From: Squalus acanthias
Taxonomy: Eukaryota
NCBI GenBank assembly: GCA_030390025.1
Contig: CM059432.1
Location: forward strand, 29,266,001-29,330,000
DNA: 64,000 bases
Reading direction: 5' to 3'
Shown here piece by piece: positions 1 to 64,000 of this stretch (position 1 is its first letter; every line of letters starts with the position of its first letter). A program made the translations under genes and the position numbers. The notes below the pieces were generated by a model. It did no database searches and was not told the DNA's origin. It saw only the letters and a program-made list of their open reading frames with translations.

Positions 1-1107
1 TCGACTTCTGTTTTGAATATACCGAATGACTGAGCCTCCACAGCCCTCTGGGGTAGAGAATTCCAAAGATTCACCACCCTCTGTGTGAAGAAATTTCTTC
101 TCATCTCAGTCCTGAATGGCCTACCCTTTATCCTGAGGCTGTAGCCCCTGGATCTAGACTCCCCAGCCAAGGGAAACATTCTCCCAGCATCCACCCTATC
201 AAGCCCTGTAATAATTTTGTATGCTTCAATGAGATCCCCTCTCATTCTTCTGAATTCAAGAGAATACAGGCCTAGTTTACTCAATCTCTTCTCATACGAC
301 AGTCCCACCATCCCACGAATCAATCTCCTGAACCTTTGTTGCACTCCCTCTATGGCAAGTATATCCTTCCTTAGGTAAGGAGACCAAAATTGTACACAGT
401 ACTCCAGGTGTGGTCTCACCAAGGCCCTATATAATTGGAGTAAGACTTCTTTACTCCTGTACTCAAATCCTCTTGTAATGAAGGCCAGCATACCATTTGC
501 CTTCCCAATGGCTTGCTGCACCTGCACATTCACTTTCAGTGACTCATGTACAAGGACACCCAGGTCCCTTTGAGCATCTGCATTCCCCAATCTTTCACCA
601 TTTAGGAAATACTCTGCCTTTCTGTTTTTTCTACCAAAGTGGATAACTTCACATTTATCCACATTATATTTCATCTGCCATGTTCTTGCCCACTCACTGA
701 GCCTGTCGAGATCCCCTTGAAGGCTCTTCACATCCTCTTCACAACTGACACTGCCACCTAGTTTTGTATCATCAGCAAATTTGGAAATGTTACATTGAAT
801 CCCCTCATCCAAATCATTGATATAGATTGTGAATAGCTGGGGCTCAAGCACCAGTCCTTGTGGTACCCCACTAGTCACAGCCTGCCATCCTGAAAAAGAC
901 CCGTTTATCCCTACTCTTTGTTTTCTGTCTGTTAACCAATTCTCAATCCATGCTAGTATATGACCCCCAATTCCATGTACCATAATTTTGTTCACCAACC
1001 TCTTGTGTGTGACCTTATCGAAGCCCTTCTGAAAATCCAGATACACCACATCTACCGGTTCCCCTTTGTCTACTCCATTAGTTACATCCTCAAAGAACTC
1101 CAATAGG
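1..1107 (-). mobile_element. CR1 LINE ORF2 (RT) fragment, runs off the window start
   Basis: The reverse complement follows the RT and C-terminal part of the CR1 ORF2 at 23050-24120 (e.g. gtatcatcagcaaattt = KFADDT; tactccaggtgtggtctcacc = VRPHLEY). Confidence 0.92.
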
Positions 1108-3608
1108 TCAATAAGGAGCCCTAGTAAAACTGAAGTCAATGGGAATCAGGGGGAAAATGCTCCACTGGCTGGAGTCATACCTAGCACAAAGGAAGATGGT
1201 TGTGATGGTTGAAGGTCAATCATCACAGCCCAGGACATCACTGCAGGAGTTCCTCAGTGCAGTGTTCTAGGCCCAACCATCTTCAGCTGCTTCATCAATG
1301 ACCTTCCCTCCAACATAAGGTCAGAAATGGGGATGTTCGCTGATGACTGCACAGTGTTCAGCGCCATTCACAACTCCTCAGATAATGAAGCAGTCCATGC
1401 CCGCATGCAACAAGACCTGGACGACATTCAAGCTTGGGCTGATAAGTGGCAGGTAACATTCGTGCCACAGAAGTGCCAGGCAATGACTATCTCCAACAAG
1501 CGAGAGTCTAACCACCTCCCCTTGACATTCAACAGCATTACCATCACCGAATCCCCCATCATCAACTTCCTGGGGGTCACCATTGACCAGAAACTTAACT
1601 AGACCAGCCACATAGGAGGTCAGAGGCTCGGTATTCTGTGGTGAGTGTCTCACCTCTTGACTCCCCGAAGCCTTGCCACCATCTACTGAAGGGATAATTA
1701 CTAGTCCTAGCCCTTTTCGGGCCACCCCGGATCAGGCGTATTCCCCAGACGTTCACCTTCAACTAAAGTTAGAGATAGCCGAACCTTATAAGACGCTTAA
1801 TTGGGTCTAAAGGTTCAGACTATCTCTCCCTAAAGGAAAGGAATGACTTGAAGATGTTACCGTCCTCCAGATAGCACTTTTAATAAGGTTAACTAGACTG
1901 TAACCTTCCGGATATTATGAGGGTCCAGAAAACTCCCCCAGAATTCTGCAACTCCTCACCAAAGAGTGTACAGAGATTGAGTTTGTGAGTTTGATACAGA
2001 AGTACTATGTGTGACAATTCTAAAAATATATAGATTTATTAAAGAACCGACATGTAGTTAACAGCTGGTGATTCAGTCGCAACATTAACAGTTCTAAAAA
2101 CAAATAGCTTACAATTCTTATTCTCAGAGATCCTTATTCTCAAATCTTAACTTCGTTACATTTTTACATTTCTACTTAGTCTTAATCCAGGATATCCACC
2201 AAAATCAAATACAAGTACCTTTGATCACCCGAGACTCAAAGAGTTGAAAACTTACAGAGCTTGCCTCTGAAGTTGAGAATCGCTTGCCCCTTCCAGCGAA
2301 TTCTGTTTTCCCATTTGAAAATCCTATCTTTATACCCTTTTTTCAGTGGTATATCCTTTGAAGTTTTCTGCTGATGTAAGCTAATTATCTCTAGTTATAT
2401 TTCTGTTGACTTCTTTCTATTCTTACTGTCAGTTCAGCTGTTAGCTTGCAGACTTGTGTCTCTACCTTTAGGTGTTCAAAACTTATCATAAAAAACGGTT
2501 ATAACAGATGTATCTATTTGATGCCATTCTTACGAAGGTCTTCTATTCAATTCTTAAATCACCTCAGCTGGTTTTAAACAGACTTCGTGTCTCCTATCTG
2601 TTCCAAGTTCAACACATAAACAATGTGATTGCTTGGTGCATCTATTGATGTCATATTTATGAAAGTCTTCTGTTTGTATCTTTTTATAAACACTTCAACC
2701 GAGTACATGATTGTCTTCCTAACTACTTCAATTGGTTGTACCAAGAATTATGTCTCCTGTCTTTCATTTGATGTCATATTTATGAAGGCATATGTTTCTT
2801 TAATTTATGTGATTCATTTCAAAGTGTTGGTTTATGACACCTTAACTGGGGATTCCATTGTGCTCTTTCCAAAACTTCATACTTCTAGGAACCTCCAACC
2901 CTCTGTTTCAATGAGGCTTTTGTTTCAGTGTCAACAACTGATCTCTATCTCAAAAGCCTGTATGGTGTTTACAGCTTTGTGTTGTTGAGGCTTTTAGATT
3001 GTTAAACCCAGTCTGTCATGTTTTAATAAAGTCAGAATTTTGTTCATAGGATGGTGTATTTTTCTGAATATGGCTATTCCTTTACACTACAAGGTACAAG
3101 TCAGGAGTGTGATGGAATACTCTCCACTTGCCTGGATGAGTGCAGCTCCAACAACACTCAAGAAGCTCGACACCATCCAGGACAAAGCAGCCCGTTTGAT
3201 TGGCACCCCATCCACCACCTTAAACATTCCCTCTACCACCGGCATACTGTGGCTGCAGTGTGTACCATCTACAACATGCACTGCAGCAACTTGCCAAGGC
3301 TTCTTCGGGAGCACCTCCCAAACCCACAACCTCTTCCACCTCGAAGGACAAGGTCAGCAGGTGCATGGGAACACCACCACCTCCAAGTTCCCCTCCAAGT
3401 CACACACAATCCTGGCTTAGAAGTATATCGCCGATCCTTCATCGTCGCTGGGTCAAAACTCCCTACCTAACAGCACTGTGGGAGTACCTTCACCACAAGG
3501 ACTGCAGCAGTTCAAGAAGGCGGCTCACCTTCTCAAGGACAACTAGGGATGGGCAATAAATGCTGGCCTTGTCTGCAATGCCCACATCCCATAAGCAAAT
3601 TTAAAAAA
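1108..3608 (+). mobile_element. CR1-clade LINE 3' fragment of a second family, split by a solo LTR at 1687-3086
   Basis: RT motifs GVPQxSVLGPTIFSCFINDL and MFADDCT. The frame resumes after the LTR with YKVQVRSVMEYSPLAW. Tail aactagggatgggcaataaatgctggcc followed by an A-rich end. Confidence 0.88.
1687..3086 (-). mobile_element. Solo LTR, 1400 bp (copy 1)
   Basis: Begins TGAAGGG and ends CCTTTACA, flanked by the 4-bp direct repeat CTAC (1683-1686 and 3087-3090). It interrupts an otherwise continuous LINE and is homologous end-to-end, inverted, to 28611-30057. Confidence 0.9.
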
Positions 3609-3959
3609 AAGATAATGCCCTGTGTTAACCTTGCACAGCTGAACATGTGTTCAGCAGCTGCATGGACCCCCCTACCAGCGATATTTAAAGGGATCATCAA
3701 CCACTCTCAGGACAGTTTCTGATTAATTCCTACTGGCTCTGTGTAAGTTTGTGGAAGTGTTTGGAGCTTTCCAGAGTTATTTAAAGTTGGTGAGGTGACA
3801 GGGAGTGGTGCTGCAAGTGGAGAAGGCCTTGCTTCTGACTTCAAGGGTTCTGGTCAGACCACTTGCTCCCAGTCATAGGTGCTCTAGTTGTCATTCGCAG
3901 AGTCAGTGAAGAAGAGGACAAGTTGCTCTTGGAGGGAGGAGGAGGAGAGGGAGAAGGGC

Positions 3960-4995
3960 TCTCAGCAGGAGGCCTTACCCATTGAGAGCAATTGCCTTTT
4001 CTCAACCTGAGCCAGAAGCAGTGTGCGAGGCATCTGCGCTTTACGAAGGAGGTGCTCACAGAACTCTGCTGCCTCTTGCAACCAGACCTGCAGCCTCAAA
4101 CCAGGGCAAGGAAAGCGCTGTCACTGGCTGTGAAGGTGATCGTGGCCCTGAATTTATTCATGTCAGGCTGGAGCAGGCAACATCTGTATTATCTCACAGT
4201 TCGCATCCACTGCTGCATAAGAGAGGTGACAGATGCTCTTTATGCCAGGAGAGGGGATTGTCTTCTCTCTGACCAGAGAGAAGCAGGCAGAGCGTGCACG
4301 TGGCTTTGTCAGGATAGCGGGCTTCCCCAAGGTACAAGGCGCCATCGACTGCACGTACGTAGCTTTCCGGGCACCACATCTAAATGCTGAGATGTACCAC
4401 AACCGCAAAGGTTACCACTCGCTGAATGTGCAGTTGGTGTGGGACCATGCTCAGCACATCATGATAAATGCCCAGTATCCTGGAAGCAGTCATGATGCTT
4501 TCATTCTGCACCAGTCCACTGTTCCCTCAGTCTTTGAGCCACCATGACAAATCAGAGGCTGGCTACTGGGTGACAAGGGCTATCCGCTGACCACCTGGCT
4601 CATGACTCTGCTCCACAACCCAACCACATATGGGCAGCATGCGTACAATGAGAGCCATGCTGTCACACGGAATCTGATAGAGCAAACCTTGGCATCCTTA
4701 AATAACGCTCCGCTGTCTGGACCACTGTGGAGGAGCCCTGCAGTACTCACCAGAACGTGTCTCAAGCTTCGTTGTGGTCTGCTGCATGCTTCACAACTTC
4801 GCCATCATGAGGGCACAGCCCTTGTCACCAGGCATACAGTGACCAGCTGAGGAGGAGGAGGAAGCGGAAGAGGAGCAGGAGGAAGAAGAGGAGGAGGAAG
4901 TGGAAGAGGAGGAAGTGGAAAGGAGGAGGCAACCTCGACAGCTCCTTTATGCCCGGGCTGTCTGTGATCAACTCATCCAACTGCAGTATGAGTGA
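3960..4995 (+). pseudogene. Harbinger (HARBI1-like) DDE transposase pseudogene
   Basis: Motifs GFPKVQGAIDCTYV, NRKGYHSLNVQLV, YPGSSHDAFIL, WLLGDKGYPL and YNESHAVTRNLIEQ, with frameshifts and a stop at ~4545. Confidence 0.92.
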
Positions 4996-5229
4996 ACACA
5001 ACCCCAATTCCACAATCAACAATAGTCCCACACCTTAACTTCCCTCTGTTACTGACCATCACCGCGTCCTCTTGGCCACTATGCTGAAATAAAAGCCACC
5101 ATAAAATAAACATTCCAATCCAACTTTATCCATCAATCCATTCAATATAACCTAACAAAGTCAACTAATCACCCTTGTGCATTCCCTTAGTGCTTGTCTT
5201 CAGTGTGTCTTTGCCTGTCCGAGTGCACC

Positions 5230-5838
5230 TATGAAGTGCTACCCCAGTGGCTGCAGCATGGCTGGTGGAAGGCTGCTGACTTTCAGAGGGGGAGACAGCA
5301 GATGGCCTTGCAGGATGACCTCAAGCAGCTCTGGGCTTAGAAGGCCCGGCTGCAGACTGCACCACCTTGGCATGGGCAGCAACAGTCTGGACTGGCTGGC
5401 TGACAGGCAATAGCAAGGGCACTGGCAGAGTGGCAATGGTGGGAAGACGAATGCTGTCATCCTGAGCGAAGACAACAGGTTCGTGCTTCATGGAGCCACT
5501 ACCACTCCCCCGGGCGGCACCTCACCATTCCTAGCCATCTGTTGGAGGACAGATTGCTGGAATGCTGTGACATCCTGCAAGCCCCTTTCTATACTGGTAA
5601 ACACAGTTACGATGGCAGCGGTCTGAGCTTGCGTGGCAGCAAGTTGAGGTTACATGGCAACAAGCTGAACTTGCATGACTTCAGTCTGAGCTTCCATTGC
5701 AGCACTCAAATGTAGGGTGGCTTGTGCTTTTGCTGCAATGGAAGATGAGACATCAGCTATCTCCTCGAGTTGACCTCCTGCATCAAGGCCTGCATCGGAG
5801 GACCTTGGTGCATGTTCTCTCCCCTGTTGTGCCATCAT
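5230..5838 (-). pseudogene. Internally deleted Harbinger Myb/SANT-like gene remnant
   Basis: Starts MMAQQGREHAPRSSDAGL, resembling RERAQHFSDRAL at 34855, then jumps to an Ala/Gln-rich region. It is convergent with the transposase, as in vertebrate Harbingers. Confidence 0.6.
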
Positions 5839-6159
5839 GAATTGATTTTTGCACTGTCTTCCTCAGCCAGTTGAATGTTGATCTGCAGGCAGAATTCACC
5901 TCCCCTTTAAGAGGTGCAGACTGTCTTTAAGTAGTGCAGGCTAGTTTTAATTGGTGCTAGGCTTGCAGGATCTTGGGCCCCCCTCCTGAGCATTCAGCCA
6001 TTCAGCAGCACATTCAGCGCTGGACTGAATGCCATAATCCTGCAAATGAGCAGGCAGCACGAAGTTTGCGTGCTGCCTGAAGTTCTCCGAACGGGCATGG
6101 GTTGCTAACGTATTGCGATCACCGCGCCTTTGTTCGCGGGCAAACCAATTTTGAGGCCA

Positions 6160-6370
6160 TTGTCTTTCTATATTAGTCCTCCCAAAGTACATCACTTCAC
6201 ACTGCTTCGCATTGAACTCCACCTGCCATGCTTCTGCCCATTTCACCATCCTGTCTGTGTCATCCTGAAGCCTGTAACCATCCTCATCATGATCTACTAC
6301 TTTGCCAAGTTTCGGATCATCTGCAAACTTTATAATGCTGCTCCCTACACCCGAGCCTAGGTCGTTTATA
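6160..6370 (-). mobile_element. Old CR1 RT fragment
   Basis: Translation KFADDPKLG...KWAEAWQVEFNAKQCEVMYFGR. Confidence 0.8.
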
Positions 6371-6439
6371 AAAACATAATTGACCTTGATTCAGAAACTC
6401 AATGGTCAACTTACTGATGATATGAAACTGGGATAGTCC

Positions 6440-6780
6440 ATCATGTTAAAAGGGGTCCTGATGGTCACAGTCCCTCATGGTAAAAGATGGTGATACTACC
6501 TCATGTTGAAAGGGGTCTTGATGGTGACACTCCATTTTAACTCTCTTTAAAAGGGGTTCTGGAGAGATTCCCACTCCTGATGAGTCTCTTTTCTTTAAAA
6601 AGGAGACTTTGTAGTGAGTCACCCTCTTAAAATGGTGCGGAGATAGTTTTTAAAGGACTCCTGATTATTAAACTCCCTCTTGAAAAGAGATGCAGATGTG
6701 AGACTTTCCCTTTGAAGGGGATGCTGATCGTGAGGCTCCCTGCTCAAATGAGGTGCTGATGACGAGACTCCCTCATTAAG
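6440..6780 (+). repeat. Highly degenerate ~30-35 bp tandem repeat
   Basis: Recurrent aaaggggt(c/g)ctgatggtga(g/c)actccctc-like units. Confidence 0.5.
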
Positions 6781-7308
6781 TTTGCTGCGATTGTTCTACG
6801 CATCGCCCCTAAAGTGTTTGACACTTATGATTAATAATCCACAACGGTACAAATTAGAGCAATGTCACCGAGATGCTTCCCACCCGACACAATCATCAAA
6901 TTTACGACCAAATTGGGACGGAATGTAATTTGGTTTGAGTTCCCTTTCAGCCTGTCGTCTGCATGGCCTGTCTCGAAGGGGCCAGTAACCTAATCACATG
7001 ACAGCAGTAACTGCATTAGAATGACCACATTTCACTGACTGTAAGATTTTTTTTTGCTGTACCATTTAAAAAGCAGTTCCTGATGTCTCCAAGGGAATTA
7101 TAGTTATGCCAACTAAGGTAGTTCAGTTTTGGGTTTTCTTTATTGGGGAGGAGGAGGTTGCTTGTTGAGATAATTAACATGTGAGATTCGCACTAAAAGA
7201 GCCTCCATTTGAACTCGATGTTCATTTTGGAACTGGGTCATACGGGTCAGAAGGTCCCCATCCCATCCCTAGCTTGACTTAAATAAGTCGACCGCAGCTA
7301 AGAACCTG

Positions 7309-7988
7309 GGGGGGGGAAAAATTCTGTAACAACCATTTTGGGGAGCTAACATCTCCTGGGCACTAACTTTAGTGCCGGCAACCATGAAATTGAGTTTTAC
7401 CGCCCCAAGAGGGAAGTGGAGCGCTAAATCAAGCCCACCACTTCCTTCTTGGAGCACAATCGGCAGCAGGCGGAGCAGAGACTTCAGCAGCGCTACACAC
7501 TGGGCCGTGCAGCGCTGCCGCTTTCAAAGGCTCCTTCTCTCCCTTAAAGGGAAGGGCCATCGCTGCAGGCTCTGCTATTTAAAGAGTACCTACCTGGACC
7601 ACCAAGGCAGCCGCGATCCCGCACAAGCAGAGTGCTGGTCTGATCGATCGCGGGCAGGAACCCGCGAAAAAAACTAGAACAGGAAAGGTAAGTTTTTTTT
7701 TACTAACCTCGGCCACCTCGCCTTTAATCATCGCCCCCCGAAGCGGCCAGCCGCCCGATGCACGCCTCCTGCAGCTGTCGGTGTTTTCAGGTCGGGGGCG
7801 CTACCGAGGCGATGAGCACGGCGATGTCGTCACGATCTCCAGGCGAAGGAGATCAGGGCGCAATGCCGTAGCGCTGCCGCAAAACTCCCGCTGAATATGG
7901 CGGGAGTCGATGTCAGCGCTGCGCCCGGTCGCAAAGCCATTTGCGCCCCGTTAGCGCCGGAGGCACAAAGGCGCCCAATTTCAGCCCC
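7309..7988. mobile_element. GC-rich Harbinger-type MITE
   Basis: Ends ggggggggaaaatt and aatttcagcccc, with the 3-bp TSD CTG (7306-7308 and 7989-7991). An inverted relative lies at 41558-42254. Confidence 0.8.
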
Positions 7989-9029
7989 CTGCTTTAATCG
8001 GTCTCACGATCCCAGGTGGCTGGAGAGTGGTTAAAATTAACATTGGTTCCTCCTCCTGGCGGTTACCTAATAATTCCTGGGTGAGGACAGACTTGGCTAC
8101 GATGCCTTCCACAGTCAAATAATATGCTGACACTCGGATTTTAAATGGAGGCCGGGAACGGTGCATGGGGAGGCCCAAACTGGACGATGCACTCGGTGAT
8201 CATGAAGGACGTGAGGCCCAGCTGATTTTAACTTGAGCCACATATGAACAATTGACATCGGTGTCCTACTCCAAGCCAGCGGAAATGATGCCAAAGCCAA
8301 TGGGCAGGAGGGGGAATTGAGGCGAGAGTCGGCCACTGCCGGGCACCTCAGGGAACGGGCCCCGGCATAAAGTTACTGCGAGAGAGAGAGGTTCCCATAC
8401 AGATGCCAGTGTGGGGAGGGGGAGGGAGGGCCAGGGCCAAGAGAGGCCCAAGGATTTCTTCCTACTGCTCTAAAGATTCAAAAGTTTTACTTATCTTGGC
8501 CTCTTCTAGCCACTTAGTTGCATCCCGCCAGGTTTCTCTGGTGACTTTGACACTAGGCAGGCCTTGTAACAATGGCGCCGAAGATATCACTGGCAGTATG
8601 ACTTAGACGTTTAAATTAGGCCTTCGCCTGCCTGCAGTGGGAGTCTCGGCCGACTTCGAAGTCTGTGAAGATAAGATGTCGCAGAGTAGGAACGGAGCGG
8701 CATGTATCAGTATCGGCAGAGTTGGTCCGCCCACTATTTGGGGCGGTGGGGGAGACAAATGGGACAAGGGCATTGACCAATGACTGAAGCAAGTGCTGGC
8801 TGCTCTGACTGAAGACAGAAGCTCCCCTCCCTGTGAAAAATGGGCCCTTTTCACTAAGTCCATCGTGACCAGTTGGTGTAGAGTAACGAACCTTTAACAA
8901 TCTGGTGGGTCCCACTTCCACACACTTTAAAGTACTGTGGGGTCGCATTTCCGCTAGTTATATCCGCGCAGTCCAGGCGGAATCGGCCGAACCAGCACAG
9001 AAGACTGGGGGATTTTAAACATAAGTGAC

Positions 9030-9826
9030 TTACAACAACAACAGCAACTTGTATTTATATAGCGCCCTTAATGTAGTAAAACGTCCCAAGGCACTTCACA
9101 GAAGTGTAATCAAACAAAATTTGATACCGAGCCACATAAGGAGATATTAGGGCAGATGACCAAAAGCTTGGTCAAAGATGTAGGTTTTAAGGAGCCTCTT
9201 AAAGGAGGAAAGAGAGGTAGAGAGGCAGAGAGGTTTAGGAAGGGAATTCCAGAGCTTCGGGCCTTGGCAGCCAATGGTGGAATGATTAAAATCAGGGATG
9301 AGCTGAAGGCCAGAATTGGAGGAGCGTAGATATCTCGGAGGGTTGTAGGGCTGGAGGAGGTTACAGAGAGAGGGAGGGCCGAGACAATGGAGGGATTTTA
9401 AAATCGATTGAGAATTTTAAAATCAAGGCGTGGCTTAACCAGGAGCCAATGTAGGTCCGCGAGCACAGGGGTGATGGGTGAACGGGACTTGGTGCGAGTT
9501 AGGTACGGGTAGCAGAGTTTTGGATGACCCTAAGTATATGGAGGGTGGATGATGGGAAGCCAACCAGGAGTGCGTTGAAATAGTCACATCTAGAGGTAAT
9601 GAAGGCATGGATGAGGATTTCAACAGCTGATGAACTCAGGCAGGGGCGTAGTCGGGCGATGTTATGGAGGTGGAAATAGGCGGGCTTAATGATGGCGTGG
9701 ATATGGCCACCAAGGTTGCGAACAGTCTGGTTCAGCCTTAGACCGTTGCCAGTGAGAGGGATGGAGTTGGTGGCTAGGGAACGGAGTTTATGGCGGGGAC
9801 CAACGTCAATGGCTTTGGTCTTCCCA
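9030..9826 (-). mobile_element. L2 LINE 3' fragment
   Basis: (caa)n tail followed by cttgtatttatatagcgcc. It is the reverse-complement homolog of 33921-34490. Confidence 0.85.
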
Positions 9827-10310
9827 AAACCACTTACACTCGTGTTTTCTGTGATCTTTTACGCAGATTCAAGATGCAATTTGCCAGAATCAGGCCCCGC
9901 CCACAAAATTGTCCAAGCCTCCAGGTCGAAGTTGCGAGATTTCCCCGGTTCAGGAAGGCTCTTCAAATTGCACTCAATTTCTTACAGGCACAAGTAGGCA
10001 CGATTTAAAACTTTTCATATCAAAATTATTTAATTTACTAAGAAACTGACTCATCTGCAGCAATAAAACTATTAGATGGTTCAGTATAATTCTTAAATCA
10101 TTTTCAGTGATTTTAAATCAGGTTACTCTCAGATGGAGGACTGGACACTCTTAGCAAAATTGCTTACTTTTTGCTGATAAGCCCATTTTCAGCTGCATTA
10201 ATAAAACTGCAGCAGGTTACTGCTCTTAAATACATCAAGGAATACTTTTCAATGGAAAGAAAAAAAAAGGAACGATTACGTTTGATTACATTGCCCGATT
10301 GTGCTGGTTC

Positions 10311-10917
10311 ATGGAAGTCTTGCTTCAGTTATACAAGGTACTGGTGAGGCCACACCTGGAATACTGCGTACAGTTTTGGTTTCCATATTTAAGAAAAGAT
10401 AGACTTGCTCTCGAGGCAGTTCAGAGAAGGTTCACTCGGTTGATTCTGGAGATGAGGGGTTTGACTTATGAGGAAAGGTTGAGTAGGTTAGGCCTCTACT
10501 CATTGGAATTCAGAAGAATGAGAGGCGATCTTATCGAAACATATAAGATTGTGAGAGGGCTTGATCGGGTGGAGGCGGGGAGGATGTTTCCACTGATGGG
10601 TGAGACTAGAACTAGGGGGCATAATCTTAGAATAAGGGGCTGCCGTTTCAAAACTGAGATGAGGAGAAACTTCTTCACTCAGAGGGTAGTAAATCTATGG
10701 AATTTGCTACCTCAGAGAGCTGTGGAAGCTGCGACATTAAATAAATTTAAAACGGAGATAGACAGTTTCCTAGCTGATAAGGGAATTAAGGGTTATGGGG
10801 AGCGGGCAGGGAAGTGGACGTGAGTCTAGGTTCGGATCAGCCATGATCCTATTGAATGGCGGAGCAGGCCCGAGGAGCCATATGGCCTACTCCTGCTCCT
10901 ACTTCTGTTGTTCTTAT
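10311..10917 (+). mobile_element. 5'-truncated CR1 3' end
   Basis: EVLLQLYKVLVRPHLEYCVQFW...GYGERAGKWT*, followed by a single 3' tail gatcagccatgatc...tggcctactcctgctcct. Confidence 0.95.
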
Positions 10918-11062
10918 TTTACGTTTGTGATTATGCAAATGAATTGGAGCGGAAACCTAAAGCCTAACCTAACCAGCGCAATTTGAAGCGCATTTGTGGC
11001 GTAATTTCCTGGTTGCTCCTGAAAGTGGAAACTCTCCCCCTGTATATTTGTAGCTTGCTGGC

Positions 11063-11238
11063 ATTGGGGGCACCAGAGGCGGGGCTGGTGGGTGCCATTG
11101 GGGGCACCGGAGGCGGGGCTGGTGGGTGCCATTGGGGGCACCGGAGGCGGGGCTGGTGGGTGCCATTGGGGGCACCGGAGGCGGGGCTGGTGGGTGCCAT
11201 TGGGGGCACCGGAGGCGGGGCTGGTGGGTGCCATTGGG
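11063..11238 (+). repeat. 34-bp GC-rich minisatellite, 5 copies plus a partial copy
   Basis: Unit attgggggcaccggaggcggggctggtgggtgcc at 11063, 11097, 11131, 11165 and 11199. Confidence 0.95.
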
Positions 11239-11349
11239 TCCTGCCAGTCCTGCCTCCTGCTGTGGTGTCAGTTTGAAAGGAGGCAGACATATTAATTACT
11301 TTCCCTCAGCCCCCTCCAGGAACTCTGAGCATGCAACCTCGTTTGTTTT

Positions 11350-11790
11350 CCATTTATATAAATAATTTGAACATAGGCACAAGAGAAATGACCTGAAGTT
11401 TGCTGATGATACCAAAATTACAGGTCATGGCAAACTGTGAGGAGTAATGCAGGAGATTGCAAGTGGACATAGAAAGGTTAACAGACTGGGAATAGGTGGA
11501 AGATGGAGAGAAATGTGAAGTTTTACATTTTGAGCTAAAAAAACACAGTGAAAGGAGTAGACTGTAAATTTTAAGGCTCTTAACAGAGTAGAGAAACAAA
11601 GGCACAAATGCATTGATTTTTGAAGATGAAAAAATGCCATAAAAGAGGCAGGTAGATTTTATTTTTTTATACTCATGGGGTTGAAGAAAACCTCGAAGAA
11701 TTGGGTCTCTTTTTACTGGAACAGAGATTATTAAGGGGGATCTAATAGAGCTTTACAAATTTTAAAGAAATGTATGTGTTCAATGCGGAG
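11350..11790 (+). mobile_element. Very degenerate CR1 RT fragment
   Basis: aagtttgctgatgataccaaa (KFADDTK) and later CR1-like remnants (ttaagggggatctaatagag). Confidence 0.65.
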
Positions 11791-12515
11791 GAACTGTGAA
11801 CGGAGTTCCCTTAGTTTTTTAGCTAACATTCCTCCCTCAACACTATCAAAAAACAGTCATTTCTCTCACTGCGGTTTGTAGGATCATTGCTGGTGCAAGG
11901 TGGTTGCTGTATTTTCCTACATAATCACAGTCATTGCACTACACAAAGTAATTAATTGTGTGATGTGCTTTGAGGCATTTCAACTTGGTAAAGCTCGATA
12001 TCAACTCAAATTATGTTGTTAACTGTTATTGGATTGACCATACTTAATGCACTGAGCACTGAAACCAGGCCCAGCTCCCTCACTCAGCTGAAATGGGAGT
12101 CAATGGGAAACAGTGGGTCCAATTGCTGGATGCCATCGGCATTTATCCAATACGACCATTGATCGATTGCTGTCTAAAGATAATTGAGGTTAGATAAGTT
12201 TGAAAGACATCTGTGGTTAGACAAGACCTGGACCTGGAGGCCTATTGGAGTTAAAGACACTCCCTTTTATCAAAGAAGTTTTCAAATAAATGTAGAAATC
12301 AAAACTCTTCACGTCGAAGCGAGTACTTTCTGGATCGGTTCGGTTCGGTTCAGTAACATGCTAGTTGGTGCTTTTACCCACTTGGCCATTAGGGGGAGCT
12401 CTAAAGGAACTTTCTGAACACTATATGAGAATATTTTGATGCAGGTGCAAATTAAAGAAAATTGTTTCACTCTCATTTAAAACCAATGGCAGTTTATTAA
12501 AAGAAAATTCTATCT

Positions 12516-13050
12516 GGTAGAAATTCATTAGCGGCTGGTGCGATGCAGCCACAACGCCTGCCCATACTGGAGGTCGAGGCCGGCCCGAAATTGGACCTTG
12601 GACCACAGGCATCTCACCCGACTCGCCGGCAGTGGTTGTCAGGTAAGTCATAAGGGTAGGGTGAAGTTGAATGGGAGGACGGGGGCTGATCGCGAGCTGG
12701 CAATGGCCCTCTGGAGGTTGTAGAGCCACAAGGAGCATTCCTGGTCCTCCTGGCTGCCCAAAAACTTACCTTTCATTGGCTGCGTAGGCTCGGCACCTGC
12801 TCCGCTTATTGCAAACCAATGTCTGCAAGGGGGACTAAACCAGGCGTCAGACCCCTCATTTACATATGTAAGGGGCCTAACCATATGTTTTAGGCAACCA
12901 CCAGGAAAGCCGGAAAAATGCCCTAACCCAATCTCAGATAGGACCTTTTTCAGGCGTCCTTGGGGCGCAGGACATTAGTTCCCGAAATTGGAACTCATTG
13001 CGCCCATTCTATACTTGTTTAACAGGTGCAACAAAGTCCAATTTCTATCC
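12516..13050. mobile_element. GC-rich MITE (Harbinger-type TIRs)
   Basis: Ends ggtagaaatt and aatttctatccc. Shares TIR type and internal motifs with 26644-27172. Confidence 0.65.
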
Positions 13051-13094
13051 CTTTAACTTTACATGCAGGGAAAAGAAACATAAAAGGAATGGCA

Positions 13095-13530
13095 CACATA
13101 AAGCAGGTTTGGTTTCAAGTGCCATTGCAGGACTTGAGCACATAAATCTAGACTGATGCTCCAGTGCAGTACTGAAGGAATGCTACATTGCCTACGGATG
13201 AGACATTAAACCACCCATCTGTTCCAATGGTTCAGGTGGGTGGTTTAATGTCTCATCCCACAGCACTACTTAAAGAACAGCAGGGCGATTTCTCGGTGTC
13301 CTGGTTAATATTCTTCCCTCAACTAACACCACCAAAAAAACCACCAATTAACTAGTTGTACATCTCCTTGCAGTATGTGGGGGTCTTGCTGCACCCAAAA
13401 TGACTGCCACGTTTGTCTACCTAACAACAGTGACTGCACGTCAAAGTAATTAATTGTATGTGGGGCACTTTGAGATATTTCTGAGAGATGTGATAAAGTG
13501 CTAAGTAAATGCAGGCCTTCCTTTTTTTCC
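13095..13530 (+). mobile_element. Deu-domain tRNA SINE (SacSINE1-like), degenerate
   Basis: ggtttcaagt B-box-like motif, ggatgagacattaaacc, ggtgtcctggttaatatt, and tail aaatgcaggccttc. It is the reverse-complement homolog of 40008-40452. Confidence 0.8.
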
Positions 13531-14399
13531 TTCACATCGAAAGCAAATTAGTTGAGCAATAAATAAATAAAACATTAAAGGGCTTCTTCATTAAACTAAC
13601 ATAGATTTTGAAGAGCAAAAAAACCAGTAATTTAAATTTCTCTTTTACAAATGCCAGGGACCTACTTTGCCCTCATTCATCTTTCTAATATTAATGATGA
13701 CGGATTTACCCACCCTAAAAAACGTGTGTCTCTGATGTGTGCTCCTACTGATATTCCTCTCTCACGGACCAAAATTAATCCTTGGAGAATTAGGCTGAAG
13801 GGAGAGAGCGTCTGAGGTGACATCTGAGGGTCACTCCCATGATTCCTAGCTTTGGTGGACTGATGGGAAGGGGATTGATTGAGGAGGAGTGAACATCTAT
13901 CAGGCCAGGCTTTCCCATGACTTATCCTGATGGACTCAGATTCCAGCGAGGCTTATCAAAAAACTGATGGAGACGGAAGCATTTACAATGCACCACTGGC
14001 TCTGATCACTGTTCAATAATACCCTAGATTTATAATATCTAAATGATGAAAGGGTTTGGCATGCAGGGCAGGAGGGTGTTTATTTAATACAGAGTGTACT
14101 AACTAACCATGAATTTATTTCATCTTAGCTCTGACCTGATATAGAACAGATCACTCTGCCTGTCTGTTTATATCCATTGCAACACCTATTCATTTAGTTC
14201 TCATTACTCACAATAATCCTGAATATAGTGGGCTGCTTCTTATTATAGTGTTATATAAAAAATCCAGATAATGAAAGTTGAAAAGGTACATGTTCGATGT
14301 GAGTACATCAGGCTTGCTCACAGCTTTTAAATTTGTTGTACGTTGCTACAACCTGTATGTTTGGTGAGACATGTAATGACTTGTTAGTCACACAATGAT

Positions 14400-14790
14400 C
14401 CCATGAGACAGAGAGAGAGAGAGAGATAGTGGGAGAAAGAGAGAGATGGAAAGAGAAAGAAGGAAGCAAATGAGGTGGAACAGCAGCGGAGAGCTGGAGA
14501 GACACAGAAAGATTAAGACAGACAGGATGAGAGAGAGGGGAAGAAAGGACAGAGAGAGGTTGAGAAATTGAAAGAAGAAGACTTTGAAAGAAAAGAATGA
14601 GACAGAGAAAAACACTTGAAAGAGCCTGTAGTGACAGAGAGGGGCTGAGTTGAGAGACTAGAAAAATTGAAGCGAGAAAGAAATGGGCAGGGAGTGAGCA
14701 GAGGAAGGGAGAGAGTTCAAGAGAGGGATAGACAGAGACAGGAAGAGAATGAGACAGCGAGGCAGCGAAAGCAAAGGAAAGGCTAAGCAA
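14400..14790 (+). repeat. GA-rich low-complexity tract
   Basis: Degenerate (GA)n/purine run. Confidence 0.8.
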
Positions 14791-15729
14791 CCTTGCATTT
14801 ATATAATACTTTATCAAGCTGTTGAAATTTCTTAAAGAATTTTATACAATGAAAGAGATTGAAGGAGAAATAGAGAGCGAGCAAGGCTATGATATCAAAC
14901 TTTTCATTTCTGGTTCTGTGTGGCTCATGTAAGTTTCAACTTCAGTTCTTACATAGACAACACATTGTAGATATAATCTGATGAATCTCAAATGTTTGGT
15001 TTTATGTGACGCATCTCTCATTCCTATATGTCTGTACTTTAAATTGAATGGTTATATCTGAGAGTAAGGCAAGCTGTGCGAGATATAGAGGGGGCACTGT
15101 TCACTTATTTAGTATGTTACACAGGTAGAGAATTTTATAAATAGTATACCACTCTTGCACTGACAATAAAGGCTAGAAATTACTGGTGGTGATAATGGCC
15201 AAACATTTAATACATTTAATATGACATCTTTCTGTTTGCTATTTTAACAGAGGCATTGCCCATTCATTTCAAGAGAAAAATGTCCATCTGCTATTATTGC
15301 CAACGGTTGTTTCTTGCTTTATATTTCTCATATACAAAGAGCATCAAGGTCTTGTATAAGAGTTTCCTGTACCAGTGTGCGCAACTGTTAGCCAAACAAA
15401 CAGGTGTCACTATTTTTCGTAATGGTGATTGTAACCGCAAATCAGTGATATCAAAGCAGTGTCTAATTCACCAGTACTTTCTGATGTACCAAACACGCTC
15501 AGCTGGAGCTTATACCATGCTGAGCTGGTAACTCAAATTTACAAAGTTATAAAACATGGAGACTGGGCTACAACACTGACCTTTCACCTCTGGTATCTAG
15601 GATTGGGATGGGATGAAAGTCCCTCCTCTGCTCTAAGGATCCTGCCTGAAATAAAATTGGGGCATTCGCAATCCAATTCCTGGTAGTTGCAAGTCTACAG
15701 TAAGCAACTGCCCATAATTTAACAAAAAG

Positions 15730-16030
15730 TACCTAAATTGGTAGTTTCACTCAGAGGCCACAAGGATGTTTGGTGCAGGAAATTAAAATATTGCACTGTT
15801 GCAGTAGGGGGTGCTCTTTTGAGGTACAGTGTTGGATCAGAGTAGAGTGAGCTTTGCTCTGTTTCCAACCGATGTCATAACTGATATGGGAGTGCTTGAT
15901 GGCGCAACATAAGGAACTTTACATCTAAGCGTGCTCTACACGATCTGGGACTGCTTGATGGGGCACTATAGAGGGAGCTTTACTCTGCATCTAACTGGCT
16001 TTATAATGTACCCAGAAGTGCTTGAATAAT
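15730..16030 (+). repeat. Old interspersed repeat with ~60-bp tandem subunits; inverted partial copy at ~18965-19110
   Basis: Repeated gggagtgcttgatgg...gagctttactctgcatctaac units. tgcagtagggggtgctcttt at ~15800 is the reverse complement of aaagagcaccccctactgca at ~19032. Confidence 0.55.
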
Positions 16031-16199
16031 AGATGCCAAAAGGCTATGGTGTAAAAGGTCTGCCTTATCCACCTTGGTGGTTGCACCTATGCCAAGCAAT
16101 ACAGAGCAGGCAAAACCCTGGTTCTGGACCCCTCCTTCCTTCCATTTTTTTCCTGAGGAGAATGCTGTCAGAACGATGCACGACAACAACAGTTAACAG

Positions 16200-16410
16200 A
16201 CAGCTGGTTGATTGGATAGTGAACAATCTAACATATTGTGAACCATACAGGCCAGACAGCCTCGGGTTCAATTCTTGGTCTGTGCTGAGTTAGTTGATCT
16301 CAGTTGGTAGGTATGCTACGACTGGTCTCATTATCCTTAGTTTAGGGGAGTGAAAACATTCAGCTGGTGTTCTTACTCATGATCAGTGCCTTGTTACCCC
16401 AGCTGTGAAG
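16200..16410 (+). mobile_element. LF-SINE-like relic
   Basis: gggttcaattcttggtctgtgctgagttagttgatctcagttgg...cagctggtgttcttactcatgatc resembles the LF-SINE consensus as recalled (GGTCTGTGCTGAGTTAGCTGATCTCAGCTGG). Confidence 0.7.
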
Positions 16411-17138
16411 CATATGATGCCACCAGAGGAGAAATAAAGGAGAAAACGTGATAGGGAGACGGATCCCTGGTCACTTTTCAGGTTGATCCCATCCAGCATC
16501 GCTAGGTTTAAGAACCCAGTCCTCCTCTTTCCCAGCCATGTTCTATCATGGTTTCCTGCTTAGTACCCTTAGTCATGAGCATTGCCAAACACCTCTCTTT
16601 CCTCCACAAACATTGGCTCATAACAACCGTTACATAGTTCTTCCCCTCCTTCATTTTTATTCCTGGAGAGAAAACTGCTCAAATTCAACAGGAAGCAACA
16701 GAACCAGAGCAGCAATGAGCCGTGTAAGTGAGCTTAGTGTGAGTGACAGCTTCAGAACCCCATACTTAAGAGGATAATAGCAGAAACGGGGCCAACAGGA
16801 AGCGGTGAGGTCAGACTCTATAGTTCACAATTGGACAGTGCTTCCAAATCCTCTCTCCCTAAAGCAACAACATTTACTTTCATTTTACAGGCTACTGAAT
16901 ATTGATTTCAAAGCTTGGAAAGACCCTCTGGCAGACAGGGCTCGATCTAGCTAATTGTGGCTTTATTGACTGTCGTATTTGCACTGTTTAGATTCTCAGA
17001 GACATGCCTGAGAGAAATAAATCTCTCCGAGGTATACAGGAAGAGAGAGAGGCTGGTACTCAGCTGTCAGTCCTGGAAAAATTCAGATTTGTTAAGAGTT
17101 CTTACTGTGATATTGGCTGCTCTTTCCCAAGAAATCAT

Positions 17139-18356
17139 GGCCCCGATATTTACGGGGAGGCAGGGAGAGTGCGGGGGAGCACAGTAGTGTGGGGAAAACC
17201 TGGCAAGGCCGAGGATGTGGAGGTCCTGCCGAATTTAAGAGCAGCACCTCGTTATAATGGGCCAGAAATTCGGGTCTCCATGGGTGAGTACGCGCTGTGT
17301 ACTCACCCGTAGACCCAACGAAAGTGCCGGTTTCGCGCATGCACTGCGCATGCGCTGGAAACCAGAACTTCCGTTCCCCTGAAGGAAGGGGTTCAGAGGT
17401 CGAACGCATGCGCCGGAGAGGCAGCGCGCACACAGCGAACTTCGTTTTTTTTTTCAGGTTTCTCCGTGAGGGTAAGTATGGAGAAGCTGCGCAGGAAAAC
17501 AGGAGGCGCAAGGCTTGCTTTTAACAAGGTAAGTGGTGAATTAAGTACAATTTAAAAAATTTTCAACAGGTTTATCTTTTTTACATACTTTAAAGAAAGG
17601 TAAGTTTATTTTTAGCACCGTTAAAAAGTGTAATTAATTTTTTCAAAAATTTAAATTTATGTAATTTATAGTTATTTTTAAAATGTGATTTAAAAAAAAA
17701 ATGATTTGAAGTTTTAGTGAGGTTTTGAGGCCGATCTCTATTCATAGATTTGACAGGTCTTCCTGTCAAAATCTATGAATGGAGATTCCCTGCTCCGATT
17801 GGCTCTCCATGGCCAGCTGCCGGGTGAGAAAACCAGTGGCAGGAGGCCACAGCCTGTGTCCCTTGGGGATTGCCCCAGGGAATCAGGAGCGGGTAGCGAG
17901 CTAGAGATCGGGGCTTGGCAGGTTGCTGATCGAGGGAGGGAGGACGCGAGAAATCGAGGGAGGAGGTAGATCTGCGATCACGGCGGGCGGTGGGGAAGTG
18001 AGGCGGCGATTGGCAGAGGGGAGGCTGAAAGGGTTCCTTGAGAGGCTGCGGGGACACTGCTGCTCCTCCTGGCCCCCTAGGAGTGCTGTGAAAGGCACCT
18101 TCCTAAGCTGGCAGCTCCCGCCTCTATTTCACTGACGGGTTTCCCGAGCCCTGGGAAACCCGCACAGCAGCAGTTAAATTTAAATCAAGCTCCCGATTGC
18201 ACTGTGGGAGCCTGATTTAAATATGTTAATGAAGTGCAGGTTTCCTGCCTCTCGACGGCAGGACACTGGCATGACACGAAAGCCGCCTGTTTTTTAATTA
18301 TTCCCCCCCCCCCCGACCCTCTCCCGCCCGTTGAGGGGGGAGTTAATATCGAGGCC
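17139..18356. mobile_element. Composite Harbinger-type MITE with a nested second MITE from ~17259
   Basis: TIRs ggccccgatatttac and gttaatatcgaggcc, with the 3-bp TSD CAT (17136-17138 and 18357-18359). A second TIR-like start gggccagaaatt lies inside. Confidence 0.8.
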
Positions 18357-18469
18357 CATAGGTTCAAATTTTTAAATGTTACTTTTCAAACCAACATGAG
18401 CAAGAATTAATTTATTGGTCATTCACCTCATTGTAGGAACCAGCTATCCACAAAATGACTGCCTCAAAT

Positions 18470-18810
18470 TGCCCTCCAAAAACTCTGCGTTATTCCAATT
18501 CTGGCCTCTTGTGCATTCCCAACAGCCTTTGCCCCACCATTGGTGGCCGTGCCTTCATCTGTCTAGTCCCTAAGCTCTGGAATTCCCTCCCTAAACCTCT
18601 TTGCCTCTCCACCTCTCTCTCTCCTCCTTTAAGACCCTCCTTAAAACCTACCTCTTTTACCAAGCGTTTGGTCACCTGACATAATGGCCTCGATATTTAC
18701 GAGTGGGGGGAGGGATTTTGTAACGGTCATGACACCTGGACATGTGGGGAACACATTGGGACGTTATACTACATTAAAGGCTCTTTATAACTGCAAGTTG
18801 TTGTTGTTGT
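18470..18810 (+). mobile_element. L2 3' tail fragment
   Basis: accattggtggccgtgccttc...ctctggaattccctccc...caagttgttgttgttg. Confidence 0.85.
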
Positions 18811-19828
18811 GGGATAACAATTACCGGACACTTATAAGTGGTTATGCGTGAGGTTTAGTTTACACATTTCTGACTGATGTGATAAAGTGCGACTATTTTT
18901 TGTGTATTTTGTGACAAGCTGAGAAATATCGGAGCGTTAAGCACCTCCAGCTCTTGCGAGGCACAGGTTAGCTACGGAGTAAAACTCCCTCCTGTCTGCC
19001 CAAAACTAATTAGCTTTCACACCCAACTGCTAAAGAGCACCCCCTACTGCATTTTCCAGACCAACCATCCTTGTGGCTTCCCCAAGTCAGATTGTCAACT
19101 TAGTGCCGGTTATTGGCAGTTTTGTGTTGTGGCTCAAATCCACTTCAAAGTGGGTTCAATCAGCCTCAAATTCACTTTAGACTGATGCAGCCTCAGAGTA
19201 TCACCCACCCAATTTTCTGAAATGTAATTCAGGTTGAAAACAGAAAGCACTTCTCTGCTATGGAGGCATTAGTTATTAAAGATTTTCTGGTCAGCCATTC
19301 AGTCACTGTTTCTGGACTTTGCTGTGCACAATATTGTTTTTGACTTGTCCAACATAACAACAGTGACTGCCCTTCAAAAGTAATTTACTGGCTTCAAAGC
19401 ACTTTGGGACATCCTGAGGCTGAGAGAGGCGTTATATAGATGCAAGTTCTTTCTTCCATTATTCTTGTAACAAGCCTTCATCAGCAGCAAAGCATATATC
19501 AAAACTCAAACCACAATTTCATCCCCTGCCCCATCTAGTCTTGTTTGGGACTCATTGAAAAGTAACAATCCTCCATCAGTATTCCAAGACGCGAGACCAG
19601 AAGAGGGGTGGTGAACAGGCATAAACATATATTTGGCAGAGGAAGACGTTGATGGATACAAGAGACAGAAACCTGGGGCCTCCTCCACAACAGAAGGAGG
19701 TGGTGGGGCGCTGCGGTGGGTGGAGGGGTGAGAGAAAAAGAGAGCAAGAGAAAGAGGAACGACCAGGATGCCAGAGATGTTGCTGCCAAGCAGCTGGTTC
19801 AAAAGAGGTTGGAGACTAGATTACTCAC

Positions 19829-19858
19829 CTGTCCTCTTGGCCACAGGATGTTCATGGC
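19829..19858 (-). other. Candidate 30-nt exon
   Basis: On the minus strand: pyrimidine tract ttccttctctcccctctcaattcctgtcctcattAG, then 30 nt, then GTGAGT. Open as AMNILWPRGQ or xHEHPVAKRT. Confidence 0.35.
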
Positions 19859-20176
19859 CTAATGAGGACAGGAATTGAGAGGGGAGAGAAGGAATGTTCA
19901 GAGGATGCAATTTAAAACGTGGCAATTTTAAAATGTATTGCTGGTCTTTTGTAGACTTTTTGTACGATTGAGAAACCTTTGAAGGGACCGGTCCTATTGT
20001 AAAGAAAGAAAGAGTTGCATTTATATAGCGCCTTTCAGGACCTGAGGATGTCCCAAACCATTTTACAGCCAATGAAGTACTTTTGATGTGTAGTCACTGT
20101 TGTAATGTAGGAAACGTGGCAGCAAATTGCTCAAAGCAATGTTGCACAAACAGCAATGTGATAATGACCAGATACT

Positions 20177-20798
20177 GGCCCAAAATCTGCGGTCAGAGGC
20201 CTCCCACGGGAGGATGCCTCCGACCTGTAAAAAATCTACGCATTTACCTAGTGACCCGGGAGGTATGGAGACTTGCGATCCTGGGCCTCTCCGAGTACGC
20301 GCGGGTAGAGGCCCATGTATCCCGGGGTGCAGGTGGTTCGCAAGCGCCCCTGGGATCACGTGAGCCAGCCCAACCAATAAAAGAAGGGAATCCCCATTCA
20401 TACTTATGGGAGTTCCGTACGTACGGAATCCCCATAAGTATGAATGAGTATCACTTAAAAAATACACAAACACGTGAAATTAAAAAAAAATTATATATTT
20501 AAAATTAATTAAAATGCCCTTTAATTAAATATTTTAAACGAAAATTAAATTTTTTGAAAAAAAAAATCATATGTTTTAACAGGGCTAAAAATAAACTTAA
20601 CTTATTGGAGAGGGTTTTTAATGTATAAATGAGTGATAAAATTTTTTTTTTCTATTTTTTAAAACTATTATGCTGGTAAAAGCAGGCCTTATGCTTTCAT
20701 ACGCGCGCATGAGCTTCGCATGCCTAAACCCGGAACTTGCGCGGCCCTTACGAGCCGTACACACTTCGTACGTACCCGTAGGGGTCGCAAAATACGGC
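20177..20798. mobile_element. GC-rich MITE inserted in the SINE
   Basis: Ends ggcccaaaatctgcgg and tcgcaaaatacggcc. It interrupts the SINE at gata|atctg. Confidence 0.7.
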
Positions 20799-21734
20799 CC
20801 AATCTGTTTTTAGGTATTGGTTGAGGGATAAATATTCGCTGTGATTATTTGCATGAACAGCTTTGTGACTTTGTGCGCAAGCACGCGTTATACCGGAGCC
20901 GAGCATGTGCATCCGATCCCCTTCTGCACATACTCACTGTATACCAGAGCCGCGCATGTGCAGTAACTAATGGTGCCACTGTGGCCTGCACCGTGGGCCG
21001 TGATTTCCTCAGCTCCATGTGGAGAAGGTCAGGGGATCCATTGGTGGCCAGGAGTGGGGGGGGCGGATGGGAAGTGGAAGATCGAGGATCGAAAGGGGAG
21101 AGAGAAAGGGAATCGGAGGGGGGAGAGAGAGAGGATATTGGAGAGAGAGAGAGGAGATTGTGGGGGGGGATAGAGAGAAGATCGGAGGGGGAGAGAGAGA
21201 GGGGGAGAGAGAGAGGGGGGATAGAGAGGAGAGGGAGAGAAAGAGAGGGGAAGAGAGAGAGGAGGGAGAGAGGAGGAAGAGAGAGGGGGAGAGAGGGGGA
21301 GAGAGAGGGGGAGAGAGAGGGGCGGAGAGAGAGAGAGGATCGGAGGGGGAGGGAGAGAGGATCGGAGGGAAAGAGAGAGAGAGAGAGAGGGAGAGGATCA
21401 GAGGGGGGAGGGAGAGAGGGAGATGATCAGAGGGGGAAGAGAGAGAGAAAGGATCGGAGGGAGGGAGAGAGAGATCAAAAGGGTGGAGGGAGAGAGTGGA
21501 GATTGTAGGGGGGAGAATAAAGAGATCAGAGGGAGGGAGAGAGAGGAGATGGAAGGGGGAGAGAAGAGGAGCTCTGAGGGGGGAGAGGAGGTCAGGAACT
21601 CAGGGGGAGAGGAGGTCAGGAACTCGGGGGAGGGGTGGTAAAGAGCATGGAGAGCACAGTGGGGATGGGGGAAGAATGTGATCCAGGTCTAAAGGGGGGG
21701 TTGGGGGTGAGAGTGAGAACACGATCCAGATGGA

Positions 21735-24420
21735 AAGAAGGAAATAGTTGAGGCATGTAATAAGGGAACATCTATAATTATGGGGGATTTTAACTATCAT
21801 ATTAATTGGACAAATCAAATGGGGCAGGGCTGCCTTGAGGATGAGTTCATTGAGTGTATTAGGGATGGGTTTCTTGAGCAGTATGTAACTGAACCGACCA
21901 GGGGGCAAGCAACCTTAGATCTGGTCCTGTGTAACGAGACAGGATTAATTAAAAATGTCCTAGTAAAGGATCCCCTTGGAATGAGTGACCATAACATGGT
22001 TGAATTCCATATTCAATTAGAGGGTGAGAAGGTTGGATCTCAAACAAGCGTGCTAAGCTTGAATAAAGGAGACTATGAAGGTATGCGAGCGGAATTGAGT
22101 AGAGTGGATTGGGAAAATAGATTAAAGGGTAAGACGACACATGATCAGTGGTGTACATTCAAGGAGTTATTTTACAACTTCCAAAAAAAATATATTCCAC
22201 TGAAAAGAAAAGGGTGTAAAAGAAAGGACAGTCATCCGTGGCTAAGTAAAGAAATTAAGGATAGTATTCGACTAAAAACAAGGGCATATAAGGTAGCGAA
22301 ATCTAGTGGGAGGACAGAGGATTGGGAAAACTTTAAAAGGCAGCAAAAAATAACAAAAAGATTGATTAAGAAAGGGAAGATAGATTATGAAAGTAAATTA
22401 GCAAAAAATATAAAAACAGATAGTAAGAGTTTTTATAGTTATATAAAAAGAAAAAGGGTGGCTAAAGTAAATGTTGGTCCCTTAGAGGATGAGACCGGGA
22501 AATTAATGGTGGGAAATATGGAGATGGCAAAAACACTGAATGAATATTTTGTATCAGTCTTTACAGTAGAGAACACTAAGAATATCCCAACACTGGACAA
22601 ACAGGGGGCTATAGGGGGAGAGGAGCTAAACACGATCAAAATCACTAAGGAAGTGGTACTCGGTAAAATAATGGGACTCAAGGCGGATAAATCACCTGGA
22701 CCTGATGGCTTACATCCTAGAGTCTTGAAGGAAGTGGCGGTAGGGATTGTAGATGCATTGGTAATAATTTTTCAAAACTCCCTGGATTCCGCTAAGGTCC
22801 CGGCAGACTGGAAAACTGCTAATGTAACACCCTTATTTAAAAAGGGCAGTAGACAGAAGGCTGGTAACTATAGACCGGTTAGCCTAACATCTGTGGTAGG
22901 TAAAATTTTGGAGTCCATTATTAAGGAAACAGTAACAGGACATTTGGATAATCATAATTTAATAGGACAAAGTCAGCATGGTTTTACGAAGGGGAAGTCA
23001 TGTTTGACAAATTTGCTGGAGTTCTTTGAGGAAGTAACATATAGAGTGGATAAAGGGGAACCAGTGGACGTAGTGTATTTAGACTTCCAAAAGGCATTTG
23101 ACAAGGTGCCACACAAAAGATTATTGCTTAAGGTAAAAAATCACGGGATTGGGGGTAATATTCTGGCATGGATAGAGGATTGGCTATCTAACAGAAAGCA
23201 AAGAGTTGGGATAAATGGTTCATTCTCAGACTGGCAATCAGTAACTAGTGGTGTTCCACAGGGGTCAGTGCTGGGTCCCCAACTCTTCACAATCTATATT
23301 AACGATTTGGAGGAAGGGACCAAGTGTAACATATCAAAATTTGCAGATGATACAAAGATGGGAGGGAAAGTAGTGAGTGAGGAGGACATAAAAAACCTGC
23401 AAGGGGACATAGACAGGCTAAGTAAGTGGGCAGAGATTTGGCAGATGGAATACAACACTGGAAAGTGTGAGGTGATGCACTTTGGCAGGAAAAATCCTAG
23501 AGCAATTTATTATCTTAATGGCAAGAAACTGGAGAGTACTGAAGTGCAAAGGGATCTGGGGGTCCTGGTGCACGAAACTCAAAAGGTTAGTATGCAGGTG
23601 CAGCAAGTGATTAAGAAGGCAAATGGAATGTTGGCTTTCATTGCTAGGGGGATAGAATATAAAAATAGGGAGGTATTGCTTCAGTTGTACAAGGTATTGG
23701 TGAGACCGCACCTGGAATACTGCATACAGTTTTGGTGTCCTTACTTAAGGAAAGACATCCTTGCTCTCGAGGCAGTGCAAAAAAGGTTCACTCGGTTAAT
23801 CCCGGGGATGAGGGGGTGGTCATATGAGGAGAGGTTGGGTAGATTGGGACTCTACTCATTGGAGTTCAGAAGAATGAGAGGCGATCTTATTGAAACATAT
23901 AAGATTGTGAAGGGGTTGGATCGGGTGGATGCGGGGAGGATGTTCCCGATGACGGGTGAGACGAGAACTAGGGGACATAGTCTTAGAATAAGGGGCTGCT
24001 CTTTCAAAACTGAGATGAGGAGGAACTACTTCACTCAGAGGGTGGTAGGTCCATGGAATATGCTGCCACAAAAAGCTGTAGAAGCTACAACATTAATTAA
24101 ATTTAAAACAGAAATAGACAGTTTCCTAGAAGTAAAGGGCATTAAGGGTTACGGGGAGCGGGCAGGAATTTGGACATGAGTCTAGGTTCGGATCGGACAT
24201 GGCCCTGTGGGTAGTGGAGCGGGCCCAGGGACTGTGTAGCCTGATTCTGCTCCTATTTCGTGTGTGCAATTCTGTTAGATGCAGGAGATGGTTCTGTGAT
24301 AGATAGTAGATTGGCGGTTAGGATCAGATCAGCCATGATCTTATTGAATGGCGGAGCAGGCTCGAGGGGCCGATTGGCCTACTCCTGCTCCTATTTCTTA
24401 TGTTCTTATGTTATGTTCTT
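21735..24420 (+). mobile_element. Young 5'-truncated CR1 LINE
   Basis: Uninterrupted ORF2 remainder, a 3' UTR ending (tatgttct)n, and a putative TSD ATGGA (21730-21734 and 24421-24425). Confidence 0.95.
21780..24179 (+). CDS. CR1 ORF2: C-terminal APE endonuclease part plus complete reverse transcriptase (N-terminally truncated)
   Basis: 799 aa open frame with GDFN, TLDLVL and SDH (APE), and NYRPVSLTS, QHGF, YLDFQKAFDKVPH, GVPQGSVLGP and FADD (RT). Confidence 0.93.
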   Translation: MGDFNYHINWTNQMGQGCLEDEFIECIRDGFLEQYVTEPTRGQATLDLVLCNETGLIKNVLVKDPLGMSDHNMVEFHIQLEGEKVGSQTSVLSLNKGDYEGMRAELSRVDWENRLKGKTTHDQWCTFKELFYNFQKKYIPLKRKGCKRKDSHPWLSKEIKDSIRLKTRAYKVAKSSGRTEDWENFKRQQKITKRLIKKGKIDYESKLAKNIKTDSKSFYSYIKRKRVAKVNVGPLEDETGKLMVGNMEMAKTLNEYFVSVFTVENTKNIPTLDKQGAIGGEELNTIKITKEVVLGKIMGLKADKSPGPDGLHPRVLKEVAVGIVDALVIIFQNSLDSAKVPADWKTANVTPLFKKGSRQKAGNYRPVSLTSVVGKILESIIKETVTGHLDNHNLIGQSQHGFTKGKSCLTNLLEFFEEVTYRVDKGEPVDVVYLDFQKAFDKVPHKRLLLKVKNHGIGGNILAWIEDWLSNRKQRVGINGSFSDWQSVTSGVPQGSVLGPQLFTIYINDLEEGTKCNISKFADDTKMGGKVVSEEDIKNLQGDIDRLSKWAEIWQMEYNTGKCEVMHFGRKNPRAIYYLNGKKLESTEVQRDLGVLVHETQKVSMQVQQVIKKANGMLAFIARGIEYKNREVLLQLYKVLVRPHLEYCIQFWCPYLRKDILALEAVQKRFTRLIPGMRGWSYEERLGRLGLYSLEFRRMRGDLIETYKIVKGLDRVDAGRMFPMTGETRTRGHSLRIRGCSFKTEMRRNYFTQRVVGPWNMLPQKAVEATTLIKFKTEIDSFLEVKGIKGYGERAGIWT

Positions 24421-24639
24421 ATGGATCACGTTCTTCCAACCCCAACCCCACCTGCTTTACACACGCACCACGCTCTCCCTCTCCTCCCCGTAGACCTGGT
24501 TGATTTCTCGGAAAACTCAGTGTGTGTGGCAAGTGGCATCATTGGACTGGACGAAATCCGGAAGTCATGACACTGTCACGATTCACTTCATACCCAATAA
24601 ACCTGTTAACAATCCATGACCCATGCAGAATGCCCCATC

Positions 24640-25030
24640 TATCGGGGGGGGGGGGGGAGAGGTAGATCAGGAACTTGGGCAGGGGAAAAAGGTCACAACC
24701 CTGGGGGGAGGAACCTGGGCAGGGGGAGGAGGTCAGGAACTTGCGGGGGGGGGGGGGGTGAAGGTCAGGAACCCGGAGGGGAGGGTGGGGCGAGAGGAAT
24801 GTCAGGAACTTGGGCAGGGGGAAAAGGTCAGGTCCCCGGTGGGGAGGAACTTGGGCAGGGGAGGAAGGTCAGGAACTTGGGTGGTGGGGAGAAGGTCAGG
24901 AACCTAAGGGGGGAGGTCAGGATCCCGTGAGGGGAGGTCAGGACCTCGGGGGGTGGGGGAAAGGTTAGGAACTTGTTGGGGGGACAGGAACTTGTTTGTT
25001 TGGGTGGGGGGAGGGGAGAAGGTCCTAACC
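24640..25030 (+). repeat. G-rich degenerate ~20-28 bp tandem repeat (gaaggtcaggaacttgggg)
   Basis: Many ggtcaggaac cores separated by G runs. The same motif occurs at 21580-21630. Confidence 0.75.
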
Positions 25031-25348
25031 CGCAAGAGTGAGCCCTGTCTAATCTCTGTGAGCTCTGTCTGGAGCCTGGCAATCAAAACGAATGGCTCGA
25101 ATTACACATTGCAAAGTACTTGACTACTTAGGTAGGCAGGATCTAATTACACATTCAGATAAACTGCTGGGTGTGTCTTGTCCTCCAAGGGTGCCAGTCA
25201 GAAATCTGGTGTTTCAAATAGTGACCATAAATATTGGCCAGGAAAACAGGGAGAATTCCCCTGCTCTTCTTCGAAATAGTGTCATGGGATCTTTTACATC
25301 CACCTGAGAGAGCAGATGGAGTCTCGGTTTAATGTCTCATTCGAAAGA

Positions 25349-25674
25349 GGTCATGATGTGGAGATGCCGGCGTTGGACTGGGGTGGACAAAAATGAGAAG
25401 TCGCACAACACCAGGTTATAGTCCAACAGATTTATTTAATTTTACAAGCTTTCGGAGCTGTCGCTCCTTCTTCAGATAGGGTAGCTGTGAGAGAATCTCC
25501 CAGAATTCACAATATAAACACAGAAAAAATGTACATTTTTTCTGTGTTTATATTGTGAATTCTGGGAGATTCTCTCACAGCTACCCTATCTGAAGAAGGA
25601 GCGACAGCTCCGAAAGCTTGTAAAATTAAATAAATCTGTTGGACTATAACCTGGTGTTGTGCGACTTCTCATTT
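25349..25674. mobile_element. Penelope-like terminal insertion forming a perfect palindrome
   Basis: 12-bp TSD TCATTCGAAAGA (25337-25348 and 25675-25686), an inverted repeat at 25390-25675, and a hammerhead-like motif. Confidence 0.8.
25587..25622 (+). ncRNA. Minimal hammerhead ribozyme-like motif (mirror copy on the - strand at 25443-25478)
   Basis: UAU-CUGAAGA-a-GGAGC(gaca)GCUCC-GAA-AGCU-U-GUA: conserved core boxes, 5-bp stem II, palindromic AGCU in place of stem III, and a 3-bp stem I. Confidence 0.6.
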
Positions 25675-26455
25675 TCATTCGAAAGACACCACCTCCGACA
25701 ATGCAGCACTCCTTCAGTACTGCACTAGAATGTCAGCCTAGATTTTGCGCTCAAATCTCTGGAGGGAGACTTGAACCCACAACTTTCCGACTCAGAGGTG
25801 AGAGTGCTACCACAGAGCCAACAAAGGTCACCAAAGCGTTGTAATGAGTAGGGGAAAAAAAATGAGTTATATCAAAAGGTAATGCATCAATAACTCAGAG
25901 TGCACTGGACTCTGTTCTCTGTGAAGGCAGGAAATGTGAGGGAATAAAAGAGGGTATCAATATTAGAGTAAGCCCTGCAGGAACTTTTCATGTACAGTGA
26001 CCCAGCGCAAGATCAGCACCTCTCCATATGGGCCGATGATACCACTGCCTGGCACCATTGCATATAATCAGCCTCACATTGCGTTCAAGTGATGCTGTAA
26101 TTGTTCCCTGGCAGGAGATAGCCTCCGACAGGGGATGTGACCCGAGTTAATCTTCCATTCTCTGCAGAGCTCAAACTGAATCTTGTATTCAAACAGATCA
26201 ATAGAGGCATAAAAACAAGATAAAGTATCAATTAGGACATATATGTGCATTAGTGTGGTGGATGTGGGGGGAGGGGAGGGGCCCCATTTCCTATAATTAC
26301 TGTGATGGACCTGTCAGTCTTCTGCAGATTTGTGGTAATAGTAACAAAGGACCTTCTTGTGTTTAAGTTGTTGTACTTAAATACGCAGTAGAATAGGGAT
26401 GCCTTGGGCTAATCCTGAAGAAATGCCCCCTTCTGTCCACTGGTTTCTGCTACAG

Positions 26456-26494
26456 GCGGAATATCAGACAATGAAGCTGTGCATTAGCACACCA
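26456..26494 (+). other. Candidate 39-nt frame-preserving exon (AEYQTMKLCISTP)
   Basis: Branch-like gctaat at 26408, pyrimidine tract, tttctgctacAG acceptor and GTAAGT donor. Only phase 0 is stop-free. Confidence 0.45.
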
Positions 26495-26643
26495 GTAAGT
26501 GGCGCCGCAGAGTGACGTGACCCAGCTTTAACCATCGTGTTACCTGCTGCACCGAGGAGGAGGCTCCCAAACATGTGCCTCTGTCCCAATTATACACCTC
26601 AGCTCCGGCCTCAGAACATCACACCCTGCCAAACCAGTGTGAG

Positions 26644-27172
26644 GGGTAGAAATTGGTTATCGTTGTTCCTGTTTTCCAACGATTTTCTCGGAAGAGTTTC
26701 AGGATTGGAAAAGCCACCTAAAATGGGCACTAGGATCTTGTCATATGCTAATGAGGGGCCTAACACCTGTTCTAAGAACCCTCTGCGAAATTGGGCTGCC
26801 CTGAGGGGATCCACTCAGGTTTTTCTGGTGTGGGTGCGGCCGACAACGAAAAGGTAAGTTTTGATTTTTTTTAAATTCATGTGGAGCAAGGTGGAGCAGA
26901 AATACTCCACGTAGCACCACAGCACTCCTGATGGTCATGATCACCCACCCCCTTCCCTCTATCATCCCTCCGGCACTTACCTGATGGGCAGCCAGCCCGT
27001 AATTAGAATCACCATTCGAATCACCACCTGTGGAGGCATGACAAGCACTGTATTTTTTAGATGAGGCCTTCGCTCCAATTTCAGGCAGGGCTCGGTCCTC
27101 ACGGTTCGGGCGCACTTTGCAGACGAATCACCACCTTCACGCTTGAACCCGGGCACCAACAAATTTCTGCCC
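26644..27172. mobile_element. GC-rich MITE (Harbinger-type TIRs)
   Basis: TIRs gggtagaaatt and aatttctgccc. Confidence 0.7.
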
Positions 27173-27839
27173 CTGAATTTTTCCACTTCCCACGCCTTCG
27201 ATGTTTGTGGACGTCGAGTCAATATGTTCCGAATTGAGTTCTGGACAGTTATGTGCTATGGTCTCATACCCATGAAGAATTGGGCTGAGACTCCTTCATG
27301 CTCATTTTTTGCATGATGCTATCAGCCAGCAAGAAGAGATGTTCATCCCATTAATATGGGTTGGAGACAAACCCAAATGAAAGAAAGTCTAGCTCCCTGC
27401 ACCAATCTCTCCCCCCACCACCCCATAATTTTTATTTGTTGGTTGATTTTGAAAGTAGGGCAAACCCCCTACCCCACCACCCCCCCCCCAATCCCAACCC
27501 CACCGAACCAATGCCACCTCTACCATATTTTAGATTGGTTGTCCGATTACTCATTTATGCTTTTCTATTATGAATAACACTCTACCAATGGAACGTTTTA
27601 CCCATGGAGGCAGCCACACTACAGGATCTGGGCTCTGATTTGTCTCGGGCTTATGCATTTTTAATAGTTCAAAAATCTATCCACCCATCCATAAAAACTT
27701 CTTTAACCCATTATTCGATTACATGCACACCCACCTACAAAATTGAAAAAGAAGCCCATTTCGTCAAGTCTACCAAATAAGTTAAATTCCTCTTTAATAA
27801 TGTGGATTGTAGGATCCCACAATCAGCACCAAATAAAAC

Positions 27840-28000
27840 AGATTCATCTCATTTGCTGTTTAAAGGATCCAGACATATAAAAATGCACAAATTATTTTGC
27901 CTACTTAACAACAGTGATTGAACTTCAAAAAAGTAACTAATTGTCTGTGAAGTGCTTTGGGACATTCTGAGGTCATGAAAAGCCCGCTATAAATGCAAAT
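27840..28000 (+). mobile_element. Degenerate Deu-SINE 3' part
   Basis: aacaacagtgattgaacttcaaaa...gtgaagtgctttgggacattctgaggtcatgaaaa...ctataaatgcaa. Confidence 0.7.
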
Positions 28001-28019
28001 GCCAGAGCCTGACCTAAAG

Positions 28020-28398
28020 AAGCAAAGACTTGCATTTAAATAGTGCCTTTCACAACATCCCAAAGTGCTTTACAGCTAATGAAGTACCTTGTTGAAGTGT
28101 AATCACTGATGTAATGTAGGAAGCCCATAATAATGTGATGATGACCAGATAATCTGCTTTAGTAATGTTGGCTTAAAGATAAATATTGGCCAAGACACCA
28201 GGAACAACTCTGCTGCTCTTCTTTGAAATACTGCCATGGGATCTTTTACATCTACCTGAGAGGGCTTTGGTTTAACATTTCATCTGAACAGTAGTGCAGC
28301 ACTTCCTCAGTACTCACACTGGAGTGTCAGCCTAGATCACATGCTCAAGTGAAATGTAAACCCATAACCTTCTGACACAGAGGTGAGAGTACTACCAC
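28020..28398 (-). mobile_element. SacSINE1-like Deu-SINE whose head continues at 32720-32750
   Basis: Collinear with 40008-40452. The head (ctgagtcacagctga) is displaced by the Tx1 insertion. Confidence 0.85.
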
Positions 28399-28610
28399 TT
28401 TTTAAAATTTTTATTTTTTTATTAAACATTAAAAACATTTACAACATTGTGATCATTCCATTGTATCATACAAATCCATTCCAACGTTCTGCACTGCCAT
28501 TCCTCTACCACATATTAACATCAAAATCTGAAGTTTAATTGGTCTCCCATAATATATACTAATCTATTGTACTTTAAAAATTGATCAGTAATCATGGCTC
28601 CAAATAAGGG

Positions 28611-30057
28611 TGTAAAGGAATGAGCCATACCTATTCAGAAAAATACACCATCCTATGAACAGAATTCTGACTTTATTAAAATATGACAAACTGGGTTTAA
28701 AAATCTAAAAGCCTCAACAACACAAAGCTGTAAATATAGGCTTCTGAGATAAGATGAGTCACAAAGCTGTAAACACCATACAAGCTTTTGAAATGGGAAT
28801 TGGTTGTTGACACTGAGACAATGGCCCTATTGAAGCAAAGGGTTGGAGTTTCCAAGAAGTCTGCAGTTTGGAAAGAACACAATAGCTATACCCAGTTTAA
28901 AGTGTTATAAACTAACACTTCGAACAGAAACACAGAACATTAAAGAAACATGTGCCTTTGTAAAAATATGACATCAAATGAAAAACAGGAGACATAAGTC
29001 TGTAATACAACCAATTGAAATAGCTAAGAAAACAATCATGTACTCGGTTGAAGTGGGTTTAAATTTACATGTTGTAAAAGATACAAACAAAAGACTTTGT
29101 AAATATGACATCAATAGATGCACCAAGCAATCACATGGTTTTTGTATTGAACTTGGAACAGTTAGGAGACGCGAAGACTGGCTTACAACCAGCTGAGGTG
29201 ATTTAAGAATTGAATAGAAGACCTTCGTAAAAATGGCATCAAGTAGATACATCTGTTATAACCATTTTTTATGATAAGTTATGAACACCTACACAGCAGA
29301 CACAAGTCTGCAAGTTAACAGCTGAACTGACAGTAAGAATAGAAAGAAGTCAACCGAAATATGACTAGAGATAATTAGCTTACATCAGCAGAAAACTTCA
29401 AAGGATATACCACTGAAAAAAGAGTATAAAAGATAGGATTTTCAAATGGGAAAGCAGAAGTTGCTGGAAGGGGCAAGCAATTCTCAACTTCAGAGGCAAG
29501 CTCTGTAAGTTTTCAACTCTTTGAGTCTCGGGTGATCAAAGGTACTTTTATTTGATTTTGGTGGATATTCTGGATTAAGAATAAGTAGAAATATAAAAAT
29601 GTAACGAAGTTAAGATTTGAGAATAAGGATCTCTGAGAAGAATTGTAAGCTATTTGTATTTTGAACTGTTAAAGCTGCAATTGACTCACCAGCTGCCGGT
29701 TCTTTAATAAATCTATATATTTTTAGAATTGTCTCAAATAGTATTTCTGTATCAAACTCATGAACTCAATCTCTGTACACTCTTTGGTGAGGAGTTGCAG
29801 AATTCTGGGGGAGTTTTCTGGACCCTCATAATATCCGGAAGGTTACAGTCTAGTTAAACTTATTAAAAGTGCTATCTGGAGGACGGTAACATCTTAAAGT
29901 TGTTTCTTTCCTTTAGGGAGAGATAGTCTGACCTTTAGACACAATTAAGCATCTCTAGGATTCAGCTATCTCTAACTTTAGTTGAAGGTGAACGTCTGGG
30001 GAATACGCCTGATCTGGGGTAGCCCGAAAAGGGCTTGGACTAGTAATTATCCCTTCA
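28611..30057 (+). mobile_element. Solo LTR, 1447 bp (copy 2)
   Basis: TGTAAAGG...CCCTTCA with TSD AGGG (28607-28610 and 30058-30061). TATAAAA at 29425 and AATAAA at 29706 set the orientation. Confidence 0.9.
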
Positions 30058-30085
30058 AGGGAAGTGTGCTTGATAATCCCCCCCA

Positions 30086-32583
30086 TCATTGAATCTCCAT
30101 CCCTTCCTTTCTCTCATGCTCCTTCCCAACTTTTCGGCCAGCTGTTGCTTTCTCCTGCAGCCTCCAGCTCTTTTTTACCTCCTGTTTGAACCTTCCCTGC
30201 AGTTTCAGCCTCTTCCTTACATTAGGTTTGGGCCGAGGAGCTGCCCCTTCTCCCTCCTTCTGCCCCTCACTAACTTTTCCCTTTCCACACGATGCCACCC
30301 CACCCCGCACTTCCACGTCTCTGTCCCCCTCTGACTCCTCACTCTCGAGTTCTTCTGTAACTTCCCGTCCCTACTCCCCGTCAGATACAAAGGGGGGGAA
30401 TCTTCCCAGCCCTGGGGAGGCAGGTATGGAAGTGGGACGGCCGGGAAAATGGCAGAAACTGGGAGTGGGTACCGAACCTGCTCTCAACCCGCCTCTGTGC
30501 CATCTTTCCAGGAGGCGGGTCCCCGACTCGCGCAGGGACCCGTCTCCTCGAGGTGGGAAGGGGATTAGAGCCAATTAACTGCCTGTTAACAGATAGTTAA
30601 CAGGCAGTTTTGAGGCATATCCCCATTTTACCCCTGCAAGTGCGGGCTTTCCGACAGCTGCGAACCTCGCCAGGGTCAGCGAGGCGAGCAGTGGGTCTGC
30701 GCGGGTGAGAGAGATCGAAAAGTCCGCTGTGGAGGTGAGTGATGGGTGCAAGTGTGGAGAGGTAAGTATGAGAGGTGAGTGTAAAGTGTTAGAAAAAGTT
30801 TACTTACCTTTGCTTCTTCCTGCAGGCTTCAACCCTTGGGAATCCGGAGGTGCCTCATCTCAACAGCAGAGCTGACAGAATGGCTGCTGCATTCTCAGAT
30901 GCAGCAGCCATCTGATTTCTGCTGAGGAAAGATATTTTGGTGAGCCTTCAGTGCAAGGGCTCACCTTAGAACAGAGATTGTCAGTGTTTGACAGCTTCTC
31001 AAAGCTGTCAAATGCTGACAATTCATCTGTCAAAAATTTTCGACAGATGAAACGTCATACGCTGACGTCCTCTGTCACCGGCTTTCCCTTAATTGGCTGG
31101 CTAAGCCCGCAGGTCAGGCTTAACAAGGTCATTCAAGAGAAAATAGCGAGGGTTGGCCGGATATCGTTGGGAGCAGGACTGAAACCCAACAACCAGCAGT
31201 CCCGCCCCCAACGCACCCCCATTGACAAAATCCAGCTCATAATCTCCCTTAGGGAGTTTTCCTGCTATCACGGTTTCTCCAGTAGTGCCACTCCCTTCGG
31301 CCTCATTTCCACCGCTGACCCTTGCTCCCCGTTTCTTCTCTCTCTGGGACAATGGCGCATCTGCACCTAACTTGCTCCCTTCTGGCATCTTTGTCTCCTC
31401 ACTTCCATCCTGCTGCCCCTTTAAGGCTCCTGCCTCTTGTACGCTCTCCTTGTCTTGCCCCCTCCTGCTCCCTGAGATGTCCGACTCCCCGTCTTTCTTT
31501 GGAGTACTTACACTTACCCCGCACCCCGTTCCCACCTCCTTCCCCCGCGGACACCAGATTCTTTAGGGAGAGCCGAGCTGTAATATGGCTCGACTCTGCA
31601 CTTGACCCATGCTTCACGCTGCTGCCTTTGTCCTTTTCCACCGTATTTAGTGCACTTTCCACCATTTCCATCCTGTTCTCTTCTCCGCAATTTTTTGCCT
31701 CTTCCTGCACTCTTTTCTCCTTCCATTCATCAGCTGTGTCCTCCGCCTGCTCCGCTCCTCCAGCCACTCCACTCAAACCTCCTGCTCCTTCTCCTTCTCT
31801 CATCTCCTTGTCACTCAAGGGGCGTCCTTCTGCCACACATTCACAGTGGGTGGGGCCTTTGTGACACACCCCTCAGCTCTCCGCCTTGTAGCTCCGAGCG
31901 ATATGTCCAGACTCACCACAGTTATAACAGTACAAGTCTGGACAGCTTCTTACAAGATGGTCGTGTCCAAGACAATAACAACAAACCTTCACCTGGTTAT
32001 CATGCAGTACCCGGAAGTACTGCACTCCTTCCATTGTCAAAGTTCATACATTACTGCAATGACTTCACCCCCTCTGGAAACCGCACCTTTACATAATGGG
32101 TTCCATCTGCTACCCGCGTTCCTGGATAGTATCTCCTCTTTATTGCTGAGCAAATTTTAATGTCCCACGACTCCAACTTTTTTATTAGCATCATCCTCAA
32201 TATAAACCGACAGGTTTAAGAATGAGACCACCACCTCTTCAGAATATAGCAGAGATACCTCCAAGAACTTATCTCCAACCTTCAAACTCAGTAAAAGTCT
32301 TTCCACCTCATCTCGGCCACTGACCGTCACCTCGAACCCAACATTCGGCTGACAAAGCAGCTTCCCTCGCCGCAGTCCTCCTGCACCGCCTGGATAATAT
32401 CCCAAGCTCGTATCTCCTTATCCTCGCACTGAACCACCACCATGTTTTCTTTTCCAACCCTCCTGGGGTCCCGGCCCAAAACCTTTTTTTCTCCCTTCTC
32501 CCAACATTTTCTCCCCTGATTAAATTCATCCTGGGAACATTGTCCTCTGAGGGGCCTGGCACTCCGGGCCCCTCAGCAGCCAT
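30086..32583 (-). pseudogene. Tx1-type ORF1 (gag-like CCHC zinc-knuckle protein), disrupted
   Basis: Hand translation across frameshifts: VVVSFLNLSVYIEDD, IKRRYYPGTRVADGTHYVKVRFP, QYFRVLHDNQVKVCCYCLGHDHLVRSCPDLYCYNCGESGHIARS, GVCHKGPTHCEC, an acidic tail, and a basic RPKPNVRKRLK end. Confidence 0.85.
30391..31238. mobile_element. GC-rich MITE-like insertion within Tx1 ORF1 (ends approximate)
   Basis: Starts gggggggaatcttccc and ends aaaatccagctc. It breaks the pyrimidine-rich ORF1 tract. Confidence 0.5.
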
Positions 32584-33759
32584 CTGGCTGCTGTTTAAAA
32601 GCCGAAAAGGTCCTAAAACCTGAAAAAAAAACACCACCAATTTTTTACAAACTCACTCCAACTCCCTGCAGTAATCAAGCACCCAGCAGCACCTGCTCAC
32701 TCCCAGCCCCTCCCACCTAGAGAGTGCTACCCACTGAGTCACAGCTGATATCTAACAGGAGTGCAGACAAACTATACCCCCAGGCCAGTAATGACAAAAG
32801 AAAGGGGACATATGTTACAATGCTGGCTCCCCAACACACTTTTAAACAGTTTACATTGCAAAATGTATGAGACTGAGAGAGAAGGTGGAACAGAGATAAC
32901 AGCAGAAGAGAACCAAACCTGAACTTTGAGGAGGGCTGCTCATTTCTCTTTACCTGCTACATGATGCTTTGATATGCCAGCATTCCCAGAGGGGAGTCAA
33001 TAGCCTGTGATGCGTGAGCCTTTTTCCAGGTGGGACCTGCTCCCTTGAATATCTGTGCCATCGTGTGATGAAACAATAAAGTAATCTTGAGGTGCTGCAA
33101 GTGGAAGGACCACATACACATTCAAAGGCATGCGCCCAAGCTGCAGGCCAACCTGTGTGTCAGTAAGTGATCACGTATCATGTATCAAGATTTGACGTAA
33201 GAAGCCTTGTAATATATGAATATGCCAAAGTTTTCAATTGTCCATTGCATCTTGGATTTTGCCTTACAAGGTATGAGCTGCTGTAAAGTTATGTGAGAGC
33301 TTGGTAGGGCAACCAGTAAATGGGGCAGACTGACGGGAAAAATTTTGAGGTGTGCAATCTTGAGCATCTATCTGGTACATGGTACTGTTGCCGTACTTTG
33401 CCATATTCCTTAAAGTGGACTGTCTTCTCCCACATCTGTTCCCATGTCCTACAGAGACTATAGTTGAGTTTGACTCCCATATCCTACTAGTTATGATGTA
33501 CTTCCATCCTTTGAGGACAGTGTCCTGGTGGTCCAAAAAGGAAAACCCCTCCAGACAACCACTCCATGCAGCAGTATGACCACTTTGCCAGCAATCAAAC
33601 AGGGGATCAGTAGCAGCACTGGTCCACCACTTTCCAACATTTCACGTTGGATTTTCTGTCCTTTCAATCCCGCCCGTCACTTCTTCCTCCCATATTCTCC
33701 GTACAGTCATTGTGAAAGCTGAAAACTTATCGAAAGAATTTTTGAGTCTTTAAAAATGA

Positions 33760-33920
33760 GCGTAGGAAAAGGAGTAGGCCATTCAGCCCCTCAAGCCTGT
33801 TCCTCCATTCAAATACTCACGGCTGATTTGTATCGTAACTCCATTTACCTGTGTTAGTTCCGTAACCCTTAACACCCTTGTATAACAAAAATCTATCAAT
33901 CTCAGTTTTGAAATTTTCAC
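33760..33920 (-). mobile_element. CR1 3' tail fragment
   Basis: ggagtaggccattcagcccctcaagcctgttcctccattcaa is the reverse complement of a CR1 tail. Confidence 0.8.
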
Positions 33921-34493
33921 CTCCATAACATCGCCCGTCTCCACCCTTGCCTCAGCTCATCTGCTGCTCAAACCCTCATCCATGCCTTTGTTACCTCTAG
34001 TCTTGACTATTCCAATGCACTCCTAGCTGGTCTCTCACATTCTACCCTACGTAAACTTGAGGTTATCCAAATCTCGGCTGCCCATGTCCTAACTCGCACC
34101 AAGTCCCGTTCACCCATCACCCCTGTGCTCGCTGACCTACATTGGCTTCCCGTTAAGCAACGCCTCGATTTCAAAATTCTCATCCTTGTTTTCAAATCCC
34201 TCCATGGCCTCGCCCCTCCCTATCTCTGTAATCTCCTTCAGACCCACAGCCCCCTGAGATATCTGCACTCCTCTAATTCTGCCCTCTTGAGTATCCCTGA
34301 TTATAATCGCTCAACCATTGGTGGCCGTGCCTTCTGTTGCCTAGGCCCTAAGCTCTGGAATTCCCTGCCTAAACTTCCCCACCTCGTTACCTCTCTTTCC
34401 TCCTTTAAGACGCTCCTTAAAACCTACCTCTTTTACCAAGCTTTTGGTCACCTGCCCTAATTTCTCCTTATGTGGCTCGGTGTCAAATTTTTT

Positions 34494-35776
34494 GGGGGAG
34501 AAATTCGGTATCGCCCCTTTTGGGGCGCAATTATCGGCCGGGCGCAAAGTTTAGTGCCTGGCACTAATTATCGCCTCCAACTGAAAACTTGGCTTCTATC
34601 GCCCCTGGAGGTGATTGGAGCGCTAAATCAGGCGCTACACACCTCTCTTAAGGCGCTAACGCCGAGGAGCGAGGCGCTACCACAGAGCGCTGGCGAAGCT
34701 CAGGTGATGTCAGTTAGCAATGGAACACAGACACACTGGCGCCGGCCAGTTCTTAAAGGGAAGGGTCGATCTTGCTCTCCAGCCACACCCTGCTCATTGC
34801 AGCCTTCAATCTCAGCCTGGACAGAACTGAACTTGAATTCTGCTGCAAAGAAGAATGGAGAGGCCCAGGGAACGAGCTCAGCACTTCAGCGACCGGGCCT
34901 TGTTGGCTCTGGTTGGCACAGTGGAGCGCCGAAGATCAGTACTCTACCCACAGAGTGGCAGGAGGCCATTACCACACGATTATAGAAGAGTGTGGATGGA
35001 GGTGGCTCAGCACGTCTCCTCCAGGAGCATGGTGCCCAGGACCCACACCCAATGTCGGAAGAAGTTCAACGACCTCACTCGGGTGGTCAGGGTGAGTGGC
35101 TGCTTTTCAATACCTCTACATCCCTCCATCTCAACTTCACTCTGTGCCCAGAAGATTTAAAAACCCCAAATGCCCAACACTCATCCAAGACCTATGGCCA
35201 TCTCATAAAACACACACGCACATTCCACACCTTGCATACATTAAGGGCTATTCAACTATGGGAGGCACATCAGGCAAGCACATGGCTGCATTTTTACTCA
35301 GACGCTGTCCTTTTTCTTGCAGGCCAAGCTGTCTCACAACAGGTGGCAGCAGCAACGGACGGGTGGACAGACGGGTGGAGGGCCGGCTGAGCTGCAGACC
35401 CTCAGCGATTTGGAGGCGCGCGTCCACAGGATTGTTGCCAGCCAGGTGATAGGTGCCGTGGACGCTGGAGAGGTCGACCCCCTTGGGGACAGCAATGATA
35501 AGTTCATCAGCTTTCTCCCCTCTCTCATTCCACTTGCCCCTCACAACACCAGCCTTTTACACTTCCAATCCAACTTACTAAATGTCTCCAGTCCTTGCTC
35601 CCTTACTGCCCCCCTGTCCTGACGCTAAAGCCACTCTTGTACCTCCCTGCTTTCAGACTGTGAACCACCAGCTGAGCAGCCTGTCCCTCAACCAAGCAGT
35701 GGGAGCGACAGCACAGGCGAGGAGGAAGAGGAAGCCGGAGCTGGAGGTGCTAATCAACCGAATTTCCCCCCCCCCC
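34494..35776 (+). mobile_element. Non-autonomous Harbinger carrying only the Myb/SANT gene
   Basis: TIRs gggggagaaatt and aatttccccccc, enclosing a spliced Myb/SANT-like ORF. Confidence 0.8.
34855..35091 (+). CDS. Myb/SANT-like DNA-binding domain, exon 1 (exon 2 from 35323)
   Basis: MERPRERAQHFSDRALLALV...WMEVAQHV...RTHTQCRKKFNDL. Donor GTGAGT at 35092 and acceptor ttttcttgcAG at 35322, continuing in frame as AKLSHNRWQQQRTGG. Confidence 0.8.
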
Positions 35777-36379
35777 CTGTGAAGCGTCTTGGGACGTTTT
35801 ACTACGTTAAAGGTGCTACATAAATACAAGTTGTTGTTGTTGTTTCTGCGAGATACGATAAGGCTGTATATGAATGCAAGTCTTTCTCTTTTTCCTTTTG
35901 ACTGATGCCATAAAGGGGAGCATGCAACGGCTGAAGTAATTTTTTTCCCTTCCTCTTTGCAGCACACTGGGACAGTCTAAACACTACCTCAAGGTGCCTC
36001 ATTAATCTAATCATCAATCCAGTAACAGCTACTTAATAAATGTGCTCTACAGTTCATGCTTCCTCATCTACCAGCTCAGCAAATAAACTCACTTTGTTAC
36101 AGCATAAACCTAGCACCGGTGACACTCAAATAGCCTTTCTCTCCTGTCAAGTGGCTCATTGATTTTCCTTTGTGTAGTAATCCTCGGAGCTGTAGAATGA
36201 TCTAAGTCATTTACTCAGCCTCTGCTGCTAAAGAGCCTCTGTGATAAACAAGCTCCGCTCACTAGGGAGGGATGGAACACTCCACAAAGCGTCTAAACAA
36301 AAGTGCAGCTCAGACTCATGCAACCAAAAGTTAACATCGAAAACATGAAGACAGAACCAGCGTTAGAGCACAGCCACCC

Positions 36380-36915
36380 CAATATCATGTACAAACTGGT
36401 GCACGAGAGACTTTATCCGTCACGTAGAGTCTGCCCTATCCCAGACTCTACTCACCATGTAAATCTACTGTATCACATATAGTACTCAGCATGCGTAATA
36501 TGCCCCATCAGATTCTAACCACCATGTACAATCTAACCATTCACAAACTCTGCCAACCATCAACCCTATCACAGACTCTGCCCAATATACAATCTATATA
36601 TCACAGACTCCATACAATTTATCCTATCACGAACACTATCCACCATGTACAATCTGCCCAATCTCAGACTCTACCCAATATATAATCTACTGTATCACAA
36701 ACTCTGCTCACCAAGTACAATCTCTTCTCTATCATGAACTCTACCCACCTTGTACAATCTGCCCTATCACAAACTCCATCTGCCATGTACAGTCTGCCCC
36801 ATCAAGGACAGTACCCACAATGTTCAATCTGCCCTATCTCAGACTCTGCCAACCATGTATAATTCACCCCATCACAAACTCTATCCAGCATGTACAAGGT
36901 GTCCTATCAGACTCC
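36380..36915 (+). repeat. Degenerate ~35-bp tandem repeat
   Basis: Unit approximately accatgtacaatctgccctatcacagactctaccc. Confidence 0.8.
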
Positions 36916-36919
36916 ACTC

Positions 36920-37390
36920 ATTAGTAAAGACTGTTGCAAAGGACTTATTAAATACCTCCACCATGTTTTGATCTACAAATTGACATTCCTTTCCTCTCAA
37001 GTGTCCCACTTTTATGTTAACAATTCTCTTTTTACTGATATACTTGTAGAATACTTGACTGTTCCTTTTGAAGTTTTTGGATTTTTTTTTTCTCATACTC
37101 CCTTTTTGCTTTCATTATCCCGCTCTAAACCTTGTCTTATTTTCTCTAAGGAAAATATGAGAAAATAAATGAAAAGGTTAAGAGGGGGTTAAGGAAAGCT
37201 AAGAGGGAGTAAGAGGGAATTAAAAAAAAATATCAAAAGCAACAGTAAAGTCTTTTACAAGTATATGAGTAAAAAGAGAATTGTTAAAAGCACAGTGGGA
37301 CCCTTGAGAGGAGAGGAATATCAAGTCGTAGTTGATGATCTAAAAATGGCAGAGAAATTTAATAAATACTTGTATCAGTCTTTATAAAGA
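36920..37390. repeat. Degenerate fold-back (inverted duplication) of a CR1 ORF2 segment
   Basis: The left arm on - reads NFKRNSQVFYKYISKKRIV; the right arm on + reads NIKSNSKVFYKYMSKKRIV. The centre is at ~37150. Confidence 0.75.
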
Positions 37391-37499
37391 GACGGATATG
37401 GGGGAGGGGGTGAATTCTGAAGTGGTTGAGAGCGAGATGAGATATATTATGATAGATAAAAGGACAATTTTAGATAGGTTAGTTAGGCCTATCCTAGAA

Positions 37500-37765
37500 G
37501 ATTAAGGGCAGTAGGTGCATGGGACCACCATCACCTCCAAGTTAACCTACAGTCACACACCATCCCAACTTTGACATATATCGCCATTCCTTCATTGTCA
37601 CTGGGCCAAACTCTTGGAACTCCCTACCTAACAGCATTGTAGGAGCACCTTCGCCAAGCGGATTCCAGCGCTTCATAATGTGATCAACCACCACCTTCTT
37701 TGGGCAATTAAGGATTAGGCAATAAATGCCAGCATTGCCAGCAACACCGACGAGAATGAGTAATA
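37500..37765 (+). mobile_element. LINE 3' tail fragment (family of 1108-3608)
   Basis: gcagtaggtgcatgggaccaccatcacctccaagtt...ggcaataaatgccagc matches 3355-3590. Confidence 0.8.
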
Positions 37766-37992
37766 ATCATTTTAAAAATCTTTAATCCCATTCCTACCAA
37801 GACAGCTCTGCACCTCCTTTTGTTTTTCTCAGCTTCAATTGCATTTGTGGGGAGTCTGATCCACAGAGCCACTGATCTGTGGGGGGAGGGTACAAAATGA
37901 AGACTTCAACTTTCTTCCTCGATGTGACAGTTGGTCCACAGCCTCATATGAAATGAGTTTATAGATATGGGCCTGGGCTAAAATCCGATATC

Positions 37993-38406
37993 GGGTACGG
38001 TAGTGTAATGGTTAACGTACTGGTCTAGTAATCCAGATGAATGCAAATTCAAATCCCACCATGCCTGTTTGAGAACAAAATCCAGAAAAAAAATCTGGCA
38101 TTACTAAAAGTGACCATTAAGCTGTCGGACTGTAGTAAAAATCCAACTGGTTCATGTCCTTCACGGAAAGAAACCAAGAAATCCTTACCTGGTCTGGCCT
38201 GTATGTGACTCCAGTCCTACGCCAACATGATTGTCCCTTAACTGCCCTCTGAAGTGGCCCAGCAAACCACTCAGTTGTATCAAAACAAACACTACAAGCA
38301 ATTCAAGAAGAAGGCCCACCACCACCTTCACAAGGGCAACTAGGGATGGACAATAAATGCTGGCCTTGCCAGTGATGCCCACATCCAAAGAATGAATAAC
38401 AAAAAG
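37993..38406 (+). mobile_element. tRNA-derived SINE sharing its 3' tail with the LINE at 1108-3608
   Basis: A-box-like tagtgtaatgg and B-box-like attcaaatccc, with tail caagggcaactagggatggacaataaatgctggccttg. Confidence 0.8.
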
Positions 38407-38529
38407 TAAGACAGCTTTTTTGGACAGCTGTACTGAGTTATCACTCCTTAGTTACTATTTAGTGAAGCCTACTGGGATATTGGGTGTGGGAAAGATTGCG
38501 CTCCGCTGCAATGGAACCCTCTATGACAA

Positions 38530-38990
38530 CAAGTCACATTCCTAATGGCACCTTTAATGGAGAAAAACACACCAAAGAGCAGACCAGATTAGTAGATATA
38601 GGGTTGCTGAAGAACCTACCAAACCGGTTTTGAGGAGGATTTAGAAGGTGGGGATAGATGCAGCAAAGGGTTTAAGGAGGGAGTTCCAAATACTTGTGGG
38701 CCAGATGCCTGAAGTATGAATTTAGGGCAGGACAAATTGTCCAGAGGTGGTAGAACAGTGAGTGCGCGTAACGATGCAGGTCTGGTAAAGGTTGTAACGT
38801 TAGGGCCTTTGAAGGATTCAAAAACAAGAGTGAGGATTCTGAAATTGATGTGCTGAGAAAGAGGGAACCAGTGGATCTCGGCAAAGACCAGGCTGGCAAG
38901 GAGTGGGACAGAATGTGGGGCACTGGAAGCTCTGGATGGGTCTGGAGGTGACAATGGCATGGATGAAGGTTTGTACTCTTCATCAGAACT
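38530..38990 (-). mobile_element. Old L2 fragment
   Basis: Translation AEIHWFPLSQHINFRILTLVFESFKG. Confidence 0.7.
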
Positions 38991-40007
38991 GAAGATAAAC
39001 AAGGGTTTTAGCAAGATTGGAAAAACAGAAAGAAATGGGGGGAATGTAGAAGGGAAAGGGGAGAGAACCAACAGCTATACTAATCACATAGAGGGTGTTC
39101 ATGTGTTAAACAACCTGCAAATTTGCTTAATAGAAAACAGGTGATACAAAAGATCATCAGGGAGATAGTGCAGAGATGCAGAAAGAGTTAACAGAATGTG
39201 AAAATAGTGTTGATGGGTGAGAAGGGACAGGAGAGGTCCATGTGCAGAAGAGCATGAGAAATAACAAAAAGCAAATAGAGTGTACTAGCTCAGAGGAGGC
39301 AGACAGGAGTGTTTGGGGTCTGGACAGTGGTGTAGCAGGAGGTAAATGGACTCATGTTCCATTTCCTGCTGTTGCATGGGGGAAAGTCCTGGGGAATGAA
39401 AGCTGTCCAGTTCATCTGAACCATGCTTTGCCTTGGTTGGTGCTTTCACTGGGTTCAAAGTAAAAAATGCTGTGTTCTCTCCAGCACTGACATCAGCAGG
39501 GAACAAACACAGTTAAGCCCTCTCAAGAGAAGGCTGATCCTTTCAACAGAAAGCACACTGCTGAATGTTATGTGTGTATAGAATTGGTTTTGAATCAGAC
39601 TGAGGAGTCTTTGGCCCTGACATCTGGGCTTGGGAACCTCATTTTGTCTCATTTTATAACTGTCAGACATTCTACCGGGAGTGGAGCCTGATGCAAAAAA
39701 GCACCCGTAACTTCCTCACAGATAGAAAGAAATGACAGGATAATGATGCAATGACATTATTCGTCATAAACAATGTCATTTCTACCTTACCAAAGGCCCT
39801 CACAAATAGTCTTGAAAAAAGCAGGTGTGCCAGGACCAGCAGAGGTGGTCTCTTAAAGCGATAACACTCTTAAAGGGGCAACTAAGATTGTATTTTGACT
39901 GTCTTTTGGCTATCTCTTGTATTGGGAGCTGATTGAAAACATTTTGTTTTAGGTCAGCTGAAGCCTTGGGGCTTGAAGTTCCGGGGGCTACGGAGAGTGG
40001 AGAGAGA

Positions 40008-40452
40008 AAGAAAGAAAGATAGACTTGCATTTATATAGCGCCTTTCATGACCTTAGGACATCCCAAAGCGCTTTACAGCCAATGAAGTACTTTTGAAGTG
40101 TAGTCACTGTTGTAATGTAGGAAACGCGGCAGCCAATTTGCGCACAGCAAGCTCCCACAAACAGCAATGTGATAATGACCAGATAATCTGTTCTTTTTTG
40201 TGATGTTGATTGAGGGAAAAGTATTGGCCAGGACACTGGGGCTAACTCCCCTGCTCGTCTTCGAAATAGTGCCATGGGATCTTTTACATCCACCTGAGAG
40301 AACAGACGGACTCATTGACATCAGTTTAACATCTCATTGAAAAGACAGCACCTCCAACAGGGATTTTTTTGTGCTCAAGTCTCATGGAGTAGGACTTAAA
40401 CCCACAACCTTCTGACACAGAGGTGCGAGTGCTACCAACTGAGCCACAGCTC
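40008..40452 (-). mobile_element. SacSINE1-like Deu-SINE, near full length
   Basis: (gaaa)n tail, Deu-domain gccatgggatcttttacatccacctgagag, and a tRNA-like head (reverse complement gctgtggctcagttggtagcac). Confidence 0.88.
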
Positions 40453-41557
40453 AAATACTAATCTGTATTTTCTCTTCCAGGTGCTGAGTAACCCTCTGGT
40501 CAGTTCTGCTTTTATTTCAGATTTCCAACATTCACGTCACTTTCCCAGAATGAATGTCAATCTGTCAAAGTGGATGTGAACCAGGGGAGGTCATCCAACA
40601 TTATTTAAATCCTGAATATTTACAACCCTATCCGAGAGGATCAAATAAACTGCCAGAGTTTCCAACACAATAGGGTCCCGTTTAGCCCATCGACCTGTCT
40701 GCGGGTCCTGTATTCGGAGGGAGTACAGATTAATAACGAGCTTTAACTGCTGCAGGGGACCCTCGGGGTTTTTACTCCCTGTAACAAAAGGTCAACATAT
40801 GGCATAAACTAAGGTCAAACACCCAGAGTGACCGATCTGTACGGGCTCGCACTGTGTATTAACTCAGCTACACCCGGTGGGGCGGGGGGGGGGTGGGGTC
40901 CTGACCCACGCCCCGAGGGGAGAATCCTGACCCCCATGCCTCAAGGGGGTCTTGATCCCCACGCCTCGTGGGGTCCTGACTCCACGGCCCGGGGAGTCTC
41001 AATTCCCACTAAATAGATAACTTGCCCGGGGCAATGATTTCCAAATTGTTTGCCAACAGAATCTGCCTTGCGGTAGGTTTACAGAGGGTGAACTTCCCAC
41101 TGGTAGGAGGGAGCACCTGAATTGATGCAGAACCCAGGTGCAACAGGTTTCCGCCATGTACAAAAAGTGCTGGAAATGTCAGTTGCACTTGATAGGACAA
41201 CTCTTCTTCCCAGCCGCCTACATCAAGCGTGCATATCTGGGGAATTCCTGGGCTCCATGAGAATTATTCTGCTTATACCCCTATTGGGCTCAACAGTTCA
41301 AGGCCTAGTGAAAACCCCAAAAGTTATTAGGGCTAAGGTAATCAATCTCTTAGCAGTATTTTAACACCTCCTTCTCTTCAACTCTTCCTAGGTATCCATT
41401 CTGCCCTTGGACTGGTATGGCACCACTCCAATTTTCCTGGCTACTGTCAGGGCAAGTGTCTATCTGATGCCCACCTCAATCATATTGATGCCCTCATCCA
41501 TGCAATTTGGACCGAGATCTACAGTGGGCCCCATAGGTGGGTGGAGCGTGACTCCTG

Positions 41558-42254
41558 GGCCTCGAAATTGGCCTCGTTAGCGCCTCCCGTTATTGCCTCC
41601 GGGGGCGATAATGGGGCGCTAACCACTTACCGCCCGGGCGTGGCGAGAATTCAGTGGGAGGTTTGCGGCGGCGGTATGGTGGCATTGCACCACGATCTCC
41701 TTCACCCAGAGATCGTGACGTCATGTGCGTGCGCATCACCCCGGTAGCGCCCCGAACTCCAATTTCACGCCCTGCAGCATCGCCAGGCGAAAACACCGGC
41801 AGCTGCAGGAGGCATTCATCGGGAGGCCGGGCGCTTCGGGGGCGATACTTAAAGGCGAGGTGGCCGAGGTAGGGAAAAAAATACTGAAATGCTAGTTCTC
41901 TTTTTTTAGCTTTTTCCCCAGCGCTTGATCAGCCCGGCACTCTGCTGCAGTGTATCAGGCTGATCGAGCCGGATCGCGGCTGCCGTGGGGGACCAGGTAA
42001 GTTTTCCCCTTGCAGAGCCTGCAGCGATGGCCCCTCCCTTTAAGGGAGGAAAGGAGCCTTCCAACGCAGCAGCGCTGCACAGCCCAGTGTGCAGCGCTGC
42101 ACACCTACCGCCCTGCCTGCTGCCTGTTGCGCTCCAGGAAGGTAGTGGAGCGCTTGATTTAGCGTTCCACTTCCTTCCTAGAGCGCAAACCCCAAATTTT
42201 TTAAAAGTTGGAAAGCGTTATTGCTCCAAATGGGCACTCCCGAATTTCTCCCCC
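41558..42254. mobile_element. GC-rich Harbinger-type MITE, inverted relative of 7309-7988
   Basis: TIR-like ends ggcctcgaaatt and aatttctccccc. Internal cagcgctgcacagcccagtgt is the reverse complement of ~7497-7517. Confidence 0.78.
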
Positions 42255-42959
42255 ATTGTATTCCCAATGGGTACCTCATTACACGTTCTGCACCTGCTGG
42301 AGGAAGAAGAGGTGGAGGAGGCACTAAGGCAAGCCAGGCATATCTAGCAGCATCAGAAGTGACTGAGACCTTGCCAGTAGTACCCTGCCACTAGGCTCTT
42401 TTGTTTCTTCTGGAGCATTGTGCACGAGAAAGCTCTGATTCAGCAGAGAAGCCCTTGAGAGAGAAAGAAAGAAAGAAAGACTTGCATTTCTATAGCGCCT
42501 TTTATGACCACCGGATATCTCAAAGTGCTTTACAGACAATGAAGTACTTTTGAAGTGGAGTCACTGTTGTAATTGAGCTGTACCTCAAGTTCCAGCCAGA
42601 CTTCCAGCTTGCCTCAACCACAAGGACCACTTTGATCGTGGCAATAAAACTGGCAATGAACTTTAATTTCTTCACTATGGCTATTTCTGCACCAAAAGTC
42701 AGTTCATTTCTTCACACAAAGGGTAGTAGAAATCTGGAATTCGCTCCCCCAAAAGAGTGTGGATGCTGGGTCAATTACAATTTCAAGACTCAACCTAACG
42801 CCAGTGGTGGGGAAACTTCTAGCGACCATGGGGGTCAATGTTAACCCTCGTCGCCCAGTGAGAATGGTGCGTGGGAGGGGTTAAGATAAGGCTGAGTCTA
42901 TTAACCGGCCTGAGGCCACACCATTCCCGCCAAGTGACGTGTTGTCTTCACCAACTTTG

Positions 42960-43660
42960 GGGGGTACACGAATACCCAAACTTGGAGGAACGCAGAATTC
43001 GCGGAGGGTTGTAAGGCTGGAGGAGGGTACAGAGATCGGCTGGGGCGAGGCCATGGAAGGATTGGAACAGGAGGATGAAAATATAGGTCAGCGAGCACTG
43101 GGTTGATGGGTGAATGAGATTTGGTGTGAAGTAGCATAAGGGCAGCAGAGTTTCGAATGAGCTCAAGTTTGCAGAGGGTGGAAGAGTGGAGGCCACCCAG
43201 GAGAGCATTGGATAGTCAAGTCTGGAGGTAACAAAAGCATGGATGAGGGTTTCAGATGGGCTGAGGCAGGATTGGAGATGGGCACTATAGAGATGGAATT
43301 AGACGGTCTTTGTGATGGAGAGGATATGTGGTCAGAAGTTCAGCTCAGGGCCAAATAGGCTGGCGAGGTTGCGAAAGTCAGGTTCAGCCTGAGATAGTGG
43401 CCAGGGAGGGGTATGAAATTGCTGGCACAGGAACAGAGTTTGTGGCGGGGAGCAAATGGCTCCAATCTTCTCAATGCTTAATTGGAGGAGATTTTGGCTC
43501 ATCCAGGACTGGATGTCGGATAAGCAGTTTAATAACACCAAGGCAGTGGAGGGCTAGAGAGGTGGTGGTGAGGTAGAACTGTGTGCCGTCAGCATATATG
43601 TGGAACCTGACGTGGTGTTTTTGAAAGATGTCACCAAGGGGCAGCATGTAGATGAGAAAT
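42960..43660 (-). mobile_element. L2 LINE fragment
   Basis: Translation LNCLSDIQSWMSQNLLQLSIEK. Homologous to 9300-9826. Confidence 0.82.
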
Positions 43661-44340
43661 CATTCAGTGTGCTTAAAATGTTCATCACTTAGTCTATTTG
43701 ATGCATTTGTCACTCAGTCTGTTTATAATACTGATCACTCAATCTGCTTCACGTATGTGTCGCTCAGTCGATTTAAAGTACTGGTGAATCAGTCAGTTTA
43801 AAATACTCCTTACACTATCTATTTAAAATAATCGTCAATCAGTCTGCTTAAAGTACTTGTCATGCAGGTTGTTTAATATACTCATCACTGACTATTTAAA
43901 ATACTCGTTCTGTTTCAAATATGTGTCTCAGTCTGTTCAATATATTCGTTATGCAGTCTGCTTATAATACTGACCGTGTCAAACTCTCATCACATAATTA
44001 TATCAAATGCTTACCATAGTCAGTTTAAAATACCCGTTGCTCAGTTTACTTAGAGTACTTGTCCGTCAGTGGGATTTAAATACCAGTCACTCAGTCTGCT
44101 TAAAAAACTCAAACACAATCTATTTAAAAAACACATTACTCGGTTTATTTTAAAAATTGTCATTAAATCTATTTATATACTTTTCCCACCATCTGTTTAA
44201 ATGACACATTAATCAAACTGTGTACAATACTTGGCGCCAAAAATTGGCAATAATTCTGTATGTTCAAAATATTTGTAATTCAATTTCTTTAAAATATTCA
44301 TCACACACTATGTTCAAAATAGCATCAGACAATCTGTTCA
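43661..44340 (+). repeat. Degenerate ~24-bp edge zone of the satellite
   Basis: Recurrent cactcagtctgtttaaaatact-like units that grade into the array. Confidence 0.7.
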
Positions 44341-47300
44341 AAAAATTCTCATTCAATGTTCAAAATATCATCACTCAATCTGTTCAAACTCTCATCTTTC
44401 AATCTGCTCAAAATCTGATCACTCAATATTCAAAATATCATCACTCAATGTTCAAAATATCATCTCTCAATCTGTTCAAACTCTCATCTTTCAATCTGTT
44501 CAAAATATCATCACTCAATATTCAAAATAACATCACTCAATGTTCATAATATCATCTCTCAATGTTCAAAATATCATCACACAATCTGTACAAAATAAAA
44601 TCACTCAATGTTCAAAATATCATCAAGGTGGAAAATATCATCAATGTTCAAAATATCATCTCTCAATGTTCAAAATATCATCTCACAATCTTCAAAATAT
44701 CATCTCGCATTGTTCAAAATATCATAACTCAATGTTCAAAATAACATCACTCAATATTCAAAATAGCATTTCTCAATGTTCAAAATATCATCTCACAATC
44801 TTCAAAATATCATCTCGCATTGTTCAAAATATCATCACTCAATGTTCAAAATAACATCACTCAATATTCAAAATAGCATTTCTCAATGTTCAAAATATCA
44901 TCAATGTTCAAAATATCATCACACAATCTGTTCAAAATAACATTACTCAATGTTCAAAATATCATCAATGTGCAAAATATCATCAATATTCAAAATATCA
45001 TCTCTCAATGTTCAAAATATCATCAACGTTCACAATATCATCTCTCAAAGTTCAAAATGTTATCTCTCAATGTTCAAAATAACCTCAATGATCAAAATAT
45101 CATCTCTCAATGTTCACAATATCATCAATTTTCAAAATATCATCTCTCAATGTTCAAAATATCATCAAAGTTCAAAATTACATCACTCAATGTTCCAAAT
45201 ATCATCTCTCAATGTTCAAAATATGATCAAAGTTCAAAATATCATCTCTCAATGTTCAAAATATCATCTCTCAATGTTCAAAATATCATCTCTTAATGTT
45301 CACATCATCTCCCAATGTTCAAAATATCATCTCTCAATGTTCAAAATATCATCTCGCAATGTTCAAAATATCATCTCTCAATGTTCAAAATATCATCTCT
45401 TAATGTTCACATCATCTCCCAATGTTCAAAATATCATCTCTCAATGTTCAAAATATCATCTCGCAATGTTCAAAATATCAACTCTCAATGTTCAAAATAT
45501 CATCACACAATGTTCTAAAATATCATCTTTCAATGTTCAAAATATCATTTCTCAATGTTCAAAATATCATCTCTTAATGTTCACATCATCTCTCAATGTT
45601 CAAAATATCATCACTCAATGTTCAAAATATCATCACTCAATGTTCAAAATATCAACTCTCAATGTTCAAAATATCATCTCTTAATGTTCACATCATCTCT
45701 CAATGTTCAAAATATCATCTCTCAATGTTCAAAATATCAACTCTCAATGTTCAAAATGTGATCTCTCAATTTTCAAAATATCATCTCTCAATGTTCAAAA
45801 TATCATCTCTCAATGTTCAAAATATCATCTCAGTGTTCAAAATATCATCTCTCAATGTACAATATATTATCACTTAATGTTCAAAATATCATCTTTAAAT
45901 GGTCAAAATATCATCTCTTAATGTTCACAATATCATTTCTCAATGTTGAAAATATCATCTCTCAATGGTCAAAATATCATATCTCAATGTTCACAATATC
46001 ATCTCTCAATGTTCAAAATATCTTCAATGTTCAAAATATCATCTCTCAATGTTCAAAATAGCATAAATTTTCAAAATAACATCAATGTTAAAAATATCAG
46101 CTTTCAATGTTCACAATATCATCTCTCAATGTTCAAAATATCATCAATGTTCAAAATGCCATCTCGCAATGTTCAAAATATCATCAATGTACAAAATATC
46201 ATCTGTCAATGTTCAAAATATCATCAATGTTCAAAATATCATTACTCTGTTCAAAATAACATCTCTCAATGTTCAAAACATCATCTCTCAATGTTCAAAA
46301 CATCATCTCTCAAAGTTCACAATATCATCTCTCAATGTTCAAAATGTGATCTCTCAATGTTCAAAATGTGATCTCTCAATGTTCAAAATATCATCTCTCA
46401 ATGTTCAAAATATCATCTCTCAATGTTCAAAATATCATCTCTCAATGTTCAAAATATCATATCTCAATGTTCAAAATATCATCTCTCAATGTTCAAAATA
46501 TCAACTCTCAATGTTCAAAATGTGATCTCTCAATTTTCAAAATATCATCTCTCAATGTTCAAAATATCAACTCCTTAATGTTCACAATATCATCTCTCAA
46601 TGTTGAAAATATCATCTCTGAATGTTCAAAATATCATCTCTCAATGTTCAAAAAATCATCAATGTTCAAAATATCATCTCACAGTGTTCAAAATTTCATC
46701 TCTCAATGTACAAAATATTATCACTCAATGTTCAAAATATCATCTTTAAATGGTGAAAATATCATCTCTTAATGTTCACTATCATTTCTCAATGTTGAAA
46801 ATATCATCTCTCAATGTTCAAAATATCATCACTCAATGTTCAAAATATCATCTCTCAAAGTTCACAACATCATCTCTCAATGTTCAAAATATCATCTCTC
46901 AATGTTCAAAATGTGATCTCTAAATCTTCACAATATCATCTCTCAATGTTGAAAATATCATCTTTAAATGTTCAAAATGTCATCTCTTAATGTTCACAAT
47001 ATCATCTCTCAATGTTCCAAATATCATATCTCAATGTTCACAATATCTTCTCTCAATGTTCAAAATATCATCAATGTTCAAAATATCATCTCTCAGTGTT
47101 CAAAATAGCATAAATGTTCAAAATAACATCAATGTTAAAAATATCATCTTTCAATGTTCACAATATCATCTCTCAATGTTCAAAATATCATCAATGTTCA
47201 AAATGCCATCTCGCAAGGTTCAAAATATCATCAATGTACAAAATATCATCTGTCAATGTTCAAAATATCATCAATGTTCAAAATATCATCATTGTTCAAA

Positions 47301-50300
47301 ATATCATCACTCTGTTCAAAATATCATCTCTCAATGTCCAAAACATCATCTCTCAATGTTCAAAACATCATCTCTCAAAGTTCACAATATCATCTCTCAA
47401 TGTTCAAAATGTGATCTCTCAATGTTCAAAATATCATCTCTCAATGTTCAAAATATCATATCTCAATGTTCACAATATCATCACTCAATGTTCAAAATAT
47501 CATCTCTCAATCTGTTAAAACTCTCATCTTTCAATCTGTTCAAAATCTCAGCACTCAATATTCAAAATAACATCACTCAATGTTCAAAATATCATCTCTC
47601 AATGTTCAAAATATCATCAATGTGGAAAATATCATCAATATTCAAAATAACATCTCTCAATGTTCAAAATATCATCAACGTTCAAAATATCATCTCTCAA
47701 TATTCAAAATATCATCTCTCAATGTTCAAAATATCCTCAATGATCAAAATATCATCGCTCAATGTTCACAATATCATCAATGTTGAAAATATCATCTCTC
47801 AATGTTCAAAATATCATCAAAGTTCAAAATATCATCTCTCAATGTTCAAAATATCATCTCTCAATGTTCAAAATATCAACTCTCAATGTTCAAAATATCA
47901 TTTCTCAATGTTCAAAATATCAACTCCTTAATGTTCACAATATCATTTCTCAATGTTGAAAATATCAACTCTCAATGTTCAAAATGTGATCTCTCAATTT
48001 TCAAAATACCATCTCTCAATGTTCAAAATATCAACTCCTTAATGTTCACAATATCATTTCTCAATGTTGAAAATATCAACTCTCAATGTTCAAAATATCA
48101 TCTCTCAATGTTCAAAATATCATCTTTCTATGTTCAAAATATCACTCAATGTTCAAAATATCATCAATGTGGAAAATATCATCAATGTTCAAAATATCAT
48201 CTCTCAATGTTCAAAATATCATCAACGTTCAAAATATCATCTCTCAATGTTCAAAATGTTATCTCTCAATGTTCAAAATATCCTCAATGATCAAAATATC
48301 ATCTCTCAATGTTCACAATATAATCAATTTGCAAAATATCATCTCTCAATGTTCAAAATATCATCTCTCAAAGTTCACAATATCATCTCTCAATGTTCAA
48401 AATGTGATCTCTCAATGTTCAAAATATCATCTCTCAATGTTCAAAATATCATCTCTCAATGTTCAAAATATCATCTCTCAATGTTCAAAATATCATCTCT
48501 CAATGTTCAAAATATCATCTCTCAATGTTCACAATATCATCACTCAATGTTCAAAATATCATCTCTCAATCTGTTAAAACGCTCATCTTTCAATCTGTTC
48601 AAAATCTCAGCACTCAATATTCAAAATAACATCACTCAATGTTCAAAATATCATCTCTCAATGTTCAAAATATCATCAATGTGGAAAATATCATCAATAT
48701 TCAAAATATCATCTCTCAATGTTCAAAATATCATCAACGTTCAAAATATCATCTCTCAATGTTCAAAATGTTATCTCTCAATGTTCAAAATATCCTCAAT
48801 GATCAAAATATCATCTCTCAATGTTCACAATATAATCAATTTGCAAAATATCATCTCTCAATGTTCAAAATATCATCTCTCAAAGTTCACAATATCATCT
48901 CTCAATGTTCAAAATGTGATCTCTCAATGTTCAAAATATCATCTCTCAATGTTCAAAATATCATCTCTCAATGTTCAAAATATCATCTCTCAATGTTCAA
49001 AATATCATCTCTCAATGTTCAAAATATCATCTCTCAATGTTCACAATATCATCACTCAATGTTCAAAATATCATCTCTCAATCTGTTAAAACGCTCATCT
49101 TTCAATCTGTTCAAAATCTCAGCACTCAATATTCAAAATAACATCACTCAATGTTCAAAATATCATCTCTCAATGTTCAAAATATCATCAATGTGGAAAA
49201 TATCATCAATATTCAAAATAACATCTCTCAATGTTCAAAATATCATCAACGTTCAAAATATCATCTCTCAATGTTCAAAATGTCATCTCTCAATGTTCAA
49301 AATATCCTCAATGATCAAAATATCATCGCTCAATGTTCACAATATCATCAATTTTCCAAATATCATCTCTCAATGTTCAAAATATCATCAAAGTTCAAAA
49401 TATCATCTCTCAATGTTCAAAATATCATCTCTCAATGTTCACAAATCATCTCGCAATGTTTAAAATATCATCTCTCAATGTTCAAAATATCATCACTCAA
49501 TGTTCACAATATCATCACTCAATGTTCAATATATCATCAATGTTCAAAATATCATCACTCAATTTTCTAAAATATAATCTTTCAATGTTCAAAATATCAT
49601 CTCTCAATGTTCAAATTATCATCTCTTAATGTTCACATCATCTCTCAATGTTCAAAATATCAACTCTCAATGTTCAAAATGTCAACTCCTTAATGTTCAC
49701 AATATCATTTCTCAATGTTGAAAATATCATCTCTCAACGTTCAAAATATCATCTCTCAATGTTCAAAATATCATCTTTCAATGTTCAAAATATCACTCAA
49801 TGTTCAAAATATCATCTCTCAATCTGTTAAAAATAACATTACTCAATGTGGAAAATATCATCAATGTGGAAAATATCATCAATGTTCAAAATATCATCTC
49901 TCAATGTTCAAAATATCATCAACGTTCAAAATATCATCTCTCAATGTTCAAAATGTTATCTCTCAATGTTCAAAATATCCTCAATGATCAAAATATCATC
50001 TCTCAATGTTCACAATATCATCAATTTGCAAAATATCATCTCTCAATGTTCAAAATATCATCAAAGTTCAAAATATCATCTCTCAATGTTCAAAACATCA
50101 TCTCTCAAAGTTCACAATATCTTCTCTCAATGTTCAAAATGTGATCTCTCAATGTTCAAAATATCATCTCTCAATGTTCAAAATATCATCTCTCAATGTT
50201 CAAAATATCATCTCTCAATGTTCAAAATATCATCTCTCAATGTTCAAAATATCATCTCTCAATGTTCAAAATATCATCACTCAATGTTCAAAATATCATC

Positions 50301-53300
50301 TCTCAATCTGTTAAAACTCTCATCTCTCAATCTGTTCAATATCTCAGCACTCAATATTCAAAATAACATCACTCAATGTTCAAAATATCATCAATGTGGA
50401 AAATATCATCAATATTCAAAATAACATCTCTCCATGTTCAAAATATCATCAACGTTCAAAATATCGTCTCTCAATGTTCAAAATGTCATCTCTCAATGTT
50501 CAAAATATCCTCAATGATCAAAATATCATCGCTCAATGTTCACAATATCATCAATTTTCCAAATATCATCTCTCAATGTTCAAAATATCATCAAAGTTCA
50601 AAATATCATCTCTCAATGTTCAAAATATCAACTCCTTAATGTTCACAATATCATCTCTCAATGTTGAAAATATCATCTCTGAATGTTCAAAATATCATCT
50701 CTCAATGTTCAAAAAATCATCAATGTTCAAAATATCATCTCACAGTGTTCAAAATTTCATCTCTCAATGTACAAAATATTATCACTCAATGTTCAAAATA
50801 TCATCTTTAAATGGTGAAAATATCATCTCTTAATGTTCACTATCATTTCTCAATGTTGAAAATATCATCTCTCAATGTTCAAAATATCATCACTCAATGT
50901 TAAAAATATCATCTCTCAAAGTTCACAACATCATCTCTCAATGTTCAAAATATCATCTCTCAATGTTCAAAATGTGATCTCTCAATCTTCACAATATCAT
51001 CTCTCAATGTTGAAAATATCATCTTTAAATGTTCAAAATGTCATCTCTTAATGTTCACAATATCATCTCTCAATGTTCCAAATATCATATCTCAATGTTC
51101 ACAATATCTTCTCTCAATGTTCAAAATATCATCAATGTTCAAAATATCATCTCTCAGTGTTCAAAATAGCATAAATGTTCAAAATAACATCAATGTTAAA
51201 AATATCATCTTTCAATGTTCACAATATCATCTCTCAATGTTCAAAATATCATCAATGTTCAAAATGCCATCTCGCAAGGTTCAAAATATCATCAATGTAC
51301 AAAATATCATCTGTCAATGTTCAAAATATCATCAATGTTCAAAATATCATCATTGTTCAAAATATCATCACTCTGTTCAAAATATCATCTCTCAATGTCC
51401 AAAACATCATCTCTCAATGTTCAAAACATCATCTCTCAAAGTTCACAATATCATCTCTCAATGTTCAAAATGTGATCTCTCAATGTTCAAAATATCATCT
51501 CTCAATGTTCAAAATATCATATCTCAATGTTCACAATATCATCACTCAATGTTCAAAATATCATCTCTCAATCTGTTAAAACTCTCATCTTTCAATCTGT
51601 TCAAAATCTCAGCACTCAATATTCAAAATAACATCACTCAATGTTCAAAATATCATCTCTCAATGTTCAAAATATCATCAATGTGGAAAATATCATCAAT
51701 ATTCAAAATAACATCTCTCAATGTTCAAAATATCATCAACGTTCAAAATATCATCTCTCAATATTCAAAATATCATCTCTCAATGTTCAAAATATCCTCA
51801 ATGATCAAAATATCATCGCTCAATGTTCACAATATCATCAATGTTGAAAATATCATCTCTCAATGTTCAAAATATCATCAAAGTTCAAAATATCATCTCT
51901 CAATGTTCAAAATATCATCTCTCAATGTTCAAAATATCAACTCTCAATGTTCAAAATATCATTTCTCAATGTTCAAAATATCAACTCCTTAATGTTCACA
52001 ATATCATTTCTCAATGTTGAAAATATCAACTCTCAATGTTCAAAATGTGATCTCTCAATTTTCAAAATACCATCTCTCAATGTTCAAAATATCAACTCCT
52101 TAATGTTCACAATATCATTTCTCAATGTTGAAAATATCAACTCTCAATGTTCAAAATATCATCTCTCAATGTTCAAAATATCATCTTTCTATGTTCAAAA
52201 TATCACTCAATGTTCAAAATATCATCAATGTGGAAAATATCATCAATGTTCAAAATATCATCTCTCAATGTTCAAAATATCATCAACGTTCAAAATATCA
52301 TCTCTCAATGTTCAAAATGTTATCTCTCAATGTTCAAAATATCCTCAATGATCAAAATATCATCTCTCAATGTTCACAATATAATCAATTTGCAAAATAT
52401 CATCTCTCAATGTTCAAAATATCATCTCTCAAAGTTCACAATATCATCTCTCAATGTTCAAAATGTGATCTCTCAATGTTCAAAATATCATCTCTCAATG
52501 TTCAAAATATCATCTCTCAATGTTCAAAATATCATCTCTCAATGTTCAAAATATCATCTCTCAATGTTCACAATATCATCACTCAATGTTCAAAATATCA
52601 TCTCTCAATCTGTTAAAACGCTCATCTTTCAATCTGTTCAAAATCTCAGCACTCAATATTCAAAATAACATCACTCAATGTTCAAAATATCATCTCTCAA
52701 TGTTCAAAATATCATCAATGTGGAAAATATCATCAATATTCAAAATAACATCTCTCAATGTTCAAAATATCATCAACGTTCAAAATATCATCTCTCAATG
52801 TTCAAAATGTCATCTCTCAATGTTCAAAATATCCTCAATGATCAAAATATCATCGCTCAATGTTCACAATATCATCAATTTTCCAAATATCATCTCTCAA
52901 TGTTCAAAATATCATCAAAGTTCAAAATATCATCTCTCAATGTTCAAAATATCATCTCTCAATGTTCACAAATCATCTCGCAATGTTTAAAATATCATCT
53001 CTCAATGTTCAAAATATCATCACTCAATGTTCACAATATCATCACTCAATGTTCAATATATCATCAATGTTCAAAATATCATCACTCAATTTTCTAAAAT
53101 ATAATCTTTCAATGTTCAAAATATCATCTCTCAATGTTCAAATTATCATCTCTTAATGTTCACATCATCTCTCAATGTTCAAAATATCAACTCTCAATGT
53201 TCAAAATGTGATCTCTCAATTTTCAAAATATCATCTCTCAATGTTCAAAATATCAACTCCTTAATGTTCACAATATCATTTCTCAATGTTGAAAATATCA

Positions 53301-56300
53301 TCTCTCAACGTTCAAAATATCATCTCTCAATGTTCAAAATATCATCTTTCAATGTTCAAAATATCACTCAATGTTCAAAATATCATCTCTCAATCTGTTA
53401 AAAATAACATTACTCAATGTGGAAAATATCATCAATGTTCAAAATATCATCTCTCAATGTTCAAAATATCATCAACGTTCAAAATATCATCTCTCAATGT
53501 TCAAAATGTTATCTCTCAATGTTCAAAATATCCTCAATGATCAAAATATCATCTCTCAATGTTCACAATATCATCAATTTGCAAAATATCATCTCTCAAT
53601 GTTCAAAATATCATCAAAGTTCAAAATATCATCTGTCAATGTTCAAAACATCATCTCTCAAAGTTCACAATATCATCTCTCAATGTTCAAAATGTGATCT
53701 CTCAATGTTCAAAATATCATCTCTCAATGTTCAAAATATCATCTCTCAATGTTCAAAATATCATCTCTCAATGTTCAAAATATCATCTCTCAATGTTCAA
53801 AATATCATCTCTCAATGTTCAAAATATCATCACTCAATGTTCAAAATATCATCTCTCAATCTGTTAAAACTCTCATCTCTCAATCTGTTCAATATTTCAG
53901 CACTCAATATTCAAAATAACATCACTCAATGTTCAAAATATCATCAATGTGGAAAATATCATCAATATTCAAAATAACATCTCTCCATGTTCAAAATATC
54001 ATCAACGTTCAAAATATCGTCTCTCAATGTTCAAAATGTCATCTCTCAATGTTCAAAATATCCTCAATGATCAAAATATCATCGCTCAATGTTCACAATA
54101 TCATCAATTTTCCAAATATCATCTCTCAATGTTCAAAATATCATCAAAGTTCAAAATATCATCTCTCAATGTTCAAAATATCAACTCTCAAGGTTCACAA
54201 ATCATCTCGCAATGTTTAAAATATCATCTTTCAATGTTCAAAATATCATCACTCAATGTTCACAATATCATCACTCAATGTTCAATATATCATCAATGTT
54301 CAAAATATCATCACTCAATGTTCTAAAATATCATCTTTCAATGTTCAAAATATCATCTCTCAATGTTCAAATTATCATCTCTTAATGTTCACATCATCTC
54401 TCAATGTTCAAAATATCATCTCTCAATGTTCAAAATATCAACTCTCAATGTTCAAAATGTGATCTCTCAATTTTCAAAATATCATCTCTCAATGTTCAAA
54501 ATATGAACTCCTTAATGTTCACAATATCATTTCTCAATGTTGAAAATATCATCTCTCAACGTTCAAAATATCATCTCTCAATGTTCAAAATATCATCTTT
54601 CAATGTTCAAAATATCATCTCTCAATGTTCAAAATATCATCTCTCAATGTTCAAAATATCAACTCTCAATGTTCAAAATGTGATCTCTCAATTTTCAAAA
54701 TATCATCTCTCAATGTTCAAAATATCAACTCCTTAATGTTCACAATATCATTTCTCAATGTTGAAAATATCATCTCTCAACGTTCAAAATATCATCTCTC
54801 AATGTTCAAAATATCATCTTTCAATGTTCAAAATATCACTCAATGTTCAAAATATCATCTCTCAATCTGTTAAAAATAACATTACTCAATGTTCAAAATA
54901 TCATCAATGTGGAAAATATCATCAATGTTCAAAATATCATCTCTCAATGTTCAAAATATCATCAACGTTCAAAATATCATCTCTCAATGTTCAAAATGTT
55001 ATCTCTCAATGTTCAAAATATCATCTCTCAATGTTCAAAATATCATATCTCAATGTTCACAATATCATCACTCAATGTTCAAAATATCATCTCTCAATCT
55101 GTTAAAACTCTCATCTTTCAATCTGTTCAAAATCTCAGCACTCAATATTCAAAATAACATCACTCAATGTTCAAAATATCATCTCTCAATGTTCAAAATA
55201 TCATCAATGTGGAAAATATCATCAATATTCAAAATAACATCTCTCAATGTTCAAAATATCATCAACGTTCAAAATATCATCTCTCAATATTCAAAATATC
55301 ATCTCTCAATGTTCAAAATATCCTCAATGATCAAAATATCATCGCTCAATGTTCACAATATCATCAATGTTGAAAATATCATCTCTCAATGTTCAAAATA
55401 TCATCAAAGTTCAAAATATCATCTCTCAATGTTCAAAATATCATCTCTCAATGTTCAAAATATCAACTCTCAATGTTCAAAATATCATTTCTCAATGTTC
55501 AAAATATCAACTCCTTAATGTTCACAATATCATTTCTCAATGTTGAAAATATCAACTCTCAATGTTCAAAATGTGATCTCTCAATTTTCAAAATACCATC
55601 TCTCAATGTTCAAAATATCAACTCCTTAATGTTCACAATATCATTTCTCAATGTTGAAAATATCAACTCTCAATGTTCAAAATATCATCTCTCAATGTTC
55701 AAAATATCATCTTTCTATGTTCAAAATATCACTCAATGTTCAAAATATCATCAATGTGGAAAATATCATCAATGTTCAAAATATCATCTCTCAATGTTCA
55801 AAATATCATCAACGTTCAAAATATCATCTCTCAATGTTCAAAATGTTATCTCTCAATGTTCAAAATATCCTCAATGATCAAAATATCATCTCTCAATGTT
55901 CACAATATAATCAATTTGCAAAATATCATCTCTCAATGTTCAAAATATCATCTCTCAAAGTTCACAATATCATCTCTCAATGTTCAAAATGTGATCTCTC
56001 AATGTTCAAAATATCATCTCTCAATGTTCAAAATATCATCTCTCAATGTTCAAAATATCATCTCTCAATGTTCACAATATCATCACTCAATGTTCAAAAT
56101 ATCATCTCTCAATCTGTTAAAACGCTCATCTTTCAATCTGTTCAAAATCTCAGCACTCAATATTCAAAATAACATCACTCAATGTTCAAAATATCATCTC
56201 TCAATGTTCAAAATATCATCAATGTGGAAAATATCATCAATATTCAAAATAACATCTCTCAATGTTCAAAATATCATCAACGTTCAAAATATCATCTCTC

Positions 56301-59300
56301 AATGTTCAAAATGTCATCTCTCAATGTTCAAAATATCCTCAATGATCAAAATATCATCGCTCAATGTTCACAATATCATCAATTTTCCAAATATCATCTC
56401 TCAATGTTCAAAATATCATCAAAGTTCAAAATATCATCTCTCAATGTTCAAAATATCATCTCTCAATGTTCACAAATCATCTCGCAATGTTTAAAATATC
56501 ATCTCTCAATGTTCAAAATATCATCACTCAATGTTCACAATATCATCACTCAATGTTCAATATATCATCAATGTTCAAAATATCATCACTCAATTTTCTA
56601 AAATATAATCTTTCAATGTTCAAAATATCATCTCTCAATGTTCAAATTATCATCTCTTAATGTTCACATCATCTCTCAATGTTCAAAATATCAACTCTCA
56701 ATGTTCAAAATGTGATCTCTCAATTTTCAAAATATCATCTCTCAATGTTCAAAATATCAACTCCTTAATGTTCACAATATCATTTCTCAATGTTGAAAAT
56801 ATCATCTCTCAACGTTCAAAATATCATCTCTCAATGTTCAAAATATCATCTTTCAATGTTCAAAATATCACTCAATGTTCAAAATATCATCTCTCAATCT
56901 GTTAAAAATAACATTACTCAATGTGGAAAATATCATCAATGTTCAAAATATCATCTCTCAATGTTCAAAATATCATCAACGTTCAAAATATCATCTCTCA
57001 ATGTTCAAAATGTTATCTCTCAATGTTCAAAATATCCTCAATGATCAAAATATCATCTCTCAATGTTCACAATATCATCAATTTGCAAAATATCATCTCT
57101 CAATGTTCAAAATATCATCAAAGTTCAAAATATCATCTCTCAATGTTCAAAACATCATCTCTCAAAGTTCACAATATCATCTCTCAATGTTCAAAATGTG
57201 ATCTCTCAATGTTCAAAATATCATCTCTCAATGTTCAAAATATCATCTCTCAATGTTCAAAATATCATCTCTCAATGTTCAAAATATCATCTCTCAATGT
57301 TCAAAATATCATCTCTCAATGTTCAAAATATCATCACTCAATGTTCAAAATATCATCTCTCAATCTGTTAAAACTCTCATCTCTCAATCTGTTCAATATT
57401 TCAGCACTCAATATTCAAAATAACATCACTCAATGTTCAAAATATCATCAATGTGGAAAATATCATCAATATTCAAAATAACATCTCTCCATGTTCAAAA
57501 TATCATCAACGTTCAAAATATCGTCTCTCAATGTTCAAAATGTCATCTCTCAATGTTCAAAATATCCTCAATGATCAAAATATCATCGCTCAATGTTCAC
57601 AATATCATCAATTTTCCAAATATCATCTCTCAATGTTCAAAATATCATCAAAGTTCAAAATATCATCTCTCAATGTTCAAAATATCAACTCTCAAGGTTC
57701 ACAAATCATCTCGCAATGTTTAAAATATCATCTTTCAATGTTCAAAATATCATCACTCAATGTTCACAATATCATCACTCAATGTTCAATATATCATCAA
57801 TGTTCAAAATATCATCACTCAATGTTCTAAAATATCATCTTTCAATGTTCAAAATATCATCTCTCAATGTTCAAATTATCATCTCTTAATGTTCACATCA
57901 TCTCTCAATGTTCAAAATATCATCTCTCAATGTTCAAAATATCAACTCTCAATGTTCAAAATGTGATCTCTCAATTTTCAAAATATCATCTCTCAATGTT
58001 CAAAATATGAACTCCTTAATGTTCACAATATCATTTCTCAATGTTGAAAATATCATCTCTCAACGTTCAAAATATCATCTCTCAATGTTCAAAATATCAT
58101 CTTTCAATGTTCAAAATATCATCTCTCAATGTTCAAAATATCATCTCTCAATGTTCAAAATATCAACTCTCAATGTTCAAAATGTGATCTCTCAATTTTC
58201 AAAATATCATCTCTCAATGTTCAAAATATCAACTCCTTAATGTTCACAATATCATTTCTCAATGTTGAAAATATCATCTCTCAACGTTCAAAATATCATC
58301 TCTCAATGTTCAAAATATCATCTTTCAATGTTCAAAATATCACTCAATGTTCAAAATATCATCTCTCAATCTGTTAAAAATAACATTACTCAATGTTCAA
58401 AATATCATCAATGTGGAAAATATCATCAATGTTCAAAATATCATCTCTCAATGTTCAAAATATCATCAACGTTCAAAATATCATCTCTCAATGTTCAAAA
58501 TGTTATCTCTCAATGTTCAAAATATCCTCAATGATCAAAATATCATCTCTCAATGTTCACAATATCACTCAATTTGCAAAATATCATCTCTCAATGTTCA
58601 AAATATCATCTCTCAATGTTCAAAATATCATCTCTCAATGTTCAAAATATCATCAATTTGCAAAATATCATCTCTCAATGTTCAAAATATCATCAAAGTT
58701 CAAAATATCATCTCTCAATGTTCAAAATATCATCTCTCAATGTTCACAATATCATCAATGTTCAAAATATCGCTCAATGATCAAAATATCAGCTCTCAAT
58801 GTTCAAAATATCATCAATGTTCAAAATATCATCTCTCAGTGTTCAAAATATCATCTCTCAATGTACAAAATATCATCTCTCAATGTTCACAATATCATCA
58901 ATGTTCAAAATAACGCTCAATGATCAAAATATCAGCTCTCAATGTTCAAAATATCATCAATGTTCAAAATATCATCTCTCAGTGTTCAAAATATCATCTC
59001 TCAATCTGTTAAAAATAACATTACTCAATGTTCAAAATATCATCAATGTGGAAAATATCATCAATGTTCAAAATATCATCTCTCAATGTTCAAAATATCA
59101 TCAACGTTCAAAATATCATCTCTCAATGTTCAAAATGTTATCTCTCAATGTTCAAAATATCCTCAATGATCAAAATATCATCTCTCAATGTTCACAATAT
59201 CATCAATTTGCAAAATATCATCTCTCAATGTTCAAAATATCATCTCTCAATGTTCAAAATATCATCTCTCAATGTTCAAAATATCATCAATTTGCAAAAT

Positions 59301-59695
59301 ATCATCTCTCAATGTTCAAAATATCATCAAAGTTCAAAATATCATCTCTCAATGTTCAAAATATCATCTCTTAATGTTCACAATATCATCAATGTTCAAA
59401 ATATCGCTCAATGATCAAAATATCAGCTCTCAATGTTCAAAATATCATCAATGTTCAAAATATCATCTCTCAGTGTTCAAAATATCATCTCTCAATGTAC
59501 AAAATATTATCACTCAATGTTCAAAATATCATCTTTAAATGGTCAAAATATCATCTCTTAATGTTCACAATATCATTTCTAAATGTTGAAAATATCATCT
59601 CTCAATGTTAAAAATATCATCACTCAATATTCAAAACATCATCTCTCAAAGTTCACAACATCATCTCTCAATGTTTAAAATATCATCTCTCAATG

Positions 59696-60384
59696 GGTAT
59701 TGGTGAGACCGCACCTGGAGTACTGCATACAGTTTTGGTGTCCATACTTAAGAAAAGACATACTTGCTCTCGAGGCAGTACAAAGAAGGTTCACTCGGTT
59801 AATTCCGGGGATGAGGGAGTGGACATACGAGGAGAGATTGAGTAGATTGGGACTCTACTCATTGGAGTTCAGAAGAATGAGAGGCGATCTTATTGAAACA
59901 TATAAGATTGTGAAGGGGCTTGATCGGGTGGGCGTGGTGAGGATGTTCCCAATGATGGGTGAAACTAGAACTAGGGGACATAATCTTAGAATAAGGGGCT
60001 CCTCTTTCAAAACTGAGATGAGGAGAAACTTTTTCACTCAGAGGGTAGTGGGTCTGTGGAATTTGCTACCCCAGGAAGCTGTGGAAGCTACTTCATTAAA
60101 TAAATTTAAAACAGAAATAGACCGTTTCCTAGAAGTAAAGGGAATCAGGGGTTACGGGGAGCGGGCTGGAAATTGGACATGAGTTTGAGTTCGGATCGGT
60201 CAAGGCCCTGTGGGTGGTGGAGCGGGCCCAGGGACTGAGTGGCCTGGTCCTTCTCCTGCTTCTTGTGTTCTTTAGAGTTGAGGTTGGACCAGATCAGCCA
60301 TGATCTCATTGAATGGCGGAGCTGGCTCGAGGGGCCGATTGGTCTACTCCTGCTCCTATTTCTTATGTTCTTATGATCTTATGT
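59696..60384 (+). mobile_element. 5'-truncated CR1 inserted in the satellite (copy A)
   Basis: VRPHLEYCIQFWCPYLRKD...GNWT* plus 3' UTR, with a putative TSD AATG. Confidence 0.95.
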
Positions 60385-62215
60385 AATGTTCAAAATATGA
60401 TCTCTCAATGTTCAAAATAACATCTCTCAATGTTGAAAATATCGACTTTAAATGGTCAAAATATCAACCCTTAATGTTCACAATATCATCTCTCAATGTT
60501 GAAAATATCATCTCTCAATGTTCAAAATATCACATCTCAATGTTCACAATATCATCTCTCAATGTTCAAAATATCATCTCTCAATTTTGAAAATATCATC
60601 TTTAAACGGTCAAAATATCATCTCTTAATGTTCACAATATCATCTCTCAATGTTGAAAATATCATCTCTCAATGTTCAAAATATCATCTCTCAATGTTCA
60701 AAATATCATAAATGTTCAAAATATCATCAATGTTAAAAATATCATCTTTAAAATTTCACAATATCATCTCTCAATGTTCAAAATATCATCAATCTTCAAA
60801 ATGCCATCTCGCAAGGTTCAAAATATCATCAATGTACAAAATATCATCTGTCAATGTTCAAAATATCATCAATGATCAAAATATCATCATTGTTCAAAAT
60901 ATCATCACTCTGTTCAAAATATCATCTCTCAATGTTCAAAACATCATCTCTCAAAGTTCACAATATCATCTCTCAATGTTCAAAATGTGATCTCTCTGTT
61001 CAAAATGTCATCTCTCAATGTTCAAAATATCATCTCTCAATGTTCAAAATGTGATCTCTCAATGTTCAAAATATCATATCTCAATGTTCACAATATCATC
61101 ACTCAATGTTCAAAATATCATCACTCAATCTTCAAAATATCATCTCTCAATCTGTTAAAACTCTCATCTTTCAATCTGTTCAAAATCTCAGAACTCAATA
61201 TTCAAAATAACATCACTCAATGTTCAAAATATCATCTCTCAATGTTCAAAATATCATCAATGAGGAAAATATCATCAATGTTCAAAATAACATCTCTCAA
61301 TGTTCAAAATATCACCAATGTTCAAAATATCATCTATCAATGTTCAAAATGTCATCTCTCAATGTTCAAAATATCCTCAATGAGCAAATTATCATCGCTC
61401 AATGTTCACAATATCATCAATTTTCCAAATATCATATCTCAATGTTCAAAATATCATCAAAGTTCAAAATATCATCTCTCCATGTTCAAAATATCATCAC
61501 TCAATGTTCACAATATCATCTCTCAATGTTCAAAATATCATCTCTTAATGTTCACATCATCACTCAATGTACAAAATATCATCTCTCAATGTTCAAAATA
61601 TCATCTCTCAATGTTCAAAATATCAACTCTCAATGTTCAATATGTGATCTCTCAATTTTCAAAATATCATCTCTCAATGTTCAAAATATCATCTGTCAAT
61701 GTTCACAATATCATTTCTCAATGTTCAAAATATCATCAATGTTCAAAATATCATCACTCAATGTTCAAAATATCATTTCTCAATGTTCAAAATATCAGCA
61801 ATGTTAAAAATATCATCACTCTGTTCAAAATATCATCTCTCAATGTTCAAAATATCATCTCTCAATGTTCAAAATATCATCTCTCAATGTTGAAAACATC
61901 ATTTCTCAATGTTCAAAACATCATCTCTCAAAGTTCAAAATATCATCTCTCAATGTACAAAATATCATCTCTCAATGTTAAAAATATCATCAATGTTCCA
62001 AATATCATCTCTCAATGTACAAAATATTATCACTCAATGTTCAAAATATCATCTTTAAATGGTCAAAATATCATCTCTTAATGTTCACAATATCATTTCT
62101 AAATGTTGAAAATATCATCTCTCAATGTTAAAAATATCATCACTCAATATTCAAAACATCATCTCTCAAAGTTCACAACATCATCTCTCAATGTTCAAAA
62201 TATCATCTCTCAATG

Positions 62216-62904
62216 GGTATTGGTGAGACCGCACCTGGAGTACTGCATACAGTTTTGGTGTCCATACTTAAGAAAAGACATACTTGCTCTCGAGGCAGTA
62301 CAAAGAAGGTTCACTCGGTTAATTCCGGGGATGAGGGAGTGGACATACGAGGAGAGATTGAGTAGATTGGGACTCTACTCATTGGAGTTCAGAAGAATGA
62401 GAGGCGATCTTATTGAAACATATAAGATTGTGAAGGGGCTTGATCGGGTGGGCGTGGTGAGGATGTTCCCAATGATGGGTGAAACTAGAACTAGGGGACA
62501 TAATCTTAGAATAAGGGGCTCCTCTTTCAAAACTGAGATGAGGAGAAACTTTTTCACTCAGAGGGTAGTGGGTCTGTGGAATTTGCTACCCCAGGAAGCT
62601 GTGGAAGCTACTTCATTAAATAAATTTAAAACAGAAATAGACCGTTTCCTAGAAGTAAAGGGAATCAGGGGTTACGGGGAGCGGGCTGGAAATTGGACAT
62701 GAGTTTGAGTTCGGATCGGTCAAGGCCCTGTGGGTGGTGGAGCGGGCCCAGGGACTGAGTGGCCTGGTCCTTCTCCTGCTTCTTGTGTTCTTTAGAGTTG
62801 AGGTTGGACCAGATCAGCCATGATCTCATTGAATGGCGGAGCAGGCTCGAGGGGCCGATTGGTCTACTCCTGCTCCTATTTCTTATGTTCTTATGATCTT
62901 ATGT
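62216..62904 (+). mobile_element. 5'-truncated CR1 in the satellite (copy B, duplicate of A)
   Basis: Same junctions and near-identical sequence, exactly 2520 bp downstream. Confidence 0.95.
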
Positions 62905-64000
62905 AATGTTCAAAATATGATCTCTCAATGTTCAAAATAACATCTCTCAATGTTCAAAATATTGACTTTAAATGGTCAAAATATCAACCCTTAATGTTCA
63001 CAATATCATCTCTCAATGTTGAAAATATCATCTCTCAATGTTCAAAATATCACATCTCAATGTTCACAATATCATCTCTCAATGTTCAAAATATCATCTC
63101 TCAATTTTGAAAATATCATCTTTAAACGGTCAAAATATCATCTCTTAATGTTCACAATATCATCTCTCAATGTTGAAAATATCATCTCTCAATGTTCAAA
63201 ATATAATCTCTCAATGTTCAAAATATCATAAATGTTCAAAATATCATCAATGTTAAAAATATCATCTTTAAAATTTCACAATATCATCTCTCAATGTTCA
63301 AAATATCATCAATCTTCAAAATGCCATCTCGCAAGGTTCAAAATATCATCAATGTACAAAATATCATCTGTCAATGTTCAAAATATCATCAATGATCAAA
63401 ATATCATCATTGTTCAAAATATCATCACTCTGTTCAAAATATCATCTCTCAATGTTCAAAACATCATCTCTCAAAGTTCACAATATCATCTCTCAATGTT
63501 CAAAATGTGATCTCTCTGTTCAAAATGTCATCTCTCAATGTTCAAAATATCATCTCTCAATGTTCAAAATATCATCACTCAATCTTCAAAATATCATCTC
63601 TCAATCTGTTAAAACTCTCATCTTTCAATCTGTTCAAAATCTCAGAACTCAATATTCAAAATAACATCACTCAATGTTCAAAATATCATCTCTCAATGTT
63701 CAAAATATCATCAATGAGGAAAATATCATCAATGTTCAAAATAACATCTCTCAATGTTCAAAATATCACCAATGTTCAAAATATCATCTATCAATGTTCA
63801 AAATGTCATCTCTCAATGTTCAAAATATCCTCAATGAGCAAATTATCATCGCTCAATGTTCACAATATCATCAATTTTCCAAATATCATATCTCAATGTT
63901 CAAAATATCATCAAAGTTCAAAATATCATCTCTCCATGTTCAAAATATCATCACTCAATGTTCACAATATCATCTCTCAATGTTCAAAATATCATCTCTT

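What the first reader, a model, noticed from the sequence alone, without database searches (positions are those of the whole stretch)
28611..30057. Two long solo LTRs with a foamy-virus-like layout
Seen in sequence: two inverted copies (1687-3086 and 28611-30057) of a 1.4-kb non-coding element, each with TG..CA ends and its own 4-bp TSD (CTAC, AGGG), so these are two independent integrations. In copy 2, TATAAAA is ~815 bp in (29425), a GTAAGT donor is at 29505 (about +50 from the expected start site, and also kept in copy 1 as acttac at ~2250), and AATAAA is at 29706. Established: spumaretroviruses have unusually long LTRs, 4-bp TSDs and a major splice donor about 50 nt into R, and foamy-like ERVs are known from fish. 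Inference: these may be solo LTRs of a shark foamy-like endogenous retrovirus. Gypsy elements and other ERVs also make 4-bp TSDs, so the class is not proven.
Basis: partly seen in the sequence, partly recalled or inferred. Interest (0 to 1): 0.72.

Follow-up and report, generated by a model that had tools for sequence, protein, structure and literature searches.

The report
Two long solo retroviral LTRs
These are two separately inserted leftover end-repeats (solo LTRs) of one multi-copy retroelement family, likely a foamy-virus-like endogenous retrovirus, but with no viral genes attached the class is unproven, and such remnants are ordinary.

Summary
There are two opposite-strand copies, 1,400 and 1,447 bp, 87% alike, with TG..CA ends and different 4-bp duplications. 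Public contigs holding the empty form of copy 2's site, and a LINE frame that copy 1 interrupts, confirm both duplications independently. The family is multi-copy and occurs in at least two coded organisms. U3 is A-rich, diverges faster than R/U5 (10.2% vs 5.6%), and about 400 bp of it is an old triplication with CRE-like cores. No overlapping gene was found. Length, 4-bp duplication, long R and U5, and a donor motif upstream of AATAAA fit foamy-like ERVs better than typical fish Gypsy or class I LTRs. None of these is diagnostic. The donor is not shown to be used, and the published fish foamy-like LTRs I read have no exact GTAAGT in R. No genome was held and no primer site or pol could be reached, so membership is untested: foamy-like about 50%. 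The scan already noted foamy-like solo LTRs (1.1-1.15 kb) elsewhere in this genome; none matched this sequence. Ordinary finding, low interest.

The parts
28611..30057 (+). Solo LTR, copy 2 (1,447 bp, TG..CA)
28607..28610 (+). Left target-site duplication AGGG of copy 2
   Evidence: empty-site joints
30058..30061 (+). Right target-site duplication AGGG of copy 2
28611..29454 (+). Inferred U3: A-rich (41% A, 25% T), the more variable part (10.2% between copies)
   Evidence: border inferred from the TATA position
28721..28773 (+). Short direct repeat (14 nt, 39 apart) bracketing a 39-bp stretch present in copy 2 only
28940..29335 (+). Old triplication of a 125-137-bp U3 module, each with a TGRCATCA core (CRE/ATF-like, label recalled); likely enhancer repeats
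   Evidence: an exact 14-mer repeat arose in 7 of 1,000 shuffles
29425..29431 (+). TATA box
   Evidence: kept in copy 1, and in variant contigs of runs X14, X15 and X17 whose neighbouring letters diverge (loose ends at 29420/29422)
29455..29736 (+). Inferred R region (about 280 nt), start about 30 nt after TATA, end at a CA 24 nt after AATAAA; neither end mapped
   Evidence: inference
29505..29510 (+). Candidate splice donor TCT|GTAAGT, about +50, upstream of the poly(A) signal; use not shown
29706..29711 (+). Poly(A) signal AATAAA, 352 nt from the 3' end
29737..30057 (+). Inferred U5 (about 320 nt); most deeply covered part in contig runs X14 and X17
1687..3086 (-). Solo LTR, copy 1 (1,400 bp), same layout: TATA 2334, donor motif 2255, AATAAA 2040
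1683..1686 (+). Target-site duplication CTAC of copy 1 (partner at 3087-3090)
3087..3090 (+). Target-site duplication CTAC of copy 1 (partner at 1683-1686)
1213..3400 (+). Host LINE ORF2 remnant (RVT_1, E 6e-15, at 1213-1599) interrupted by copy 1; right end approximate

Best explanation
The two elements are solo LTRs left by two separate integrations of one multi-copy LTR family, likely a foamy-like (spuma-related) endogenous retrovirus, each likely reduced to one LTR by recombination between its two ends. Shown: the ends, the two different 4-bp duplications, the empty-site forms, the presence of many family variants in public runs, the faster-diverging and partly triplicated U3, and the order TATA, donor motif, AATAAA, long U5. 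[quoted passage not shown] Confidence in 'solo LTRs of a multi-copy LTR family' is about 0.97; the figure given is for the foamy-like class.
For: Length 1,400-1,447 bp lies within the 960, about 1,500 and 1,634 bp of the newt, cichlid and killifish foamy-like LTRs, which have 4-bp duplications where these were found (PMC5512871 supplement). It is well above mean training lengths of fish-rich Gypsy clades (572, 695), gamma (521) and class III (504) LTRs (PMC3601003) and the roughly 500-bp mode in zebrafish (PMC8672886). The cichlid LTR has a similar plan by eye: TATA about 662, AATAAA about 1012, end about 1,500. U3 is A-rich and AATAAA lies 352 nt from the end, whereas Sushi has AATAAA near the 3' end and both Sushi and rGmr1 have T-rich U3. 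A 4-bp duplication argues against ERV3/ERV4 (5 bp) and ERV2 (6 bp) (PMC4299795). A donor upstream of the poly(A) signal inside R is described as the foamy arrangement (PMC3694450), and the motif is kept in both copies. T|GTAAGY is the donor consensus inside mammalian ERVL LTRs (PMC5538554), so a T at -1 does not rule out use.
Against: No defining feature (pol phylogeny, primer site, PPT junction, gag, env) could be tested. A 4-bp duplication is shared with gammaretroviruses and ERV1 and, by recall, with vertebrate Gypsy. GTAAGT occurs somewhere in 36% of shuffled LTRs and a looser GTRAG in 47% of shuffled R regions. Two copies 5% apart in R would keep a neutral hexamer most of the time. The donor ties with five other sites in copy 2 on U1 match. 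Of 8 exact GTAAGT hits in the PMC5512871 supplement, none is in R of a foamy-like LTR: four are in U5, one in the leader, three in coding regions (line breaks could hide hits). The inferred R (about 280 nt) is longer than prototype foamy R (193 nt). The 128 bases after TATA, which hold the donor, are thinly covered by family contigs at 85% likeness compared with both neighbours, so that stretch may vary in the family. Scan notes report several non-foamy ERV lineages in this genome, any of which could own this LTR. This LTR matched no noted foamy-like stretch.
Confidence: 0.5

Rival explanations
1. Solo LTRs of another retroviral lineage of cartilaginous fish: snakehead-retrovirus-like, lokiretrovirus-like or class I (epsilon-like). 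They would form the same way, and the GTAAGT would be incidental or an ERVL-style internal donor.
For: ERV1 makes 4-bp duplications. Snakehead-like and epsilon-like ERVs are known from elephant shark (PMC4422223). Unchecked scan notes describe large families of these kinds in this genome. Long R regions also occur in gammaretroviruses and lentiviruses.
Against: Gamma-type LTRs average about 520 bp, far shorter. Six motifs of this LTR were not found in the two supplement files of PMC4422223 held as text (whether they hold the LTR sequences was not checked). I found no LTR length or duplication data for lokiretroviruses in the passages read, so that branch is open.
Confidence: 0.3
2. Solo LTRs of a Gypsy (Metaviridae) retrotransposon with an unusually long LTR.
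For: Gypsy is the commonest LTR class in a fish genome (830 of 968 classified zebrafish elements). Animal Metaviridae LTRs share TG..CA, TATA-like and AATAAA motifs with retroviral LTRs. A 4-bp duplication is usual for them (recalled).
Against: Sushi and rGmr1 LTRs average 572 and 695 bp with T-rich U3, and Sushi has AATAAA close to the 3' end. Here U3 is 41% A and 25% T, and 352 nt follow the start of AATAAA.
Confidence: 0.17
3. Not an LTR: a non-autonomous DNA transposon or a segmental duplicate.
For: No internal region was seen next to either copy.
Against: The ends match only as a short imperfect TG..CA repeat. The flanks differ and carry different 4-bp duplications. TATA and AATAAA lie in promoter order on one strand. 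The U3-like part varies more than the R/U5-like part (Fisher p 0.003), as is general for LTRs.
Confidence: 0.03

Closest known systems
Fish and amphibian foamy-like ERVs (AciFLERV, AliFLERV, NviFLERV; PMC5512871, passages of the main text plus supplement file 1 parts 3 and 6 and searches in it; PMC5210030, passages and section 14)
   Same: LTR of 1-1.6 kb, 4-bp duplication, purine-rich U3 by eye, TATA several hundred bases in, long R and long U5. A short motif about 60-67 nt after TATA looks alike in AciFLERV and here (seen by eye, after the fact, not tested).
   Different: No sequence comparison could be run. In those LTRs exact GTAAGT lies in U5 or the leader, not in R. Primer site, GGGTG PPT junction and genes cannot be seen in a solo LTR.
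Prototype foamy virus LTR (PMC3694450; abstract, sections 3 and 11 read)
   Same: Donor motif inside R, upstream of the poly(A) signal; long LTR; 4-bp duplication (PMC5210030).
   Different: R is 193 nt with the signal at +168, against about 280 nt and about +250 here. No accessory ORF overlapping U3 was found here. Donor use is shown there and only inferred here.
Mammalian ERVL/MaLR solo LTRs with an internal donor (PMC5538554, passages read)
   Same: Mostly solo LTRs; donor consensus TGTAAGY inside the LTR.
   Different: [quoted passage not shown]
Elephant shark CmiERV lineages (PMC4422223, part 1 of 2 read) and catshark ERV-Spuma.0-Sca (PMC10699275, passages and a supplement search)
   Same: ERVs, including spuma-related ones, are already described from cartilaginous fish.
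   Different: Short motifs of this LTR were not found in their supplements as held; those files may not contain the LTR sequences.

Membership tests
Solo LTR of an LTR retroelement | TG..CA ends with a short target-site duplication | tested here: met
   Both copies; empty-site forms
Solo LTR of an LTR retroelement | No primer site, polypurine tract or internal genes attached | tested here: met
   Neither 3' flank starts with TGG; flanks are host repeats on both sides
Solo LTR of an LTR retroelement | Dispersed multi-copy family | tested here: met
   521, 604 and 1,351 contigs laid in three runs, with summed depth far higher over the LTR than over the flanks; not a copy number
Solo LTR of an LTR retroelement | U3-R-U5 signals (TATA, poly(A) signal) in order | tested here: met
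   Motifs present in both copies; start and cleavage sites not mapped
Foamy-like ERV (spuma-related) | RT/Pol groups with foamy viruses and FLERVs | not testable with these tools
   No genome held; no paired-LTR locus reached
Foamy-like ERV (spuma-related) | Primer site for tRNA-Lys (or Asn/Thr) | tested here: inconclusive
   None of the 18 loose ends shown lies at the LTR's 3' end; 250 more were not shown
Foamy-like ERV (spuma-related) | GGGTG at the PPT/3' LTR junction | not testable with these tools
   Needs a 3' LTR. Copy 2 reads GGG|TG at its left end, but those G's belong to the target-site duplication
Foamy-like ERV (spuma-related) | 4-bp target-site duplication | tested here: met
   shared with gamma/ERV1, so not diagnostic
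Foamy-like ERV (spuma-related) | Long LTR (about 1-1.6 kb) | tested here: met
   1,400 and 1,447 bp against 960-1,634 bp
Foamy-like ERV (spuma-related) | Major splice donor in R, upstream of the poly(A) signal, in use | tested here: inconclusive
   Motif present in both copies; not the best U1 match; no joint listed at 29505, in contigs not on record as RNA
Foamy-like ERV (spuma-related) | Gag without Cys-His box, env, internal promoter, accessory genes | not testable with these tools
   Internal region absent; the 30-codon frame at the U3 start found no protein relative
Fish Gypsy LTRs (Sushi, rGmr1) | T-rich U3; AATAAA close to the 3' end (Sushi) | tested here: not met
   U3 41% A, 25% T; AATAAA 352 nt from the end. 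Typical traits, not strict rules
Fish Gypsy LTRs (Sushi, rGmr1) | RT in Metaviridae, no retroviral env | not testable with these tools
   No internal region
Class I ERV (ERV1, gamma/epsilon-like) | 4-bp duplication | tested here: met
Class I ERV (ERV1, gamma/epsilon-like) | Pol placement, Gag zinc finger, donor in the leader | not testable with these tools
   No internal region
ERV3/ERV4 (ERVL-type) | 5-bp duplication | tested here: not met
   4 bp in both copies; PMC4299795 notes that the length is not fully consistent within classes

The most novel reading that the evidence does not exclude
This is a cartilaginous-fish foamy-like retrovirus lineage, distinct from the 1.1-1.15-kb LTR families already noted in this genome, whose LTR carries a working donor in R upstream of the poly(A) signal. 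The U1-based poly(A) switch of mammalian foamy viruses would then date back to the base of jawed vertebrates, and the ray-finned-fish lineages, whose exact donor matches lie in U5 or the leader, would have lost or moved it.
Probability: 0.15. Interest if true: 0.5.

Novelty: new member of a known kind. Interest (0 to 1): 0.22.

Why it matters
As it stands it matters little. Solo LTRs are the commonest relic of LTR elements, and foamy-like ERVs are already reported from cartilaginous fish (PMC5512871, PMC10699275). The LTR is a useful probe for a family that no scan note matched by sequence. It would matter more if the family proved foamy-like and its R donor proved functional, because the donor-before-poly(A) layout is described as peculiar to foamy viruses (PMC3694450), and its age could then be tested.

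Tried and rejected
Whole-genome search for paired-LTR copies: no genome held. Exact-pattern scans for family members found 0 loci in metagenome contigs, viral contigs and prokaryote genomes, as expected for a vertebrate repeat. Coding U3: the first 30 codons of copy 1 are open and differ conservatively from copy 2, suggesting the tail of an upstream ORF. No relative was found among 1.84 billion representatives at E 0.001, and 0 of 1 candidate scored among longer proteins. Both searches are weak for so short a query, so this is unsupported rather than excluded. RNA structure: none of six stretches around the start site, poly(A) signal or U5 end folded better than shuffles (z -0.67 to 1.06); Rfam gave 0 matches at E 1. 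Expression: no RNA holder was listed. Two runs guessed to be RNA were laid; their depth profiles track the DNA run (Spearman 0.92 and 0.97). They show relatively more U3/R than U5 (ratios to X14 of 0.42/0.30/0.09 and 0.42/0.23/0.20), but contigs cannot show start, strand or level, so I draw nothing from this. Run X21 (raw reads, organism H) gave 6 partly fitting reads in 1,523 million letters, 4 of 30 bins. Runs X17-X20 had shares of 0.20 or less; only X17 was laid. Dating: the copies are not a pair, so their distance (K2P 0.087) includes divergence before insertion and is no insertion date. A six-frame Pfam scan of the whole non-satellite window was not completed; 20 chosen ORFs of the 138 listed were scanned and only two LINE frames hit. 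PMC7947760 and PMC8227577 (passages) gave nothing on LTR layout.

Full report
Observation. Copy 2 spans 28611-30057 on the plus strand between two AGGG; copy 1 spans 1687-3086 on the minus strand between two CTAC; both run TG..CA. They align end to end at 87.2% over 1,467 columns, and the window holds no third copy. TATA (29425), GTAAGT (29505) and AATAAA (29706) are present, each with a counterpart in copy 1. The chance of both flank pairs matching is about 1.6e-5.

Independent proof of the insertions. One contig of run X15 jumps from 28610 to 30079 with 16 letters between that match window 30062-30077 at 14 of 16, so the empty form lacks the LTR and exactly one AGGG. A contig of X17 makes a similar jump. 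The flank is itself a repeat, so these may be other copies of it. Copy 1 sits inside a LINE ORF2 remnant: the frame with the RVT_1 hit ends at the LTR, and LINE-like coding sequence resumes after one CTAC (the flanks were translated separately, and the LINE reading of the right flank is by eye). Neither copy is followed by a primer-site-like TGG. They are solo LTRs from two integrations, not the two ends of one element.

The family. Of 22 runs listed, 16 hold 0.22-0.50 of the sampled words, from six coded organisms and seven studies (the stretch included flanks that are repeats). Four runs were laid. Three contig runs from organisms A and F gave 521, 604 and 1,351 contigs, with summed depth far higher over the LTR than over the flanks; raw reads of organism H gave only 6 partial reads. 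The tool warns that this depth is no copy number. Variant contigs keep the TATA box while the letters beside it diverge, and several U3 length variants appear (tables 5 and 7; 18 of 268 loose ends shown).

Anatomy. The inferred U3 (844 nt) is 41% A. It differs between the copies at 79 of 778 columns, against 34 of 603 in R plus U5 (Fisher p 0.003). Neutral decay after insertion would be even, so the two integrating variants likely already differed in U3. About 400 nt of U3 (28940-29335) is an old triplication of a 125-137-nt module with a TGRCATCA core (an exact 14-mer repeat in 7 of 1,000 shuffles). The CRE/ATF-like label is recalled, and the enhancer role is inferred. The LTR's length therefore owes much to repeat expansion. 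An open 30-codon frame at the U3 start found no protein relative. R would run from about 29455 to about 29736 and U5 to 30057; neither border is mapped. No fold beat shuffles, and Rfam gave nothing.

The donor. It lies about 50 nt after the expected start and 200 nt before AATAAA. [quoted passage not shown] The full spacing arises in 0.45% of 2,000 shuffles, with windows chosen afterwards. A plain GTAAGT arises in 36% of shuffled LTRs and in 6.6% of 5,000 shuffled R regions. The exon side has no U1 match, and five other sites in copy 2 score the same (recalled consensus). On the other hand, TGTAAGY is the donor consensus inside ERVL LTRs (PMC5538554 passages). In the published newt, cichlid and killifish foamy-like elements, 8 exact GTAAGT hits fall in U5 (4), the leader (1) or coding regions (3), none in R (PMC5512871 supplement 1; U5 and R assigned by eye from TATA and poly(A)-like motifs). 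A donor in R is thus not a documented mark of fish foamy-like LTRs. No joint at 29505 was listed, but the runs laid are contigs not on record as RNA.

Class. For foamy-like: length within 960-1,634 bp with 4-bp duplications; a plan like the cichlid LTR's; an A-rich U3 and long U5, unlike Sushi and rGmr1 Gypsy LTRs of 572 and 695 bp mean (PMC3601003 passages); most zebrafish LTRs near 500 bp (PMC8672886 passages); 5-bp duplications in ERV3/ERV4 (PMC4299795 passages). Against certainty: 4 bp is shared with gamma/ERV1 (PMC5210030 section 14); snakehead-like and epsilon-like ERVs exist in elephant shark (PMC4422223 part 1); and the defining features lie in the missing interior. The GGG|TG at copy 2's left end mimics the foamy PPT junction but comes from the duplication. 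No genome was held, four pattern scans found nothing, and no listed loose end showed a primer site. I put foamy-like at 0.5, another retroviral lineage at 0.3, Gypsy at 0.17 and non-LTR at 0.03. It works like any solo LTR; it is not filed as a foamy-like ERV.

Prior record. Scan notes, unchecked by me, describe foamy-like solo LTRs of 1.1-1.15 kb, a two-LTR foamy-like provirus, and snakehead-, loki- and class-I-like families in this same genome. Four sequence look-ups found no noted stretch like this LTR, so it may be a separate family; the index finds DNA only near 90% identity and covers noted stretches alone. The host being a shark rests on those notes and on recall. Seven literature searches ran. 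No listing named this LTR, and short motifs of it were absent from or incidental in three papers' supplements. Dfam and Repbase could not be searched, and bioRxiv supplements (e.g. 10.1101/2020.12.18.423569, listing only) are closed, so the family may already be catalogued.

Verdict. A real, cleanly defined pair of solo LTRs; a new member of a known kind; class likely but unproven. Interest 0.22. The boldest reading not excluded, an ancient foamy-type poly(A) switch in a cartilaginous-fish lineage, gets probability 0.15 and interest 0.5.

Noticed in passing
window 44260-64000: A satellite of about 20 kb built on a degenerate 22-nt unit with higher-order periods.
   Followed up: no
window 59696-60384 and 62216-62904: Two 689-bp LINE 3' ends inside the satellite, identical but for one base and 2,520 bp apart: a recent tandem duplication of a satellite block with its LINE insert, or an assembly repeat.
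   Followed up: partly
window 21717-24416 (+): 5'-truncated LINE with an unbroken 820-codon frame (endonuclease part and RVT_1, E 6e-31) and a short repeated tail; looks comparatively young.
   Followed up: partly
window about 3900-4800 (+): Broken DDE_Tnp_4 transposase remnant (E 1e-19); Harbinger/PIF-like by recall.
   Followed up: partly
window 11062-11238: GC-rich 34-bp minisatellite, 5.2 copies at 99% match.
   Followed up: no
window 29635-29712: One contig in run X17 (depth 68) skips this stretch, which includes AATAAA; the letters between are not known, so it may be a family variant with a replaced R end.
   Followed up: no
window 29485-29497: A short motif about 60 nt after TATA resembles one about 67 nt after TATA in the published cichlid foamy-like LTR; seen by eye after the fact, not tested, not seen in the killifish LTR.
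   Followed up: partly
window 30093-32160: A cluster of overlapping 100-180-codon frames just right of copy 2; five were scanned and had no Pfam match.
   Followed up: partly
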